In this document: piece after piece, positions 1-64,000 of the stretch
Position numbering within the stretch: the stretch's first letter is position 1
How the letters are laid out: every line of letters begins with the position of its first letter
Assembly (NCBI GenBank): GCA_046753605.1
Contig: JBHHTZ010000001.1
Span: 1,244 to 65,243, forward strand
Reading direction: 5' to 3'
Source of the DNA: Anaerolineae bacterium
Lineage (GTDB): Bacteria > Chloroflexota > Anaerolineae > Epilineales > JAANWY01
Length of the DNA: 64,000 nucleotides
Notes under the pieces: generated by a model
Database searches by the model: none
What the model was told of the DNA's origin: nothing
Seen by the model: only the letters and a program-made list of their open reading frames with translations
Position numbers and translations under genes: made by a program

Positions 1-58
1 ACTCTTGCGAAACCGTACACGGACGTGGTAGTGATATACTCGCCCCAGAGAGGCAACA

Positions 59-490
59 ATGTCAGGACAACTCGCACCGGAATACCGGAAAAACTACATC
101 CTTGGCGGCAACGCGACCGTCACCCTGGTGAGCAAGCGCACGGACGACCACTTCACCTACCGTGTGCGGCGAGCCAAGACCCGTGAAGGGCAGAACGAGG
201 CCGACGTGCCGCTGTTCGTCTCGGTGCTCACCGGCCCCGACAACCAGCGCGACTACCAGTTCATCGGCACGATCTTCCCCGATGGCACGTACCGTTACAG
301 CTACAAGAGCCAGCTGTCCACGGACGCGCCGAGCGTGAAGGCCTGGGACTGGACCTGGCACAACCTGAACACCGACCGGGTAGAAGTCTGGCATTCGGGA
401 ATGTGTTCCCGTTGCGGGCGCGAACTGACCGACCCGGAGTCCATCGCACGCGGCCTCGGTCCTACTTGTGCCGAACGCATGGAGGGATAG
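59..490 (+). CDS. Hypothetical protein with C-terminal Cys4 zinc-ribbon-like motif
   Basis: 143-aa ORF immediately upstream of the helicase and co-oriented with it; CxRCG...GPTC motif. Confidence 0.5.
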   Translation: MSGQLAPEYRKNYILGGNATVTLVSKRTDDHFTYRVRRAKTREGQNEADVPLFVSVLTGPDNQRDYQFIGTIFPDGTYRYSYKSQLSTDAPSVKAWDWTWHNLNTDRVEVWHSGMCSRCGRELTDPESIARGLGPTCAERMEG

Positions 491-2827
491 ATGCCAAACG
501 GCTTTGATGAATTCGACGAACTGACCGGAAGCCGACCCCCCGAGAGCGAGGAAGAGCGCCGCAAGGGCACCGTCAAGAAGATCATCTACGAGCGCGCGGG
601 TACGAACTTCAAAATCATCCAGATGGAACTGGAAGACGGCAGCAAGGATGTCTGGCTGGGCGCGTTCGACGTGGGCGAGGACGCCGAGATAGAGAAGGGG
701 GACGTCCTCGAAGCCATCGGCCACCGCTCCTACTCCCCTCGAGGAGACGAGCAGTTCAGGGTCACAGACCTTGTGACCTACCTGCCGGGCTCGAAGGGCG
801 GACTGGTCACCTGGCTGATGTCGCGCCTGCCTGACATCGGCCAGAAGCGCGCAGCCGCGCTGGCCAAGGAGTTCCCGGGCGAGCAGCTGTTCTCGGTCAT
901 GGCCGACCACCCCGACCAGCTGACGCGCGTCTCGGGCATCACTGAGGAGCGCGCCCAGAAGATTCACGAGGTCTACAAAGAGTTCGCCTACAAGGCCAAC
1001 ACCGTGATCAAGATGGTGGACCTGGGCCTGGGCTGGATAAAAGTCACCCGAGCCATCAAAGCTCTCGGAGTCGAAGACTTCAAACGCGCTATCCGTGAGG
1101 ACGCCTACTATCTAGTCGACCAGCCCGGATGGAGCTTCAACTACATCGACAAGTGGTCGACGAAAAAGAAGAACAACCCCTACCACATGGAGACGGACGA
1201 CCCCAGGCGCATCCGCGCGAAGATACGCGATGTGCTCGAAGTGCTTGCAGCGGCCGGCAGCTTCGACTGGGACCGCGAAGGTGGCGACTGCTATCTGATG
1301 CCCAGGACGGTGGGACATCTCTGCCGTACCGAGGGTTGGATCTCCGACCCCCGACGGAGAGCGGTCGGCCCCTACGCTCCCGAGCAGATCGCCGAGATTC
1401 TGAAAGAGAGCCCCTACCTGGCCGTACGCACACACGCGCTGTTCCTGGCCGATATCGACGCGGCCGAGCGCGAGGTGGCCGACGTCCTTCGTGGACGCGC
1501 AGTAAACGAACCCGTACAGCCCATACCACTTCCGACCCGCAAGTTCCGGCTCGACCCGAACCAGGAGCTGGCCGCCTCGGCGCTCGTGCAACTTCCGGTG
1601 GCCTGCATGACCGGAGGACCGGGTACGGGCAAGACGACCACCCTGCGCACGGCCCTGGACGCCATGTCCGCGCGCGGAGAGACGCTGGCCCTGGCCAGCT
1701 TCACCGGCAAGGCCGCCAGGCGGATGGGCCAGGCCACCGGCCGGCCGGCGAGCACCATCCACCGGATGCTGGAATGGACACCCACCGGGTTCAAGCGCAA
1801 CCAGGAGAACCCCATCGAGGCTGACGTGGTGGTCATCGACGAGGCCTCGATGGTCGATATCCGCATGGCTTCGCATCTGGTGGAGGCGCTGTCCGCGCAC
1901 ACGCGCCTGCTGCTGGTCGGCGACAGCAACCAGCTGCCCCCGGTCGGCCCCGGGCAGCCTTTCACGGACGTGCTGCGTGCTCGACGGGGCGAGGACTACG
2001 TGGTGCCCGTGTTCATGCTGACCACCACGCACCGACAGGCCGGCGAGAACTGGGTCATCGACAACGCCCCTCGTATCATCAACAAGATGATGCCGAGCCT
2101 GGACCCCGTCGAGAGCCCCGACGGGGACTTCCGCTTCTACCAGGCCAGGACTACCAATGACATCGTACAGCTGGTCGTAGGAGCGTACCGGCGTGCGCGT
2201 GAGCGCGGGGACGAACAGCAGCTGCAGGTGTTGACCCCCATGCGCAAGCCCGACCCCAGGGCCACCGCGCACACCATCAACCTGGAAGTGCAGAAGGCTC
2301 TGAACCCCAATAGCGGCTCGGACGACAAAAGCCGGTACTTCGACGGAGGGTTCAACGAGAAGGCACAGCGTTACCGGATCTACGTAGAAGACAAAGTCAT
2401 CTTTACTCACAATATGCCCAATCTAGGCCTATCGAACGGCGACACAGGCGTCGTGACAAAGATCTACATGGACAATAAGAACGCTTCCGAGTCTTTCGCC
2501 GAGGTTCGGTTCGATGGCCTGGAAGACGAAGAGCATCCCGACGGCGTCTACACCCTGAACGGCGAGCACTTCCAGCACGTAGACCTGGCCTACGCCATGA
2601 CGGTCCACAAGGCCCAGGGCAGCGAGTGGGAGAACGTCCTGTTCATTGCTGACGCAGCCCAGAGTCGTATGCTCAAACGGCAGCTGTTCTACACGGCCGT
2701 CACCCGCACCAGCAAGAACCTGCGCATCCTTGGTACCGTCGAGGGTGTGCGCGCCGCAGTAAACAGCGAGATGTCAAACAACCGCTGGACGAAACTCACC
2801 GACCGCCTGCTCGGCGTTCCGGTCTAA
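491..2827 (+). CDS. RecD/Dda-like SF1 DNA helicase
   Basis: Walker A GGPGTGKTT, Walker B VVVIDEASMV, motif III LLLVGDSNQLPP, motif V AMTVHKAQGSEWENV, motif VI YTAVTR; HhH-like N-terminal region. Confidence 0.85.
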   Translation: MPNGFDEFDELTGSRPPESEEERRKGTVKKIIYERAGTNFKIIQMELEDGSKDVWLGAFDVGEDAEIEKGDVLEAIGHRSYSPRGDEQFRVTDLVTYLPGSKGGLVTWLMSRLPDIGQKRAAALAKEFPGEQLFSVMADHPDQLTRVSGITEERAQKIHEVYKEFAYKANTVIKMVDLGLGWIKVTRAIKALGVEDFKRAIREDAYYLVDQPGWSFNYIDKWSTKKKNNPYHMETDDPRRIRAKIRDVLEVLAAAGSFDWDREGGDCYLMPRTVGHLCRTEGWISDPRRRAVGPYAPEQIAEILKESPYLAVRTHALFLADIDAAEREVADVLRGRAVNEPVQPIPLPTRKFRLDPNQELAASALVQLPVACMTGGPGTGKTTTLRTALDAMSARGETLALASFTGKAARRMGQATGRPASTIHRMLEWTPTGFKRNQENPIEADVVVIDEASMVDIRMASHLVEALSAHTRLLLVGDSNQLPPVGPGQPFTDVLRARRGEDYVVPVFMLTTTHRQAGENWVIDNAPRIINKMMPSLDPVESPDGDFRFYQARTTNDIVQLVVGAYRRARERGDEQQLQVLTPMRKPDPRATAHTINLEVQKALNPNSGSDDKSRYFDGGFNEKAQRYRIYVEDKVIFTHNMPNLGLSNGDTGVVTKIYMDNKNASESFAEVRFDGLEDEEHPDGVYTLNGEHFQHVDLAYAMTVHKAQGSEWENVLFIADAAQSRMLKRQLFYTAVTRTSKNLRILGTVEGVRAAVNSEMSNNRWTKLTDRLLGVPV

Positions 2828-2837
2828 TAGGTAGAAC

Positions 2838-3245
2838 ATGGCCCCCATCAAGCCCGATCAGATACTGCGCGAACTAATAGCAGCCGCCTTCGAGTGGCAG
2901 AAGACCAAGCAGGACTTGCTCTCCGTATCCGAAAAGAAGTCCAAGTACTCCGAAGACGAGATGGCCAAGTTCGAGAAGGCCCTGGCCAAGGTCCGCAAGC
3001 GACACCTGCAGGCCGTCAAGCGCCTGGACTACGCGGTGACGGGCTTCTCGAAGATACCCGTGGCCATGCGCAAGAAGAGCACCAAGCCTGTCAACTGGAA
3101 GAAGCTGCTCGACAGCATGGCGGCCGCCACTGGCGCGCTGTCCCGGGCCACCGACAAGCAAGGCTTCATCGGTGGCGCTACCAAGGACAGCACCGGATTA
3201 CCACCTATCGACATGTCGAAGGTGATCGACGTTACCGAAGACTAG
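2838..3245 (+). CDS. Hypothetical protein
   Basis: 135-aa ORF, 10 nt after the helicase stop, co-oriented. Confidence 0.5.
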   Translation: MAPIKPDQILRELIAAAFEWQKTKQDLLSVSEKKSKYSEDEMAKFEKALAKVRKRHLQAVKRLDYAVTGFSKIPVAMRKKSTKPVNWKKLLDSMAAATGALSRATDKQGFIGGATKDSTGLPPIDMSKVIDVTED

Positions 3246-3478
3246 GTCGGCGGGCTCGGGTACGGGTACGCCGCCCGCATAAACTGGTTGATCTTCTCTT
3301 CGGTCAATCTCATGCGCTGCAGCGTCTGCGAAGTCGTCTCGGAGGGCGAGCCCACGCGCACGGCCTCGTTCACGACCGCCTGGATCTCGGGGTCCGACTT
3401 GCCCTTGGCTCGCTTGATCTCTCGCTGCGCATGAAAAATGCGCATCCCCTTGGGTACGGTATTTTGAAGTATTCCCAT
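3242..3478 (-). CDS. Small hypothetical protein
   Basis: 78-aa ORF convergent with 2838..3245; protein-like composition. Confidence 0.3.
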   Translation of the reverse strand: MGILQNTVPKGMRIFHAQREIKRAKGKSDPEIQAVVNEAVRVGSPSETTSQTLQRMRLTEEKINQFMRAAYPYPSPPT

Positions 3479-3523
3479 AATCGGTCCTCCAAGGGCAGTG
3501 TGCCCCGGCTGTGATCACCCAGA

Positions 3524-3805
3524 CTACCCCAGACGACCACTGACTTTCAAGCGCCGCACGGCCCGCTCGATGAGCAGGTCGAGCCCCAGGCCGGTTACCG
3601 GGACGCACCACCCAGGAACCCATCCCAGGAACGCCGAGACGGCCAGGCGCTTTCTCTGAGCCCCTGTAAGCCCCCCTGTGTCCCTTCTCAGCTTGGATTC
3701 CAGCTCCGCTACCTGAACCGCGCGCTCGGCAATCTCGTACTGGACCGTCCTGCGATACCACCATGCCCCCAGCGCCAGAAGCGCCAGGAGCGCCCCCGAG
3801 GTCAT
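3524..3805 (-). CDS. Small membrane protein (two predicted TM helices)
   Basis: ORF 3524..4075 trimmed to the Met at about 3805 whose ATG overlaps the upstream stop; hydrophobic ALLALLALGAWWY and AFLGWVPGWCVPV segments. Confidence 0.4.
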   Translation of the reverse strand: MTSGALLALLALGAWWYRRTVQYEIAERAVQVAELESKLRRDTGGLTGAQRKRLAVSAFLGWVPGWCVPVTGLGLDLLIERAVRRLKVSGRLG

Positions 3806-4605
3806 GTCGAAGGGGCCTCGGTCGGTTTGCCCGTTTTCAACAACGCTGCGCCGGCCAGGCCCATCGCCAGGCCGATGGCCAGCCAGATGGGATTGCCCTT
3901 CTGCGGCGGCTGTGGCGGCCGCGGAAGCACCCCCAGGCCGCCGCTCTTGGGATAGGCCTTGCGGGCCTTGGTGAGGATGGGGGCGTTCATATAGAAGAAC
4001 TGTGGATCCCAACCCTCCTCCTCGCCGCCCTCGGCCTGCTCCCGCATCCCGAGCTGGTATGGCCACTTCTTGCACGCCTCGTTGCTGATCTTCATCGCCT
4101 GCTGCACGTCCTTGACCGGCACGAGATAACCAGGCTCTTTCTGCCGGATGCAGAACCGCAGGTTTGGTTTGCCCTTCACCCAGACGAGCTGCACCGGGCA
4201 GGCCGAGCGATCAGACTCACAGGGCTGCCTCTTGGCCTTGCACCGCTCGTCGTAGACCTGCAGGTCTTCAGAACACACGTTACCCTCATCAGGAGGACAA
4301 CGACCGCCAGTGAACTTCTTTTCAATCTTGGTATATACTGTTCGGCCCTTGGCCTCGACCTTGGCGTCCCTTTTGACTTTACTACACCTCGATTTTCCAT
4401 CGTCAGTGGTGTAGCAGTACTTGGATATCTGTTTTTCAAAACACCCCAGCTTCCGGCGCTCTTTAGCCGGTAGCGTTTCCTTGATTGCGCTCGGCGTCGT
4501 ATACCGGAAACCTGGGTGATCGAAGACGTCCACGGAGAACAACTTCGCGGGAGTTCTCTCCTCGAACAGCTTTACCTTCTCCTCGAACGTCTCTCGTCTT
4601 GACAC
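3802..4605 (-). CDS. Cys-rich hypothetical protein with C-terminal TM anchor
   Basis: 267-aa ORF with many Cys and a C-terminal hydrophobic helix AIGLAMGLAGAALL. Confidence 0.55.
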   Translation of the reverse strand: MSRRETFEEKVKLFEERTPAKLFSVDVFDHPGFRYTTPSAIKETLPAKERRKLGCFEKQISKYCYTTDDGKSRCSKVKRDAKVEAKGRTVYTKIEKKFTGGRCPPDEGNVCSEDLQVYDERCKAKRQPCESDRSACPVQLVWVKGKPNLRFCIRQKEPGYLVPVKDVQQAMKISNEACKKWPYQLGMREQAEGGEEEGWDPQFFYMNAPILTKARKAYPKSGGLGVLPRPPQPPQKGNPIWLAIGLAMGLAGAALLKTGKPTEAPST

Positions 4606-4612
4606 ATCCGCC

Positions 4613-5905
4613 TCACAGATGAAGGGTGTAGTTTACTGCCTTGTTGTACTGAAGCCAGCACTCGCGGCATCCTTCTTCGCCCCCTCCTGGTCCTTCTGAG
4701 TCGCTGTCTGCTCCCCGGCAGCTCGGGCCGAACTTGACAGCGTAAGCTCTACAATCCCAGTCGAAGTCCTGGCCCTCGGCCGTCTCTTTCGTCTCTTTGT
4801 CGAAAACCGTGGTGGGCGCGGCCCAACCGTCCAGATCAATGAACGGGCCGTGCTGGTTGATGTGATAGGCGCTCGGTCGGATCTGGAAGTTGTCCCAGGT
4901 CGGCTTGCCCTTCACGGAAATACCGTTGACACGATTGACAAGCTGTATGCGGTGCTTCCCCTCGGCCCAGATGCGTGTCGGAGCCCAGAAGTAGATCGGA
5001 TTCGGGTGCCCGTCCCCTGGTTGCTCGATAACCACCTCGTCATCGGCCGAGTCAGCGAAACGCAGCTTCTCGCCGCCAAAGTACGGATGATAATACAACG
5101 TAATCTTCTTCCATTGCGCGAGATAGGCTGCATGGAAAAAATCCCCGCTGTCATGCAACCTGAAGAACCGCTTGCCCAAGTACTGTTTGGGTTCCTTGTA
5201 CAACTTGAAGTCGGCAGCGTCGATGGCATCGAGCATGACCGAATAGAACTCCGACACCCCAGGCATGTGACCTGGGCGCTTGACTGCTCGCCTGGCCCAG
5301 GCGAAGCGCATGAGCTGGGCGTTCTGCACGACACTGGTAGAGTACTTGCCGCCCTCCGCATAACAGAACTCGCAGATCGTCTGAGCCACGTTTACTCGTT
5401 CTACCTTGAACAGCTCGCGGCCTCCCTGGTACTTGTTGAGCAACGGCACCAACTTCTTCGCCTGGCTCTCGCGCGACTCGGGAGACGAGGTTGTCTGCCC
5501 TGCAGTGGCCCCGGGACACGCCCCGCCCATTGCCGGCGCTCCGGCCGGCAGAGAAAAGCTCGGGGCTCCCATTTTCGTCGTCCAGCCGAGGATCGTCGTC
5601 TTCTTCGCCCCTCCCAAGGGGCTCCAGGCGGGGCCCCGCGGCGGGTGGCTGATGGCGATGACGGGCTCGTCGTTCTTACCGTAGGCGATCCATATCGTCC
5701 GACCCTGTATCTGCAGGACCAGCGCCTTGCGAACCCAGGCCGTATTCAACAGGCCGGCGTGCGCCTCATTGGCTATCTCCTGGGGAGTCGGGCACACCTT
5801 ATCCGCGCCCAGGCCGGCCAGACCCTCACTGGTGCAGCGCCAGTATTCTCGCTGCTCCTCGGTATTCTCGCCGTCTCGGGCCAGGTGCGGTTTGATGGCT
5901 GCCAT
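4613..5905 (-). CDS. Hypothetical protein, possibly phage Gp37/Gp68 (DUF5131)-like
   Basis: 430-aa ORF; CEFCYAEGG and LHDSGDFFH motifs resemble the CxxCYA and SDLFH signatures of the DUF5131 family (recalled from memory, not searched). Confidence 0.5.
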   Translation of the reverse strand: MAAIKPHLARDGENTEEQREYWRCTSEGLAGLGADKVCPTPQEIANEAHAGLLNTAWVRKALVLQIQGRTIWIAYGKNDEPVIAISHPPRGPAWSPLGGAKKTTILGWTTKMGAPSFSLPAGAPAMGGACPGATAGQTTSSPESRESQAKKLVPLLNKYQGGRELFKVERVNVAQTICEFCYAEGGKYSTSVVQNAQLMRFAWARRAVKRPGHMPGVSEFYSVMLDAIDAADFKLYKEPKQYLGKRFFRLHDSGDFFHAAYLAQWKKITLYYHPYFGGEKLRFADSADDEVVIEQPGDGHPNPIYFWAPTRIWAEGKHRIQLVNRVNGISVKGKPTWDNFQIRPSAYHINQHGPFIDLDGWAAPTTVFDKETKETAEGQDFDWDCRAYAVKFGPSCRGADSDSEGPGGGEEGCRECWLQYNKAVNYTLHL

Positions 5906-6243
5906 TACAGACCCGCTTGAATGAGCTTGCTGTAGTACTTGGGGTGTTCCCGAAGGTGGTCGATGGCTATCTTTCGGGCCTGGGCCGGGTCGGTGGTGTG
6001 CTCCATCTCGACCTCGATGCCCCGCTGCAACTGCCAGGGGTCCGCCCCCGTATCGCTGTAGATGCGGTCGTACAACCGAGCCTGGGTCATGTAGTTGGCC
6101 CCGTTGTAAAACACCGTCAAGGCCCCCAACGTCATGAGCAAACCGCCGAAAATAGGCTCATTATCGGCGAGCCTGCGGCCGCTCCAGAAAAACACTGGAC
6201 CGACCACGAAGACATCCAGCAGCCTGACACCCTGACCCTTCAT
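5905..6243 (-). CDS. Small membrane protein
   Basis: 112-aa ORF with two hydrophobic segments; start overlaps the upstream stop. Confidence 0.45.
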   Translation of the reverse strand: MKGQGVRLLDVFVVGPVFFWSGRRLADNEPIFGGLLMTLGALTVFYNGANYMTQARLYDRIYSDTGADPWQLQRGIEVEMEHTTDPAQARKIAIDHLREHPKYYSKLIQAGL

Positions 6244-6276
6244 CTCCTCGATAGTAGATCAGCCGGCCCTGAACGT

Positions 6277-6564
6277 CTACCCCTGCTCTCCCGGGGGGTG
6301 AATGACACCGCCAGAAGGTTTTTCTGCCGGCGGAAACCCCTCTCGCTCTCTTCTACGGTCTTCCACACACCCGTCACACTTACAGTTGCCGCACTCGCAG
6401 ATCTCGACAGGGATGCGACCGCCCTCGTAGGGAATCTTGCCCAGGCAGACAGGACACCTTTTCATGAAGGTTCTACCCCAACCTACACGGTAGGCGTCAT
6501 TCACTGACGTCGTCTGTATCTTGCTCATGGTGTTCCTGGCTTTTCGGCTTTCTAGTAGTCCCAC
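6277..6564 (-). CDS. Small zinc-finger protein
   Basis: 95-aa ORF with CPVC...CECGNCKCDGC cysteine cluster. Confidence 0.45.
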   Translation of the reverse strand: MGLLESRKARNTMSKIQTTSVNDAYRVGWGRTFMKRCPVCLGKIPYEGGRIPVEICECGNCKCDGCVEDRRREREGFPPAEKPSGGVIHPPGEQG

Positions 6565-6848
6565 CAGCTCAACCCGGTAGCGAGTCGCTGTTCCAGCTGC
6601 TCCCAGTTTTCGTACTCACAACGCACTGCCAGGCGGTGTCCCTTGTGCCTCTCCAACCAGTCGAAATCGATGTAGCCGCCCCCGACACGTACGGTCGCTT
6701 CCATCCTGTTTTTCACGGCCTCGTAAAACGTCACGAACGCTTCCAGGTTGTCCAGCACGTTCTGCAGGTCGTCCTCGTCGCGGATGTCCCGCTGCTCGTG
6801 CATGTCGCACTCGCAGTCGCGGCAGGCTATCTCGAAGTAGGTGCTCAT
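6552..6848 (-). CDS. Hypothetical protein
   Basis: 98-aa ORF with CRDCECDMHE motif, co-oriented. Confidence 0.45.
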   Translation of the reverse strand: MSTYFEIACRDCECDMHEQRDIRDEDDLQNVLDNLEAFVTFYEAVKNRMEATVRVGGGYIDFDWLERHKGHRLAVRCEYENWEQLEQRLATGLSWWDY

Positions 6849-6849
6849 T

Positions 6850-7038
6850 CTACATCGTGAAGGCGTTCTGCCTCACCGCCTGGTATATCGTGTTCACGCG
6901 TCCGGCGCAGCTGATATCGAGTGGCTCTTCCATCTCCATCAGCATCTTGAGGCCCATGATGTACTCCCGGTCGTTCTCATCGAAGATCAAAGAATCGTTG
7001 TAGGATAGCTCTAATATGCGAATCCGCATACTGGCCAT
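6850..7038 (-). CDS. Small hypothetical protein (start trimmed to an internal Met)
   Basis: ORF 6850..7158 trimmed to MASMRIRILEL to avoid a 76-nt overlap with the next gene. Confidence 0.3.
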   Translation of the reverse strand: MASMRIRILELSYNDSLIFDENDREYIMGLKMLMEMEEPLDISCAGRVNTIYQAVRQNAFTM

Positions 7039-7082
7039 GACGTCTTCGGGAGTGGGCGCAGGCTTCGAGACGTTCGGGTTGT

Positions 7083-7373
7083 TCACGGTTTTTCTCCTTT
7101 CGTATCCGCAATCTGGAGCTTCAGCGCCGTTAGATACATTCCCGGCAAGTTGTCCCATATATTGTCCATCACGTCCTGCAACGGCATCTGGGCTCCGGCC
7201 GTACGGTACGCAATGAAGGACTCGGCCGCAAGCAACGCCACGGCCGTGCTGTTCTCGACCGACTGCATGATCAGCTTCTGGGACAGCTCTTGCGCTTCCC
7301 TCACAATCCGATCACGCTCTTCTGGGCTCGGAGTTGACGCCGGAGCCGTGAGAACGGGCGGTTCGTTCGACAT
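7083..7373 (-). CDS. Hypothetical protein divergent from the HTH regulator
   Basis: ORF 7083..7568 trimmed to the Met at MSNEPP; sits on the opposite strand from the XRE-type gene, as in a lysogeny-switch arrangement. Confidence 0.45.
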   Translation of the reverse strand: MSNEPPVLTAPASTPSPEERDRIVREAQELSQKLIMQSVENSTAVALLAAESFIAYRTAGAQMPLQDVMDNIWDNLPGMYLTALKLQIADTKGEKP

Positions 7374-7394
7374 GGAGCCTATTGTACACAGATC

Positions 7395-7408
7395 TTGCAC
7401 TATCGCAA
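7395..7408. promoter_or_regulatory. Palindrome TTGCACTATCGCAA between the divergent genes; candidate operator
   Basis: TTGC-N6-GCAA inverted repeat 23-36 nt upstream of the HTH gene ATG. Confidence 0.35.
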
Positions 7409-7430
7409 GCGTATTGCTACTCTCCCCCTC

Positions 7431-7631
7431 ATGCCCAATTTTCAGACGTGGTTTCGAGAGACGCGAGAGAAGAAGAAGCTCACGCAAACCCAGGCGGCCG
7501 AGCAGCTTCGGTTGACCTCCCCGACGATCAGCCGCTGGGAAACCGGCACCGAGCCCCGGGCCAATCATCTGCCTAGGATCTGCAGGTGGGCTCCGATCAA
7601 GGCTGACAAGCTCATGGAGCTGCTGGGGTAG
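7431..7631 (+). CDS. XRE-family helix-turn-helix transcriptional regulator (Cro/CI-like)
   Basis: LTQTQAAEQLRLTSPTISRWETG is a typical HTH_3 motif; ATG at 7431 preferred over the TTG at 7395. Confidence 0.7.
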   Translation: MPNFQTWFRETREKKKLTQTQAAEQLRLTSPTISRWETGTEPRANHLPRICRWAPIKADKLMELLG

Positions 7632-8236
7632 TGGGGGCCCACAAGAACAAGGAAGAGCGGACCCACCAGGAGCTGTATTGCCAGTGGTTGACGCCCCCCT
7701 CCGTCGCCGAGCAGTTCCTGGCCTGGTGCCGCCTCGGAGCTGAAGACGTCCTTCTCGAACCCGCGGCCGGCGAGGGCGCGCTCATCCCCGAGGATCACGC
7801 CCAGGTGATGGCCTTCGAGATTGACCCCGACCGCTGTGTGGAACTCAGGAACAACCGCCCGCTGGCCACGGTGGTCTGCGCCGATTTTTTGTCCGTCCCC
7901 GTGCCCGAGCGACCTGTGGCCGACGTGGCTATCCAGAATCCCCCATACATCGACGACGGCGAGGGGATCTTCATCGAGCGCGCGTTGCACTGGGCTCCGC
8001 GCGTGTGCGCGCTCATCCGCCTGGAAGCTCTACACGGCAAGGACCGCTACGCCCAGTGCTGGCAGCACGTGCAGCTTACACGCCTGGCCATTCTGGTGCG
8101 CCGGCCGCGCTACCTGGGCCCGTACGGGGCGCGCACCAAACACTCGCCGCAGTACAGCTACGCGGCGCTGGAGGCGGTGCCGGCCAACAGCCAGCAGGTC
8201 TGCCAGGTGGAGACAAGCTGGGTACATTGGAAGTAA
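7631..8236 (+). CDS. DNA methyltransferase (N6-adenine or N4-cytosine, NPPY type)
   Basis: Motif I LEPAAGEGAL followed by motif IV NPPY; small protein with no adjacent endonuclease, so probably an orphan phage methyltransferase. Confidence 0.7.
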   Translation: MGAHKNKEERTHQELYCQWLTPPSVAEQFLAWCRLGAEDVLLEPAAGEGALIPEDHAQVMAFEIDPDRCVELRNNRPLATVVCADFLSVPVPERPVADVAIQNPPYIDDGEGIFIERALHWAPRVCALIRLEALHGKDRYAQCWQHVQLTRLAILVRRPRYLGPYGARTKHSPQYSYAALEAVPANSQQVCQVETSWVHWK

Positions 8237-8243
8237 GGTGAAA

Positions 8244-8561
8244 ATGCCCCAACCTGTTCCGTATGTAGTTATACGTTGCCCACGCTGCAAGAAACGCTCG
8301 CTCAAGATAACCAAGCACCAGTACAACAGGTTCGTCTGCGGTGGTAGCTCTTCTGTCTGCGACGCCTACGACGGCCAATGCTGGAACTGCGACTTCCCCT
8401 TACCTGAAGGCTCTCGTGCCTATGTTGAAAAACACAAAACATTCAACGAAGACGGGTTCGTCGAAGCAACCGTTTCAGAGCACGGTAAATACGTAAGCCC
8501 CGAAGCCGAACATATTTTTCTCAACCTGCAGAACGTCTGCCCGCGCCTTTCGACGGTGTGA
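8244..8561 (+). CDS. Zinc-ribbon hypothetical protein
   Basis: ORF 7821..8561 trimmed to MPQPVPYVV with RBS aaggtgaaaatg; CPRC...C...CWNC motif. Confidence 0.45.
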   Translation: MPQPVPYVVIRCPRCKKRSLKITKHQYNRFVCGGSSSVCDAYDGQCWNCDFPLPEGSRAYVEKHKTFNEDGFVEATVSEHGKYVSPEAEHIFLNLQNVCPRLSTV

Positions 8562-8589
8562 TCCCCTTGGGTGCAAACGGCTGGTGAAG

Positions 8590-8793
8590 TTAGAGCTTCA
8601 CGCCCTTTCGCTTGAGCATCGAGACTAAGTTCTTGATAGCTCGCACATCCGATGGCGTGGACGAACAGAACACCGGCCCACCTGGAGCCATGACGCAGAT
8701 ATGCGCCGCTTTCTTCTTGGTCTTGGTCTTGATCGTAACCTTCTTCTTCTTCAGTCGCTTTACGACCCTTTTGATGTCTTTTCTCGGTGGCAT
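8590..8793 (-). CDS. Small lysine-rich basic protein
   Basis: 67-aa ORF with KRLKKKKVTIKTKTKKK. Confidence 0.35.
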   Translation of the reverse strand: MPPRKDIKRVVKRLKKKKVTIKTKTKKKAAHICVMAPGGPVFCSSTPSDVRAIKNLVSMLKRKGVKL

Positions 8794-8799
8794 CCTGTC

Positions 8800-9855
8800 C
8801 TACGTACCACGCACCCGTAACGGGGCGTCCTGTACGAAGGATACACCAGGAAGGGGGTAGGGTTCACGTCCATCGAAGCCTTCGACGTACTTTTTCAATT
8901 TAGCCATGTTCGGGCGGCGCTCGACGTATTCGTCGGGCAATTTGTCGATGTCCTGCACTATCGGATTCCAGATGACCTTGACCGAAACCCCAGGCAGGTC
9001 AGTTGAAGTGGTCATCTGGCCCGTGGCGACAGTGGCGTCCTGGCCGGTGGCGTGAGCCTCCACTGCCTGGTCGACAAGCTCCTGGTTACGCTTGGCCTCG
9101 GCCACCACTGCTGCAGAAAGGATACCGCGGAGGTGTCCCTCGGCCTGCTCCATGGCCTTCTTGGTGGGGGCCGTCAGCTCGGCTATCCGCTTGAGAACCT
9201 GTTTAAGCGGGGATGTTATCTCGTCCTCGTATTGCTTGATCTGATTGCGCGTGCCCTTTGTCTTGCGCAACTCCGCGGACACCACCTCCATCTCTGCCTG
9301 ATGCTGGATCACGTGCCCCTGAGCAGCCGCTGCCACCGCCTCTGCCTGCCTCTGCAGAGACTGTATCCAGGTAATGACCTCCCTGGCCCGGTCCAGCCAG
9401 GTCGGGGGCACCTGTACACCTTCTATCTCCGTGCCCGGCACGATGGCGAAGCTCTCCTGCGGTTGCGAGGCCAGGTACTCCGAATACTGGTGCGCCAGGG
9501 CCATGTGCTTGGAGCACAATGCCACGTCGTGCGGGTCTTTCCACAACGCCCCCGGGCAGTTGCCCTCGGGGGACTCCTTGCATCGGGTGGCAGAGCACTC
9601 CACAGCGTTCAAGAGCTTTCGGTTCTTGACTATGTTGAATAACTTAGGTGTAGCCATCTCTCTTCTCTCCTCTTGTAATAGACTGCCCCTGACTTCCGAA
9701 AACAATCTACCCTCTATATCTAAGTTTGTTTTTACTTCTCTTAATTCAAAAAATCCGTCATTGATCTGTGGTGTCCGCACTCCCCAAGGCCGTTGCGTTG
9801 GAGGATCCCCCTTCCAACAACTTGGGCCGTAGTGGGAGTATTTCCACATGAACAA
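8800..9855 (-). CDS. Hypothetical protein with N-terminal Cys cluster and coiled-coil region
   Basis: 351-aa ORF; true start may be the internal MATPKLF; the 5' end lies in an AT-rich island. Confidence 0.5.
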   Translation of the reverse strand: MFMWKYSHYGPSCWKGDPPTQRPWGVRTPQINDGFFELREVKTNLDIEGRLFSEVRGSLLQEERREMATPKLFNIVKNRKLLNAVECSATRCKESPEGNCPGALWKDPHDVALCSKHMALAHQYSEYLASQPQESFAIVPGTEIEGVQVPPTWLDRAREVITWIQSLQRQAEAVAAAAQGHVIQHQAEMEVVSAELRKTKGTRNQIKQYEDEITSPLKQVLKRIAELTAPTKKAMEQAEGHLRGILSAAVVAEAKRNQELVDQAVEAHATGQDATVATGQMTTSTDLPGVSVKVIWNPIVQDIDKLPDEYVERRPNMAKLKKYVEGFDGREPYPLPGVSFVQDAPLRVRGT

Positions 9856-10220
9856 TCGACTATAAATAGGGGGAAATGGTCATTAATTTTGAAATCAGGA
9901 TCACTTGTTTCTACCTGCACATGCCAGCGTATTCTTTCAAAAATAGTTCGAGTAGAATAGTGATCCTAACCCCCATTAATTACGTCAAAAATATATTTCT
10001 GCGCTAACTCCCAGATAATGAGATTTTCCCTAAAAAACTTTTCAAACTTCTCCCATAGCTCGCTTTTATCGTCTTCGTTCATCAGAATAGACTCATCTGC
10101 CCCTCTGCTCGCGTGGGGCCTGTAAGCGCGCTGCGTCGGGAATACGTTCTCTCAGTAGACGTTCCCCTTCTCTGTGACTCTCTGCTAGTTTTTCTTCTTA
10201 TGTTTTCTCGGACGTGTTCA

Positions 10221-12458
10221 TTATGCTGCCTCCTTCCAGTCAACGCGGAACTCCGCGTTTTTATCGAAGTACACCGGCCAGCGCCCCTCGCGCGCCAGGT
10301 CGTACGGCTGCAACCGTCCATCCTTGTCGAATATGGCCTCGGCTTCCTTGCACCAGTGCTTCGAGATGGCCGGCTCGCACTTCACCGGGTAGTTGGGAAG
10401 CAACGTGTTGCCCTCCTCGACCATGACGTCTGCCATCTCGTAGGCCTGCTCGTGCGCCAGCTCGATGTCCACCTCGGCCAAGATCTCGTCGTGAATAAAG
10501 CCGACTGGACGCACGCCGTACAGCACGCTGCCCGGCACCCGGGTGTAGCACCGCTTCATGACGCCCCACATGCCCCGCTTGGACACATCCGCCCCCAGGC
10601 CCTGGAAGAAGGTGTTGCAGGCCTCGGTGAACTTGCAGCGGCCCCGTATCCGGCCGACGCGCAACTGGGCGAAGGTGCCGACGACACGAGCTATCGCCTC
10701 CGTCTCGGAGTCGCTGTCCAGCTCTTCCAGGTCTAGCTCCAGGTGCTGTCGAATCCACCTGAAGTAGTCGTCCCACTCCGGGTACTTCTGCAACCAGTCG
10801 GACTTGTACTGAGCAGCCTCTTCCAGAGTCAGCGTGACACCGTAACCGCGGGCAAAACCCACGATGCCCCGCTTGCCAAGGCCCCCCGGGGCCCCGAAGT
10901 TGAAAATCTTCGCCAACTGGCGAAAGAACTTGACCTCTTTATCGTGCTTTCTCTTGAGCGCGTCGTTGTACGCTATGCCCATGAGCGTGGCCCCGAAATC
11001 CAGATGCGGATCAAGGCCCTCGTTCATCGCGTCGCCCATTTTGGAATAGCCAACTAGATCCTTACACGCCTGCGCCCCCGTACACAGCTCCAACCCCGTA
11101 TAGTCATTGTCCACGAAGTACTTGCCCGGTCGGGAGACGAAGCACTCCCTGATGCCTATCCCAGGAGGAAAGAGCGGAACAGGCTTCTCCTCCCCTGGCG
11201 GGATCCACATGTACGACCGCTTGGGATTTTGGAACTGGAAGCCGTTAGTGACCGAGCGCGTTCGTTTTCCGTCGTCCGTCCGACTCTTGCTGCACGCGGT
11301 ACGCCCCGAGTCCACCAGGGTCGTATACCTGGGCTGGATGGGGGTGTTGCCTCCCTTTTCAAGATCCTCGATGTGCGTATACAGCACCGTATGTAGCTGC
11401 GAGCGCAAAGAGAACGCCATCAGCATCTCGTCGCCCGTCCTCCGGCAAGCGTCCTCGTCTATCGAGGCGTACTTTACTATTTCCTCTTCAGTGAACACCG
11501 TCTCGAAGGATATCTCCCCCCCGTCGTCCAGTCTTCCGTTCTCTCTCAAGTACTTGACGTATTTTTTGTACCCGGTATCGGTGAGCTTGATCGGCAGCTC
11601 TTGCTCCCGACACACGTCCACCATACGACGCTGGGCCGCCTTTATGTTCTTCGTCCAGCGCAAGTTACGCTGTATCTGCTCAAAACCGCGTACCATGCCG
11701 CCGTGTTGGGGTTTGACCAGCTCGTCGGATAGCTCCCAGTACTTCTCCTCGGCGTACTGCTGTAACTTCTTTATCTTCTCCTCGTCCGTCATGACCCCCC
11801 AGCACATCATGAACTGAAGAGCCAGGGCGGCCCTGGACTGGGCCGGGGAATCGAGCAGGTACTTGCGGTCTTCGCTGTCCCACTGATACTGGCCAACGTC
11901 CCGGGCTCCGATGGCGTCGTCAACAGCGTAGTGGGTCGCCGACGGCGGCCAGCGCTTCAAAGCTACGTTATGTAACTGCCTGTAGCGCAACCGCCAGATG
12001 TCCGATCCCTTTTTCTGTGCGCTGCGGTCGCGCTTGAGCAACCGACATTCCAGGCCGGCCAACGAGTAGCCAAACAAGGCCTGCATCATTTTGAATTTGC
12101 CCTTGGCTATGTCTATCAATCGCTGACTGAGGCCCACGTCTATGATCTTGTCGGCGTCGTACGCCTCGAAGACCTCCTCGAAGAGATCTGGCCACTGCGC
12201 CAGGCACACCGCCACGTCGTAGGCGACGTTCAGGCCGTAGGACACGGGCTCGCGCAACACCCACCGGAAGGCTTCCTTGGCCGTTCGCCCAGGTGGGGCA
12301 GCGTTACCGAATAACGTCAACGGCTCGTAGGCGTCGTTGACATGGTACAACCACACCCCGTCCCAGGCAGCGATGGACAAGCAGACCAGCTCGGGCGCGA
12401 GCTTGGCCGGTCGTATCAGCCACGTCTCGCAGTCCCAGCCTGGTCCTCTTAAAGTCAC
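10221..12458 (-). CDS. Family A DNA polymerase (Pol I-like) with 3'-5' exonuclease domain
   Basis: Exo I WDCETWL; motif A DYTGLELC; motif B RQLAKIFNFGAPGGLG; motif C FIHDEILAEV. Confidence 0.9.
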   Translation of the reverse strand: MTLRGPGWDCETWLIRPAKLAPELVCLSIAAWDGVWLYHVNDAYEPLTLFGNAAPPGRTAKEAFRWVLREPVSYGLNVAYDVAVCLAQWPDLFEEVFEAYDADKIIDVGLSQRLIDIAKGKFKMMQALFGYSLAGLECRLLKRDRSAQKKGSDIWRLRYRQLHNVALKRWPPSATHYAVDDAIGARDVGQYQWDSEDRKYLLDSPAQSRAALALQFMMCWGVMTDEEKIKKLQQYAEEKYWELSDELVKPQHGGMVRGFEQIQRNLRWTKNIKAAQRRMVDVCREQELPIKLTDTGYKKYVKYLRENGRLDDGGEISFETVFTEEEIVKYASIDEDACRRTGDEMLMAFSLRSQLHTVLYTHIEDLEKGGNTPIQPRYTTLVDSGRTACSKSRTDDGKRTRSVTNGFQFQNPKRSYMWIPPGEEKPVPLFPPGIGIRECFVSRPGKYFVDNDYTGLELCTGAQACKDLVGYSKMGDAMNEGLDPHLDFGATLMGIAYNDALKRKHDKEVKFFRQLAKIFNFGAPGGLGKRGIVGFARGYGVTLTLEEAAQYKSDWLQKYPEWDDYFRWIRQHLELDLEELDSDSETEAIARVVGTFAQLRVGRIRGRCKFTEACNTFFQGLGADVSKRGMWGVMKRCYTRVPGSVLYGVRPVGFIHDEILAEVDIELAHEQAYEMADVMVEEGNTLLPNYPVKCEPAISKHWCKEAEAIFDKDGRLQPYDLAREGRWPVYFDKNAEFRVDWKEAA

Positions 12459-12838
12459 CTACTAAGCTCCTGTAATGCTTGCTGGTGTAGCTCCTTGAAC
12501 CACTGGGCTCTCAACCAGACGAGCAAGTCGTCTATCGATAAGAACCCCGGGAGGTTGAGCCTGCGGGCCTCTTCCAGTTCCTCCATCGAGCCCTCCGAAT
12601 TCTCCCAGTCGCCGACGAACAACACAGCGTCGCTCCTGCGCAACAGCTCCAAGTCGCCTTCAATGACCGTAGTCTCGGGCACCGCCCCGAAGTAGAACCG
12701 CGTCATGGTGTGCGGCACCAGCGGCATTGCCCCCAGGTGCAGAACCTGCAGGCCGGCCTTCTCGGCAACCCGGATATTCTGCTCTCTGGCCCAGGAGTTT
12801 GGGGCACTATACGGCCCGGCGATGTAAATGATCTTCAT
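12455..12838 (-). CDS. Nucleoside 2-deoxyribosyltransferase-like / DUF4406 protein
   Basis: N-terminal MKIIYIAGPYS motif typical of the NDT/DNPH1-like fold; 4-nt overlap with PolA, 3 nt from the ThyA-like gene. Confidence 0.55.
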   Translation of the reverse strand: MKIIYIAGPYSAPNSWAREQNIRVAEKAGLQVLHLGAMPLVPHTMTRFYFGAVPETTVIEGDLELLRRSDAVLFVGDWENSEGSMEELEEARRLNLPGFLSIDDLLVWLRAQWFKELHQQALQELSR

Positions 12839-12841
12839 CTT

Positions 12842-13642
12842 CTATTCTTCTACCATGCAGCGGATCTTCGCGAGCTTCTCCGCGTACCCGTACAAGTGCA
12901 GGCCCTTGCTCTCGAGGACCATCTCGCCATCTTCGACACCTATCGCTTGAGCCATGTATTCCTTCAACACCTGAACTCCCGCCAGGTTTGCAGGCAGGCC
13001 AGACCACAAGTCCCAGGACCGGAAGTAAACGAAAAAATGCAACTTGTTGTCTTGGATGCGTGTGTCGATGTGCCTGAGACACGGCGGGTCTTTGAGGATC
13101 AGGTCGGTGGGCTCGGCGACCTGTAACACCATCTGGTTGTTGCGGTGACCGTGCTTCTTATAGGTGTCAATGATCCATTCTATCTGGTTCAAAAAGATGT
13201 CCTGATTCAACATCCTGTAAAGAACTTTGTCATCTACTCGACGTAAATCGACCATATTTTTGTTGCCCTTGGCCCGCCAAAACAGCTTGTCATCATCGAT
13301 GCGAGATCTGGTCAAACGCTCCCCGTACGTGTACGACTCGCCGGGTTCCTTGCGGTCGCTCATCACATACTCGACGTAGGAGCGGTCGTATCCCTCGCCG
13401 CCGAAGACGTACCCCTCATCTACAGGATTCGGAATACCCAGGTGCGGAGGGATGTCCGGCAACATGGGCCTGGTGCCCGGGTACTTTACGTGCCCGATGA
13501 AGTAGTCGTACTCCAAACGGGTCTGGCCCTCGAAAGAGCCCTTGTCGATGGTGAACTGCCGGCCGATCCTGAGTACGTCGGACACAGCCTGAAACCATAA
13601 ATCAGGGAGATCTCGCGCTTCTATCTTATGTATGTTCAACAT
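12842..13642 (-). CDS. Thymidylate-synthase-fold enzyme (ThyA-like; dUMP methylase or hydroxymethylase)
   Basis: DPPCLRH...HFFVYFRSWDLWSGLPANLAG aligns with ThyA PCH...QFYV...YQRS.D.FLGLPFNIASY including the catalytic Cys and the Asn of the uracil-specific PFN motif; N-terminal half highly divergent. Confidence 0.8.
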   Translation of the reverse strand: MLNIHKIEARDLPDLWFQAVSDVLRIGRQFTIDKGSFEGQTRLEYDYFIGHVKYPGTRPMLPDIPPHLGIPNPVDEGYVFGGEGYDRSYVEYVMSDRKEPGESYTYGERLTRSRIDDDKLFWRAKGNKNMVDLRRVDDKVLYRMLNQDIFLNQIEWIIDTYKKHGHRNNQMVLQVAEPTDLILKDPPCLRHIDTRIQDNKLHFFVYFRSWDLWSGLPANLAGVQVLKEYMAQAIGVEDGEMVLESKGLHLYGYAEKLAKIRCMVEE

Positions 13643-14049
13643 TATCCCTCCACCACCTTGAGGTGTCTCTTCTTTTTCTTGCCCTTCGCCGACTTCGGCC
13701 GGCGTAACTCGGCCAACCTGCGCCCCTCTCGCATGTTCAACGGAGTGTCCAGCGCAACCATCATCCGGTACGCGATGTCCTGCACGGCCTCGCCGGTTTC
13801 AAAAGACAACCTCTCTAGCCACTTGACCAGTGACATCTGCTGCTTGGCGCTGTTGCAGTTTGGGCAGCACGTGACGAGGTCGCTCGCCTCGTTGCCCGCC
13901 CTGAAGTACACGTGGTCGAGCTGCAGGCCGTAGCCCATCTCGTCAATGGGGAACACCGACCTGCACCAGATGCAGTCGAACCCGTCTCGATGGTAGATGG
14001 CCAGGCGCTTGGGGAGCCTGATCCAGTCCATTCCTTTGTTGTGCGGCAC
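13642..14049 (-). CDS. HNH endonuclease
   Basis: LDHV...N...CCPNCNSAK HNH signature with Cys4; GTG start preceded by AGGGAGG. Confidence 0.7.
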   Translation of the reverse strand: MPHNKGMDWIRLPKRLAIYHRDGFDCIWCRSVFPIDEMGYGLQLDHVYFRAGNEASDLVTCCPNCNSAKQQMSLVKWLERLSFETGEAVQDIAYRMMVALDTPLNMREGRRLAELRRPKSAKGKKKKRHLKVVEG

Positions 14050-14062
14050 CTCGGACCTCCCT

Positions 14063-14080
14063 TTGACGTTTATACGTCAA
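14063..14080. promoter_or_regulatory. Palindrome TTGACGTTTATACGTCAA just upstream of the RBS of the HNH/ThyA/PolA operon
   Basis: 7-nt perfect arms TTGACGT/ACGTCAA; same arms recur at 39684 and 63272. Confidence 0.5.
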
Positions 14081-14190
14081 GTAAGGATGAGCCCCGAAAT
14101 ACTGCTATGCCGCTCGGGGCCACACGGCGGTATTCGGCTGTCGGTCGTAGGAGCGCTGGGGTTAAGCGCCGAAACCGAAAGCCGAAACTC

Positions 14191-14673
14191 TCAGTCCTGC
14201 CGCACTTCCCAGATATGCTTGGTAAAGGGGTTTCCGGACTGGGTGGTGATGCTCACGCACTCCAGGTTCATCACGACCCCTTCAAGCGCATTGTACTGTA
14301 CCACCAGCTCGTCGACTATCCGGGACAGGGGCAGACGCACCCCTTGGGGATTGTTCTTGAACCAGTACTCCTCGATCAGATCGTTGACGTTGTCGAGCGT
14401 GGGGTCCACACCGCTGACGGCCGCGATGAACCCCTTGATATTCGGCAACGACATCGGGCCGCCCATCTTGATTACCTGGCTCTTCTCAACGCCCACCTGG
14501 ATCTCGGGGTTGTTGCTGGCCAACACGTCCATCTCGATTACCAGGAAATTATCGCCCTTCTGTCCTTTGACCTTCTTCACCGCCTTGAGCTTCACACGGT
14601 ACTTTCCAGGATGAAGCCACGTTCCCGTTTTTTGTACAGTTGCGTCTCCGATTTCATCGAACCATCCTGACAT
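14191..14673 (-). CDS. Hypothetical protein
   Basis: 160-aa ORF downstream of the SNF2 helicase, co-oriented. Confidence 0.5.
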   Translation of the reverse strand: MSGWFDEIGDATVQKTGTWLHPGKYRVKLKAVKKVKGQKGDNFLVIEMDVLASNNPEIQVGVEKSQVIKMGGPMSLPNIKGFIAAVSGVDPTLDNVNDLIEEYWFKNNPQGVRLPLSRIVDELVVQYNALEGVVMNLECVSITTQSGNPFTKHIWEVRQD

Positions 14674-14754
14674 GACCTTCTTCTCCTTTTTCTAGTTCCA
14701 GTACTATTTGTTGTTCTAGTGCTAGTGCTATTTACGCAAACGTATAACAGAAGC

Positions 14755-16542
14755 TCACCAAAGTCTACCATCTCCGGCAGGCAACCGAAACTTTTGGTCT
14801 ATGGTGGCGAGAGTGAGGCGTTTTTTGCCCTCAATATGTGAAGCGTACCAGGCGTCGCGTATCGCTTGCCGCCAACATTCCCACTCAACCCTGCAACCGA
14901 TCACGACCTCCACCCAGACCTCGTCGGCGTTCTGACCCGGCCGATGTGTACGGGCGATCAACTGCTCCCAGACCGTACCCGTGGGCGGCGGCGAGATCAC
15001 GAGGTTGTCGGACCACTGATACTGCAGGTTCCGGCCTTCCCCGTTGGCCTGTACGCTGGCAACGACAGACCCGTTCCGGCTCTCCCAGCTCTCGATGTAC
15101 CGACCGAGCCGGTCCTTGCCCATCCGGTGAAAGTAAGGCAGCCCAAGCTCCTGCTCTAACCGTTGTCCGAGAGCGACCTCGCTCACCCAGACGATGCCCT
15201 GATGGTTCTTGACCCACCTGGCCACGCGCTCGATGATGCTATCGTCTACCCAGACCGGCACCGTGTTCCACTTGTGCTCGCCGCGCACTGCGCGCCAGCG
15301 AATATACAGGTCATGTATCGCCTGATTGATCTTGCCAGAAGCAGCTGCCCGCGCGATTAGCGCCTCTGACTCCAGTCCCGGTATTCTTTCCTCGATTATC
15401 CCGCGTACGGCCTTACGCCACTGTGCGCGCAACTCCATCCACGGTTGCGGTGGCTTGGGATCCCAGTCGTACCAGAAGCCCGAAGTCAACGTGCGCATGA
15501 CCCGCCATCGCGTAGCCAGAGCCTGTCTCTCGTTACCTTCAACAAGGTACACGTCTCCGGTCGGCAGATACCCTTCCTGAAGACCGGCAACCAACCGGTG
15601 TACCTCCTGGCCGTACCCATCTTCCAACATCAACTCGACGTTGATCGAGGTGTCGGCGTGTTCGGCCTCGTCCATCTCACAGGACACAACCCCTGGCGTC
15701 TCGTGTATGCGCCGCCGCAAAGCGGTGCGCACGCCCTGTCTGCCTCTGCTCTTTTCCAGGTCGTTACAGAGCTTCAGAAGCGCCCCAGGATCTCCCGGTG
15801 AACGGTTCTCGTGGACCTTTATCTCGTCCACCACGTTGGCCCAGATACCTAGCTCCTCGGGCGAACGCGGCAAAGGGTAGTGCTTCGGGAGCGACCAGCG
15901 CATGGTGTGGGCGAAATCGAACAGACTTCGCTTCGTGCTCGTCCCGGTCGCGCACAGCGCGCACGTATCGGGGAACGCCTCCATGTAGTGCTCCACCTTG
16001 CGAGTGACCGCGGCCGAGGGGTTCTTGAGCCGGTGGCTCTCGTCAAAGATCAACAGGTCCGGTCGATAGTTCTGCAAGAAAGCCGTGCCGTTGACCCTGG
16101 ATAGCTTCTCGTAACTGATGATCTGCATCCCCGCGTGCTGCTTCCAGTGCTGCCCGAGCGCCGCGAACTCTCGTATGGTCTTGTCCCGTAACTTAGCAGG
16201 CACTACCAGCAGCGGCCGCTCTGCTTCGAGCACCACCGGGGCCAGAAACGTCACCAGCGTCTTGCCTTTGCCGGCTGGGATGGGCCCGTACATCCCCTCC
16301 ATGTCGTGAAGCTCCTGCAAGGCCTTGGCCTGCACGGGCCACAACTCTTGCGTGCCCTGCGCGAGCTTCAAGTACTTCGTTGCCATCTGAGTGAACCGCG
16401 GCAGCTCGGGATCGTCTTCCCAGACGCGCCGCGGCAGTTCCAGTATGCGCACCAGCTCGTTCGTAGCCGGCACCTTCTCCCGGCCGGTCTTCTTGAAGTG
16501 CCGAACCATCCTGGCCTTCGCTGCTGCACTCAGTTCTGGCAT
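14755..16542 (-). CDS. SNF2/DEAD-like superfamily 2 helicase
   Basis: Walker A PAGKGKTLV, motif II LLIFDESHRLKN, motif III CATGTS. Confidence 0.75.
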   Translation of the reverse strand: MPELSAAAKARMVRHFKKTGREKVPATNELVRILELPRRVWEDDPELPRFTQMATKYLKLAQGTQELWPVQAKALQELHDMEGMYGPIPAGKGKTLVTFLAPVVLEAERPLLVVPAKLRDKTIREFAALGQHWKQHAGMQIISYEKLSRVNGTAFLQNYRPDLLIFDESHRLKNPSAAVTRKVEHYMEAFPDTCALCATGTSTKRSLFDFAHTMRWSLPKHYPLPRSPEELGIWANVVDEIKVHENRSPGDPGALLKLCNDLEKSRGRQGVRTALRRRIHETPGVVSCEMDEAEHADTSINVELMLEDGYGQEVHRLVAGLQEGYLPTGDVYLVEGNERQALATRWRVMRTLTSGFWYDWDPKPPQPWMELRAQWRKAVRGIIEERIPGLESEALIARAAASGKINQAIHDLYIRWRAVRGEHKWNTVPVWVDDSIIERVARWVKNHQGIVWVSEVALGQRLEQELGLPYFHRMGKDRLGRYIESWESRNGSVVASVQANGEGRNLQYQWSDNLVISPPPTGTVWEQLIARTHRPGQNADEVWVEVVIGCRVEWECWRQAIRDAWYASHIEGKKRLTLATIDQKFRLPAGDGRLW

Positions 16543-16625
16543 GTCTGCTCTATTTATAAATAGCGAAGTGTGACACTACCACTTCGCTTTATTGTCCTTG
16601 TATGCGAAGATGCGGCTGGCGAGCT

Positions 16626-16979
16626 TCACTTCTCCCCTCGCATCGCGGCTTCTAGCTTGCCTCGCGAAACAAAATGGGGAGAAGACAGGCGCTTCAGGTG
16701 CCAGAGCACCTCCTGACAGGCTCCCAGCAGCCGCAAGGCATACCCGGTTGCCCACTTCAAGTCAGGGTTCTCTTTCCCTTCCTCCTGGGCGAGAACATGC
16801 AGGACCACCAGCCGTCGCTCCATGCCCTGCGCCGTCGGAGTGCCCTTTACCTCCTGCCATTCCCCTCGTCTCTCCTTGACCTCCTCGTATAGCTCCTTCA
16901 ACACGAACTGGGGTATTTTGATCGTGGACTGTTCCCCGTGTAACCAGGACGTTGACTCCAACCACTTCAGGTCTAGCAT
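16626..16979 (-). CDS. Hypothetical protein
   Basis: 117-aa ORF, co-oriented. Confidence 0.4.
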   Translation of the reverse strand: MLDLKWLESTSWLHGEQSTIKIPQFVLKELYEEVKERRGEWQEVKGTPTAQGMERRLVVLHVLAQEEGKENPDLKWATGYALRLLGACQEVLWHLKRLSSPHFVSRGKLEAAMRGEK

Positions 16980-17212
16980 GTTACCCTTCCAAGTCGTCGT
17001 GAACCTTCTGCGCTGCTTCTCCGAGCAGTCGCGAAATCCGTTGCTGCTGCTATTGCGACAGATGCGCGCATGTTTTGGTCACCGTGGAACGCATGATCTC
17101 GACGAGTACATTGCGCGCCGTATCGTCGTCAAACTTGTCGAGCGTGCTGATGGTGGTGACCCACACGCTCGACACCAGAACTCGGCCTATGTCTCGCAAC
17201 CGCTTGTCCATG

Positions 17213-18715
17213 TCACTTCTTCGCTGCCATGGTGGCAAACGCCGTGTCGGCCAGCTTCACCGCCTGGTTGGCGATCTTCACCTCATAGCGGTTGTCCTCG
17301 ACCGAGTACACGCGGGCCTCAATCAGGGACCGCATTGCGGCCTTGACCATCTCGGCGCGGGTGACGCCACCCTTTTCCTTGCCTGCTGTCACGGCCGGCC
17401 CGTCAGGATCGACGCCCTTGTCCTTCTCGGGTGGGTTCACCTGGGTCGGCTGGGTGGCCGCAGCGGGCTGAGCCGGCGGCTGCTGCTCCTGAGACTGCGC
17501 GGGCGGGGGCTGACCGCCCTCCCCCTTGACGAGCTTGAAAGACAAAGGGTCTGGATCGGTCGTCCCCTGCTGCCCCTGAGGCGGCGCGGAGTCCACGGCC
17601 GCGAGCCCGGGTGGCGGCGAGGGAGGTGAAGCGGGCGGCGAAGCGGCCGGCGACTCGGCCGCGGGCTGCTCTCCTTGGGGCGGTGTCGGGGGTATCGGCG
17701 CGGCTGCCGGAGCAGCAGCTGTGGCCGTCGTTCCCGAGGCGTTATTTCCGCCCGCGTTTGCCGAATCGATGTTCCTTTGGATCTTCTCGGACAGGCTGAG
17801 ATTTTTTGACTGTTCGTTAGCTTCCATTGCTTCTATCCTTTCACTTAGAGTCAACGTACACGGATTGTCTTGATAATGACAACCCCCGTATGCGCCACAT
17901 GCGGCGACGTTATACGGCAGGTCCCTTGCTTTGAACTTTCTATACCGATACGTCAGTATCTGAACGCCTACTTTTTCCATCTCGATGAAACGCGCATCTA
18001 GTTCCGCTAGCGTCATTACACCGTAATGCTCGGGACGCACGTTATCTGGACACGGCGGCGGCTGTACGCTCTCGTCATGGATCACGTTCAACTGCACCTT
18101 ACGGCTGCGAGGGGTTTTGGGGTTGGCCAGGTAGTAGACCCAGTTCAGCTCGATTCGTTCCAGTGTCTGCCCCCAGATAAGGCCGCTGCGACGTGCTTCG
18201 ACCTCCGCAGCCTTGCCGTAAATTACTGCCTGGGGATCTCGCCGCAGGAACTGCGGGGTCTTCAACCAGTTGAAGGAGCTGGTCGTTTTGTGGTCCCAGA
18301 CCGTCTGCACGCTCTCGTGAAACGATCCCCGCAGATCTATCCGACCGTGGAACACCACCCGACCGGTGTCGAAAACGAAATCGTGCTCGGTCGCGTGCGT
18401 TCCCGGTCGCGGCAAAAACTTGAGGCCAGGCGAGACGATCGCACCGATGGGGGTCGAAAGATCGATGGAACGGCCCTCGCCTTGCCACAGCTCCAACACC
18501 TCGTGCGCTTCCAGACCCGTCTGGGCGTACTTGTTAGGCGGCCGGGACAACCCGTCGAGCTTCTCGAAGCCCCACTTCCTCTCGCACAGCAGAATCGTGT
18601 CTACTTGAGAGGGACTTACACGGTGAGCGTTCCGAAACGCTTTGTTAAATGGCTCTGTCAAACCCCTGCGACTCCTACAGAGAGCGACTATGCACTTGCG
18701 TACGCGCAAAGTCAA
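17213..18715 (-). CDS. Cas4/RecB-like PD-(D/E)XK nuclease with C-terminal Cys cluster, low-complexity linker and extra C-terminal domain
   Basis: IDL...VWDHKTT (D...DxK), QAVIYGK (QxxxY), CGAYGGCHYQDNPC Fe-S-type cysteines; about 120 aa of Pro/Ala/Gln-rich linker. Confidence 0.6.
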   Translation of the reverse strand: MTLRVRKCIVALCRSRRGLTEPFNKAFRNAHRVSPSQVDTILLCERKWGFEKLDGLSRPPNKYAQTGLEAHEVLELWQGEGRSIDLSTPIGAIVSPGLKFLPRPGTHATEHDFVFDTGRVVFHGRIDLRGSFHESVQTVWDHKTTSSFNWLKTPQFLRRDPQAVIYGKAAEVEARRSGLIWGQTLERIELNWVYYLANPKTPRSRKVQLNVIHDESVQPPPCPDNVRPEHYGVMTLAELDARFIEMEKVGVQILTYRYRKFKARDLPYNVAACGAYGGCHYQDNPCTLTLSERIEAMEANEQSKNLSLSEKIQRNIDSANAGGNNASGTTATAAAPAAAPIPPTPPQGEQPAAESPAASPPASPPSPPPGLAAVDSAPPQGQQGTTDPDPLSFKLVKGEGGQPPPAQSQEQQPPAQPAAATQPTQVNPPEKDKGVDPDGPAVTAGKEKGGVTRAEMVKAAMRSLIEARVYSVEDNRYEVKIANQAVKLADTAFATMAAKK

Positions 18716-18875
18716 GACCTAGCAGCAATCCGCCTCGTTTTTCTGCTCCCACTACATCTTGAGGTGCCCCACAGGTGAACACCCCCACCTACTGGGCTGC
18801 TTTTACTCCCTTGACGGCGAACTTGCATAAGCGTAATCCTGGTTTTCTGCGCGCGTTGCCGTCGGGGAGTTCTGT

Positions 18876-21350
18876 ATGCTGATCTGGTCGGGATGTCATA
18901 ACGTAGCTCACTCCGCTTTCGTTGACTTCCAAGGTTCGCACCCTGACTTCGATACTTTCGTCAAAGCAGTACTCGACCCCAAGACGTTCAAACCCGCAAA
19001 AGAAAAAGACCAGTTGCCTTTGTTTATCCCTGCTGAGTTCGTGCAGGGTAAGCTGGTACGGCGCAGCAACAACAACGTGCTGTCTGTGCAGATGGGCGTG
19101 CTCGACCTCGACCACGGCTCAGTCGACGAACAGCGCCTAACCCTGGACATCGTCAAGAGCTACGGCCACGTCGTATATACGAGCTTCAGTCACGACCCGA
19201 ACGGTCAGCACAAACGTCGGACCATGGTGAAGTTCTCTCGGTCTGTCAACGTGACCGAGTGGCGACAATTCTTCCCCCGGATGCTGTTGCACTTTAAAGC
19301 AACAGAAACAGCTGATAAGAAGTGCGCCGACCCTTGTCACATGTATTACGTGCCCGGAGGGGATTTTTCTAACTACGAAGTCTTCGGTGACGACGGACCA
19401 CCGGTTGATGTCGATGCGATCCTGGCCATGTCGCTGCCCGAGGGTATGGCCGAAAAACCCATCGAGGACTACGACGACATCTTGCCCGAGGATCAGCGCG
19501 GCACCATCGGAGACGGTCTGCGCGAAATATGGAACGGCAAACTGGTCAACCTGATAGACGAGATCGAGAACCGCCCCTATCCAGGCAGCATCTACGACCT
19601 CAAGGTGCATCAGGTCTTCGGCCTGGCGCGCGGCGTGCCTCACATCATGTCTGCCGAGCGACTGCGCAACAGCGTCGTGATCGCGCTGGACCGTCGCTAC
19701 CGAACGGCCCAGACCGACGAAGACACCGAAATGGTGCCGGTCTACCAGGAAAAATCGATCCAGCAGGTGGAGAAAGCCGTCGCTGACGGTATGCAGCAGC
19801 CCTGGTGGCCGCCGAAGAGCAACGAGATCATCTCCCGGCCGCTGACCGAGCTGGGCCTGGCCGAGCGCCTGGTGGACCAGCACGGCCAGAACATCCGCTG
19901 GGAGCCCACCTGGAAAAACTGGCTGGGCTGGAACAATAAGTACTGGAACCTGGAAGCCGGCCTCGAAGTCGTACGCAACAAACTAGAAAGTACAATACGC
20001 TCGATTCCGCAAGAAACTCACGCGCTTTCCGCCGATTACCTTGAGGCAAAGAAGCACTTCATTGCAGTGGCCGCCGACGAGAAGGTATCTGATGCCGTAC
20101 GAACCGACGCCGAAGTGAAATACGAGCGTCTGAAAAAACAGATAGAGGAGATAAACAAGTTTGCCCTAAAGTGCGAGACAGGGTCGAAATTTTCAAACGG
20201 GGTGACGCTGGCCACACACAAACCCGAAATACTCACCGACTATCGGGTGTTTGACCAAAATCCCTGGTTAGTGAATTTCAATAACGGAACATTAGATCTC
20301 CGCACCGGAGATTTCGGCCCCCACAAACGCGAGGACTTCCTCACCCGCACGGTCCCCTACAACTACGACCCCGACGCCAAGTGCCCGCGCTTCGACGCCT
20401 TCATGCGGGACTTCATGCAGGAGAACGAGCGCATGATAGCCTTCCTGTGGCGCGTGATGGGCTACACCGCGTGCGGGGTGACCGACGAACAGAAGATATT
20501 CGTACTGCACGGCGACGGAGCGAACGGTAAGAGCACGTTGCTGAACCTGCTGGTAGATATCTTCGGAGAGGGTAGCAGCGGTTACGGCATCGCCGCCAAC
20601 AGCGAGAACCTGCTGTCGACCCGCAACAGCAGCAAGCACGAGACGTGGCGCATGTCCCTGGCCGGCACACGGATCGTCAGCTGCCAGGAGGTCGACGAGG
20701 GGCGCTCGTTCGCCGAGTCCCTGCTCAAGGAGCTGACTGGATCGGACAAGATCACCGGCCGGAAGCTGTATCAAAACGAGTGGAGCTACAAGCCCCAGTT
20801 CACGCTATGGCTCGCGGTCAACCACCTACCGCATGTGCGAGGGACCGATGAGGGCATCTGGCGGCGTCTGTGCGTTATCGAGTGCCCGGCCAACTTCCGC
20901 AACCGCCCCGACCGAGACATGCCGCGTCGGCTACTGCTCGAAGCCCCGGGCATCTGGACGCGCCTCGCGCGCGAAGCTCGTGCCTGGATCAGAGAACGAC
21001 TGACCCTGCCGCGCGAGGTGGTCGTATCCAACACCATGTACCGGCACGAGCAAGACCCCCTGCGCGACTTCGTCGAGCGGTGGTGCATCATAGATGCCGA
21101 GGCTGTCGAAGCACGGCCGACGATCTGGGCCGCCTACGAGGAGTACTGCGCCGCGGAGAAGATCAAGACCTTCCACGAGCGGAAGAGGTTCTACGCTGCA
21201 CTGGAAAAACAATTCGCGATCAAGAAAATCCACGGTCAACGATTTTTTGCCGGCCTGCGCGTCAAGACTCAGAAAGAGCGCATTGAGTCCACCCCGCGCG
21301 CTGTTTTGCAACGCGCCCTGGCTGCGCGCGAGGAAGAGCCACTGAACTAG
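18876..21350 (+). CDS. Primase-helicase (D5/P4-family NTPase with N-terminal primase-like region)
   Basis: Walker A VLHGDGANGKSTLLNLL, Walker B IVSCQEVDEG, P4 primase C-terminal domain organisation. Confidence 0.85.
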   Translation: MLIWSGCHNVAHSAFVDFQGSHPDFDTFVKAVLDPKTFKPAKEKDQLPLFIPAEFVQGKLVRRSNNNVLSVQMGVLDLDHGSVDEQRLTLDIVKSYGHVVYTSFSHDPNGQHKRRTMVKFSRSVNVTEWRQFFPRMLLHFKATETADKKCADPCHMYYVPGGDFSNYEVFGDDGPPVDVDAILAMSLPEGMAEKPIEDYDDILPEDQRGTIGDGLREIWNGKLVNLIDEIENRPYPGSIYDLKVHQVFGLARGVPHIMSAERLRNSVVIALDRRYRTAQTDEDTEMVPVYQEKSIQQVEKAVADGMQQPWWPPKSNEIISRPLTELGLAERLVDQHGQNIRWEPTWKNWLGWNNKYWNLEAGLEVVRNKLESTIRSIPQETHALSADYLEAKKHFIAVAADEKVSDAVRTDAEVKYERLKKQIEEINKFALKCETGSKFSNGVTLATHKPEILTDYRVFDQNPWLVNFNNGTLDLRTGDFGPHKREDFLTRTVPYNYDPDAKCPRFDAFMRDFMQENERMIAFLWRVMGYTACGVTDEQKIFVLHGDGANGKSTLLNLLVDIFGEGSSGYGIAANSENLLSTRNSSKHETWRMSLAGTRIVSCQEVDEGRSFAESLLKELTGSDKITGRKLYQNEWSYKPQFTLWLAVNHLPHVRGTDEGIWRRLCVIECPANFRNRPDRDMPRRLLLEAPGIWTRLAREARAWIRERLTLPREVVVSNTMYRHEQDPLRDFVERWCIIDAEAVEARPTIWAAYEEYCAAEKIKTFHERKRFYAALEKQFAIKKIHGQRFFAGLRVKTQKERIESTPRAVLQRALAAREEEPLN

Positions 21351-21359
21351 GAGGTAGCC

Positions 21360-22184
21360 ATGGGACAGTACGTCTGGAAGCAAAAAGGACTGGAAGTAGA
21401 AGATCTACAAAACGCCCTTGTTGAAAAAGGCTATACCTTGCCCCGGTGGGGTGCCGATGGTGTGCTCGGCAATGAGACATGGCGCAGGGTGGAGCAGTTC
21501 GCAGGTGTCGACTCGTTCCCCACCTCTCGCTCGCTACCCGAGGACGTTACCGACTCCATCCTGACAACAGACGAAGAACCAAAACCCGCACCACCCCCAG
21601 ACTGGGTGCGCGTCGATGGCGACCCCAACGACGTAAAGGGGTACAGGAGCTGGCAGCAGATCGACACCATCGTGCTTCACCAGACCGGTGTGTGGATGTC
21701 CGACACTCCCGAGAGGTTCCGCACGCTCAACGCCCACCTGGGCATTCTGGCCACGCACCCGACCCCCATCGTGCAGGTACAGGACTTCACGGCCTACATG
21801 TGGCACGCCAACGAGCTGAACCGCTGCAGCATCGGCATCGAGATCAACGGCCGCTTCCCCGGTCTGGCCGGCCGGTACGACGCCGAACTACACACCGCGG
21901 GTGGTCCCTCGGCCGGCCAGATACAGAACACCCGCCATACCATTCTGCATCTCATGCAGCTGGCCATCTGCCATCGAGGGGAGATCAAGTACATCCTGCC
22001 GCACCGGGTCAGCAACGACCAGCGCCAGGGCGACCCGGGGGAGATTGCCTGGCGGGAGATTGGCCTGTGGGCGCAGCACGAGCTTGGTCTATGCGACCGC
22101 GGGCCTGGCTGGTCTATCGGTGACGGGAGGCCTATCCCGGGGCCGTGGGACAGCCGGGTGGCTTACGCGGGATATCCCTACTAG
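21360..22184 (+). CDS. Endolysin: peptidoglycan-binding domain plus N-acetylmuramoyl-L-alanine amidase (Amidase_2/PGRP)
   Basis: N-terminal PG_binding_1-like GADGVLGNETWRRVEQFAG; C-terminal HQTG...NRCSIGIEINGRF amidase_2 pattern. Confidence 0.8.
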   Translation: MGQYVWKQKGLEVEDLQNALVEKGYTLPRWGADGVLGNETWRRVEQFAGVDSFPTSRSLPEDVTDSILTTDEEPKPAPPPDWVRVDGDPNDVKGYRSWQQIDTIVLHQTGVWMSDTPERFRTLNAHLGILATHPTPIVQVQDFTAYMWHANELNRCSIGIEINGRFPGLAGRYDAELHTAGGPSAGQIQNTRHTILHLMQLAICHRGEIKYILPHRVSNDQRQGDPGEIAWREIGLWAQHELGLCDRGPGWSIGDGRPIPGPWDSRVAYAGYPY

Positions 22185-22223
22185 GGCGCAACCTGCCCAT
22201 TTTTCAAGGATAATTTCGAAGTC

Positions 22224-22340
22224 TTGCCCCTGGCCGGCTGCTCGGGGTATACTACCTGGGCTCGTGGGACTCCCCCTGCGAGTGTTCGCGGCAGCTTCGC
22301 CGCGTGACATCGGGGGCCGAGATACCCCCAGAGGTAAACC
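22224..22340 (+). promoter_or_regulatory. Promoter (TTGCCC-18-TATACT) plus about 85-nt structured leader, copy A
   Basis: Duplicated at 23905..24022; two hairpins (22287..22304, 22312..22329) kept by compensatory changes between copies. Confidence 0.6.
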
Positions 22341-23276
22341 ATGCCAGAGAACCTGCCACTGCAGAAACGGACAGGCTTCAATCGAGGCGAACAGTCCGTA
22401 AACCTGAACCGTATCCGGCACCTGGGGCAGCCTGCCATCAAAGCCGGCCCCGGCGACACCGTCATCCTGAAAAACGCCCCCGTCATCCCTGGGAGAGGGC
22501 AAAAAACCCCCAGAACACAAATAATGAACCTCACAGTCGGCGGTTACGTGTTCAACCGCACCGGGAACAACATCGACTACGATTTCATCCTAGTAGACCC
22601 CGACGGAAAAGAATTCGCCTACCACGCAGAAGACCTGGGAGTGGGTTCGTGGCCCCTGCCCAATGATGAGAACCACCCCATCCCTTCCCTGGGATACCTC
22701 GCATATTACGCCAGAAGCAATACGGGAATCCCGCTGAGTCTGTTGCTGCCCGGCTGGTCCCTCGTTCTTCGAGTCAAATCGGGGAACCCTCTCAGCGGCA
22801 GAGGCCTCATCATATGGGCCTGGGCGAACGACATGTCGAACAACCTACAAGCACTCATGGTGCCTGTGACCAAAACCGAAATCGAACTGGGACCGGACCC
22901 CGGTCGCGCCTGGCAGCTTTGCGGGAGCAACCTGCTACAAGGCCTTCCCCTCACTCCGACGTACCTCAACTTCGACAGTGTCGTCAGAACCGTCGAGCAG
23001 GGAGCAGAAATATATCGTCTCGCGGGCGAAGACATCCAGGTCAACAACTTGAGGCCCGACATCGCTGTGGACCCCCGTACAGATGCCAATACAGGAGTCG
23101 AGGCCGGTTTCTTGACCGAAATAGGCGACCAGAAAAAGCCGAATGGGTTGGTTCTGTCCTGCCCTGATAAAATAAAGGTCAAGGCAAAAGAGAACCAGAC
23201 CAGCGGCCCGCTGTACCTGCTCGTCCCCTTCGCTGAGTTCGATCTGCCGGCCGACATGCAGGTGGAGGAGGAGTAG
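22341..23276 (+). CDS. Hypothetical protein, paralog A of the MPEN(L/I)PLQ family
   Basis: 311 aa; N-terminus and GYVFNRTGNNIDYDFILVDPDGKE segment shared with 24023..24436. Confidence 0.6.
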   Translation: MPENLPLQKRTGFNRGEQSVNLNRIRHLGQPAIKAGPGDTVILKNAPVIPGRGQKTPRTQIMNLTVGGYVFNRTGNNIDYDFILVDPDGKEFAYHAEDLGVGSWPLPNDENHPIPSLGYLAYYARSNTGIPLSLLLPGWSLVLRVKSGNPLSGRGLIIWAWANDMSNNLQALMVPVTKTEIELGPDPGRAWQLCGSNLLQGLPLTPTYLNFDSVVRTVEQGAEIYRLAGEDIQVNNLRPDIAVDPRTDANTGVEAGFLTEIGDQKKPNGLVLSCPDKIKVKAKENQTSGPLYLLVPFAEFDLPADMQVEEE

Positions 23277-23470
23277 ACCACGAACTACTTCCAAGCACTG
23301 CAGGTTCTTCACAACGGGAAGAAAAACCAAACCCCCCAGGAACAGCTGACCGCTGCTGCCAAGGTGGTGAACGCTTTTCGCAACCGGCGTCGAGTCCTCA
23401 ACCTGAAGCGGCTCAGTTACTCCGAAGTTGAAGCCCAGAACCTCATCTACACCGCTCCCGATCTACCGAC

Positions 23471-23896
23471 TTGATCGACATACACACATCAGACGGTCCT
23501 GTCGGCATCCCTGATTGTCCCTTCAAGGTGACAAAGTTCGACAGGCACGTCCGATACTTCACCGCCTACCTTGACGACGTCCCCGCGGGCCAGATGGCCA
23601 TTCTCAAGCGGGGGCAGTTCTGGTGGATCGACCACCTGTACGTCCAGCCACAGTTCCGGGGCCGGGGCGTCGTCCCGGCCCTGATCAAGGTGGTGCTGCC
23701 GGCCGCGGCCGAAATCACCGACCATGTCTGGGAGGAGTGCAAGGGCGTCACCCCTGAAGACCTGGCCCGCAACAGCGAGCGGTTCGGGCTCAAGATGGAC
23801 GTCCTGCGCACCTACCGAGCCGACCGGACGCCCTTCACCATGATCCGACGGCACGTGGCTCCACTGCGCCAAAAACAGCCTCCTACAGCGGCCTGA
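23471..23896 (+). CDS. GNAT-family N-acetyltransferase
   Basis: IDHLYVQPQFRGRGVVPAL matches GNAT motif A; TTG start in the track, true start uncertain. Confidence 0.55.
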   Translation: MIDIHTSDGPVGIPDCPFKVTKFDRHVRYFTAYLDDVPAGQMAILKRGQFWWIDHLYVQPQFRGRGVVPALIKVVLPAAAEITDHVWEECKGVTPEDLARNSERFGLKMDVLRTYRADRTPFTMIRRHVAPLRQKQPPTAA

Positions 23897-23904
23897 GCTG
23901 TCCT

Positions 23905-24022
23905 CTTGCCCATGGCCGGCCGCCTGGGTTATCCTACCTGGGCTCGTGGGACTTCCCCTGCGGGTGCTCGCGGGAGCTTCCCCGCGTGTCGGCGAGGGCC
24001 GAGACACCCTCGGAGGTAAATC
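23905..24022 (+). promoter_or_regulatory. Promoter (TTGCCC-18-TATCCT) plus structured leader, copy B
   Basis: Paralogous to 22224..22340; hairpins 23968..23985 and 23993..24010. Confidence 0.6.
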
Positions 24023-24436
24023 ATGCCAGAGAACATCCCGCTTCAGCAACGCGCTGGGCGAAACATCGGAACCGAGGCGCTGCCGCCTTTCATCAACGGC
24101 GCGGCAATGCCCGAGATCGTGGTCAACCCCTCGGGGGTCACCGTGGTCATGGTGGGCCAGGAGGGCGTCGTGCGCACCCCGTGCGTTCGCGCCAACAGTC
24201 TCCCCGATGAACTGGACGGACCCAACTGGGGCTTCGTCATCAACCAGACCGACAACGATCTGAACATCGACATCCTCTTCGTGGACAACGAGAACAACGA
24301 GATGAAACTCGGAGACATCGTTGTGCTCGCGCAAAGTCTCGAAGGGTTAATACTGGAATACGTCTTCGCCGCCGGGGCCTTCCTGGGTCTGTGCCCGGGT
24401 GAGAAGATCATCCTGCGCAGCTCCATCGCCGAATAG
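24023..24436 (+). CDS. Hypothetical protein, paralog B of the MPEN(L/I)PLQ family
   Basis: 137 aa; shares N-terminus and GFVINQTDNDLNIDILFVDNENNE with paralog A. Confidence 0.55.
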   Translation: MPENIPLQQRAGRNIGTEALPPFINGAAMPEIVVNPSGVTVVMVGQEGVVRTPCVRANSLPDELDGPNWGFVINQTDNDLNIDILFVDNENNEMKLGDIVVLAQSLEGLILEYVFAAGAFLGLCPGEKIILRSSIAE

Positions 24437-24468
24437 TTTTAACCTTTTACGAAAAAGGAATAAGAAAC

Positions 24469-24957
24469 ATGCCTGTTACCGCATTTCCCTCTTTCCACGA
24501 TCTCAAAACCCGCAGCGCCAAAGGCGGTGGCTTCTCCGACGGCGGTGTCGTCTGTATCAGCCAACCACTTTCAGCCTCGCCCATCGAAATCGCGCCGCTC
24601 GCGGGCACCGCGCTCGGTGGCTTCTCGACCCCCGTAGGGCTCGGAGATTTTCCGATCGACATGAACCTGAACGCACTGGTCATGAACTTCGACCCCAACA
24701 CCCCGGTGGTCGTGGAAGCCTACCTCGTTTTCGAGGACGGCTCCCAGTCCTTGATCGGAACACTTCCTGTCCCTGCAAACACCCCTGCAGGCTATGGTGT
24801 GCTGCCGTGGCCGTGGCTGGGCCTCATCCTCACCCACCCCAACAAGATCCGCCTCAAGCTCGTGGCCGAAAGCGGGTACTCGCTGCCCACCGGCCGCGTG
24901 CGGGTCAAGGCCACTCTGGTGGAGTACGACAAGCCAGCCGATCTCGAAGCTGCCTAA
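24469..24957 (+). CDS. Hypothetical protein
   Basis: 162-aa ORF with RBS aaaaaggaataagaaacatg; Gly/Pro-rich. Confidence 0.5.
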   Translation: MPVTAFPSFHDLKTRSAKGGGFSDGGVVCISQPLSASPIEIAPLAGTALGGFSTPVGLGDFPIDMNLNALVMNFDPNTPVVVEAYLVFEDGSQSLIGTLPVPANTPAGYGVLPWPWLGLILTHPNKIRLKLVAESGYSLPTGRVRVKATLVEYDKPADLEAA

Positions 24958-25746
24958 TCACTCCTGTGAATGTGCAACAACCCCGTCAGGTTTCACCTGG
25001 CGGGGTTTTCTTTTTGCCCAGATGAATGTAACGAACGAGCGGCCGTAGCTCTTGCGTTTGGTTACAACACGCATCGCTCTCACCAAACCCATACCGTACC
25101 CCGGGCTCCTGTTCTCTGCAGTATGATCTATCGTCGCCCGGACCAGAAAAGCCTCTAAAGGTTTGGTTGTCTCCTTCACGTACTTCAGCACCACCTCATG
25201 TGCCATCCCTGGGCCCGTGCGTGCAATAATGCTCTCAAACCTCAACGACCTATAACCCCCTTTGGCCATGTAACGCTTCTCATTCTTCACGGCCTGTTCG
25301 ATCAACCTGCACAACAGCTCGTGCCCAGGAGTAGATCGAATAAAACGAATTTCCAAAGCCAACGTGGGGGCTCCTCCCATCATCCCAAAAAGCGGCCAAT
25401 CGCACGTGGCTCCGGGTAGAATCTCCCCTTCAAGATCTGGTAACACGTCGATGTCCACGTACGCGCCGCCGAGCTGGTACAAGACGAAGTAACGGAAGAT
25501 GTCGGCGCAGCTCGCGTGGCTGCCGTAGTGCCTCTCGTACTTGAAGACCTCCTCGATGTCCGAGCCGGTTATAAGATCATCCACCAGGCGCAGCTCAACA
25601 CCAGGCACCGGAGGTTGCTCGATCTGGCCACTGTGCCAGAGCACGCAATGCCAGCCGAGCTTCTGCCACGCAAGCAGGTACTTCTCTCGCGACTCGGCCC
25701 ACGGTTCGATGAACCAACAAAGATGTAGATTAGAATCCCATGTCAT
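24958..25746 (-). CDS. Glycosyltransferase, GT32-like (Gly_transf_sug, DXD type)
   Basis: ADIFRYFVLYQLGGAYVDIDV matches the D..RY..LY..GG.Y.D.D signature. Confidence 0.65.
   Translation of the reverse strand: MTWDSNLHLCWFIEPWAESREKYLLAWQKLGWHCVLWHSGQIEQPPVPGVELRLVDDLITGSDIEEVFKYERHYGSHASCADIFRYFVLYQLGGAYVDIDVLPDLEGEILPGATCDWPLFGMMGGAPTLALEIRFIRSTPGHELLCRLIEQAVKNEKRYMAKGGYRSLRFESIIARTGPGMAHEVVLKYVKETTKPLEAFLVRATIDHTAENRSPGYGMGLVRAMRVVTKRKSYGRSFVTFIWAKRKPRQVKPDGVVAHSQE
24981..25015 (+). terminator. Rho-independent terminator for the plus-strand paralog genes
   Basis: 10-bp stem CCCCGTCAGG/CCTGGCGGGG with loop TTTCA followed by TTTTCTTTTT. Confidence 0.6.
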
Positions 25747-25831
25747 TTATTTTCTCTACAAAGCTAGTCTGTCTCTCTATGTCGACGGTGTGTGAGTACC
25801 GATATTGTCCTCACGTTTTTCTCCGTACTGG

Positions 25832-26650
25832 CTAAAAGCCCATATCGTTGATTTTTTCTACGAAGCTCGTTTGCCTTTTACATCGAGGACACCGCACCTT
25901 GTCATCTGCCGCAGCCTCGAACGGTCCACATTTTTGACATCTGTATGTTGCCGAAATCTCACTATAGAAAGTGACGTGGAGCGGATCCTTCACCTTACGT
26001 AAACAGTGTAGCTCTTTGGATTGAAACTGAATGGCGATGTACTCTTCCGGCCCGAACCGCGAGGTTGGGATCTTCTCCCAGTCCCTGGTGAATAACAACG
26101 AGTGTCTCACCCAGTAGTACGTGCCGGCAAAGTGTTTGCCGTATTGGCCCTTGCACAAAAAACAACCCGCTGCTGCGACGGGCTTTTTAACGAAAAAACT
26201 TGTTGCTTGTTTAGGAATAAAAACGGCCTCAATCCTCTCGGGGTTCGAGAGGCACTCGTCGTACATCCTGTTGCGCCACTGCCGCACCGACGTCTGTTCC
26301 AGTTGACTACACTCTACAACCGCCTTGCGCACACCTTTGGTGTGCGCGTAGAAGGTTATCTCGTCGTCCCTGGTAGACTTCAAACTGCTCAAGCCTTCAA
26401 GGAACCCGGCCAGCTCGTGCAGCTTCGGGTCGTTCGGTATTAGACGAAACTCGACGTCGCCGTGTTCTTCGAGCGGGGCAAAACGAGTTTTCACGAAGTT
26501 GGGATTGGCCATGTCTCGGCCGGTCTTTATGTTGATTAGCAACCGGTTGTTGAACGCCGAGCCGTACTTGCAGAGCCAGCGGATGTTATCCATCCACACC
26601 TCTTCAGCATCGACATGCGGACAGCAATTATAAAATAAATTTCGGAGCAT
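25832..26650 (-). CDS. Hypothetical protein within the glycan-modification cluster (possible glycosyltransferase)
   Basis: 272-aa ORF between the GT32-like gene and the methyltransferase, co-oriented; C-terminal Cys4. Confidence 0.45.
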   Translation of the reverse strand: MLRNLFYNCCPHVDAEEVWMDNIRWLCKYGSAFNNRLLINIKTGRDMANPNFVKTRFAPLEEHGDVEFRLIPNDPKLHELAGFLEGLSSLKSTRDDEITFYAHTKGVRKAVVECSQLEQTSVRQWRNRMYDECLSNPERIEAVFIPKQATSFFVKKPVAAAGCFLCKGQYGKHFAGTYYWVRHSLLFTRDWEKIPTSRFGPEEYIAIQFQSKELHCLRKVKDPLHVTFYSEISATYRCQKCGPFEAAADDKVRCPRCKRQTSFVEKINDMGF

Positions 26651-26653
26651 ATA

Positions 26654-35509: not shown

Positions 35510-36265
35510 ATGTTCGAAGCGACCCCGATTGATCCGTTCAGCGAAAAAGCCATCGCTGCCAAGGCGGGCTTCTCCGTTTCGGACTACGGCCGACAAGGGA
35601 CCGATGGGCCGTATCAGGTCGTGATGCCCACCTACCCGGCCCCGAAGTGGTTGCGGCAGTTCGCCGAGCTGGGCCCGGCGCTCCGAGAGTGCAGCACGCT
35701 CTGCCAGCTCAAGGGCAAACCCTTCCGGGTCGTGCGCTGGGGCCGAGAGGGTTCAGGTGCTCGAGGTGGTATCCCGTGCGCGGCCTGCAGAACCGAGCCC
35801 AGGTCCAGGTTCCCTCGGGTGCCGTGCCGAAAGGGGAAGGGCCACCTGGCGGGCTACCCGGCCGCGCATCCGATAGCCGAGTACCGACCCAAGGGGCAGA
35901 CGCTGGTCTACGACGGCTGCGGCCATCCCCGGGTGGTCGGCAAGCCCAACTACGTCGTCTCACACAACCCTTTCCCCAGGCTGTACCGGAAAGAGACGTA
36001 CCCCCAGCGGTATCTCGATGCGGTTGCAGCTGCGCAGAAGCTCGCGCGCGGCAGCGGCCGGCGCACCTTCGTCTGCTCCGGGTTCGGCAGCAACCCGAGC
36101 ACCAAGCGGGGCGTGCCGGTGGTCTACGTGAACCCGGGAGGGCTCGCGCTGCGTTACCCGGGCGAGGAGACGGGGACGACCGTGGTCAACTCCGTCAGCC
36201 CGCAGTACTTCCAGCAGCTCGTGGCCGAGAGCCGCGGGCGGTCATACCTCGGCCAGGGGGCGTGA
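35510..36265 (+). CDS. Hypothetical Cys-rich protein
   Basis: 251-aa ORF directly abutting the previous gene. Confidence 0.5.
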   Translation: MFEATPIDPFSEKAIAAKAGFSVSDYGRQGTDGPYQVVMPTYPAPKWLRQFAELGPALRECSTLCQLKGKPFRVVRWGREGSGARGGIPCAACRTEPRSRFPRVPCRKGKGHLAGYPAAHPIAEYRPKGQTLVYDGCGHPRVVGKPNYVVSHNPFPRLYRKETYPQRYLDAVAAAQKLARGSGRRTFVCSGFGSNPSTKRGVPVVYVNPGGLALRYPGEETGTTVVNSVSPQYFQQLVAESRGRSYLGQGA

Positions 36266-36266
36266 C

Positions 36267-36506
36267 GTGAAGCGCGTTCTTATTGCAGAGCGAAAGGACT
36301 GGACGCTTACTCGGGTGTTTCGTCCGGTAGGTAGTTCGTATACGGAGCTGGCCGAAAAGAAGCTTGGGGGGAGAGTAGACCACCCTGTCAGGTATCACGA
36401 TGGACATGTTGTGTACGACCGACCGGAGGTCATTCCCGAAGCAATCAGGGACTGGGTGAAACGGCATCTTGATCGTTACGTGAAAGAGCACAAGGGAGAG
36501 GTCTGA
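36267..36506 (+). CDS. Hypothetical protein
   Basis: 79-aa ORF, start overlaps the previous stop. Confidence 0.4.
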   Translation: MKRVLIAERKDWTLTRVFRPVGSSYTELAEKKLGGRVDHPVRYHDGHVVYDRPEVIPEAIRDWVKRHLDRYVKEHKGEV

Positions 36507-37003
36507 TGGACATTCGCATCGGCAACCACGGGTGGACCCAGGTCGGCGGCGACATGAACCCGGGCACCTACGGCGGCACCATCGCCAAGGCAGACGGCAG
36601 TTCCATTGAGCTGCTCAAGATCCAGCCCGTGCGCGAGTACGTGGGCGACCGAGAAGCGGTCGAGGTTGGCTACCCCTTCTGGACACAGGAGGGCTACTTC
36701 ACCATCGATGATCTGAGTCTCGACAACGGTTACGTCAAGAGCGCCCTCTCGTTCTGGGGGTACGACACCGACGCGAATCGCGAGCGTTTTCTATACGAGT
36801 TGAAGCCCGAGAGCCGGGCCATGGTCATTGCCGAGGCCTTGCTTGATTACGGCCGAGGCGACGAGGGTCCCTCTGGCTGGGCCCAGGACATCATCCCCGC
36901 GGGCGAGCGCGTCAACTGGTGGGGCATCAAGCGGCCGAAGGGCTGGCGCTACCTGGAGGATGAGGACAAGGAATTCCGGCAGCTGTTACGAGAGAACAGC
37001 TAA
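36506..37003 (+). CDS. Hypothetical protein
   Basis: 165-aa ORF, ATGA overlap with the previous gene. Confidence 0.5.
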   Translation: MDIRIGNHGWTQVGGDMNPGTYGGTIAKADGSSIELLKIQPVREYVGDREAVEVGYPFWTQEGYFTIDDLSLDNGYVKSALSFWGYDTDANRERFLYELKPESRAMVIAEALLDYGRGDEGPSGWAQDIIPAGERVNWWGIKRPKGWRYLEDEDKEFRQLLRENS

Positions 37004-37011
37004 GAGGCAGG

Positions 37012-37560
37012 GTGAAACGCTACCCGACGCGCGAAGAGAACATCATGCTCGGCGAGGCAACGCCTGCACGGCGTAAGGCTCGTAAAGCGTGTGCGACATC
37101 GCGTCTTCCTTTTTCATGGCTGCGTTTTGACGTCTGCTCCGAGCCCCGCAAGGTCAAGGAGTTACCCCCGGTTTCCAATTCCAGGGCGGTAAGCCGCATA
37201 CTGCACGATGCCATACCTTTTGCGGGGCGTGGTCGAGAGCACCTTCTGGTGCTGTGTTTAGACAACAAGAACGTGCCGCTTGCCGTTGCCAATCCCCACG
37301 TGGGCGGCCGGTCGTCTGCTGCGGTAGATCCTGTGAGCGTGTTGCGACCGGCAGTGCTCGTGAACGCTTCGTCGATCATCCTCGCCCACACGCACCCGAG
37401 CAATGTGTCAGGCCCATCACCGGAGGACGATCAGCTGACCCAGCGGCTCAAGAAGGCAGGTAAGGTTGTCGGGGTGCCTTTGTACGATCACGTCATCTTG
37501 ACGGACAATCCCGAGGTTTACTTCAGCTACGCAGACCAAGGTCGGATGCCGGAAGGTTGA
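37012..37560 (+). CDS. RadC-like JAB-domain protein
   Basis: LAHTHPSNVSGPSPEDDQLTQRL matches the RadC/JAB HxHP...SxxD...T.RL motif. Confidence 0.7.
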   Translation: MKRYPTREENIMLGEATPARRKARKACATSRLPFSWLRFDVCSEPRKVKELPPVSNSRAVSRILHDAIPFAGRGREHLLVLCLDNKNVPLAVANPHVGGRSSAAVDPVSVLRPAVLVNASSIILAHTHPSNVSGPSPEDDQLTQRLKKAGKVVGVPLYDHVILTDNPEVYFSYADQGRMPEG

Positions 37561-37565
37561 GGGGT

Positions 37566-37931
37566 ATGCCTTGCGAGTTGCTGTGGTTGCGTCCGCCGCT
37601 CGGTATCACGCGCCGAGTGCCTCTGCAGTGTTTTGCCGAATACGAGCACTTCCTCGATAGCTTCGAGCAGTACGGGTACATGCTGCCCGCCGTCGTCGAG
37701 GTGAAGTGGCGGCCGGCGAAGGCATTGATCGGTTAGGTCTTCTTTGAGGACGAGACGGACGAGGACTCTGAGTTTATCGAGGAGGTCATGGTCCTCATGA
37801 TAAACGGTGAGGCTATGCTGCCGATCTTGCTGGACAGGAAGAGAAAAATCTTCGACGGACGACATCGGCTTGTGGCGGCGAACTATCTCGGGATAAAAAG
37901 GGTGCCAGTGGTCAGGACGGTTTTCGGATGA
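37566..37931 (+). pseudogene. ParB/Srx-like nuclease-domain gene interrupted by an in-frame TAG at 37734..37736
   Basis: 57-codon ORF, then TAG, then 64 in-frame codons holding the only intact LPILLDRKRKIFDGRHRLVAANYLGIKRVPVV ParB-N motif; no convincing start or RBS for the downstream part. Confidence 0.4.
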
Positions 37932-38461
37932 AGCTACCTGAGAAATGGCCCTGGTATCTCGGCGGTGCAGCTGTGCTGTTACTCGTGCTGCAGCCGAAGA
38001 AGGCCCACGCTCGCCACCTCGGCCCGAGCTATGATGCCGGCGTCGATGCCCTGACCCGCATGATCTTGGCCGAGACGGGGTTCAAGAGTAGTGAGCCCGA
38101 GATGGCGCAGATCATCTTCATCGCTCTGAACCGCGCGCAGCAGTGGGGCATCCCGGTCACCCAGGTGGTCAACCCCACCGGCTACGCCCCTGGCCAGGCC
38201 TGGACGACCGGAGCCGTCTACAGGTCCGGGTTCGAGCGAGCGCCTACCTGGGCGGCCTGGCGGCCGGCGAGGATGTTCGTCAAGCGGGTGCTCCGCGGCG
38301 CATATCCGAACATGGGCTTCCGGTTGTTCGTTCACCCGGGCGGGATGCCGCGGCCGCCGTGCGCGGCCAACCGTATCGAGGCCAGCACCATCGCCGGCCG
38401 GCGCTGCATCCCCAGGTGGACAGCTCGTGGAACTGTTGTGGGCAGAGGGGTGTTCGCGTGA
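37928..38461 (+). CDS. SleB-like cell-wall hydrolase
   Basis: LTRMILAETGFKSSEPEMAQIIFIALNRAQ closely matches SleB LAR.IYAEARGEP..GQ.AVA.VVLNR; N-terminal hydrophobic segment. Confidence 0.65.
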   Translation: MKLPEKWPWYLGGAAVLLLVLQPKKAHARHLGPSYDAGVDALTRMILAETGFKSSEPEMAQIIFIALNRAQQWGIPVTQVVNPTGYAPGQAWTTGAVYRSGFERAPTWAAWRPARMFVKRVLRGAYPNMGFRLFVHPGGMPRPPCAANRIEASTIAGRRCIPRWTARGTVVGRGVFA

Positions 38462-39084
38462 CGCTGCAAGGCAAGCGGGTGGTGGTTCTCGGCTCCTCCT
38501 CGGTTGGAGAGCGAGGCACCGGAGCCCTCGGCCGGGCGCTGCGAGAGCTGCTGCCAGGCGCGCAGCTGCAGTTTATTGGCAGAAGCGGACACGGTTTCGC
38601 GGGTTCTGCAGGTAAACGGTTGGCGGGCACCGTAGCTCAACGACGTTCACTGCTGATGAAACTACGTGAGTCGGAACCTTTCGATCTGGTGCTGGTCGCG
38701 ATGGGCAGCAACCCGACGGGCACCGCTGCGCAGCTGCGCGAGGCCATGCAGTGGTTCGTCTCCCAGGTCGGCCCGGGTCGCGTGCTCTGGGTCGGACCTC
38801 CGGTTTACTTGTCCGCGTACCACCAGCGGATCACCGACACCTACGACACGGTGGGCCGGCAGGTGCTCGGTGCCAGGTACGCCAGCTCGCGCGACTGGAC
38901 CTACCCCGACTGGGGTCGCGCGCGGGACCGGGTGCACTTCACGCTCGACGGCGCGCGGAAATGGGCGCAGGGGATTGTCTCCTGGTTGGGGAGACAATCC
39001 ACGGGCGGTGGTGGTGTCGCGGCGTTGTTGGTAGTAGCAGTGGCAGGGACTGCAATTTATCTTTTGCGCAAACGCAAAAGATAG
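38458..39084 (+). CDS. SGNH/GDSL-family hydrolase with C-terminal TM anchor
   Basis: GTG start overlapping the upstream stop; block I VVVLGSSSV, block III LVLVAMGSNP, block V DRVHFT; C-terminal AALLVVAVAGTAIYLL. Confidence 0.6.
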   Translation: MTLQGKRVVVLGSSSVGERGTGALGRALRELLPGAQLQFIGRSGHGFAGSAGKRLAGTVAQRRSLLMKLRESEPFDLVLVAMGSNPTGTAAQLREAMQWFVSQVGPGRVLWVGPPVYLSAYHQRITDTYDTVGRQVLGARYASSRDWTYPDWGRARDRVHFTLDGARKWAQGIVSWLGRQSTGGGGVAALLVVAVAGTAIYLLRKRKR

Positions 39085-39098
39085 GAGAGACTCTGGAC

Positions 39099-39572
39099 AT
39101 GCACCTCCACTGCCACCTCGGGCGCATCGCGCCCATCGAAGAAGATCCGTCCGCAAACCTCAAGGGAGCCCAGAACGCCCGTAAGTGGGTCTTCGACCTG
39201 ACGCTTCCGTTGAACGAGATCTCGTCATTTTCCATCCAGCTGGTCGCCTGGCGAACCGGCCGCGAGGCGAAGGACGGCCACGGGCGGCCAGTCTTGCGCG
39301 GCAAGCTCATGCCGCACGCGATACCGCTCAACCGGGCGGCCGCACGCTCTACCATCTATTTTCCGGCCGCAGAGGATGGAAAGCTGATGGTGGTGGTGGA
39401 GCCGGGATTGCCGCCCAAGGGTAAGCCCGAGCCCGAGCCCGCACCCCCTCCTCCAGAAAAACCCGAGGAAGAGGCCGGAGAAGAAGCCGAGGAGAAGCCA
39501 CCCGCGGTTGAAAAGCCGCCGGAAATTCGGCTCCGGCTGGTGGTGGACGCCCCGAGCACGCTTGCCTCCTAG
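39099..39572 (+). CDS. Hypothetical protein with acidic Pro/Glu-rich C-terminus
   Basis: ATG at 39099 with RBS taggagaga; PEPEPAPPPPEKPEEEAGEEAEEKPP tail. Confidence 0.5.
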   Translation: MHLHCHLGRIAPIEEDPSANLKGAQNARKWVFDLTLPLNEISSFSIQLVAWRTGREAKDGHGRPVLRGKLMPHAIPLNRAAARSTIYFPAAEDGKLMVVVEPGLPPKGKPEPEPAPPPPEKPEEEAGEEAEEKPPAVEKPPEIRLRLVVDAPSTLAS

Positions 39573-39683
39573 ACGTCGCCCCTAATTTTGTGAGATGCTT
39601 CCAGTGACATGCTGGATAGATCTGACTACCCAACCAGGGTGGTTCTTTCGCAATTCGACACAATCTCGGCATCCGCCGCGATT

Positions 39684-39701
39684 TTGACGTATAATCGTCA
39701 A
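39684..39701. promoter_or_regulatory. Palindrome TTGACGTATAATCGTCAA upstream of gene 39739
   Basis: TTGACG/CGTCAA arms with TATAAT centre; third copy of the motif seen at 14063 and 63272. Confidence 0.5.
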
Positions 39702-39738
39702 GACGCTCTGGGCGTTTGTCTGATAGAGGGGTAGAAAC

Positions 39739-40659
39739 ATGAACCCGACCCGTCTCATGTACTCGAAGGCCAACCAGGCCTTTGTTTTCACGTTCGGAGA
39801 TCAGTTGTTACGCATAGGAGACGACAACCCCATGTTCTACCGGCGCAAGAGCGAGGCCATCAGGGCCGCGCTCCGGCAGGGGTTTCTCGTCAACGAGAAG
39901 ACGGGCTTCGTCACGTCCGTCGAGGGCCGGCGGCCGCCGGGAGGGCTCGGCCGGCAGCCGAGGGGCAGTGGCTTGAGCGCGCTGGAAGGGCGCGCGACGC
40001 TGCGTACCCCGGTAGGCACCAGGGTCCGGTTCGTGCCGAACCCGGCGAGCTTCCAGCTCTACACCCGTCCGCCCGCGCGCGGCGAGGAGGGAGAGGTCAC
40101 CACGACGATGTTCCCAGGTGGTCGGCGTCGCAGTGCCATGCCGGGACCCGGCGGAGGGCTTCTGTACGTCCGCTGGGATCGAGTCGGGGTGCAGGGAGTT
40201 TCTCCCGTCGATGTCGAGATCGTTTACCGACCGCGGCGCGGCGCAACGGGGGTGAGCGCGCTCGAAGGAGTGAGCAAGGCCGACAAGCTGCGTAACCTGG
40301 ACGACCTCACGCGCGGATACATCCGCGCTGCTCTCTGGTCTACGAACGACGAGTCCGACGAGAGCGGAGGGTTGCCGCTCGACGAGAACTACGGTCCCGA
40401 AGATCTCACCGTAGAGGCGCTCGACAAGATGATTCAAGACTGCGAGAAATTCCAGCAGGACAACGCCGAGTTGTTGGCCCAGGCCGGCGACCCGGCACGC
40501 AACGGCCACGACTTCTGGTTGACCCGGAACGGGCACGGTACAGAGTTTTGGGACAGGGAGGAATACCCCGAGGCAGTCGGCGAGGGGCTCTCCGATGCAG
40601 CGCGCAGGTACGGTGAGGTGGACCTGTACGTGAGCCGGGGCAAGATCTACCAGAGCTAG
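39739..40659 (+). CDS. Hypothetical protein
   Basis: 306-aa ORF with RBS agaggggtagaaacATG. Confidence 0.55.
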   Translation: MNPTRLMYSKANQAFVFTFGDQLLRIGDDNPMFYRRKSEAIRAALRQGFLVNEKTGFVTSVEGRRPPGGLGRQPRGSGLSALEGRATLRTPVGTRVRFVPNPASFQLYTRPPARGEEGEVTTTMFPGGRRRSAMPGPGGGLLYVRWDRVGVQGVSPVDVEIVYRPRRGATGVSALEGVSKADKLRNLDDLTRGYIRAALWSTNDESDESGGLPLDENYGPEDLTVEALDKMIQDCEKFQQDNAELLAQAGDPARNGHDFWLTRNGHGTEFWDREEYPEAVGEGLSDAARRYGEVDLYVSRGKIYQS

Positions 40660-40668
40660 GAGGACAGT

Positions 40669-40995
40669 GTGCCAGCAGCGTGGTCGAAAAAAGACGAGAG
40701 GCAGTACAAACACATCTTGCAGAGCTGCCAGAGAACCGACAGGCGTCGCTCGTTGAAGACCTGCAAGCGTATCGCTGCTTCGACGGTGAACAAGCAACGA
40801 AGCCAGGAAGGCAGAACGCTCACAGGCCTGGGTGAGGCCCCTTCACAATCCTGGGAAGACGTGAGGATGGACAGGGTAGCTGCCGTGTGCATGACGCCCA
40901 TGCAGCTCGGGGGGGTCATGGCCGGTTTTGGTTTCTTGGTCTATTCCCTATCCAAGGGAAAGTTGGTATTGCCGTTCAAGTTAGGAGGGCAGTGA
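40669..40995 (+). CDS. Hypothetical protein
   Basis: 108-aa ORF; C-terminal hydrophobic GGVMAGFGFLVYSL. Confidence 0.4.
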   Translation: MPAAWSKKDERQYKHILQSCQRTDRRRSLKTCKRIAASTVNKQRSQEGRTLTGLGEAPSQSWEDVRMDRVAAVCMTPMQLGGVMAGFGFLVYSLSKGKLVLPFKLGGQ

Positions 40996-40996
40996 G

Positions 40997-41620
40997 GTGA
41001 TTTTTCATTTTTACTCCTATAGCGCATTGCAAACGCTGCTCTCTGTTCTACTCGCCAAGGGGGACGTCCTCACCCGGGACGGATCCGGTAACCTCGTCCG
41101 CGTCCCGGTGGGCCTGGACGGCCAGCAGCTGACGGCCAACGGCGCAGATCCCAACGGCATCGACTGGCAGGCCGGCACCGTCGCCCCGGTCGATACCGTC
41201 TTCGGTCGAGTCGGAAACGTGGTCGCCGCCCTGAGCGACTACGATGCCTCGCAGGTGGATAACGACTCCGGGGTCGCGGGTGGTACGGTCAAGGATGCCC
41301 TGGACACGCTCGCGGCCTTGATTCTGACGCCGGCCGACAAAGATCTGGTGGCCCGGGTCACCGCGGCCGATGGTGCCAAAGCCACCAACAGCACCATTTC
41401 CGGCACCCCGACCGGATACGTGCTGGTCATGGTCAACGGCCTCCTGGTCACCGTGGGCGACGGCGTGAAGACCAAGGAGTGCTACTTCTCGGGGGATGCA
41501 GGGGTCACAGCCCGCACCATCAGCGCCATCGTCGCGGGCGACGAGTTGTACTGGAACGGCTCGGTCGCCGGATACCAACTGGATGCGTCTGATCGCATCA
41601 GTCTAAACTACGAAACCTAG
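40997..41620 (+). CDS. Putative tail-fibre-like structural protein
   Basis: 207-aa Gly/Thr/Ala/Val-rich ORF (GTG start) at the start of the virion module. Confidence 0.45.
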   Translation: MIFHFYSYSALQTLLSVLLAKGDVLTRDGSGNLVRVPVGLDGQQLTANGADPNGIDWQAGTVAPVDTVFGRVGNVVAALSDYDASQVDNDSGVAGGTVKDALDTLAALILTPADKDLVARVTAADGAKATNSTISGTPTGYVLVMVNGLLVTVGDGVKTKECYFSGDAGVTARTISAIVAGDELYWNGSVAGYQLDASDRISLNYET

Positions 41621-42004
41621 GGGATAAAAATGAAACCACGTTTGAAGCAACTATTCGTAGAAGCAGGCTTGCAACCGGCACAGGTGGTTCAACTCAACGC
41701 CGCCGGGACTGCTTGGGCCGGGGGTCTTCGATACATTGCCGCCGCCGCGACTTCTCCGGGGGTTAATGACGACGATACAGCAGGCTAATGTCATATTGAG
41801 CATGTTTTTTGCGAAAAACGGAGTGGTGGTTGTGTTCAGCGAGATAACCAGAAAGATAAGTGTCGCGGGAGATGTGGGAGCAGCCGCTCTCGTGTGCGCG
41901 GCGGACTGCAACCAAAACGACTATGTAGAGGTGGGGGTAGACACGGACATATCAAATCCTAACATAACTTTACAGAAGACGGTTCTCATGGTAGAGGGAG
42001 TATA

Positions 42005-42493
42005 ATGTTCAGGTCAAAACAGATAGCCCAAGACGGTGCTTCGGTCGGAGACATCTTCACCTGGGACGGGTCGAAGTGGGCTCCTGGTTCTGTTTCTGGC
42101 AGCGCAATCATCATGTTCGGCGCTCAGAACATCAGCGCGGCCATCGCTACTCGATATCTCTACCCGGGTTTTTCTAACAACCAGGCTCCTACGGCTCCTC
42201 CTGCTCCCGATACCCCCCCTTCGTACAGGGTACCTCGCGCCGGGACGATCAGGCGATTGTATCTTCGTCAGAACGACCCAAGAGGTAACGGAAACGTCAT
42301 CATCTATACCCTCATGAAGAACGGGGTGGCTACCGCTCTCATGGTGACGATAGCATCTACGGCTTACGATGCGAGCGATCTTGTTAACAGCGTAGCTGTT
42401 GCCCAGGGAGACTTACTCTCCTTGCAGTCCAACCATCTTATAGGGCTCGGTACTAGCCCCTACGACATCTACGCGACGATGGAGTACTTGTAA
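42005..42493 (+). CDS. Hypothetical virion protein
   Basis: 162-aa ORF whose stop overlaps the next start (ATGA). Confidence 0.5.
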   Translation: MFRSKQIAQDGASVGDIFTWDGSKWAPGSVSGSAIIMFGAQNISAAIATRYLYPGFSNNQAPTAPPAPDTPPSYRVPRAGTIRRLYLRQNDPRGNGNVIIYTLMKNGVATALMVTIASTAYDASDLVNSVAVAQGDLLSLQSNHLIGLGTSPYDIYATMEYL

Positions 42494-44265
42494 TGCCTAT
42501 CTATAGATATCGTGTAAAAGGAACAGACATCGAGAGGTTGAATAGTCTCCTCCCTAATCACAGCGTCAGTATGCGATCGCTCACTCCAAGGGTTCTGGTA
42601 GATCTGGAAGCGGAAGTAGCAGATAAGGAAAACATCGATGAAATCATGACCACTTGTGGATATGCTTTCGTCGAAACAGATCCCGCAAATGAAGAATCTA
42701 CCGATATCAAAACGTTCTTGGACAACACCGGAATAGTCTTAGACAGCGCCTCTGGGTTGAAAGGTCGTTTTACCGACATAGAGGCCATGAGGGCAACAAG
42801 GGAACTGACAAATTCAAGTTCCAACCCCATACACTGCAACAGTTTTACCCCATTGAAAACCGATGGGCCTCTACACATATACGTCAGAGACGATATCGGG
42901 GACGACGCCAATTCGGGAACGATAGCTGCGCCAGTGAAAACTGTCGAAGAGGCCATTTCACGGATTCCTCTGATAGTGAATCATTCGGTGTTTGTCCACT
43001 TGGGTAGTCACCCTGGCGCTGGCTGGGGCTACCCACGTTTCGAGAAAAGCAGAACACTCAACGCAAATATCTACATCATCGGAGATGGTGCAGGCGAGCC
43101 AGGCGTTGATGGGTTCACGGAGATTGTGTCTTCGACTGCAGCACTGGCGGGGTCAAATATAAATACCGTCAAAGGTGCCGGCATGACGCCCGGTGATTAC
43201 GATGGCTACACTTTGGAAATTCTCACAGGTGCAGCTGCGGGAGACAGAAGGACCATTCGAAACAACACTGTGACGGATATTGTTTCTGCTCGTGGTTTTT
43301 CTGCGGCCGTGAGTGCGGCTGATTTATACCGAATACTCAGACCGTCTATAAAAATAAACTTCCTATCCCCTGACACCAACGATGTCATGCTGGAAAATAC
43401 CGGGAGCGGTGACGATAGGATATTCTCGGTAATGTATTTCTACAACAAAACACATTCAGTGTGGCTTATCAATGTTGGCCTGGTAGACACGCTCTTTAGT
43501 TATGTAGCTATATCCATGGTTCGATCTTGCTTGACACTCATGGGGGTAGAATTCGATTGCTCCTCGCCTCACATAGAAATCGATCGTTCAACCCTGAAGA
43601 TGGGTGTAGAAGGATACTACGATCCGACTTACTCAGGTGGCGTTCCATCAGCCGTAGATGATTTTGGAGCACCCAGTCCACTGTCCTGGGCAGGGTGGGG
43701 TGCTTTTACAAGAGGATCCGCTGCTTCTTTGGCATCCTTTACGGGCGGACATATATATGGCGTATTCTGTTCAACAATGCTTGTTACGCCGGCAAATACT
43801 AAATGGTGGCTCAGTGGGGGGCACCTGGCTCTGGGTTGCGGTGTTGTAAGAGAGTCGTATCCTGATACACATATCATTTTATACGACGAACCGTTTACTT
43901 CTTCTGCAGCAGTACTCCTTGGAAACAATGCCGGATTATCAGGCATTACCGCTTGCGTTCAGATGGGTTCCGGTTTTGCAGAAGTTGCAAATTGTGCTCT
44001 GTACGGAGATGGTGATGGACTCGTGGCTCAGCAGTTCGGGACAATACACGAGTCCCTGAGTACGGGTACCGTAGGAGGTTACGGAGTCCTCACTCGATGG
44101 AATGGTCAGGTTTATTACGATCATCAACCTAAAATTGTAGGGGGGCTTGGTGATCTGTCAGTAAACAACGGACGCACCGCGCACTCTCGCACTCTTCTAA
44201 CTGATGTGCATACGGCACTTGTGGACAAAATACACGGTAAAATATTCAGGAACGACAACACATGA
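42493..44265 (+). CDS. Putative tail fibre/tailspike (beta-helix-like composition)
   Basis: 590-aa Gly/Ser/Thr/Asn-rich ORF with repetitive beta-strand-like segments; no Walker motifs. Confidence 0.5.
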   Translation: MPIYRYRVKGTDIERLNSLLPNHSVSMRSLTPRVLVDLEAEVADKENIDEIMTTCGYAFVETDPANEESTDIKTFLDNTGIVLDSASGLKGRFTDIEAMRATRELTNSSSNPIHCNSFTPLKTDGPLHIYVRDDIGDDANSGTIAAPVKTVEEAISRIPLIVNHSVFVHLGSHPGAGWGYPRFEKSRTLNANIYIIGDGAGEPGVDGFTEIVSSTAALAGSNINTVKGAGMTPGDYDGYTLEILTGAAAGDRRTIRNNTVTDIVSARGFSAAVSAADLYRILRPSIKINFLSPDTNDVMLENTGSGDDRIFSVMYFYNKTHSVWLINVGLVDTLFSYVAISMVRSCLTLMGVEFDCSSPHIEIDRSTLKMGVEGYYDPTYSGGVPSAVDDFGAPSPLSWAGWGAFTRGSAASLASFTGGHIYGVFCSTMLVTPANTKWWLSGGHLALGCGVVRESYPDTHIILYDEPFTSSAAVLLGNNAGLSGITACVQMGSGFAEVANCALYGDGDGLVAQQFGTIHESLSTGTVGGYGVLTRWNGQVYYDHQPKIVGGLGDLSVNNGRTAHSRTLLTDVHTALVDKIHGKIFRNDNT

Positions 44266-44600
44266 GACTGGCTGACAAAAAAATAGGCAATCTCACTGCG
44301 AGTGAGATTTTCTTTTTCAAACTCTTCCTAGACTCTGTTGTCTTCACCATCGATTTCTCTCAGAGTCGTTGCATCGCCCTGGTTGCAGCAACGGCCCAAA
44401 CCGTACTGATCATAAAGAAAAATGGCGTACAGGTGGGGACAATCACATTCGCTGCTGCTGGAACGGTTGGCGTATTCGGAGGCGCTCCCGCTGATGTAAC
44501 ATGCGTTGCTGGAGACTATCTCACCATCGAAGGCCCAGCGGTTCCAGATGTGACTCTTGCGGATATTGCTGCAACTCTGTTTGGGGAAAGATTTTTATAG
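44262..44600 (+). CDS. Hypothetical protein
   Basis: 112-aa ORF overlapping the previous stop. Confidence 0.4.
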   Translation: MRLADKKIGNLTASEIFFFKLFLDSVVFTIDFSQSRCIALVAATAQTVLIIKKNGVQVGTITFAAAGTVGVFGGAPADVTCVAGDYLTIEGPAVPDVTLADIAATLFGERFL

Positions 44601-44672
44601 AGGTAAATAAGCAAGCGAAATCGTAAAGTGGTGAAGCTAACAAGGGTAGCTTCGTAATCAAATGGTGATCTC

Positions 44673-44954
44673 ATGGCATTTCCCGATCTCGTTCTCAATC
44701 CCGAATCCGAGTACCATGCGGCCGTTGAAGGCGTGCCTTTGGACGGGGATAACAAGATAAAACTGCCGTTCAAAAAAAGACTCTTCGACTCCGATAAGCT
44801 CGTGATCGATGTCTACCCTCTGGGTGCTTCAGTAACGCAGGCATCGCCCGTTTCGTTGGACGACGAAACGCAGGAGCTGGTGCTCAATTTCACCCAGACA
44901 GGCAACGACCCGGTTCGGGTAGAGGCAACGGTGCGCTGGTCGGCGAGCAATTAA
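44673..44954 (+). CDS. Hypothetical protein
   Basis: 93-aa ORF. Confidence 0.35.
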   Translation: MAFPDLVLNPESEYHAAVEGVPLDGDNKIKLPFKKRLFDSDKLVIDVYPLGASVTQASPVSLDDETQELVLNFTQTGNDPVRVEATVRWSASN

Positions 44955-45001
44955 TCGGAGCGCGCCTGTACGAACGTCTCAAGCAAGGATAGACTGAGGG
45001 T

Positions 45002-45718
45002 ATGTCGACACTGCAGATCGTTTACGGCCTCGCGGGTATTGCGATGGGGTTGCGCACCGTATCGAATGGGTTGAAGAGCCGAGAGGCAGACAGGAAAGCT
45101 CGTCTGGGGCGACTACCCCCTGTTGGCTTCCAAGGACGATCTGTTCAGAAGCCATCTCGGCAGCCCCTGAGTGACGTTTTTTTCAACACGCCATCTGGTC
45201 GGATCCGGCTGCGCACCTACAACATCCGCAACCTCGACGAGCGCATTGCACACCTACGAAAGCTCGCCAAGGCCGGAAAAAAGGATCCGCAAGTTTACGA
45301 ATTTGTTCGGCGCGTGGTCAACGGCAAATGCGGCAACACGTGGTGTATACCGGAAAAAGACAACGTCGCGGAGGCCCGAGCCCTGTTCAATGCCATTCGC
45401 AAGAACGTCCGGTACACCTCCGACATCGCCGGCATCGACAGTTACCAAAAGCCCCGCCATACGCTGGCCATGCGTGGCGGGGACTGTGACGACTACAGCA
45501 CGCTGGCGTGCGCGGCCGCGGGTGCTATTGGCATCCCTTGCCGGTTCAAGGTCATAAGAACGCAGGGAGCGCCCACGTGGAACCACATCTACGCCCAGCT
45601 CGGGTTTCCACGTCGTATGCCACGAAAATGGATCTCGTTTGATGCGAGTGTCCCGATGCCTTTCGGGTGGGAGCCGCCGCCGCGCATGGTCGCAGCCTCG
45701 CGCGTGTTCCCTACTTGA
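45002..45718 (+). CDS. Transglutaminase-like cysteine protease domain protein
   Basis: RGGDCDDYSTLACAAAGAIGIPCRFKV matches the transglutaminase-like core G.C.D[FY]...L.RA.GIPAR. Confidence 0.6.
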   Translation: MSTLQIVYGLAGIAMGLRTVSNGLKSREADRKARLGRLPPVGFQGRSVQKPSRQPLSDVFFNTPSGRIRLRTYNIRNLDERIAHLRKLAKAGKKDPQVYEFVRRVVNGKCGNTWCIPEKDNVAEARALFNAIRKNVRYTSDIAGIDSYQKPRHTLAMRGGDCDDYSTLACAAAGAIGIPCRFKVIRTQGAPTWNHIYAQLGFPRRMPRKWISFDASVPMPFGWEPPPRMVAASRVFPT

Positions 45719-45851
45719 AAGTATTGACGCCGTCCAAAAGTACCGTCTAGTCTGACCTTCGACAGTGGTGTGGTCGGTTTCCGTCCGCTCCAACGAAAGA
45801 GAAGGTTGTTCTGGTCCCGTTACGTGCGTGGACCCTAACCGGAGGAGATAA

Positions 45852-46496
45852 ATGGCGTACGACGATCTCATGGGACTAGATATGTACGACGGCCTGGACG
45901 GAGTGGACGACATCTACTCGGCCAGGATGTTTCAGGATCAAATCATCGCGGCGGCTTCGTCCGGTGTGGCTATCCTGCTCGCGAGCTGGAGCCTGCCGAA
46001 GCTGACGGCCGAGGATGGCCTGTTCAAGAACCTGGAGGAGCAGAACCGGCACCGCGTCGGCGCGATCCTCGGGATCATCTTGGGCGGCGTCGCCGGTCGC
46101 ATCGCCTGGAACAGGAACCGCGACGTTGGCATGGCCATCGTGGGCGGTGTGTCGGGTCTGGGCATCGCGCAGCTGATCGACTCGTTCATCGAGAAGCAGA
46201 ACCTGATCGGTGGCGGCGACGCGAAGATGTACCCGCTCGGCTCGTTCGGCGCGCTGCCCGAGGACACCGAGCTGTCCGCGAGTGACCAGGCGCTGCTGGC
46301 GGCCTACGACCAGGACAACGCGGGTGCGTTGTCGGCACTGGAAGCGGCCAACGTGCAGGCTTCGCGCGGAGCTTTCGGGGAAACCGAGGGCACCGTGGTC
46401 CACCCCGAGCAGCTGATGGGCTTCGGGGGACTCGATGCGGCCGTGGTGGCTGCGCAGACTCTTGGCGAAGAGCCGTATCCCGGATACCTCGTCTAA
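45852..46496 (+). CDS. Membrane protein (two or three TM helices)
   Basis: 214-aa ORF with hydrophobic AASSGVAILLASW and GAILGIILGGVAG...MAIVGGVSGLGIA. Confidence 0.5.
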   Translation: MAYDDLMGLDMYDGLDGVDDIYSARMFQDQIIAAASSGVAILLASWSLPKLTAEDGLFKNLEEQNRHRVGAILGIILGGVAGRIAWNRNRDVGMAIVGGVSGLGIAQLIDSFIEKQNLIGGGDAKMYPLGSFGALPEDTELSASDQALLAAYDQDNAGALSALEAANVQASRGAFGETEGTVVHPEQLMGFGGLDAAVVAAQTLGEEPYPGYLV

Positions 46497-46576
46497 TTGA
46501 GGCCCGGCCTCCGCTATTGGGGCGGCGTGGAGCCCCGTTCGCAAACCCATAACTGAAGCAACAGGAGAAGAAACCA

Positions 46577-47224
46577 ATGGCGATGCAACCCATCGAAGGA
46601 CAGCCGGGCATTTTCAAGGATTCCGAAACCGGCCAGTATCTCAACATTCGCGACTTCCGCGAGACGGACAAGTGGGACACGGTGGCGGTTCCGGCAGGCG
46701 AGATCGTTCCCGGCACCCAGTTCATCTTCTTCGCCGACATCCAGGCGAAGCGCGAGGCCGATACCAACATCAAGACCCCCCGCAAGCTGTCCAGCGGCGA
46801 GTCGATGGTGCTGGACCGCATCGGTCTGTATGCGAGGCTCGTGACCGGAAATATCGTCACCGTTCCGAGGGATATCAAGAAGGTATTCGACAACGCATAC
46901 TACAGGATGAAGATAAACGATCTGCTCCAAGACGAAGGGCCAGCGATCAAGTTTCCCTCTGCGTATGGCATGTACGGGCAGACCACCGAGCCGGATGCCG
47001 GTATCGTTTCGATCGGCGTACCGGCCACGGCCTCGGCAAGCCGTCTCGTCAAGCGCCAGCTGCTGAACCAGAACCATGAGTTGGAAGGCCTGTTGCGCTT
47101 CGACCCGCGGACCTGGCTTGGACAGCAGAACCCGCCCATCAACTACGCCAATCCCGTGCTGGATGAGCCCCTGCTCGTGACCAACTTCCTGCACGGTCTG
47201 GTGAGGTCGGCCGTAACGAAGTAG
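46577..47224 (+). CDS. Probable abundant structural protein
   Basis: 215-aa ORF with strong RBS acaggagaagaaaccaATG, followed by a very strong terminator. Confidence 0.5.
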   Translation: MAMQPIEGQPGIFKDSETGQYLNIRDFRETDKWDTVAVPAGEIVPGTQFIFFADIQAKREADTNIKTPRKLSSGESMVLDRIGLYARLVTGNIVTVPRDIKKVFDNAYYRMKINDLLQDEGPAIKFPSAYGMYGQTTEPDAGIVSIGVPATASASRLVKRQLLNQNHELEGLLRFDPRTWLGQQNPPINYANPVLDEPLLVTNFLHGLVRSAVTK

Positions 47225-47247
47225 TAGTCTTCTTCTCTCGCCGGTTT

Positions 47248-47300
47248 GCCCCGGTGCGGGCATAGCCAACCCGCACCGGGGCTTCGGCTCCTTTCCTTTT
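47248..47300 (+). terminator. Rho-independent terminator
   Basis: 13-bp perfect stem GCCCCGGTGCGGG/CCCGCACCGGGGC with loop CATAGCCAA and T-rich tail. Confidence 0.65.
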
Positions 47301-47332
47301 ACTTATCCACCCTTCACCGCCCAGGAGATTTG

Positions 47333-47935
47333 ATGGCCGATCCCCGTCTAGTTCCTTACAACCGCACGCCGGGCATCGCTCCTGCGGGTGCGCCCCAGAT
47401 GGGGCAACCGCCGCAAGTGCCCCAGGCCGGGATGCCGCAACCCCAGGGAGCGCAGCCGGTTCCGCCTGGTGCGCTCGTCCAGTACTACAGCGATCTCGCA
47501 TCCGGGGCCATCGCGCCCGAGGACATGCGGATCGAAGATCTGCAGTACCGTGTGCAGATCAGCCCCACCGGTCAGATCGTCTTCGAGAGCGAGAAATCGA
47601 CGATCATCAGCCGGTACAACTTCGTCCTGCGGCGCATCGTCGGCTTTGCGATGGACCCGACCCTGGTGGGCGCGGCTCCGTTCCTGGTCGGCGTTCAGGT
47701 CCGCGAGGAAGGACGGAATTTCGAAATCTTCAAGCGGCCGATCAACATGGCGTCGCTACTGCGCAACGCCGAGGGAGTGGCTGCCTGGGATGGCGTATAC
47801 ATCACGGTCCCTGGCACGGACCTCTCGGTCATCTGGTCGGTGGACACGGCGCGTTGGACGGCCCTGGTGGGTGCCACGCGGGAGTTCGGTGTTCAGCTCA
47901 TGGGTGACTACGTCGCTTGCGCACCCCAGCGGTAG
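47333..47935 (+). CDS. Hypothetical protein with Pro/Gln-rich N-terminus
   Basis: ORF 47246..47935 trimmed to MADPRL with RBS cccaggagatttgATG. Confidence 0.5.
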   Translation: MADPRLVPYNRTPGIAPAGAPQMGQPPQVPQAGMPQPQGAQPVPPGALVQYYSDLASGAIAPEDMRIEDLQYRVQISPTGQIVFESEKSTIISRYNFVLRRIVGFAMDPTLVGAAPFLVGVQVREEGRNFEIFKRPINMASLLRNAEGVAAWDGVYITVPGTDLSVIWSVDTARWTALVGATREFGVQLMGDYVACAPQR

Positions 47936-47944
47936 GGAGGCGAC

Positions 47945-48367
47945 GTGGGATTACTCGGCGTTGACCTCAACAAGGATCCAGGCACCGGGAACCTGAATCT
48001 TAGGGCGTGCTTCGCTGCTATCGTGGGTCCGAGTCGAGTGGCCCACGGTCGGCGTTCGGTCGTGCGGGTTCAGGCTGGCCGGCCTGTTCTCATCCTGGGT
48101 AACAAGACCCAGGAAGAGACGATGTACTTCGAGGTCTGGCTACCTCAGAGTAGCATCCTGGCGCTGCCTGGCGGGGGCGCGTTCCTCGGGCTGATGTCCG
48201 GTGAGACGGGCGGGCAGACTGCGGTGCAGACGCTGTTCAACGCGACGCAGCGGTACTCGGGTGTGTTGCTTCCGAGCGAGCAGGTATTCGCCGAAGCCGT
48301 GACGGACGCCCTCGGCGGCGCTCTGGCGGCCCAGGTGCCGGTGGTGGTTTCCTCGGTGGTGTTCTGA
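47945..48367 (+). CDS. Hypothetical protein
   Basis: 140-aa ORF (non-ATG start in the track). Confidence 0.4.
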   Translation: MGLLGVDLNKDPGTGNLNLRACFAAIVGPSRVAHGRRSVVRVQAGRPVLILGNKTQEETMYFEVWLPQSSILALPGGGAFLGLMSGETGGQTAVQTLFNATQRYSGVLLPSEQVFAEAVTDALGGALAAQVPVVVSSVVF

Positions 48368-51300
48368 TGCCTTACCAGGACGCGCATCTGCTGGACTACC
48401 TGGGCGACTTCGCGATGGGCGACTTCGAGGCCACCAAGGCCTTGGTCCAGAGCGGGTTGCAGCAGTACACGGTAGCGGACCTGCAGTTGATCTTGGCCGA
48501 TCTCGGGTGGAAGACCTCCATGGTGCCTGTCTCGCCCATGGCGGACTTCGGTCTGTTCGGCCCGAAGACCGCGCGAGCCTGGGGACAGTCGGCCAGAAAG
48601 CGCAAGCTCAACCCGACGTTCCAGCGCGCGGGCCCCACCTCGGCGTATGCCCATCCTGCCACCGTGCGCGCCCTTGCCCAGGTGGCGAAGAGAGCGGTTC
48701 CGACGGCCGTGGTCGGCCCGAAGCTCGCGCCGGTCATTGCCAAGCCCGCTCCGGCTCCGAAGCCTAAGCCCGCGCCGGCACCCGCGCCAGCGCCGGCCGT
48801 GCAGCTGCACACCCGAGGGGTGACGGGGCTGCAGAACATCCTGTACGCCCTGGGTTGGACGACGAAGAAGCTGCCCAGGTCGAAGACGTACAGCCCGAAG
48901 CTCACCTGGGCCTGGGGCGTGTCGGCCAAGACCCGCAAGCTCAATCCGGTGTTGAAGCCGGCGAAGTACGAGGACTCGGCGTTGGTCGATTTCGCCACCT
49001 ATACCCAGATGGAGAAAGAGGCGGCCGCGAAGGTAGTCAAGAAGGACGCGCCGCCCGCAGAGAGGGAGAAGCCCGGCACGGTGGTCGAGTCCGTGTTGGA
49101 GCTACAGGACATCCTCTTCGGCGTCGGCTGGACTACCAAGAAGCTCGCGCGCGACGGGGACTACGGTCCACAGACCCGCAAGGCGTGGAGGATCTCTGCG
49201 AGGAAGCGAAAGCTGCCGACGACGTTCGAGCGCGTGGACGGCAAGACGGCCCGGGTCGCCCAGAAGGCCTACGACGTGCTCAAGGCTGCCGGAGCGCGCA
49301 GGGTTCCGACGCCCGCGCCCGCGCCCGAGCCCGAATCCGCCCCGACTCCGGTAGTGGGTATCAAGAAGCCCGTTGCCGACACTCAGAAGGTGCTGGCCCG
49401 GCTCGGCTGGCGGTCCAGAACGGTGCCGCACAAGGGCGCGAAGGATTTTGGCCTGTACGGCCCGAAGACGAAGAGCGCGTGGGAGTCCTCGGCTACCAAG
49501 CGTAAACTCAACCCGTTGTACCAGCGCGTGGATGGCAAGACCGTATTGGTCGACCCCAAGACCTACGTGGCGTTGTTGCAGGCGGGGCGCGAGAAGGTCG
49601 AGCCCACGACGCCGCCGGCCGACGTGGTCAAGAGTTCCGTGGCCGACGCGCAGCGTGTGATGATCGCGCTGGGCGTGCCGGAGTCGTTGGTGCCGCGACC
49701 GGGTGCTAAGGACTTCGGTCTGTACGGCCCGAAGACCCGAGGGGCGTGGCAGAAGGAAGCGGCCAAGCTTAAGCTCGACCCCAGGTTCGACCGGGTGGAC
49801 GGCAAGACGGTCAAGCTCAACAAGAAGACCTTCGACAAGCTCGAAGAGGTGGCGAAGATGCACGCGCCGCCGCTCGCGCCCACTCCTGTACCCGTGCCTG
49901 TGCCCGAGCCCGATCATGTTCCGGTGCCGGTCGGGATGGTTGCAAAGCCGGTCGCGGAGTTGCAGCATATCTTGATCAAGCTCGGCTGGATGTCTAGAAC
50001 TGTCCCGCGGCCGACGGCGAAGGATTTCGGTCTGTACGGCCCCAAGACCCGAGGGGCGTGGCAGTCCTCGGCGACCAAGCGCAAGCTTGACCCGCGCTTC
50101 GACCGCGTTGACGGTCGCACGGCCAGGGTCAACGAGCGCACCTACTTGAAGCTGTCAGCGGTAACGGGCAAGAAACCCGAGCCCACCCCGAAGCTGACGC
50201 CGGGTAAGCCGGTCGATGCGATCACGATCTTCGTCTCCGATATGCAGGACATCGTCCACGCCCTGGGCGTACCCGATACGCGGGCCACGACGGACGACAA
50301 GTTCGGGCCGAAGACGAAGCGGGCATGGGAGAAGGTGGCCACCGCTCGCAAGCTCAACCCGGGTATGACGGGCAAGCGGGGAGCCAAGCAGGTCCAGGTG
50401 GTGAGGGAGACGTATAACGTCTTGAAAGCTGCTGCGTTTCTGCCGAAGCCGCCGCCCGCGCCTGTGTCCAAGTCCAGGGTGCAGACCGAGGTCATTTCTG
50501 TCATGACCGTGCAGCGCGGCTTGAACAAGCTCGCGAAGGCCAAGCTCGACGAGGACGGCACCTGGGGCCCGAAGACCAGCAGGGCGTTGCGTTTCTGGCT
50601 CAACAAGCAGCCGGGAGGCAAGGCTGTCAACGTGGTCATCGTTGCCCGGGGCATAGGTACGGGCAAGATCCGTCTGCCGAAGACCTTCGTAGAGGTGTTG
50701 CGTTCGGCGGCCGTGGTCGCGCCGCCCCCGCCTGTTCCGCCTGCTCCGAAGGAGAAGGACGAAGAGCAGAAGGCGATAGATACTATCTTGAAGTTAGCGA
50801 CGGAGCGCGTCCCGGTGCTCACCGTACAGCGCGCGTTGATCTTCTTGCACAACTTTGACCCGAAGAAGTATCCGGCAGTCAAGCTCACCGGCACCTGGGA
50901 TCCTGCAACGCTGGAAGCGTTCATGATGGGAACCAAGGACAAGCTGCCCCCCATGCTGCAGAAGGCGTGGCGCAAGGCGTTGCCGCAGCTGCTGAGTGTA
51001 GACAATCGGACGCTCAAGTTGACGCTGGCCGATGCGAGAGTGGTACGAGACGGCGAGGCGAAATGGAAGAAGGCCCAGGAGAAGCCGAAGCCACCGCCGG
51101 TACCTGTGCCCAAGCCCAATTCCACGCCGACGCCTGTGCCGACTCCGACCCCGACTCCGACTCCGACGCCCACGCCCGCGCCCGAGCCGGAACCGGACTT
51201 GCCCGATTACGATGTGCCTGGCGACGAGCCTGACGTGTTTCCACCTGGCGGTGGTGGTGCTCCGGGGGTTCCGCCGGGCACAGCTATTCAAGCTGCGCAG

Positions 51301-51978
51301 GTGTGGGAAGGCGCTCTGCGGGCGCTCAACTCGTTGAGGATAGACGGGGCGCGCATTGCCAGCGAGATAAACAAGAGCCTGGAAGAGGGCGAGGTCTTGA
51401 CGTCCAAGGGCGAGCAGTTGCTCAACGCCTGGCTGAACGCGGCCGAGCGCCTCAAGCAGCGTGTTGCGCAGATCATCGAGGGAAGTCCCCAGGTAATGTC
51501 GGCTCTGGACGCGGCCGGCGGTGGCAGCATGTCGGGACTCATGGGCTACTTCGGAGATCTGTCCGGTACGGCGACCGAGGTGTTGTCGGTGCTCAAGACT
51601 CCGTTGGTTGAGGGCGGCCTGTCCGAGTGCGAGGGCTGTCCCCCGGTCGGTCTGGGAGCTGTTCCGGTGGCGGCGGTTGCCATGCGTCTCGGTGGCGCGG
51701 CCTGGGGCAAGCTCGTGCAGCTGCTTTCCTTGCCGGTCGTTCGCGCTGCGACCGTGACGTATATAGGTGTAAAGGGCGTGGGAGACGCACTGAACGCGGA
51801 CACGGCAGCCTACCGGGACATCACCACCAGGCTCAACGATGCCGTGGCCAAGGGAGAAATGACTGCAGAGGAGGCAAAAGGGTTGCGTCCTACTCGTCCC
51901 GCGGGCGGTGCTGCAATCGCAGTGGTAGGGGTTGTGGCCCTGGGAGGTCTGGCGTTATATTTACGGGGCAAGAAGTAG
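48367..51978 (+). CDS. Giant virion/internal protein with at least eight tandem PG_binding_1-like modules and C-terminal TM segments
   Basis: Repeated about 65-aa modules LQ.IL..LGW.....P...AKDFGLYGPKT..AW..SA.KRKL.P.F.RVDGKT separated by PAPAP/PTPVP linkers; C-terminal hydrophobic helices. Confidence 0.75.
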   Translation: MPYQDAHLLDYLGDFAMGDFEATKALVQSGLQQYTVADLQLILADLGWKTSMVPVSPMADFGLFGPKTARAWGQSARKRKLNPTFQRAGPTSAYAHPATVRALAQVAKRAVPTAVVGPKLAPVIAKPAPAPKPKPAPAPAPAPAVQLHTRGVTGLQNILYALGWTTKKLPRSKTYSPKLTWAWGVSAKTRKLNPVLKPAKYEDSALVDFATYTQMEKEAAAKVVKKDAPPAEREKPGTVVESVLELQDILFGVGWTTKKLARDGDYGPQTRKAWRISARKRKLPTTFERVDGKTARVAQKAYDVLKAAGARRVPTPAPAPEPESAPTPVVGIKKPVADTQKVLARLGWRSRTVPHKGAKDFGLYGPKTKSAWESSATKRKLNPLYQRVDGKTVLVDPKTYVALLQAGREKVEPTTPPADVVKSSVADAQRVMIALGVPESLVPRPGAKDFGLYGPKTRGAWQKEAAKLKLDPRFDRVDGKTVKLNKKTFDKLEEVAKMHAPPLAPTPVPVPVPEPDHVPVPVGMVAKPVAELQHILIKLGWMSRTVPRPTAKDFGLYGPKTRGAWQSSATKRKLDPRFDRVDGRTARVNERTYLKLSAVTGKKPEPTPKLTPGKPVDAITIFVSDMQDIVHALGVPDTRATTDDKFGPKTKRAWEKVATARKLNPGMTGKRGAKQVQVVRETYNVLKAAAFLPKPPPAPVSKSRVQTEVISVMTVQRGLNKLAKAKLDEDGTWGPKTSRALRFWLNKQPGGKAVNVVIVARGIGTGKIRLPKTFVEVLRSAAVVAPPPPVPPAPKEKDEEQKAIDTILKLATERVPVLTVQRALIFLHNFDPKKYPAVKLTGTWDPATLEAFMMGTKDKLPPMLQKAWRKALPQLLSVDNRTLKLTLADARVVRDGEAKWKKAQEKPKPPPVPVPKPNSTPTPVPTPTPTPTPTPTPAPEPEPDLPDYDVPGDEPDVFPPGGGGAPGVPPGTAIQAAQVWEGALRALNSLRIDGARIASEINKSLEEGEVLTSKGEQLLNAWLNAAERLKQRVAQIIEGSPQVMSALDAAGGGSMSGLMGYFGDLSGTATEVLSVLKTPLVEGGLSECEGCPPVGLGAVPVAAVAMRLGGAAWGKLVQLLSLPVVRAATVTYIGVKGVGDALNADTAAYRDITTRLNDAVAKGEMTAEEAKGLRPTRPAGGAAIAVVGVVALGGLALYLRGKK
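48430..50900 (+). repeat. Nucleotide-level tandem repeats encoding the peptidoglycan-binding modules
   Basis: Near-identical segments, e.g. aggacttcggtctgtacggcccgaagacccgaggggcgtggcag at 49711 and 50021. Confidence 0.7.
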
Positions 51979-51993
51979 TCCCAAGGAGGAGCT

Positions 51994-53184
51994 ATGCGAC
52001 TCGGTGAAGAGATTGCGGTGTTGGACGGCTTTGACGATCTGGGGCAGGTGTACTCGAAAGACCTGAACCGCCTGATGGCCATCCCGAGCTACTACGAAAC
52101 CGGCCCTCAGTTCGGTGTGACGGCCGGTCAGAACCTGACCGGGGGCAGCACCTGGAATCCGCTGCTTCCGCTCACGCCGAGTAACGCGGGGTTGGCCGGG
52201 GCAGATCTGCCACCGGCCGATGCGGACCTCATGGGAGCAGCCGATGCGTTGGCGCAGCGAGGGAAGGGCTACCATCGTGCCATCCCGAGCAGCTACAACG
52301 CCGGAGCGGTGTTCGACCCGACCTCGGGGCAGAACTACAAGGGCGGCAGCAGCTGGGATCCTCTGATGCCGCTGACGCCGAGTGTTTCGGATCTGGCGCA
52401 GGTGCCGGATGTCGACTTGGCGCAGGTCTATACGAAGAACCTGAACCGGCTCAAGGGCATCCCCAACTACTACGCCGTCCCGAACCAGTTCGACATCACG
52501 GCCGGGCAGAACCTGACCGGGGGCAGCACCTGGGATCCGCTGCTTCCGCTCACGCCGAGCAGTGCGGGTCTGGCCGACGCCTACGACGGGCACCGGCTCG
52601 AAGACATCGACAAGCACTACGGCAGTACGCTCGACAAGATGCCGGGCTACTACGACAAGGGTGCCCAGTTCGATCCGAGTGGCGGGCAGTACTCGGGCGG
52701 CAGCAGCTGGGATCCGCGTTTGCCGCTCACGCCGAGCAGCTCGGGCCTTGCGGAGCTGTCGATCGTCGAGCCGATGGACGGTATCTTCGACAACGTCTTC
52801 AAGGCGAAGCTCTACCGCAGCCAGCTCCCGGCGTTCCGGCGCGCGGCCTCGCGCGGCAAGTTGCTGGCGGCCAAGAAGAAGGCCGTGAGCGCGTTGAAGC
52901 GCGGAGACGCCAGGTCTGCTGCCAAGTACGGGAGCCTGGTGAAGCGTATGCGCTCCATGCGGCGCAGCATCCTGAAGCCTGCTGGAATCAAGAAGCTCAA
53001 GGCGGCAAGGGCGGCGGCCTTGCGGCATGCCGCACCTGCTCGGGGGCTGGCACCTGACAAGGTTGCGGAGATCTTTCGGTCGGCTTCTCCGGTGGGGAAA
53101 AAGGCCATGTTCGAAAAGGCGGTGAGTCGTCGGGGACCTGCCATCAGCAGGGCGAGGGTTCCGGTTCACTCTTTCAGGTTCTGA
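51994..53184 (+). CDS. Repeat-containing virion protein
   Basis: Four tandem about 45-aa repeats QF(D/G)(V/I)TAGQNLTGGS(T/S)W(N/D)PL(L/M)PLTPS(S/N)AGLA; basic C-terminus. Confidence 0.6.
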   Translation: MRLGEEIAVLDGFDDLGQVYSKDLNRLMAIPSYYETGPQFGVTAGQNLTGGSTWNPLLPLTPSNAGLAGADLPPADADLMGAADALAQRGKGYHRAIPSSYNAGAVFDPTSGQNYKGGSSWDPLMPLTPSVSDLAQVPDVDLAQVYTKNLNRLKGIPNYYAVPNQFDITAGQNLTGGSTWDPLLPLTPSSAGLADAYDGHRLEDIDKHYGSTLDKMPGYYDKGAQFDPSGGQYSGGSSWDPRLPLTPSSSGLAELSIVEPMDGIFDNVFKAKLYRSQLPAFRRAASRGKLLAAKKKAVSALKRGDARSAAKYGSLVKRMRSMRRSILKPAGIKKLKAARAAALRHAAPARGLAPDKVAEIFRSASPVGKKAMFEKAVSRRGPAISRARVPVHSFRF

Positions 53185-53196
53185 TAGGAGGCGCGG

Positions 53197-55782
53197 ATGG
53201 ATCGTCAGCAAGCAGCGCAGTACCTGGCCACCTTCGACTTCGGTCTGGGCGGCCTTGACGACACGTTGCTGGATGCTGACGGGGAGCTACTGGGTTGCAG
53301 TGCCTGCGGTGGCCTGGGGGAATTCATCGGCTCTTCGTTGTCGTCGAGTGCTGTCAAGGACGCTCAGAAGGTAGTGGCAGCGGCTGCCACACCAGGCACG
53401 GAAACGACGAAGGTCGTAGCCGGCAAGCTCGCCCGCAAGGGCGTGGAGCTGGGCAAGATCGCCCACGACCGCGCCCAGGTGGCGTACAAGGCCACGCAGA
53501 AACGCGATCAGCTGGCCAAGAAGGTCGAGAAGCTGCAGCCCAAGGTCGACAAGTTGCTGGCGAGCGACAACCCGAAGAGCAGGGAAGCGGGTGAGGCGTT
53601 GAAGCAGGACCAGTACTCCGCGGCTCGTGCCGCGGTGCGTCTGGAAAAGGTCAACGCCATGGCTTCCGGGATGGCAGAGAATGCGGCAGCGCAAGCGGTG
53701 ATTGCGCAGCAGATAGCTGGCAGCGTCATTGCCGGCAAGCCCGCGCTCACCGGGACATTGACCAGCATGTACAACAAGCTCGGGCAGTCTTCGGCGAGTA
53801 TGCGGAAGGTGCGTAAAGAGCAGATCGTCAGGAGTGCCGATGTCCTCGACCAGGATAAGCTCCGTGCTTTGTTGGCGCGCAAGCGGGCGCTGTTGCAGAA
53901 GAGGGTGGACATCGAGGTGCTGCTCACGTGTGATCCCCGCACGCAGAACTCCGGTAATCTCCGCAAGCAGCAACAGCACCTCTCCATTCAGGTCGCTGCG
54001 ATCAATGCTGAAGTCAGCAAGCTCTGCAAACCCCCGCGGCCGCATTCCCTTGACGAGCTTGAGTGGGCCGGCGGCCTCGGTGAGGCGGTTCTTGCTGGTG
54101 TGGAAGCTGGTCTGGCAGCAAAGTTTGATCCCAAGGCTGCAGCAGCTCGTAGACGAGCGGCACAGGCAGCGAAAAATCGAGAGCCTATTCTAGACGCACG
54201 TTTCAATAACGCGCGCAACAAGGGCTGGATACGTCTTACAAACAGGTCGAGGCTTCGGAAGAGTTTCCATCCTGGGATACGGAACATGCCCTCCATCCAT
54301 GTGTCTGGCGACCTAGATCTCAAAATTGTGCAGGCCGCGCAGGGCGCGTTCAAGTACAACCCGAGGTTCCCCGGGGGCAAGCAGTTCCTTCCCGACGTTC
54401 GTCCTCTGCTGAAAGGGCAGCTAGGTGTTGTAGAGCAGAGACTGGGCAGGAAGCTGACCAGGGACGAAAGGGATGCGTTGTTGTGGCCACAGACGCACTC
54501 TCCGCAGGAAATAGCCAAAGCAATGAAGGCGGCTGAACATAAGAGAAGGAGGGACTACCGTCGGATGGTGGAAAAGAGCGGCTCGCTCTACCGTGTGCCC
54601 GTCGTTGGCGACGTGCTGAACACCACAAAGGCCGTGGCCAAGCCGATAGTCAATGTCGCCAAGGCAGCTGCAGAGACTGCGATACTGCCGGCCACCACGG
54701 CGGTCAAGCTCGTGACGAAGGGTCCTGCAGCGGCCATCAAGAACATCTCGCGCACGATGAAGCGCAGCTTCAACACCGTGCGCAAGGCTGCGGGGCAGCT
54801 CTTTGTAGGGCTTCCCTGCCAGATAGCCAATTCGACGGTGGGTAAGGCCGCGATGCAGATCGGCGCGGCTGCTGTTGGCACCGCGATAGGTGGCCCTGCC
54901 GACACCGTGGGAGGAGCAGTGGCGGCGAACCATTCGCAGGCGGTGACCAAGGCCGCGTGCGGAGGGCTCAAGGAGATAGGGCTTGATAAGGGTGACTTCA
55001 GGACCAGCAAGCTCGGGTCCGCGCTCGAGCACACGGCAATGGGTATCGGGAAGAACCTCGCCGACCCGAAGGCCCTGTTGAAGGATGCGCAGAGCATCGG
55101 CACCGCGTTTATCCCTGGCGGGGCCAGCGCCACCGGTCTGCTCAACAAGTACGGTGGCGAGCAGCTTCAGAAGCTCGGCGTGGGGCAGATCGCAAAGAAC
55201 ATCTCCATACCCGGGGGCGCAACCAAGCTGCTCAGGTCGGCAGGGGTGCCCACCAGCGCCGGAGCTATTCTCAGGAAGGCCGGCTTGCCTTCAGATACAG
55301 GTAGTCTGCTCAAGGCTGCAGGGGTGTCGCCGAATATCAAGGGTGTACTCAAGAGAGCAGGGGTGCCGACAGATCTACCGAGCATGGTCAAGGCGACCCA
55401 GATACTCCAAAAAATGAACATCCCTGCGACTCCGGGAGCCATCGCTCGGGCTATGAATGTCGAGCCCATCCCCATCCCCGGAATGCCTGGTAAGTTCCGG
55501 CTGCCCAGGGTGTTGCCCAAGCAGCTGAACATCAAGCAGATCCAGCAGAGCGCCATGCGCAGAGCGAACCTTGTGAAGCAGGCCCACATAAAGCGTATTG
55601 CAGCCATCGGACGGGCTCGTGCGCTCAGGGGGACCGTGCCGCAGCCGGTCGCGGCCCAGCGGGCGAGGGCCCGCCGGTTGCCACCCCCGCCCCCGCCCCC
55701 GCGTCCGAGAGCTTTACCTCGCGTTACCTTTGCGAGAGGATCCGTGGCCAGGCAGCTGATGCCGTATGTCGGCCGGGGATAG
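53197..55782 (+). CDS. Large alpha-helical/coiled-coil protein (tape-measure-like or internal ejection protein)
   Basis: 861 aa, Ala/Lys/Gln-rich heptad-like segments, Gly-rich hydrophobic stretch AAVGTAIGGPADTVGGAVAA, Pro-rich C-terminus. Confidence 0.55.
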   Translation: MDRQQAAQYLATFDFGLGGLDDTLLDADGELLGCSACGGLGEFIGSSLSSSAVKDAQKVVAAAATPGTETTKVVAGKLARKGVELGKIAHDRAQVAYKATQKRDQLAKKVEKLQPKVDKLLASDNPKSREAGEALKQDQYSAARAAVRLEKVNAMASGMAENAAAQAVIAQQIAGSVIAGKPALTGTLTSMYNKLGQSSASMRKVRKEQIVRSADVLDQDKLRALLARKRALLQKRVDIEVLLTCDPRTQNSGNLRKQQQHLSIQVAAINAEVSKLCKPPRPHSLDELEWAGGLGEAVLAGVEAGLAAKFDPKAAAARRRAAQAAKNREPILDARFNNARNKGWIRLTNRSRLRKSFHPGIRNMPSIHVSGDLDLKIVQAAQGAFKYNPRFPGGKQFLPDVRPLLKGQLGVVEQRLGRKLTRDERDALLWPQTHSPQEIAKAMKAAEHKRRRDYRRMVEKSGSLYRVPVVGDVLNTTKAVAKPIVNVAKAAAETAILPATTAVKLVTKGPAAAIKNISRTMKRSFNTVRKAAGQLFVGLPCQIANSTVGKAAMQIGAAAVGTAIGGPADTVGGAVAANHSQAVTKAACGGLKEIGLDKGDFRTSKLGSALEHTAMGIGKNLADPKALLKDAQSIGTAFIPGGASATGLLNKYGGEQLQKLGVGQIAKNISIPGGATKLLRSAGVPTSAGAILRKAGLPSDTGSLLKAAGVSPNIKGVLKRAGVPTDLPSMVKATQILQKMNIPATPGAIARAMNVEPIPIPGMPGKFRLPRVLPKQLNIKQIQQSAMRRANLVKQAHIKRIAAIGRARALRGTVPQPVAAQRARARRLPPPPPPPRPRALPRVTFARGSVARQLMPYVGRG

Positions 55783-55804
55783 AAAATGAAGGGAAAACCG
55801 CCAC

Positions 55805-56008
55805 ATGGAACCTGTCGTAGTACTGATGAAAGACGTCAACGCGCACCTGCGGGCCTACCGGGCGCAGCCGTTGCGGGAGTACAGCAACGAGCACCGGCAC
55901 GTGTTCTACGTGCCCTCGACGAAGGTCTATATCACCGTCCGCAGTGCAGGACGTGGAAAAGCCGAGATGGAATTTACACAGGAGTGCCCTTGCGGGTATG
56001 ATGACTGA
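55805..56008 (+). CDS. Small hypothetical protein
   Basis: 67-aa ORF. Confidence 0.35.
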   Translation: MEPVVVLMKDVNAHLRAYRAQPLREYSNEHRHVFYVPSTKVYITVRSAGRGKAEMEFTQECPCGYDD

Positions 56009-56054
56009 GTTATTGGGTGCGGATAGGCCGCGCCCCTGAACCGGAGGAAAACAG

Positions 56055-56156
56055 ATGCGAAGAAGGCCCACCAGGAAGAAGAGCTGCAAGTACGGCGTGA
56101 ACAAGCGGACGGGCCGCTGCCTAAAGCACCCGCGCCGGAAGAGCCGGCGGCGCTAG
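56055..56156 (+). CDS. 33-aa highly basic Cys-containing peptide
   Basis: Strong RBS ggaggaaaacagATG; MRRRPTRKKSCKYGVNKRTGRCLKHPRRKSRRR. Confidence 0.35.
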   Translation: MRRRPTRKKSCKYGVNKRTGRCLKHPRRKSRRR

Positions 56157-56433
56157 CTTCGTGAACGGCGGCGCTCGCGCCGTTGCGAGAAAGGATTTTT
56201 CATGTCCCTCGTGGTGACGAGTTGGACGACCACTCGGGTCGCCCCAACGAAGAGTGCTCCGTTTGCGGGACTGGCGTATCCCCTCGCGGCCGAGGGAACC
56301 CCCGGGGCCGCGCCGCCTGCGCGCAACATCGCGGGTGGCGTGGTCCTGGCGTTACTCGGGGCGGGCCTGCTCTGGTTGTTTCTGAGCCCGCCGACTGCGC
56401 GCGCTCGAGGTCGATACCGCTGGCCCTGATACC

Positions 56434-56742
56434 ATGCAGCTTGTGCCCACAGAGATACTCGCCTGGTCCGTGGTCCTCGGGGCCACGGCTGCGGGATTCG
56501 TTTCGGCCGTGCGCGGACTACCCTGGGTGCAGCGGGCCATCATGGACCGCCGCAAGCCCTGGGCGTGCGACGTCTGCATGGGCTTCTGGACGACGGGCGC
56601 GGTAACGGTCGGTCTGGCCTACGTCTTGAACGATATCTGGGCACTGCTCTGGGCAGGACCAGCGTACTCGGTCGCTTTATGGATTTTGCGCAAGCTGGGC
56701 GAGCCCCAGTTGCCGCCTTTGCCGCCTTTACGGGAGGAATAG
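56434..56742 (+). CDS. Small membrane protein with CxxC motif
   Basis: 102 aa; three hydrophobic helices; CDVCMGFW. Confidence 0.5.
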   Translation: MQLVPTEILAWSVVLGATAAGFVSAVRGLPWVQRAIMDRRKPWACDVCMGFWTTGAVTVGLAYVLNDIWALLWAGPAYSVALWILRKLGEPQLPPLPPLREE

Positions 56743-56745
56743 AAG

Positions 56746-57525
56746 ATGTCAAACGGAAATGTACCGCTGCAGTTACGAGGAGGCAGGAACTATGATGCCG
56801 CCCTGGGTATACTCAAGAGCTTCACCATCGATCAGGTGAAGATCGAAACCAACGAGATTGTCGTACTGGAGGGTACGGACGATCTCGATGTTGTACAGAT
56901 AGCAGACGCATTTCTCGGGATCGCCGAATCGGGCTACTCGCTGAGAAACAACACGGATGCCCCCATCGACGCGGCTCTGTTTCTCGAAGACAGATACGGT
57001 AGTTCGATAAAGGTAGACGAGCAGACAGCGGTTCCCAGCGGCACCGCAGCCACGCTTGAGTTTGTTAGCTTTTTCTCGTTACGTAAAGGCGACAGGCTCG
57101 TGGTGCGCGTCACCGGGAGCGTGACGGCCGGAGACGGCATATTGCTCATTCGCAGCATAGCGCAACTCTCTTCGAACTACGCGGAGCGTCTCACGTTGAA
57201 CGAGAAGATCACCCAGACGGCTTTCAGGTATCCGGGAGTTCCGGGTGTTGCTCCTGCTGCAGCGTTTTTGTCTGTTGCAAATTTCTCCGCGGAGGATGTT
57301 GGTTTCGAGGCAACGACGGTTTTCCCCGACGGTAGTCTGGACACCCAGTCGGACGCGGGAATGCTCACTGCGGAAGAGGTGACAGAGATTCCTATTTTTG
57401 CTCAAGGAGGCATCGAAACGCAGGTGCAGTTGGACTCGTTGCCGTCGAGCGGCTACCTGTATGGCGCATACGCCATGATCATCCCGACCGACCGTGTCCT
57501 GATACAACCGCCTCTGAACGGATAG
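56746..57525 (+). CDS. Hypothetical protein
   Basis: 259-aa ORF with RBS gggaggaatagaagATG. Confidence 0.55.
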   Translation: MSNGNVPLQLRGGRNYDAALGILKSFTIDQVKIETNEIVVLEGTDDLDVVQIADAFLGIAESGYSLRNNTDAPIDAALFLEDRYGSSIKVDEQTAVPSGTAATLEFVSFFSLRKGDRLVVRVTGSVTAGDGILLIRSIAQLSSNYAERLTLNEKITQTAFRYPGVPGVAPAAAFLSVANFSAEDVGFEATTVFPDGSLDTQSDAGMLTAEEVTEIPIFAQGGIETQVQLDSLPSSGYLYGAYAMIIPTDRVLIQPPLNG

Positions 57526-57528
57526 TAC

Positions 57529-57702
57529 ATGACAACAAAGAAAAAGAAGCGCAGCTGGAAAGGTTGTGGCTGCCCCAGGGGAGCCAAGCGGATCTCGACG
57601 AAAGGTCGGGGGCGGGGCTGGGCCTGCCAGCTGGAAGGGTATAAGTTGACCAAGAAGGGACGGAGAATCCGGCCCTTCGTAAAGGCAGTCTGTAAGGACT
57701 GA
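57529..57702 (+). CDS. Small basic Cys-ribbon protein
   Basis: 57 aa; KKKKRSWKGCGCPRGAKRISTKGRGRGWAC shares the TKGRGRG-C motif with the next ORF. Confidence 0.45.
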   Translation: MTTKKKKRSWKGCGCPRGAKRISTKGRGRGWACQLEGYKLTKKGRRIRPFVKAVCKD

Positions 57703-57716
57703 AGAAGGAGCGAAAC

Positions 57717-57917
57717 ATGGCGTGTAGATGTCCCGCAGGGTCGGTGCGAAAGGGCACCAAGGGCCGAGGCAGGGGGTTCGTGTGTATCAGCACGACCACC
57801 CGAACCAAGAGAAAGCGGATTAGCGGTGCGACGCTGACCTACGCCTGGCACCCGTTCGTCGCGGCCATCGGTTGCGGCCGGCGCAAGACGACCCGTCGCA
57901 AGAAGCGCCGCAGGTAG
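57717..57917 (+). CDS. Small basic Cys-ribbon protein (paralog of 57529..57702)
   Basis: RBS aaggagcgaaacATG; CRCPAGSVRKGTKGRGRGFVC...RRKTTRRKKRRR. Confidence 0.45.
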   Translation: MACRCPAGSVRKGTKGRGRGFVCISTTTRTKRKRISGATLTYAWHPFVAAIGCGRRKTTRRKKRRR

Positions 57918-57920
57918 GCC

Positions 57921-58153
57921 CGGTGCGCCGGGCTCTGGCGGTGTGTCTGTTCCTGGGCGGGTGCTCAGGGGCTCAGACCGCCCTGGACGACGCGCGTTCG
58001 CACGTGCGCCAGAGCGGTGAGGAGCTTCTGCGCCTGCACGGGATCATCACGGCCGTCTGCATCGAGCCCGAGCCCGAGTTCTGCCCCGAGCTGAAGAAGA
58101 GCTTCAACCGGGTGCGCGACGCCTACACCAGGCTGAACGAGGGCATACCCTGA
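57921..58153 (+). CDS. Putative lipoprotein
   Basis: GTG start; signal VRRALAVCLFLGGCSG carries a lipobox (LGGC). Confidence 0.4.
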
Positions 58154-58284
58154 TGCCCAGATGGTTGCAGATACTGTTGGAAGGCCTCGAGTTTGTGATC
58201 AAGAAGGTCGTGCCGAAGAAGCGCCCGAAGCCGGGACCGGACGTGCCGCGGTTCGAGGAAGAGGAGGAGGAGAAGAAGAAGCCG

Positions 58285-58586
58285 TGAAGTTCTGGGACAG
58301 CAAAAACTTCATGCCGAGACAGACGGCAGAGACGTTCGGGGACCGGCGTTTCCATTACATTCCTTTTCATGATCTAATGGAGGCAGATCGACGAGCTGTT
58401 CGTAGAGCCTATACGCACACAGGAGGCAAGTACGCTTTCATCCACGAGCACTACTATTACCCGGTAACGCGGAAAGGTCGGCTGCCGTTCACTCGTTCCT
58501 GGCGCGTCCTGGCCATCCCGCGCAAGAAGATAGAGGACGAGGCGTACATGCGTTCGCTTGGCTACAAGGTGAACCCCAACTGGTAA
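58285..58586 (+). CDS. Hypothetical protein
   Basis: ORF 58161..58586 trimmed to a GTG after a Glu/Lys-rich upstream mini-ORF. Confidence 0.35.
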
Positions 58587-58595
58587 GAGGACAAC

Positions 58596-59180
58596 GTGGT
58601 GATAAAGACGGTAAGTCCATATTCCCAGCAGTGGGGGCAGTTCTTCATGCTGCTGAGTTCCAATGCGCCGATCTCTCCGACGGTGGTCGAGGGTCTGGTG
58701 CGCGAGGCGCTGCTCGACTGGGACCTGGGGGCTTTCTCTGTCTATCAGACCACGACCCTGGTGGAGACGGACAGCAACCCGGGAGAGGGCGGCACGATCA
58801 AGCAGCTCACCGGCCCCTGGGCCGGCCGGGACATGCCGGGCACCTCGGTCATGGCGCTCAAGGCTGTCGGCCGCACCAAGAAGCGCACCACGCTGTTGGA
58901 GCTTCCCACGGGGGAGACAGATCTCGGCCGCGCGCGAGCGGCCATCCGTAAAGAGGTCTACCCCAGGCTCAGAGCGCAGGGGATTTACGTTTCGTACTTC
59001 GGTTTCAGCCCGTACGGAGCGCCTTCCGTGTCCATGCAGAGACTCGACAAGGATCTGCCGGCCACACCGCCTATTCCGCCCGAGCCTGAAATGAGCACTT
59101 CCTGGTGGGCGTACCTGGGCGCTCTGGGCCTGGCAGGCCTGGCAGCAGTGCTGATAAAGCAGAAACGAGACGAGAGATGA
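58596..59180 (+). CDS. Hypothetical protein with C-terminal TM anchor
   Basis: 194 aa; C-terminal WWAYLGALGLAGLAAVLI. Confidence 0.5.
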   Translation: MVIKTVSPYSQQWGQFFMLLSSNAPISPTVVEGLVREALLDWDLGAFSVYQTTTLVETDSNPGEGGTIKQLTGPWAGRDMPGTSVMALKAVGRTKKRTTLLELPTGETDLGRARAAIRKEVYPRLRAQGIYVSYFGFSPYGAPSVSMQRLDKDLPATPPIPPEPEMSTSWWAYLGALGLAGLAAVLIKQKRDER

Positions 59181-59548
59181 TCACACGTGAGAACATCTGG
59201 TGGTGGCTCGGCGGCGGTGCGGCCCTGTTGTGGTTTCTGTCGCGCACGATGGGCGGCGACGAGATCGAGAAGAAGGGCAAGCCCGGGGAGCTTGAGATCA
59301 CCATTTTCGGTCCCAAGGAAGCGCGACAGAACATCACGGAGATCTTGCTGTCCGCGCGCTCGAACTGCCCGAGTATGCCGCAGCTCACCAAGCTGCTCCG
59401 CGTCGAGGGCCTGGTCTACATCTTCGAGGCGTTGTTCCCCGACGACGTGCAGGGCGAGCTGAACCCCGAGGTGGTGAACTGCATCACCGAGCATGTCAAA
59501 ACCTTCTCCCCCAAGGTCAACAAGGTGGTGGCCAGGAGGGTCAGCTAG
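59177..59548 (+). CDS. Hypothetical protein with N-terminal TM helix
   Basis: ORF 59105..59548 trimmed to MITRENIWWWLGGGAALLWFL. Confidence 0.45.
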   Translation: MITRENIWWWLGGGAALLWFLSRTMGGDEIEKKGKPGELEITIFGPKEARQNITEILLSARSNCPSMPQLTKLLRVEGLVYIFEALFPDDVQGELNPEVVNCITEHVKTFSPKVNKVVARRVS

Positions 59549-59661
59549 AGAGGAGCAGAATATGTCCCCAGAGCAAGCACAGCAGATGTGGTTGATGTCC
59601 ATCCTCGGCCTCGCCGTCACCGGCACGGTCGTGTTCTTCGCCGCCAGGGCCGGAGCCGGTC

Positions 59662-59955
59662 ATGCCTGTCCCACGCGCCGCCGGTAACGGGGCCAGGGTG
59701 AAGCCGGCCGAGATAAGGGAGCGTCTAGCCAAGGAAAATCCCGAGGCGCTCCTGGCTGACGGCCTGGACGACGCGCTGATCGGTATCGGCCGGCGAGCGA
59801 GCAGACATCTGCTCGCGGTCTATGACTACGAGACGGCCGTCAACGTGTTCGTTACCCGTGACGGCATGTCACGGGAGGAGGCCATCGAGCACATGGAATT
59901 CGACGTGGTCGGGGCCTGGGTAGGGGAGAACACTCCGGTCTTCTTGCAGAGCTGA
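59662..59955 (+). CDS. Hypothetical protein
   Basis: 97-aa ORF. Confidence 0.4.
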   Translation: MPVPRAAGNGARVKPAEIRERLAKENPEALLADGLDDALIGIGRRASRHLLAVYDYETAVNVFVTRDGMSREEAIEHMEFDVVGAWVGENTPVFLQS

Positions 59956-59974
59956 CGAAGGGAGAAGCAAAGCC

Positions 59975-60745
59975 ATGTTACAGGCCTTTTCAGCAAGCGA
60001 CATATCCAGGGGCTCGAAGGACTTCGAGCAGCTCAACAACGCTATCGTGGCCGCCAGCCGCCTGGGGCCGGCCTGGGCCAAGCTCGCCGACGACTGGAAC
60101 ACCCAGGTGTTCGAGAAGCGAGCCGAGCTGTCGGTCCTGGCTCCGGTCTGGCGAGGCAAGCTCAACGAGTACTGGGAGAAGTACACGTCGTTGTGGGTGG
60201 CCAACAACGGGCCGGGGGGAATACCGGACCCGATGTCGATAGCGCCGACCGGCACGCCCGCGGCGCTGGTGGCCTCGTACCAGACCAAGGTCGAGGCGGT
60301 GAAGGCCAAGCCCGTGCCGCCGGTCGATCTCACCGAGGGCCAGGAAGCACTCAGGCGGCCGGTAGCGGAGTTGCAGGCCATCCTGCGCAAGCTCGGCTAC
60401 CCTGCGACCACCGCCTACAGCGATGGGCTGTACAGCCAGAAAACCAAAGCGGCCTGGCAGACCTCGGCCAAGAGCCGGGGGCTGAACCCCCAGTTCGACA
60501 AGGCCAGCGGGACCGAGGCCTACGTGAACGCCACCACGTTCACGGCTTTACGCAACGTCAAGCCGGTCATCCCTCTCGGTAAGTCAGGTATGCTGAGTCC
60601 GGTTCCTGGGCCGGAACCCGGCCCGGTATCTGCTCCTGCCACCGGGGGAGGTGTTCCTGTCGGCACGTTGCTGGTAGGTGTGGCGGCGCTTGGTTTGGGC
60701 GCGTGGTGGTTCATTCAGCAAAAGGAGCCCGCTTACGCGGTGTAG
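59975..60745 (+). CDS. Membrane-anchored protein with PG_binding_1-like domain
   Basis: LQAILRKLGYPATTAYSDGLYSQKTKAAWQTSAKSRGLNPQFD resembles the modules of the giant protein; C-terminal TM; N-terminal region paralogous to 61604..62155. Confidence 0.55.
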   Translation: MLQAFSASDISRGSKDFEQLNNAIVAASRLGPAWAKLADDWNTQVFEKRAELSVLAPVWRGKLNEYWEKYTSLWVANNGPGGIPDPMSIAPTGTPAALVASYQTKVEAVKAKPVPPVDLTEGQEALRRPVAELQAILRKLGYPATTAYSDGLYSQKTKAAWQTSAKSRGLNPQFDKASGTEAYVNATTFTALRNVKPVIPLGKSGMLSPVPGPEPGPVSAPATGGGVPVGTLLVGVAALGLGAWWFIQQKEPAYAV

Positions 60746-60748
60746 ATC

Positions 60749-61111
60749 ATGAGATATATTCCCAGCGAAAAAATGTTGCGCAACGTCCTGTTGGGCGTGT
60801 TGCAGAAAACCCACCGAGACCCCGACGACGCCATCAAGGAGTTGCGCAGGATGCTCGTGTACTGGCGGGACGGGCGCATCAAGAGCAGGAAGTTGCTTGA
60901 GGGTGTCAACGAAATCCTCGAAGGGTTCGGGGTCGAGTACATCAGATCCAGAGACGACGACCAGTACGGAGCACACGGCGCGTACTACATCAACCAGGGT
61001 GACACCTATGACCCCACCATCTTGCTCGATCTGGACCGCAACCGGGTCTGGGCCACCAGCTGGGGCGACTGGGTCGAGTCCGAGGAGAGACAGGGCAAGA
61101 AGTTCGACTGA
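60749..61111 (+). CDS. Hypothetical protein
   Basis: 120-aa ORF. Confidence 0.45.
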   Translation: MRYIPSEKMLRNVLLGVLQKTHRDPDDAIKELRRMLVYWRDGRIKSRKLLEGVNEILEGFGVEYIRSRDDDQYGAHGAYYINQGDTYDPTILLDLDRNRVWATSWGDWVESEERQGKKFD

Positions 61112-61611
61112 TGGCTGAAGAAGAGAAAAAATCTGTTGCTCCTTTCCTCGGTGCAGGGGAGGCTGGCTTCCGGCTAGATACTTTGAATAAGGCCTGGAAC
61201 ACCTTGCGCAATAACGTGCTCGGCCGCGGGACCGTTCCACCGGCAGATGTTCCCAAAAGACTTGCTGACGAGGTGGGTCGGCAGTGGGTGGAATGGAGAA
61301 AGTGGTACGAGGATGCTACGAAGTCTTTTTCTGATGCTGCTGCCTTGTTTCACTGGGGCTCCGAGTTCTCCCGTCACCTGGACGCCTGGACTCAGGAATA
61401 TTCCCGGCTTCGAGCTAAGGCGCTGTCTATTCTCGGAGACAGAAGGGTCACGGTTCCCGCTCTGGTTCCTGTTTCCAAGCTCGACTTGAGTATCAAGTTG
61501 AAAGACATGGCTATGTGGGGCGGCATCGGAGGTTTTACATTGGCTATGTTCTGGATCTGGTTACGTAGACCAGTGAGAGAACGACCAGGGAAAAGTTCGG
61601 CCAATGCTTGA
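61111..61611 (+). CDS. Hypothetical protein with C-terminal TM
   Basis: 166-aa ORF; C-terminal WGGIGGFTLAMFWIWL. Confidence 0.45.
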   Translation: MAEEEKKSVAPFLGAGEAGFRLDTLNKAWNTLRNNVLGRGTVPPADVPKRLADEVGRQWVEWRKWYEDATKSFSDAAALFHWGSEFSRHLDAWTQEYSRLRAKALSILGDRRVTVPALVPVSKLDLSIKLKDMAMWGGIGGFTLAMFWIWLRRPVRERPGKSSANA

Positions 61612-62155
61612 AACCTGTTTCGCTTGTGGCCTCATGGAGTTGGAAGCACCGGCTTCTGACTTCGAGAAGCTCAATAACGCCATCGTTCGCGCGGCCATGA
61701 AGGGCCCTGCCTGGGCCAAGCTCAACGCGGCCTGGCAGGACGAGGCCGTCGAGGAGCGCAGCTGGAAGATGGCCATCCCGCCGCTCTGGGCGTCGCTCAT
61801 GGGGTCGTTCTGGACGAGGTATGCGGGCCTGTACCAAGCTGAAAAGAACAAGACGGCCTTTGTCAGCCCCTACGCGGTCGCCCCCTCGGGCATCCCTGGG
61901 GCGCTCAGAGATCTATACGCGCCGACGGTACAGCTGACCGAGCAGGCCAAGCGCCAGGCCGCTCAGGCCATCGAGGACGCCAAGGACAAGGCTGCAGCCA
62001 AGCTCAAGGCGGCGTTACAGGCGGCCGGCGGCGAGATGGCAAAGGGCGCGGCCGAGGAGACGGGCAAGCAAACCACGAACTGGGCCGTCTGGGCGCTGGG
62101 CTTGGGCGTGCTCGGCACGGTCGGATATTTCATCTTACGGAGGAAAAGGGCATGA
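61604..62155 (+). CDS. Membrane-anchored paralog of the N-terminal region of 59975..60745
   Basis: FEKLNNAIVRAAMKGPAWAKL vs FEQLNNAIVAASRLGPAWAKL; C-terminal TM. Confidence 0.5.
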   Translation: MLETCFACGLMELEAPASDFEKLNNAIVRAAMKGPAWAKLNAAWQDEAVEERSWKMAIPPLWASLMGSFWTRYAGLYQAEKNKTAFVSPYAVAPSGIPGALRDLYAPTVQLTEQAKRQAAQAIEDAKDKAAAKLKAALQAAGGEMAKGAAEETGKQTTNWAVWALGLGVLGTVGYFILRRKRA

Positions 62156-62391
62156 GGGTCACAAAGGGAGAGTTGGAGCAGCTGGTCACGGTCTTGAACA
62201 ACCGGATCACAAAGAAGAACAAGGAATACCGGCTGGAATACGTTTACGGAGCTCCGCGCCTGATACTGGAAGAGACGGTGTCGCCTTACGGCGCTGCTCG
62301 GGACATCAGCCCCAGGCTACCGGCCAGGGAGATGAAGATCGGGTTGAGCGCATTCATCGACGGTGTCGACGAGGTCCGACATCCTCATTAA
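62152..62391 (+). CDS. Hypothetical protein
   Basis: 79-aa ORF overlapping the previous stop. Confidence 0.4.
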   Translation: MRVTKGELEQLVTVLNNRITKKNKEYRLEYVYGAPRLILEETVSPYGAARDISPRLPAREMKIGLSAFIDGVDEVRHPH

Positions 62392-62541
62392 TTGAGTTCT
62401 TCTGCGTCTTCGGGATAGTGGTAGTTGGACAAGCGGTTGCACTCGCAGCAGACGAGCCGACCTTTCCACGGCAAGGTGCCGTGCTCGTCGCAGGTGACGT
62501 TTCCTTCCTTGTCGGTCTTCGTCGAGGTGAGGTCGGTCATT

Positions 62542-63033
62542 TTATTCCTTGGCGGCCATTTCTAGAGCGTTGGTCAGGGCGTTGGGGTACGTCGGCAGTT
62601 CCAGGCACAGCTCGATACGGTACGGCCGTTCGTCTAGCTCGAACTCGACACGGCCGTAGGCCTTCTTCAGGTGCTTGCGGCCGCAGTGACTGATCACCCA
62701 GAAGGGAGTCACTCGCGCGTTGAAGACCTTGCCGATCTGCCGGATGGCCTTGAGGCAGGTCCACTGCACCTCGGTCAGCTCGTCGGCGGGCTCGACGACT
62801 TCGAAGCGCACCGGGTCACCGGGCTGGGCCATGCGGTGCATGATGGCTATCTCGCGCACCTCGTTCTCGGTCAGGCGCTTTCGCTTGAACCAGCCGCCGT
62901 ATTCCTTCCAGATGGCCTTGTAGATGATGGTGTCGGCTTCTTTGTCGGGTATCGCTACACCAGCAGCCAGGCGTTCTTTCTGGTTGCGAGTGCCGAATCG
63001 GCGGACGTATTCGAAAAATGCTGGGCTACTCAT
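62542..63033 (-). CDS. Hypothetical protein
   Basis: 163-aa ORF with RBS on the minus strand. Confidence 0.5.
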   Translation of the reverse strand: MSSPAFFEYVRRFGTRNQKERLAAGVAIPDKEADTIIYKAIWKEYGGWFKRKRLTENEVREIAIMHRMAQPGDPVRFEVVEPADELTEVQWTCLKAIRQIGKVFNARVTPFWVISHCGRKHLKKAYGRVEFELDERPYRIELCLELPTYPNALTNALEMAAKE

Positions 63034-63262
63034 CTGTGTTCTCCTCTTTCAAGACGACGGTTTCGTGCATGAACGAGCGCACGGTCAGGCACACCTTGCC
63101 GATACGCGCCAGGCGGCGCAGCCGGTTGTACTGTTTGCGCAGGCGCACGCGCTTGCGCCGGGTCATTTTTCCGGTGGGCTCTCGGGGGATTGCCCGAGGC
63201 GAAAGCGGCATCGAGAACGTCAGGCCGTTGTTGGAGGGCAGGTTCGGGTTCTTGATCAGCAT
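63026..63262 (-). CDS. Small basic hypothetical protein
   Basis: 78-aa ORF preceded on the minus strand by AAGGA and the TTGACGT-N4-ACGTCAA palindrome. Confidence 0.35.
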   Translation of the reverse strand: MLIKNPNLPSNNGLTFSMPLSPRAIPREPTGKMTRRKRVRLRKQYNRLRRLARIGKVCLTVRSFMHETVVLKEENTDE

Positions 63263-63271
63263 GGAGTTCCT

Positions 63272-63289
63272 TTTGACGTGTAAACGTCA
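63272..63289. promoter_or_regulatory. Palindrome TTGACGTGTAAACGTCAA upstream of gene 63026..63262
   Basis: Same 7-nt arms as 14063..14080. Confidence 0.5.
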
Positions 63290-63322
63290 ACCGTATGCAC
63301 TCGCCTTCCCGTCTCCGTAGTA

Positions 63323-63979
63323 CTAGTTCCACCAGAAGGCGGCGGGCCAGCCCGAGCTACTGGAACTGTGCTCTTCCTGGTATTCCTCTCCCTCGTCGAG
63401 CATGGGGTGGCGGGGAATCCAGGACCGGTTGCGCGGCCGCACGGTCACCTGCGCCTGATACTCGCTAAGAGCCGCGCCCGGGGGGCATACCCATACCCCG
63501 TCCTCGCGCCGGTAGCCCTGGCGGTAGACCGGGCGGCCTCGACGGTCGAGGGTGTACGCCGGAGACGGCGGGCAGTCCGCGTGGCGGTAGCCGAAGTCGA
63601 ATTTGACGATACGGCCGCTGATGGGCTTTCTGCAGACCAGGCAGACGGTCTTGCCCGACACCACTGCCGGCCGGCAGCGGTAGGTCACCTCGATGGGTAG
63701 AGGGCAGTCCGCGTGCCGGTAGATGTCCGAGCCGGTTCGGGTCACCAGGGAACCGGGCTCCAAGGCCTGCTTGCAGACGCGACAGAGTGAGCCCGCGGCC
63801 GCGAAGACCTGCCGGCCGCTCTTGAGCTTGAGCTTGACCGAGCAGCTGGCGTGCCGGTAGTTGTTACCGTGACGGTGTACGGCTCCACCTAGGGGAGAAT
63901 GCAGGAGTCTCCCGCAGATCGGGCAGGGTCGATCGCGCTCGACCTCGTACAGGTTGGCCGTCTCGCCGTTCGGCTGCAC
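63323..63979 (-). CDS. Cys/His-rich repeat protein (YRHADCP zinc-binding-like repeats)
   Basis: 218 aa with four repeats of C..C...YRHA(D/S)C(P/S). Confidence 0.5.
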   Translation of the reverse strand: MQPNGETANLYEVERDRPCPICGRLLHSPLGGAVHRHGNNYRHASCSVKLKLKSGRQVFAAAGSLCRVCKQALEPGSLVTRTGSDIYRHADCPLPIEVTYRCRPAVVSGKTVCLVCRKPISGRIVKFDFGYRHADCPPSPAYTLDRRGRPVYRQGYRREDGVWVCPPGAALSEYQAQVTVRPRNRSWIPRHPMLDEGEEYQEEHSSSSSGWPAAFWWN

Positions 63980-64000
63980 CAGGCGAAGGGGCGGCAGGCA

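What the first reader, a model, noticed from the sequence alone, without database searches (positions are those of the whole stretch)
48367..51978. 1203-aa protein built from at least eight tandem peptidoglycan-binding-like modules
The ORF consists almost entirely of about 65-aa modules (LQ.IL..LGW...P...KDFGLYGPKT..AW..SA.KRKL.P.F.RVDGKT) that resemble the PG_binding_1 domain of the window's own endolysin. They are separated by Pro-Ala/Pro-Thr/Pro-Val linkers, and the protein ends in hydrophobic segments. The repeats are also visible at the nucleotide level. It sits in the virion/internal-protein block, upstream of a 396-aa repeat protein and an 861-aa coiled-coil protein. A long flexible array of peptidoglycan-binding units could act as a cell-wall-spanning anchor or ruler during DNA ejection. 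That would be an unusual architecture for an ejection or tape-measure-like protein.
Basis: seen in the sequence. Interest (0 to 1): 0.7.

Follow-up and report, generated by a model that had tools for sequence, protein, structure and literature searches.

The report
Membrane-anchored array of peptidoglycan-binding modules
A 1203-residue protein of an uncultivated, virus-like 73-kb element strings nine peptidoglycan-binding-type domains on proline-rich linkers and ends in one membrane anchor; it probably tethers the virus's entry machinery to the host cell wall, but that role is inferred, not shown.

Summary
ORF 48367-51978 (+) encodes 1203 aa. It has seven clearly related ~72-aa modules and two divergent ones, joined by Pro-rich linkers. 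After these come a Pro/Gly spacer, a ~200-aa helical and partly hydrophobic domain, one strong C-terminal transmembrane helix and a basic tail.

The protein belongs to a rare, metagenome-only family with conserved gene order. Complete relatives carry 3 to 7 main-type modules.

The functional reading is only partly supported. The protein has no signal peptide and no catalytic domain. It lies in a tightly packed operon next to a highly conserved protein whose medium-confidence model looks like a jelly-roll. No terminase, portal, HK97 capsid or tape-measure gene is recognisable in about 73 kb. A virion-borne, membrane-inserting cell-wall tether is the best explanation (about 0.4). A tape-measure or ruler role is not supported. 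I rate it a new variant of a known kind.

The parts
48367..48459 (+). Conserved acidic N-terminal segment (residues 1-31; family motif YL.EFA.GDFEA...QSGL). It has no hydrophobic signal peptide.
   Evidence: It is conserved in all close homologues (alignment A4). An HMM of it scores 40 bits on this protein and hits no other window protein. The first hydropathy peak is at residue 1088.
48460..48687 (+). Module M1 (residues 32-107), PG_binding_1-like
   Evidence: 80 bits with the HMM built from homologues only. Present in all close homologues at 56-62% identity.
48808..49023 (+). Module M2 (residues 148-219). Its signature motif is degenerate (YSPKL).
   Evidence: 73 bits. Conserved by position.
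49081..49293 (+). Module M3 (residues 239-309), with the canonical DGDYGPQT motif
   Evidence: 101 bits. On its own it gives weak Pfam PG_binding_3 and PG_binding_1 hits.
49360..49587 (+). Module M4 (residues 332-407)
   Evidence: 90 bits.
49627..49854 (+). Module M5 (residues 421-496), an extra copy seen only in this window's protein
   Evidence: 74 bits. It aligns to gaps in all seven close homologues. It is 51-61% identical to M4 and M6.
49939..50166 (+). Module M6 (residues 525-600). This is the module that was modelled.
50221..50436 (+). Module M7 (residues 619-690)
   Evidence: 75 bits. Present in some homologues and absent in others.
50467..50736 (+). Divergent module M8 (residues ~701-790). 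It holds the protein's best Pfam PG_binding_1 stretch (712-742).
   Evidence: hhalign of the M8 type against the main type gives 95% probability, E 2.8e-8.
50800..51081 (+). Divergent module M9 (residues ~812-905; motif VPVL.VQ..L...TG.WD..T..AF). It is the module found most widely in distant relatives.
   Evidence: Found in 18 family members, including L017, P0016 and P0017. hhalign against the main type is weak: 54%, E 1.3e-4.
51082..51291 (+). Pro/Thr/Gly-rich low-complexity spacer (residues 906-975; 39% Pro)
   Evidence: In homologues the same position is Gly-rich or Pro-rich and varies in length.
51292..51882 (+). Conserved C-terminal domain (residues 976-1172). Amphipathic helices are followed by a Gly/Ala-rich, moderately hydrophobic stretch (1094-1135) and a short LV.EGKLT.EEA motif.
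   Evidence: Alignment A8. 29 cluster representatives at E<1e-30 among 1.84 billion proteins; the near-full-length matches lie at the C-terminal end of 700-1200-aa proteins or in short probable fragments. The only PDB hits are weak and coiled-coil-like.
51883..51978 (+). C-terminal transmembrane helix (residues 1179-1199), basic tail RGKK and the stop codon
   Evidence: Hydropathy peak of 2.24. The TM plus basic tail is conserved throughout the family.
45002..45718 (+). First gene of the conserved block: a transglutaminase-core (papain-like) protein with an N-terminal hydrophobic segment
   Evidence: Pfam Transglut_core at 1.6e-14. It holds the same position in L001, L003, L010, L017 and L019.
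46577..47224 (+). 215-aa beta-rich protein. It had the most homologues of the two window proteins searched. Possibly a jelly-roll capsid or shell protein.
47945..48367 (+). 140-aa upstream gene. Its stop codon overlaps the start codon of the array gene (TGATG).
   Evidence: Orthologues occupy the same position in all related loci.
51994..53184 (+). 396-aa downstream protein with four ~50-aa repeats and a strongly basic tail
   Evidence: 36 K+R against 4 D+E in the last 130 aa. A ~400-aa orthologue follows the array gene in L001, L003 and L019.
53197..55782 (+). 861-aa downstream protein with a helical, charged N-terminal half and a basic tail
   Evidence: 23 K+R against 1 D+E in the last 110 aa. 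L019 has an 849-aa orthologue.
59975..60745 (+). A second protein (256 aa) carrying one module of the same type, followed by a C-terminal transmembrane anchor
   Evidence: 86 bits with the module HMM, at about residues 125-194 of the 256-aa protein (142-211 of the stop-to-stop frame). The same protein occurs in L015 and L016. Its N-terminal domain is paralogous to that of the 183-aa protein at 61604-62155.

Best explanation
The gene encodes a tail-anchored structural protein of an uncultivated virus-like element of about 73 kb.

Shown or predicted here:
- Nine PG_binding_1-fold domains form a beads-on-a-string array of about 870 residues with net charge +79. The fold is modelled for M6 and inferred by homology for the others, only weakly for M9.
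- The array is followed by a Pro-rich spacer, a helical and partly hydrophobic domain, one transmembrane helix and a short basic tail.
- There is no signal peptide and no catalytic domain.
- The gene is translationally coupled within a conserved operon.

Inferred mechanism:
- The protein is carried in the virion, either as an ejected internal protein or as a protein of an internal viral membrane.
- At infection, its C-terminal hydrophobic part inserts into, or stays in, a membrane.
- The multivalent array grips the peptidoglycan and fixes the genome-delivery conduit to the cell wall. This resembles the way PG-binding domains anchor trans-envelope machines such as the type II secretion protein ExeA/GspA (my own knowledge).
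- The papain-like Transglut_core membrane protein at the head of the same block may supply local wall cleavage.
- Many weak-binding modules on flexible linkers would give avidity and reach, not a fixed length.
For: Fold and repeats:
- Pfam PG_binding_1 scores 56 bits against a cut-off of 23.
- The AF2 model of M6 has pLDDT 94.5.
- Seven of nine modules keep the [FYW]-G-P-x-T signature.

Topology:
- No N-terminal hydrophobic segment; a single strong TM at 1179-1199 followed by RGKK.
- A cell-made copy therefore has no evident route to the wall. Delivery from outside would solve this.

Context:
- The start codon overlaps the upstream stop (TGATG), and a strong RBS precedes the next gene.
- The gene order Transglut_core, ~200-aa TM protein, 215 aa, ~200 aa, ~140 aa, array, ~400 aa is conserved in L001, L003 and L019, and also in L017, where a 664-aa, 3-module protein fills the array position and 263-aa and 366-aa genes follow. 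L010 keeps the same order from Transglut_core through the array gene but has 263-aa and 403-aa ORFs after it.
- The 215-aa neighbour is highly conserved and looks like a jelly-roll.
- The two downstream proteins have DNA-binding-like basic tails.
- Tail-fibre-like and beta-helix-like genes lie a few kb upstream.

Family:
- The N-terminal motif, M1-M4, M8, M9 and the C-domain are conserved by position, while the middle modules come and go. This fits avidity or reach being tunable.
- A second tail-anchored protein carries one module of the same type.
Against: - No experimental or proteomic evidence places the protein in a virion.
- The type of virion is unknown. No terminase, portal, HK97 capsid, tail tube, sheath or tape-measure gene is recognisable in about 73 kb.
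- The strong positive charge would suit DNA binding equally well.
- The basic residues after the TM helix predict an N-out topology, which is hard to reach from inside a cell. This is an argument from difficulty, not positive evidence for ejection.
Confidence: 0.4

Rival explanations
1. Virion-surface adhesin. The array is displayed on the outside of the particle, anchored through its C-terminal TM and hydrophobic domain in a viral membrane or vertex. It binds exposed cell-wall peptidoglycan of a single-membrane host as a primary or secondary receptor-binding step, not as an anchor during ejection.
For: - It uses the same fold, array and TM evidence.
- A protein identical to the 215-aa neighbour is named in NCBI as from an 'Anaerolineae bacterium' MAG. 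Chloroflexota are generally regarded as lacking an outer membrane (my own knowledge), so the wall could be reachable from outside.
- A large ectodomain, a C-terminal TM and a short basic tail are the typical layout of viral envelope spikes (established knowledge).
- Module number varies between relatives, as expected for host-range proteins.
Against: - There is no signal peptide to place a 1170-residue ectodomain outside a membrane.
- The host assignment is a MAG bin label only.
- A separate low-GC cassette with tail-fibre-like and beta-helix-like proteins at 42005-44600 already looks like the receptor-binding module.
- The array is conserved by position across relatives and is not hypervariable.
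Confidence: 0.15
2. A membrane protein that acts in the infected cell and is not in the virion. It could hold the inner membrane to the wall as part of a lysis or egress device, an assembly-site scaffold, or a superinfection-exclusion barrier.
For: - The + strand block holds many small tail-anchored proteins (313, 194, 256, 166 and 183 aa). Such proteins are common in lysis and exclusion cassettes.
- One of them carries the same module.
- No neighbouring gene is a proven virion gene.
Against: - With no signal peptide, and with the basic tail after the only TM, the PG-binding array would sit in the cytoplasm or would need an unknown export route.
- The amidase endolysin lies about 26 kb away, next to the primase gene (21360-22184), not next to this gene.
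- The gene is embedded between the most conserved structural-looking genes, with overlapping stop and start codons.
Confidence: 0.2
3. Internal DNA-condensing or core protein. The three-helix modules have been repurposed as basic DNA-binding beads that are packed with the genome. The PG_binding_1 fold is ancestry, not function.
For: - Net charge is +79 over residues 32-905, and each module carries +6 to +11.
- The two downstream proteins also have very basic tails.
- No packaging ATPase is recognisable. Jelly-roll viruses without packaging ATPases (SPV1, FLiP) are known (PMC8812541).
Against: - The PG_binding_1 signature (hydrophobic helix 1, [FYW]GP.T, A-W) is maintained across modules and across distant relatives.
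- The Pfam match is mainly to these motif positions.
- PG-binding domains of endolysins are often basic too (my own knowledge).
- A C-terminal TM anchor is not expected for a nucleoid protein.
Confidence: 0.12
4. Tape-measure or ruler protein of a tailed phage. Array length would set tail or channel length.
For: - Its size (1203 aa) and C-terminal hydrophobic segments recall tape-measure proteins such as T5 Pb2 (my own knowledge).
- Tail-fibre-like PHROG hits exist in the element.
Against: - There is no TMP hit in PHROGs or Pfam.
- No tail tube, chaperone or baseplate genes flank it.
- The body consists of globular domains on Pro-rich linkers, not a continuous helix.
- Module number ranges from 3 to 7 in otherwise syntenic relatives.
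Confidence: 0.04

Closest known systems
PG_binding_1 (Pfam PF01471) cell-wall-binding domains of endolysins and wall enzymes, such as phiKZ gp144 (3bkh), Burkholderia phage AP3 endolysin (5nm7) and the SleB N-domain (6tci)
   Different: Those proteins have one or two copies fused to a catalytic domain. Here there are nine copies and no catalytic domain. Each module adds a short N-terminal strand and a beta-hairpin before helix 3. Single modules score below the Pfam cut-off. The protein ends in a membrane anchor.
ExeA/GspA-type PG-binding anchors of the type II secretion system (EpsAB periplasmic domain, 4g54)
   Different: ExeA has an N-terminal cytoplasmic ATPase, a mid-protein TM and a single periplasmic PG-binding domain (my own knowledge). 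There is no sequence homology outside the module and no viral context.
Ejected or internal envelope-penetration proteins of phages: T7 gp14/gp15/gp16, T5 Pb2, and the PRD1 membrane proteins P7/P11/P14/P18/P32
   Same: These are large virion-carried proteins that insert hydrophobic segments into host membranes and deal with the peptidoglycan during DNA entry (established knowledge). The proposed role is similar, and the size is similar to Pb2 and gp16.
   Different: Those proteins act on the wall through catalytic domains (a transglycosylase in gp16 and P7, a peptidase in Pb2), not through arrays of binding domains. No sequence similarity was found. Virion location is unproven here.
Bacterial multi-repeat PG_binding_1 proteins
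   Same: Tandem repeats of the same domain family occur in bacterial wall enzymes (my own knowledge; not tested here).
   Different: As far as I know, no described case has 7-9 copies with a C-terminal TM anchor inside a viral operon. Literature searches found none.

Membership tests
PG_binding_1 domain (PF01471) | Sequence match above the Pfam gathering score | tested here: met
   The whole protein scores 56 bits against a cut-off of 23. Caveat: each isolated module scores only 13-16 bits and matches only profile positions 3-35.
PG_binding_1 domain (PF01471) | Three-helix-bundle fold of solved PG_binding_1 domains | tested here: met
   [not shown]
PG_binding_1 domain (PF01471) | Conserved D-G-x-[FYW]-G-x-x-T loop motif | tested here: met
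   The [FYW]GP.T core of the motif is present in M1 and M3-M8. M9 keeps G.WD..T and M2 is degenerate (YSPKL).
PG_binding_1 domain (PF01471) | Binds peptidoglycan | not testable with these tools
   This needs a sacculus pull-down or similar assay with recombinant modules.
Phage tape-measure protein | Match to TMP families, and a long, mostly helical body | tested here: not met
   There are no TMP hits in Pfam or PHROGs. The body is made of globular modules on Pro-rich linkers.
Phage tape-measure protein | Position between tail-assembly chaperone genes and distal tail or baseplate genes | tested here: not met
   The flanking genes have no tail-related hits. The upstream genes are conserved beta-rich proteins of 215, ~200 and 140 aa.
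T7-type internal core / ejection proteins (gp14-gp16) | Sequence homology or a lytic transglycosylase domain | tested here: not met
   There is no such Pfam or PHROG hit and no tblastn match in 50,697 phage records.
T7-type internal core / ejection proteins (gp14-gp16) | Presence inside the capsid and ejection into the host envelope | not testable with these tools
   This needs virion proteomics or cryo-ET of a cultivated relative.
Membrane proteins of internal-membrane viruses (PRD1-like DNA-delivery proteins) | Encoded in a virus with a jelly-roll capsid protein and an internal membrane | tested here: inconclusive
   [not shown]
Endolysin | A catalytic muralytic domain | tested here: not met
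   The only PHROG endolysin hits run through the binding-module region. No catalytic domain is found. The window's amidase is a different gene, at 21360-22184.

The most novel reading that the evidence does not exclude
The array protein is an integral protein of the internal membrane of a new lineage of large (about 70-100 kb), possibly non-tailed bacterial viruses. In this reading the shell is built from small jelly-roll proteins and the genome is packed without a terminase or an FtsK-type ATPase. At infection the membrane-anchored array of PG-binding domains would hold a membrane-derived delivery tube in the cell wall. That would be a non-enzymatic, avidity-based solution to crossing peptidoglycan.
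Probability: 0.12. Interest if true: 0.9.

Novelty: new variant of a known kind. Interest (0 to 1): 0.6.

Why it matters
Known phage proteins that deal with the cell wall during entry do so with enzymes. A large, non-catalytic, multivalent wall-binding array fixed to a membrane would be a different strategy: holding on instead of cutting through.

The family also marks an uncultivated virus lineage in which no packaging or capsid gene can be recognised. The protein is a convenient handle for finding, classifying and eventually isolating these viruses.

The modules are small, confidently modelled and occur in natural series of 3 to 7. They could also serve as tunable cell-wall-binding reagents.

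Tried and rejected
1. Close relatives among known phages. Megablast and tblastn against 50,697 phage records found nothing. IMG/VR scans with the single protein and with alignment A4 found nothing. GTDB representative genomes gave nothing.
2. A shared N-terminal 'targeting' motif. By eye, the array protein and the 214-, 396- and 861-aa neighbours seemed to share one. An HMM of the family's N-terminus hits only the array protein, so I dropped the idea.
3. Paralogy among the 215-, ~200- and 140-aa neighbours, as in paired jelly-roll capsid genes. hhalign probabilities were below 1%.
4. A packaging ATPase. The only Walker-A motifs are in the RecD-like helicase and the D5 primase.
5. Identity of the C-terminal domain. 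Against PDB sequences, the profile gave only weak coiled-coil-like matches, to the chemoreceptor signalling domain (2e-4) and apolipophorin. The weaker multi-stretch hits in the 1.84-billion-protein search are probably mostly due to a short LV.EGKLT.EQA repeat seen in the two inspected (P0161, P0166), which are otherwise unrelated in sequence.
6. Broadening the family with the M9 alignment. No hit passed the threshold.
7. BFVD fold search of the 215-aa model. All hits had E > 1e-3 and TM < 0.4.
8. Endolysin reading. Rejected, because there is no catalytic domain.
9. Tape-measure reading. Rejected; see the membership test.
10. Literature searches for a described equivalent found none.

Full report
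**1. The observation**

The ORF listing and translation confirm an ATG-initiated ORF at 48367-51978 on the + strand, encoding 1203 aa. A motif scan and alignment show nine modules.

- M1-M7 lie at residues 32-107, 148-219, 239-309, 332-407, 421-496, 525-600 and 619-690. They are 26-61% identical to each other.
- M8 (~701-790) and M9 (~812-905) are divergent.
- To avoid circularity I built an HMM from 60 modules of homologous proteins only. It scores the window's M1-M7 at 73-101 bits each, M8 at 12 bits and M9 at 3 bits. The best whole-protein score among 200 shuffles of the protein is 7 bits.
- Profile-profile comparison ties the M8 type to the main type (95%, E 2.8e-8, N-terminal half only). 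It ties the M9 type only weakly (54%, E 1.3e-4).
- At the DNA level there are six copies of an 89-nt core, 61-73% identical, spaced 267-333 nt apart. These are old duplications, not recent ones.
- Linkers are 10-40 aa long and rich in Pro, Ala, Thr and Val.

**2. The fold**

- Pfam reports PG_binding_1 for the whole protein at 56 bits (cut-off 23), and PG_binding_3 at 37.8 bits.
- Isolated modules reach only 13-16 bits and match only the first half of the profile.
- I aligned 67 modules from the family and modelled M6 with AlphaFold2. Mean pLDDT is 94.5, and the topology is strand-helix-helix-hairpin-helix.
The fold claim stands, on a predicted structure.

**3. The rest of the protein**

- Residues 1-31 are acidic and conserved across the family (YL.EFA.GDFEA..QSGL). 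There is no signal peptide: the first hydropathy peak is at residue 1088.
- After M9 comes a spacer that is 39% proline (906-975).
- A conserved ~200-aa domain follows (976-1172), with amphipathic helices and a Gly/Ala-rich, moderately hydrophobic stretch (1094-1135).
- The protein ends with one strong transmembrane helix (1179-1199) and RGKK.
- The array carries a net charge of +79.
- No catalytic domain is detectable.

**4. The family**

- The 5.8-billion-protein search found 17 homologues of 872-1147 aa.
- A profile of the C-terminal domain found only 29 cluster representatives at E<1e-30 among 1.84 billion proteins. The near-full-length matches lie at the C-terminal end of 700-1200-aa proteins or in short probable fragments.
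- There are no relatives in INPHARED, IMG/VR or GTDB representative genomes. Nine loci turned up in JGI metagenomes.
- In the alignment of close homologues, the N-terminal motif, M1-M4, M8, M9 and the C-domain are conserved by position. M5 is unique to this window, and M6 and M7 are present or absent.
- Complete relatives carry 3 (L017), 4 (L012, L019), 5 (L001, L011), 6 (L003, L010) or 7 (window) main-type modules.
- The distant relatives P0016, P0017 and L017 lack the helical C-domain. They keep the modules, the M9 type, a low-complexity spacer and the terminal TM helix plus basic tail.
- In P0008 and P0013 a chagasin-like Inhibitor_I42 domain is inserted in the array.

**5. Context**

The window is most of a ~73-kb element. 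L007 adds 1.1 kb on the left and L004 adds 8.2 kb on the right. A protein identical to the 215-aa neighbour is on a 73,773-bp NCBI contig labelled 'Anaerolineae bacterium' MAG.

- The left third of the window holds replication genes: a RecD-like helicase, PolA, an SNF2-like helicase, a PD-(D/E)XK nuclease, a D5 primase, thymidylate synthase and an Amidase_2 endolysin.
- The array gene lies in a + strand block whose gene order is conserved in L001, L003, L017 and L019: Transglut_core, a ~200-aa TM protein, 215 aa, ~200 aa, ~140 aa, the array, then ~400 aa (263 and 366 aa in L017). L010 keeps this order through the array gene, which is followed there by 263-aa and 403-aa ORFs. In L001, L017 and L019 a tyrosine recombinase and a ~720-aa protein precede the block.
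- The array's start codon overlaps the upstream stop (TGATG). The next gene has an AAGGAGG ribosome-binding site.
- The 215-aa protein had the most homologues of the two window proteins searched: 264, of which the 120 listed are 63-100% identical.
- The two downstream proteins (396 and 861 aa) end in very basic tails.
- A low-GC island (42005-44600) encodes tail-fibre-like and beta-helix-like proteins.
- Across the roughly 73 kb seen there is no recognisable terminase, portal, HK97 capsid, protease, tube, sheath or tape-measure gene. No Walker-A protein exists apart from the helicase and the primase.
- The statement that the gene sits in 'the virion/internal-protein block' is therefore reasonable but not established.

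**6. Mechanism**

A PG-binding array can act only where there is peptidoglycan. The protein has no signal peptide, and its only transmembrane helix is at the extreme C-terminus, followed by basic residues. A copy made in the cytoplasm therefore has no evident route to the wall.

The simplest way out is delivery from outside, as part of the particle, either ejected or carried on a viral membrane. The C-terminal hydrophobic part would sit in a membrane while the array binds the wall. Multivalency on flexible linkers gives avidity and reach. I estimate about 100 nm if fully extended, from 241 linker and spacer residues plus nine ~3-nm domains. That is far more than an envelope width, which argues against a strict ruler.

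I give this explanation about 0.4. The rivals are:
- an infected-cell membrane protein acting in lysis, egress or exclusion (0.2);
- a surface adhesin for an exposed wall (0.15);
- a basic DNA-condensing core protein that reuses the fold (0.12);
- a tape measure (0.04).

**7. Comparison and novelty**

The module is a member of the PG_binding_1 superfamily by score, predicted fold and motif. Its binding activity is untested.

The protein as a whole is not an endolysin, because it has no catalytic domain. It is not a tape-measure protein, because it lacks the family match, the helical body and the gene context. It shows no homology to T7, T5 or PRD1 entry proteins.

I found no description in the searchable literature of a viral protein with 7-9 non-catalytic PG-binding modules and a C-terminal membrane anchor. 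I rate it a new variant of a known kind.

The most novel reading still open is that it is an internal-membrane protein of a new lineage of large jelly-roll viruses that lack a packaging ATPase. Jelly-roll viruses without packaging ATPases are known (SPV1 and FLiP; PMC8812541). I put this at about 0.12.

Noticed in passing
whole window, plus L007 1-1087 and L004 12398-20552: About 73 kb of a virus-like element has phage-type replication genes, an amidase and tail-fibre-like genes. It has no recognisable terminase, portal, HK97 capsid, protease, tail tube or tape-measure gene. The only Walker-A proteins are the helicase and the primase. Relatives sit on contigs of 69-102 kb.
   Followed up: partly
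[not shown]
   Followed up: partly
window 59975-60745 (also L015, L016): A 256-aa protein carries a single module of exactly the array's type (86 bits), followed by a Pro-rich linker and a C-terminal TM anchor. Its N-terminal domain is paralogous to that of the 183-aa tail-anchored protein at 61604-62155 (36% identity, E 3e-20).
   Followed up: partly
window 38143-39084, 47945-48367, 58596-59180, 59975-60745, 61111-61611, 61604-62155: The + strand block holds an unusual number of proteins with a hydrophobic segment at or near the C-terminus. Most have a single C-terminal TM helix followed by basic residues. The 140-aa protein (47945-48367) ends in a hydrophobic stretch with no basic tail. This hints at a membrane-rich particle or a large set of host-membrane effectors.
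   Followed up: no
window 42005-44600: A low-GC island (0.495, against ~0.61 in the flanks) encodes a 162-aa tail-fibre-like protein, a 590-aa beta-helix-like protein and a 112-aa protein. It is probably a horizontally exchanged receptor-binding cassette. The 207-aa protein at 40997-41620 has a fibre-type N-terminal motif.
   Followed up: partly
window 30948-34071 (- strand); L001 3041-6021; L017 5245-8337; L019 5406-8504: A tyrosine recombinase (~300-330 aa) is always paired with a ~690-725-aa protein of unknown function that has low-complexity regions. In relatives the pair sits directly upstream of the structural-looking block on the same strand. In the window it is inverted and about 11 kb away.
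   Followed up: no
window 51994-53184 and 53197-55782: The 396-aa protein has four ~50-aa repeats (…YY..G.QF…GG.SW.P..PLTPS…) and a tail with 36 K+R against 4 D+E. The 861-aa protein ends with 23 K+R against 1 D+E and a poly-proline run. Both look like nucleic-acid-binding internal proteins.
   Followed up: partly
P0008, P0013 (array homologues); L001 14845-15198; window 45002-45718: A chagasin-like Inhibitor_I42 domain is inserted into the array in two homologues and is a separate tail-anchored protein in L001. The block starts with a papain-like Transglut_core protein. Together they may be a protease/inhibitor pair.
   Followed up: no
window 21360-22184: The Amidase_2 endolysin has an N-terminal PG_binding_1-like motif (LQNALVEKGY…DGVLGNETW). 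It lies directly after the primase gene, on the replication-gene side of the window and about 26 kb from the array gene.
   Followed up: partly
window 51800-51880 (residues ~1145-1172): A short motif, LNDAVAKGEMTAEEAKGL, lies just before the TM helix. In the 1.84-billion-protein search it matches multi-copy LV.EGKLT.EQA repeats in the two weaker hits I inspected (P0161, P0166), which are otherwise unrelated in sequence. P0161 looks like a VirB10/DotG-type protein by eye.
   Followed up: no

Follow-up and report, generated by a model that had tools for sequence, protein, structure and literature searches.

Two families of very small cationic cysteine peptides in a phage-like element lineage

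Three very small open reading frames of a 64,000-nucleotide stretch of DNA (the window) are, on the evidence of sequence comparison, genuine genes under purifying selection. Their products fall into two unrelated, previously undescribed families, one represented by ORF1 and the other by ORF2 and ORF3, and both are found in phage-like elements of a lineage that is known from metagenomes only. Tiny as they are, the two families rank among the best-conserved genes of that lineage. Polycationic DNA-binding or core peptides are the best-supported reading of their function, one that we hold tentatively and at somewhat less than an even chance; both the binding to DNA and the packaging are what we infer from composition, conservation and gene context.

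Three small genes under purifying selection

All three ORFs lie on the + strand, and the coordinates and translations given for them in the first-pass annotation were reproduced exactly. ORF1 (56055..56156, 33 aa, net charge +17) consists of a Cys-bracketed 14-residue loop between a K/R N-tail and a K/R C-tail. ORF2 (57529..57702, 57 aa, net +18) is a four-Cys mini-domain (C13, C15, C33, C55), and ORF3 (57717..57917, 66 aa, net +21) is its paralog with an extra K/R C-tail. The extreme basicity ascribed to all of them is real, with pI values of 11–12. Lysine and arginine account for 17 of 33, 20 of 57 and 21 of 66 residues in ORF1, ORF2 and ORF3, respectively, aspartate and glutamate for 0, 2 and 0, and the hydrophobic content is 12% in ORF1 and about 25% in the other two. 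In being small, very rich in Arg/Lys and poor in acidic residues all three are protamine-like in composition. Automatic gene callers left ORF1 and ORF2 uncalled in several public copies of the genome; such programs regularly overlook proteins as short as about 30 aa.

Good ribosome-binding sites had been claimed for each of the genes. This is true of ORF1 (GGAGGA, 56043..56048, + strand) and ORF3 (AAGGAG, 57705..57710, + strand), whereas in the window no clear Shine-Dalgarno sequence precedes ORF2, which starts 4 nt past the stop codon of the gene before it and shares that gene's frame. The ORF1 site is kept in contigs L001 and L002, and L008 has GGAGAA only. Since the upstream 259-aa gene and ORF2 share one frame in the window, L001 and L002, we considered stop-codon readthrough that would join the two proteins, and rejected it on finding that the arrangement is not kept in L008 and L021. 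A sigma-70-like site upstream of ORF1 (55973..56002) was likewise discarded, as it lies within conserved coding sequence and is no better than chance.

Conservation in relatives, which the first-pass annotation had proposed as a check, proved to be strong, and both families are widespread. All three ORFs are kept in the syntenic contigs L001, L002, L008 and L021. Pairwise dN/dS among these relatives is 0.03–0.48 at dS of 0.2–1.3 (0.12–0.48 for ORF1, 0.03–0.33 for ORF2 and 0.26–0.48 for ORF3), so that the constraint on the three ORFs equals or exceeds that on the neighbouring 259-aa gene. GC3 of the ORFs is 0.70–0.88. Syntenic conservation and low dN/dS together argue that the ORFs are more than chance. 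That they could be unexpressed open frames, arising by chance in GC-rich DNA, is favoured by the omissions of the gene callers noted above. Against it, the frames as proposed are under purifying selection, unrelated contigs carry dozens of homologs that share invariant residues, and the Shine-Dalgarno sequences are conserved. We regard this explanation as effectively refuted by the sequence comparisons and give it next to no probability.

Two families and where they occur

Members of the ORF1 family number at least 88 and are about 30 aa long. The motif C-x2-G-x7-C-L-K (CK[YF]GVNKRTGRCLK) is common to all 88 and is flanked on either side by hypervariable K/R tails. In the window this core loop is CKYGVNKRTGRCLK (56085..56126, + strand). 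Its positions C1, G4, C12, L13 and K14 are invariant in 88/88 members, K7 and T9 in at least 86 of them. The N-tails of single-module members are all mutually distinct (44/44), yet they consist of K/R to 57–67%. In L008 a second, two-module gene of the family occupies the place of a 75-aa gene that follows ORF1 in the window. The CxC...C spacing, described in the first-pass annotation for all three ORFs, holds for ORF2 and ORF3; ORF1 has two cysteines only, in a C-x10-C arrangement.

The proposed paralogy of ORF2 and ORF3 is borne out by BLASTP (38% identity, E = 2e-7), and the two have CxCPxG..R..TKGRGRG[WF][AV]C and PFV.A..C in common. Their mini-domain carries K/R extensions. Clustered at 50% identity, their family amounts to at least 32 clusters in a set of 1.8 billion representative proteins, and its motif is CxCPxG...STKGRGRG[WF]xC...PFVKAxC. 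Cysteines C15, C33 and C55 are invariant and C13 is present in 25/26 members. The segment R27-G28-R29-G30 is nearly invariant: G28 is found in every aligned member and G30 in at least 90% of them, and R27 and R29 do not vary in a closer set of eight sequences. The AlphaFold model of ORF2 (pLDDT 78) contains strands only and forms a small beta-hairpin, in which RGRG (27–30) is the loop joining the two main strands (19–23 and 31–35); this loop is predicted to be exposed. Merging ORF1 with ORF2 and ORF3 into a single family was rejected, as profile-profile comparison gave no match of any kind.

Neither the three ORFs nor the genes around them gave an informative match in Pfam, PHROGs or NCBIfam. 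Comparison with known folds gave no match. Against PDB sequences, the profiles of the two families gave a single match, weak and non-significant, in which the ORF2/3 core aligned with the zinc ribbon that binds tRNA in TiaS (E = 0.08). This match, together with the strict conservation of the cores, which suggests a specific target, might point to sequence-specific nucleic-acid-binding regulators, that is, a zinc-ribbon-like late activator (cf. P2 Ogr) or an arginine-rich RNA-binding peptide (cf. lambda N) acting on hairpins next to ORF1. Conserved stem-loops do lie on either side of ORF1, one in the gap between it and the preceding 67-aa gene (56015..56035, + strand) and another just 3' of its stop codon (56158..56189, + strand; window and L001). 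Both have weak z-scores, however, the cysteines of ORF2/3 appear to be arranged otherwise than in the classical zinc ribbon with its two CxxC knuckles, and no Pfam or NCBIfam family matches. At least three such genes per genome, located in a structural-type operon and with freely varying tails, also fit a regulator poorly, and we consider this role rather improbable. Scans of the window for tRNAs and Rfam families gave no match.

The elements escape virus detection: they have no recognisable capsid, portal or terminase, and neither family is found in IMG/VR, where no relatives turned up with either the 259-aa protein, the profile of ORF2/3 or a degenerate pattern of the ORF1 core as query. Neither the families nor the elements were found among isolated phages (INPHARED), and searches of 50,697 phage records gave nothing significant, either by megablast with 22 kb of the window or by tblastn with ORF1, ORF2 and other proteins. 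The closest phage by PolA, MW202816.1, is a myovirus with ordinary head and tail genes and lacks both families, which implies that the peptides travel with the unusual late block and not with the replication module. The two families also co-occur in L011/L012, a contig unrelated in other respects, and in L017, L022, L013 and L009 they are joined by additional basic Cys ORFs of small size. The cores CK[YF]GVNKRTGRCLK and STKGRGRG[WF]xC can be used as specific markers for the lineage in metagenomes.

The late-type block and its membrane proteins

All three ORFs are contained in a co-directional operon at ∼45.8–62.4 kb. Two of its other products are huge and basic, one of 1203 aa with peptidoglycan-binding domains (net +70) and one of 861 aa (net +76); the 259-aa protein encoded there is jelly-roll-like, and many membrane proteins of the block are tail-anchored. 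Directly 5' of ORF1, in every examined member of the lineage, lies a conserved 67-aa gene whose product ends in ECPCGYDD (55805..56008, + strand). ORF1 is followed by genes for a 75-aa protein with a C-terminal transmembrane segment (56202..56429, + strand) and a 102-aa membrane protein with the motif KPWACDVCMGFW (56434..56742, + strand), the latter found alongside ORF2/3-family genes in a locus as distant as L017. Then come the 259-aa protein, acidic and all-beta (56746..57525, + strand), directly 5' of ORF2, and, adjoining ORF3 on its 3' side, a 76-aa lipoprotein with the lipobox LGGC (57923..58153, + strand).

The first-pass annotation had located the ORFs among internal or ejected virion proteins. 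We could not confirm this, as no neighbour matches a virion family in Pfam, PHROGs, NCBIfam or PDB sequences. Homology scans of the late block found no recognisable capsid, portal, terminase or packaging ATPase, and a scan for Walker A motifs that might betray a packaging ATPase returned two helicases only. With no such gene recognised in the block, its designation as a virion module is tentative, and the jelly-roll-like neighbour is the one feature that speaks for it.

What the neighbourhood does show is a constant association with membrane proteins. At every locus examined, the genes around both families encode small membrane proteins and further basic cysteine proteins of small size. A lipoprotein gene lies 3' of the ORF2/3-family gene not only in the window but also in L021 and in L010, which is unrelated. 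In L021, the gene 5' of the ORF2/3-family gene codes for an i-spanin-like protein that has a coiled coil and an N-terminal transmembrane segment. Proteins with peptidoglycan-binding or muramidase domains belong to the same block. It is the persistent company of small membrane proteins and the lipoprotein that keeps a membrane-directed role alive: the peptides could be cationic beta-hairpins that act on the host envelope, either at lysis or during entry, in concert with the membrane proteins and the lipoprotein encoded next to them, in the manner of disruptins or of Cys-stapled hairpin antimicrobials such as thanatin. If membrane-active, they would form a new Cys-stapled class of phage lysis or entry peptides.

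Comparison with the two model systems brings out likeness and difference. The disruptin gp28 of phage phiKT is a highly cationic 56-aa protein without signal sequence, predicted to be amphipathic and alpha-helical and encoded between the endolysin and holin genes (bioRxiv 10.1101/515445). Our peptides are similarly small, cationic and devoid of a signal sequence, and disruptins are known to be hard to recognise by sequence (bioRxiv 10.1101/515445). Membership in this type was nevertheless rejected, as ORF2 is all-strand in the AlphaFold model and not an amphipathic helix, and the peptides are far less hydrophobic. A lysis-cassette position of the disruptin type was rejected too: a lipoprotein and transmembrane proteins do adjoin the ORFs, but the sole recognisable endolysin (Amidase_2 + PG_binding_1, 21360..22184) lies 35 kb away. 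Thanatin is an insect antimicrobial peptide that folds into a beta-hairpin with one disulfide (PMC7913509). ORF1 is likewise cationic with two cysteines and has a nearly identical turn, NKRTGRC versus NRRTGKC (PMC7913509), though the likeness is limited to these seven residues, N[KR]RTG[KR]C. The ORF1 loop is four residues longer (C-x10-C versus C-x6-C), it lacks the hydrophobic N-terminal PIIY strand and carries long K/R tails, and ORF1 is a cytoplasmic product with no signal peptide such as a secreted hairpin would have, so it was not assigned to thanatin-like peptides. The very low hydrophobic content of all three products also speaks against action on membranes. In addition, the source MAG is labelled Anaerolineae, a group whose envelope type is uncertain. 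On balance an envelope-directed function seems unlikely to us.

Candidate DNA-binding and core peptides

Several properties point instead to binding of DNA or another polyanion, the reading that we prefer. The composition is in favour of it, with 32–52% K+R and almost no acidic residues, as are the tails, which appear free to vary in sequence yet stay rich in K/R, and the conserved RGRG on the predicted exposed loop of ORF2/3. The setting in a co-directional late-type operon, with a jelly-roll-like protein and two huge basic proteins nearby, is also in favour of DNA binding. According to this model the peptides would be made late, alongside the morphogenesis-type operon, and bind the phage DNA through electrostatic contacts of their K/R tails with phosphates. 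The RGR loop might enter the minor groove in the style of an AT-hook or of Lsr2, and the genome would thereby be neutralised and compacted, in the particle or for it. The cysteines would staple the fold or cross-link neighbouring peptides, via zinc or, outside the cell, via disulfides. That the peptides bind DNA, that they enter the particle and what their cysteines do are all parts of what we infer here.

The same arguments from composition apply to effectors that are directed at the host and not packaged, coating the nucleoid, ribosomes or another polyanion and so causing host shut-off or blocking defence. Many small phage proteins of otherwise uncharacterised function act in host takeover. 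However, the genes belong to a late-type co-directional block and not to early or replication genes, and across unrelated genomes both families co-occur with membrane and structural-looking genes. We consider such effectors quite improbable.

Known DNA-condensing and DNA-binding proteins offer partial parallels to the core peptides that we propose. Like protamines, baculovirus P6.9 and adenovirus mu and VII, the peptides are small and extremely rich in K/R, with hardly any acidic residues and with fast-evolving basic tracts. Mammalian protamines are cross-linked via cysteines, and the same is conceivable here. What sets the peptides apart from protamines and viral core proteins is the strict conservation of their structured cores and their origin in a virus-like element of bacteria. 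In protamine-type proteins it is usually composition that is conserved, not sequence. The near-invariant cores therefore count against a simple protamine-like role and suggest a specific partner rather than generic charge neutralisation. The minor-groove motifs of AT-hooks and the prokaryotic 'RGR' motif of Lsr2 and H-NS resemble the near-invariant R-G-R-G of ORF2/3 with its basic flanks and predicted exposed loop. In contrast to the canonical AT-hook, there is no proline after RGR, and the scaffold is an unrelated four-Cys hairpin.

It should be noted that tailed phages are thought to package naked DNA, and that their DNA is packed too densely for stoichiometric condensing proteins, which counts against core peptides. 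If the peptides do condense the genome, a bacterial virus would here be following an uncommon strategy, which would hint at a non-canonical particle. Taken to its limit, this thought leads to a bolder proposal, which we rate as a long shot: that the elements are bacterial viruses without recognisable capsid, portal, terminase or packaging ATPase that condense their ∼70 kb genome with dedicated peptides and do not pump it into a procapsid. Cysteine-cross-linkable, protamine-like ORF1 and ORF2/3 peptides would act in this together with the two giant basic proteins, in a particle rich in membrane proteins. Were this true, the nucleoprotein cores of adenovirus, baculovirus and ascovirus would have their bacterial counterpart here.

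The ascovirus protein P64 is a virion core protein that condenses DNA and combines a Cys-bracketed motif with basic stretches; P64 and its iridovirus relatives contain vs2C-ad motifs (Pfam PF08793) and Arg/Ser-rich repeats (PMC6163548). The peptides resemble it in joining a short Cys-bracketed motif to polycationic stretches in a viral protein. They differ in size, since P64 is a 64 kDa protein with many repeats and the peptides have 33–66 aa, and in the basic residues, which are K/R here and lack the Ser-rich phosphorylatable repeats of P64. The PF08793 motif is C-x2-[WF]-x6-NP-x-T-[GN]-R-x-I-K-x-GGP-x-Y-x2-L-x3-C, with cysteines ∼31 residues apart (instances in the supplement of PMC6163548). 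Its cysteine spacing disagrees with that of ORF1, where the cysteines are 11 residues apart, and ORF1 was rejected as a 2-cysteine adaptor (2C_adapt). Membership in PF08793 was rejected as well, as hmmscan of 83 members of both families gave no match at E ≤ 10; the three ORFs of the window have none at E ≤ 1, and ORF2/3 shows no similarity to the motif. ORF1 does have N-x-x-T-G-R-x-[IL]-K in common with it (NKRTGRCLK versus, for example, NPRTGRTIK), and hhalign of the ORF1 family against the motif aligns 12 columns with a probability of 4.8% and P = 0.008.

A further relationship was considered for the jelly-roll-like neighbour and is not well supported. Paralogy of the 259-aa protein with the product of an ORF at 22341..23276 is only marginal, with E = 0.054 in direct comparison and 3e-6 via the L008 homolog.

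Three small genes of two families

The three ORFs lie on the + strand at 56055..56156 (ORF1, 33 aa, net charge +17), 57529..57702 (ORF2, 57 aa, net charge +18) and 57717..57917 (ORF3, 66 aa, net charge +21), as the window translation confirms, and with 0 to 2 acidic residues each they are as extremely basic as the first-pass annotation described. Its pairing of ORF2 and ORF3 as paralogs also holds (BLASTP, 38% identity, E = 2e-7), while the CxC spacing claimed for all three must be corrected: ORF1 carries two cysteines only, spaced C-x10-C, without CxC. ORF1 and ORF2/ORF3 are unrelated, as profile comparison by hhalign found no similarity between them. Good ribosome-binding sites, also claimed throughout, are present for ORF1 (GGAGGA) and ORF3 (AAGGAG), but ORF2 is without a clear Shine-Dalgarno sequence in the window.

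Conservation in relatives, proposed as a check on the ORFs, is seen in the syntenic contigs L001, L002-L007, L008 and L021, where the three are kept in the same order. dN/dS values (Nei-Gojobori, estimated at synonymous divergence 0.2-1.3) are 0.12-0.48 for ORF1, 0.03-0.33 for ORF2 and 0.26-0.48 for ORF3, and ORF2 evolves slower than the neighbouring 259-aa gene (56746..57525). GC3 of the three is 0.70-0.88, and homologs of the ORF2+ORF3 profile are present in a 5.8 billion-protein database. All three are thus real genes; that they are chance ORFs is excluded by dN/dS, by the ORF1-family matches and by the ORF2/3-family clusters. Several of the publicly deposited copies lack ORF1 and ORF2 in their automatic gene calls.

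The ORF2 ATG lies 4 nt past the TAG of the 259-aa gene, in the same frame, with TAG plus one codon between them (57523..57531); L001 is alike, and in L002 the homologs are separated by TAA plus three codons. A readthrough fusion of the two seems unlikely, since the homologs are out of frame in L008 and another gene intervenes in L021. Stem-loops with modest z-scores (-1.6 to -1.9) flank ORF1 at 56015..56035 and 56158..56189, and base pairing of the upstream one is retained despite sequence changes in L001 and L002. Directly upstream of ORF1, always so in this lineage, is a strictly conserved 67-aa protein (55805..56008) with ECPCGYDD as its C-terminus.

Conserved cores and polycationic tails

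The ORF1-family profile search returned 87 proteins, mostly of 29-35 aa, and C-x2-G-x7-C-L-K occurs in 88/88 sequences with the window member counted; C1, G4, C12, L13 and K14 of the core are invariant, K7 and T9 nearly so. Among the 44 single-module members no two N-tails are identical, yet they are 57% K/R (C-tails, 67%). The build of the peptides, a small structured core under strict conservation with polycationic tails that evolve freely, argues for mini-proteins that bind a polyanion and make one specific contact. About a third of the ORF1 family have two modules (50-57 aa, pattern MRRVKGKLCRTQKGRFTRC...CKYGRSKTTGRCLKRPRSCR); one occupies in L008 the place of the 75-aa membrane protein of the window (56202..56429), and L002 and L003 have one further downstream. 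Two cysteines alone do not provide a zinc site, and those of ORF1 could either close the loop or link one molecule to another; the four or five cysteines of the two-module variants would fit two loops coming together.

For the ORF2/3 family, 1.84 billion representative proteins searched exhaustively with HMMER gave 32 clusters, with the motif CxCPxG[AS]x[KR][IV]STKGRGRG[WF][AV]C...[KR]PFVKA[VI](G)C. Three of the cysteines (C15, C33 and C55) never vary, 25/26 aligned members share the fourth (C13), the RGRG segment is nearly invariant, and some members have two tandem modules. From the 26-sequence alignment AlphaFold predicts a small all-beta fold (pLDDT 78); strands 19-23 and 31-35 make up its main hairpin, with T-K-G-R-G-R-G in the loop. 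Zinc binding or disulfide formation are both conceivable for the four cysteines. A regulatory zinc-ribbon or an arginine-rich RNA-binding role of the peptides has weak hints in its favour and is rather improbable.

AT-hook and Lsr2/H-NS types are minor-groove readers, and the nearly invariant, predicted-exposed R-G-R-G of ORF2/3 resembles them. The closest precedent found is ascovirus P64, a major virion protein that condenses DNA and in which basic repeats accompany vs2C-ad motifs bracketed by Cys (PMC6163548). In true vs2C-ad, ∼31 residues separate the cysteines and the signature is W/F...NP.TGR.IK.GGP.Y (supplement of PMC6163548), of which ORF1 shares only N-x-x-TGR-x-[IL]-K. Membership in that family (PF08793) is ruled out by the cysteine spacing, an hhalign probability of 4.8% and the lack of a PF08793 match among members of both families. 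In function, we infer, the peptides resemble small viral polycationic nucleic-acid-binding proteins.

Distribution across other elements

Both families are undescribed and widespread in metagenomes, and they escape current annotation and virus-detection resources. They occur together in the otherwise unrelated L011/L012 (ORF2/3-type gene at ∼7.1 kb, ORF1-type at 10.0 kb), and among 185,579 species genomes scanned, ORF2/3-type genes turned up on 85-86 kb phage-like contigs from two bins, a Gemmatimonadaceae MAG and an 'Actinomycetota' MAG. On L017, one of these contigs, four small basic cysteine ORFs form an array, and the contig also encodes a homolog of the KPWACDVCMGFW membrane protein of the window and a muramidase; L022, L013 and L009 are similar in mixing small, basic Cys proteins with small membrane proteins whose ends are poly-Arg. 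Further unrelated small basic Cys ORFs adjoin the two families in other lineages, interleaved with such membrane proteins, as arrays (L017 9618..10433, L022 9654..10256, L013 10433..12109, L009 2250..2357, L015 13861..14118).

The closest INPHARED relative by PolA is MW202816.1 (26% identity across 97% of its length). Its replication module is similar, its head and tail genes are of ordinary myovirus type, and neither peptide family is present. It is therefore with the unusual late block that the peptides travel.

The late block and possible roles

The window is part of a ∼69.5-73.8 kb phage-like element with a replication module (RecD-like helicase, PolA, SNF2 helicase, PD-(D/E)XK nuclease, D5 primase), integrase, RadC and methyltransferases, and its sequence is identical to that of a contig assigned to an 'Anaerolineae bacterium' MAG; the element and its relatives are missing from both IMG/VR and INPHARED. 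ORF1-ORF3 sit in a tightly packed co-directional block (∼45.8-62.4 kb) that also encodes a transglutaminase-like protein, a 396-aa basic protein and numerous small membrane proteins with a tail anchor. ORF1-ORF3 are closely preceded by a 1203-aa protein (48367..51978; net +70, peptidoglycan-binding domains, C-terminal transmembrane anchor) and an 861-aa protein (53197..55782; net +76, Ala/Lys/Gly-rich, poly-proline C-terminus), neither of a recognisable family.

Made together with the late proteins, the peptides would bind DNA and neutralise its charge as core peptides, a plausible but tentative reading and the one we favour. Searches with Pfam, PHROGs, NCBIfam and PDB sequences pick out no gene for a capsid, portal, terminase or packaging ATPase in the element, and Walker A motifs were found in the two helicases only; packaging by condensation with such peptides instead of a terminase motor is quite doubtful. 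An envelope-directed role, disruptin-like or hairpin-antimicrobial-like, is suggested by the membrane-protein neighbours, the lipoprotein gene directly after ORF3 and a thanatin-like turn, NKRTGRC, but is unlikely, as the peptides have very little hydrophobic character, an all-beta prediction and no signal peptide, and the Amidase_2 endolysin (21360..22184) is distant. The composition would also suit a host-directed effector, a very unlikely role in view of the location.

Outside the late block, a 49-aa basic ORF (29560..29709) has a classical zinc-ribbon-like CxxC...CxxC (MNTPSTQRRRRRCRTVKRRWKCRVCGRF...CWRCGG) of a distinct type. A low-GC island at 42000..46000 (0.495-0.54 versus about 0.61 elsewhere) holds a 590-aa ORF (42493..44265) with weak matches to tail/baseplate families, that may be an exchangeable host-recognition gene. 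At 63323..64000 the - strand encodes part of a 445-aa protein with about six zinc-ribbon-like C-x2-C...YRHA-x-C repeats, complete in L018 (16578..17915) and kept in L001, L002 and L021 (436-440 aa).
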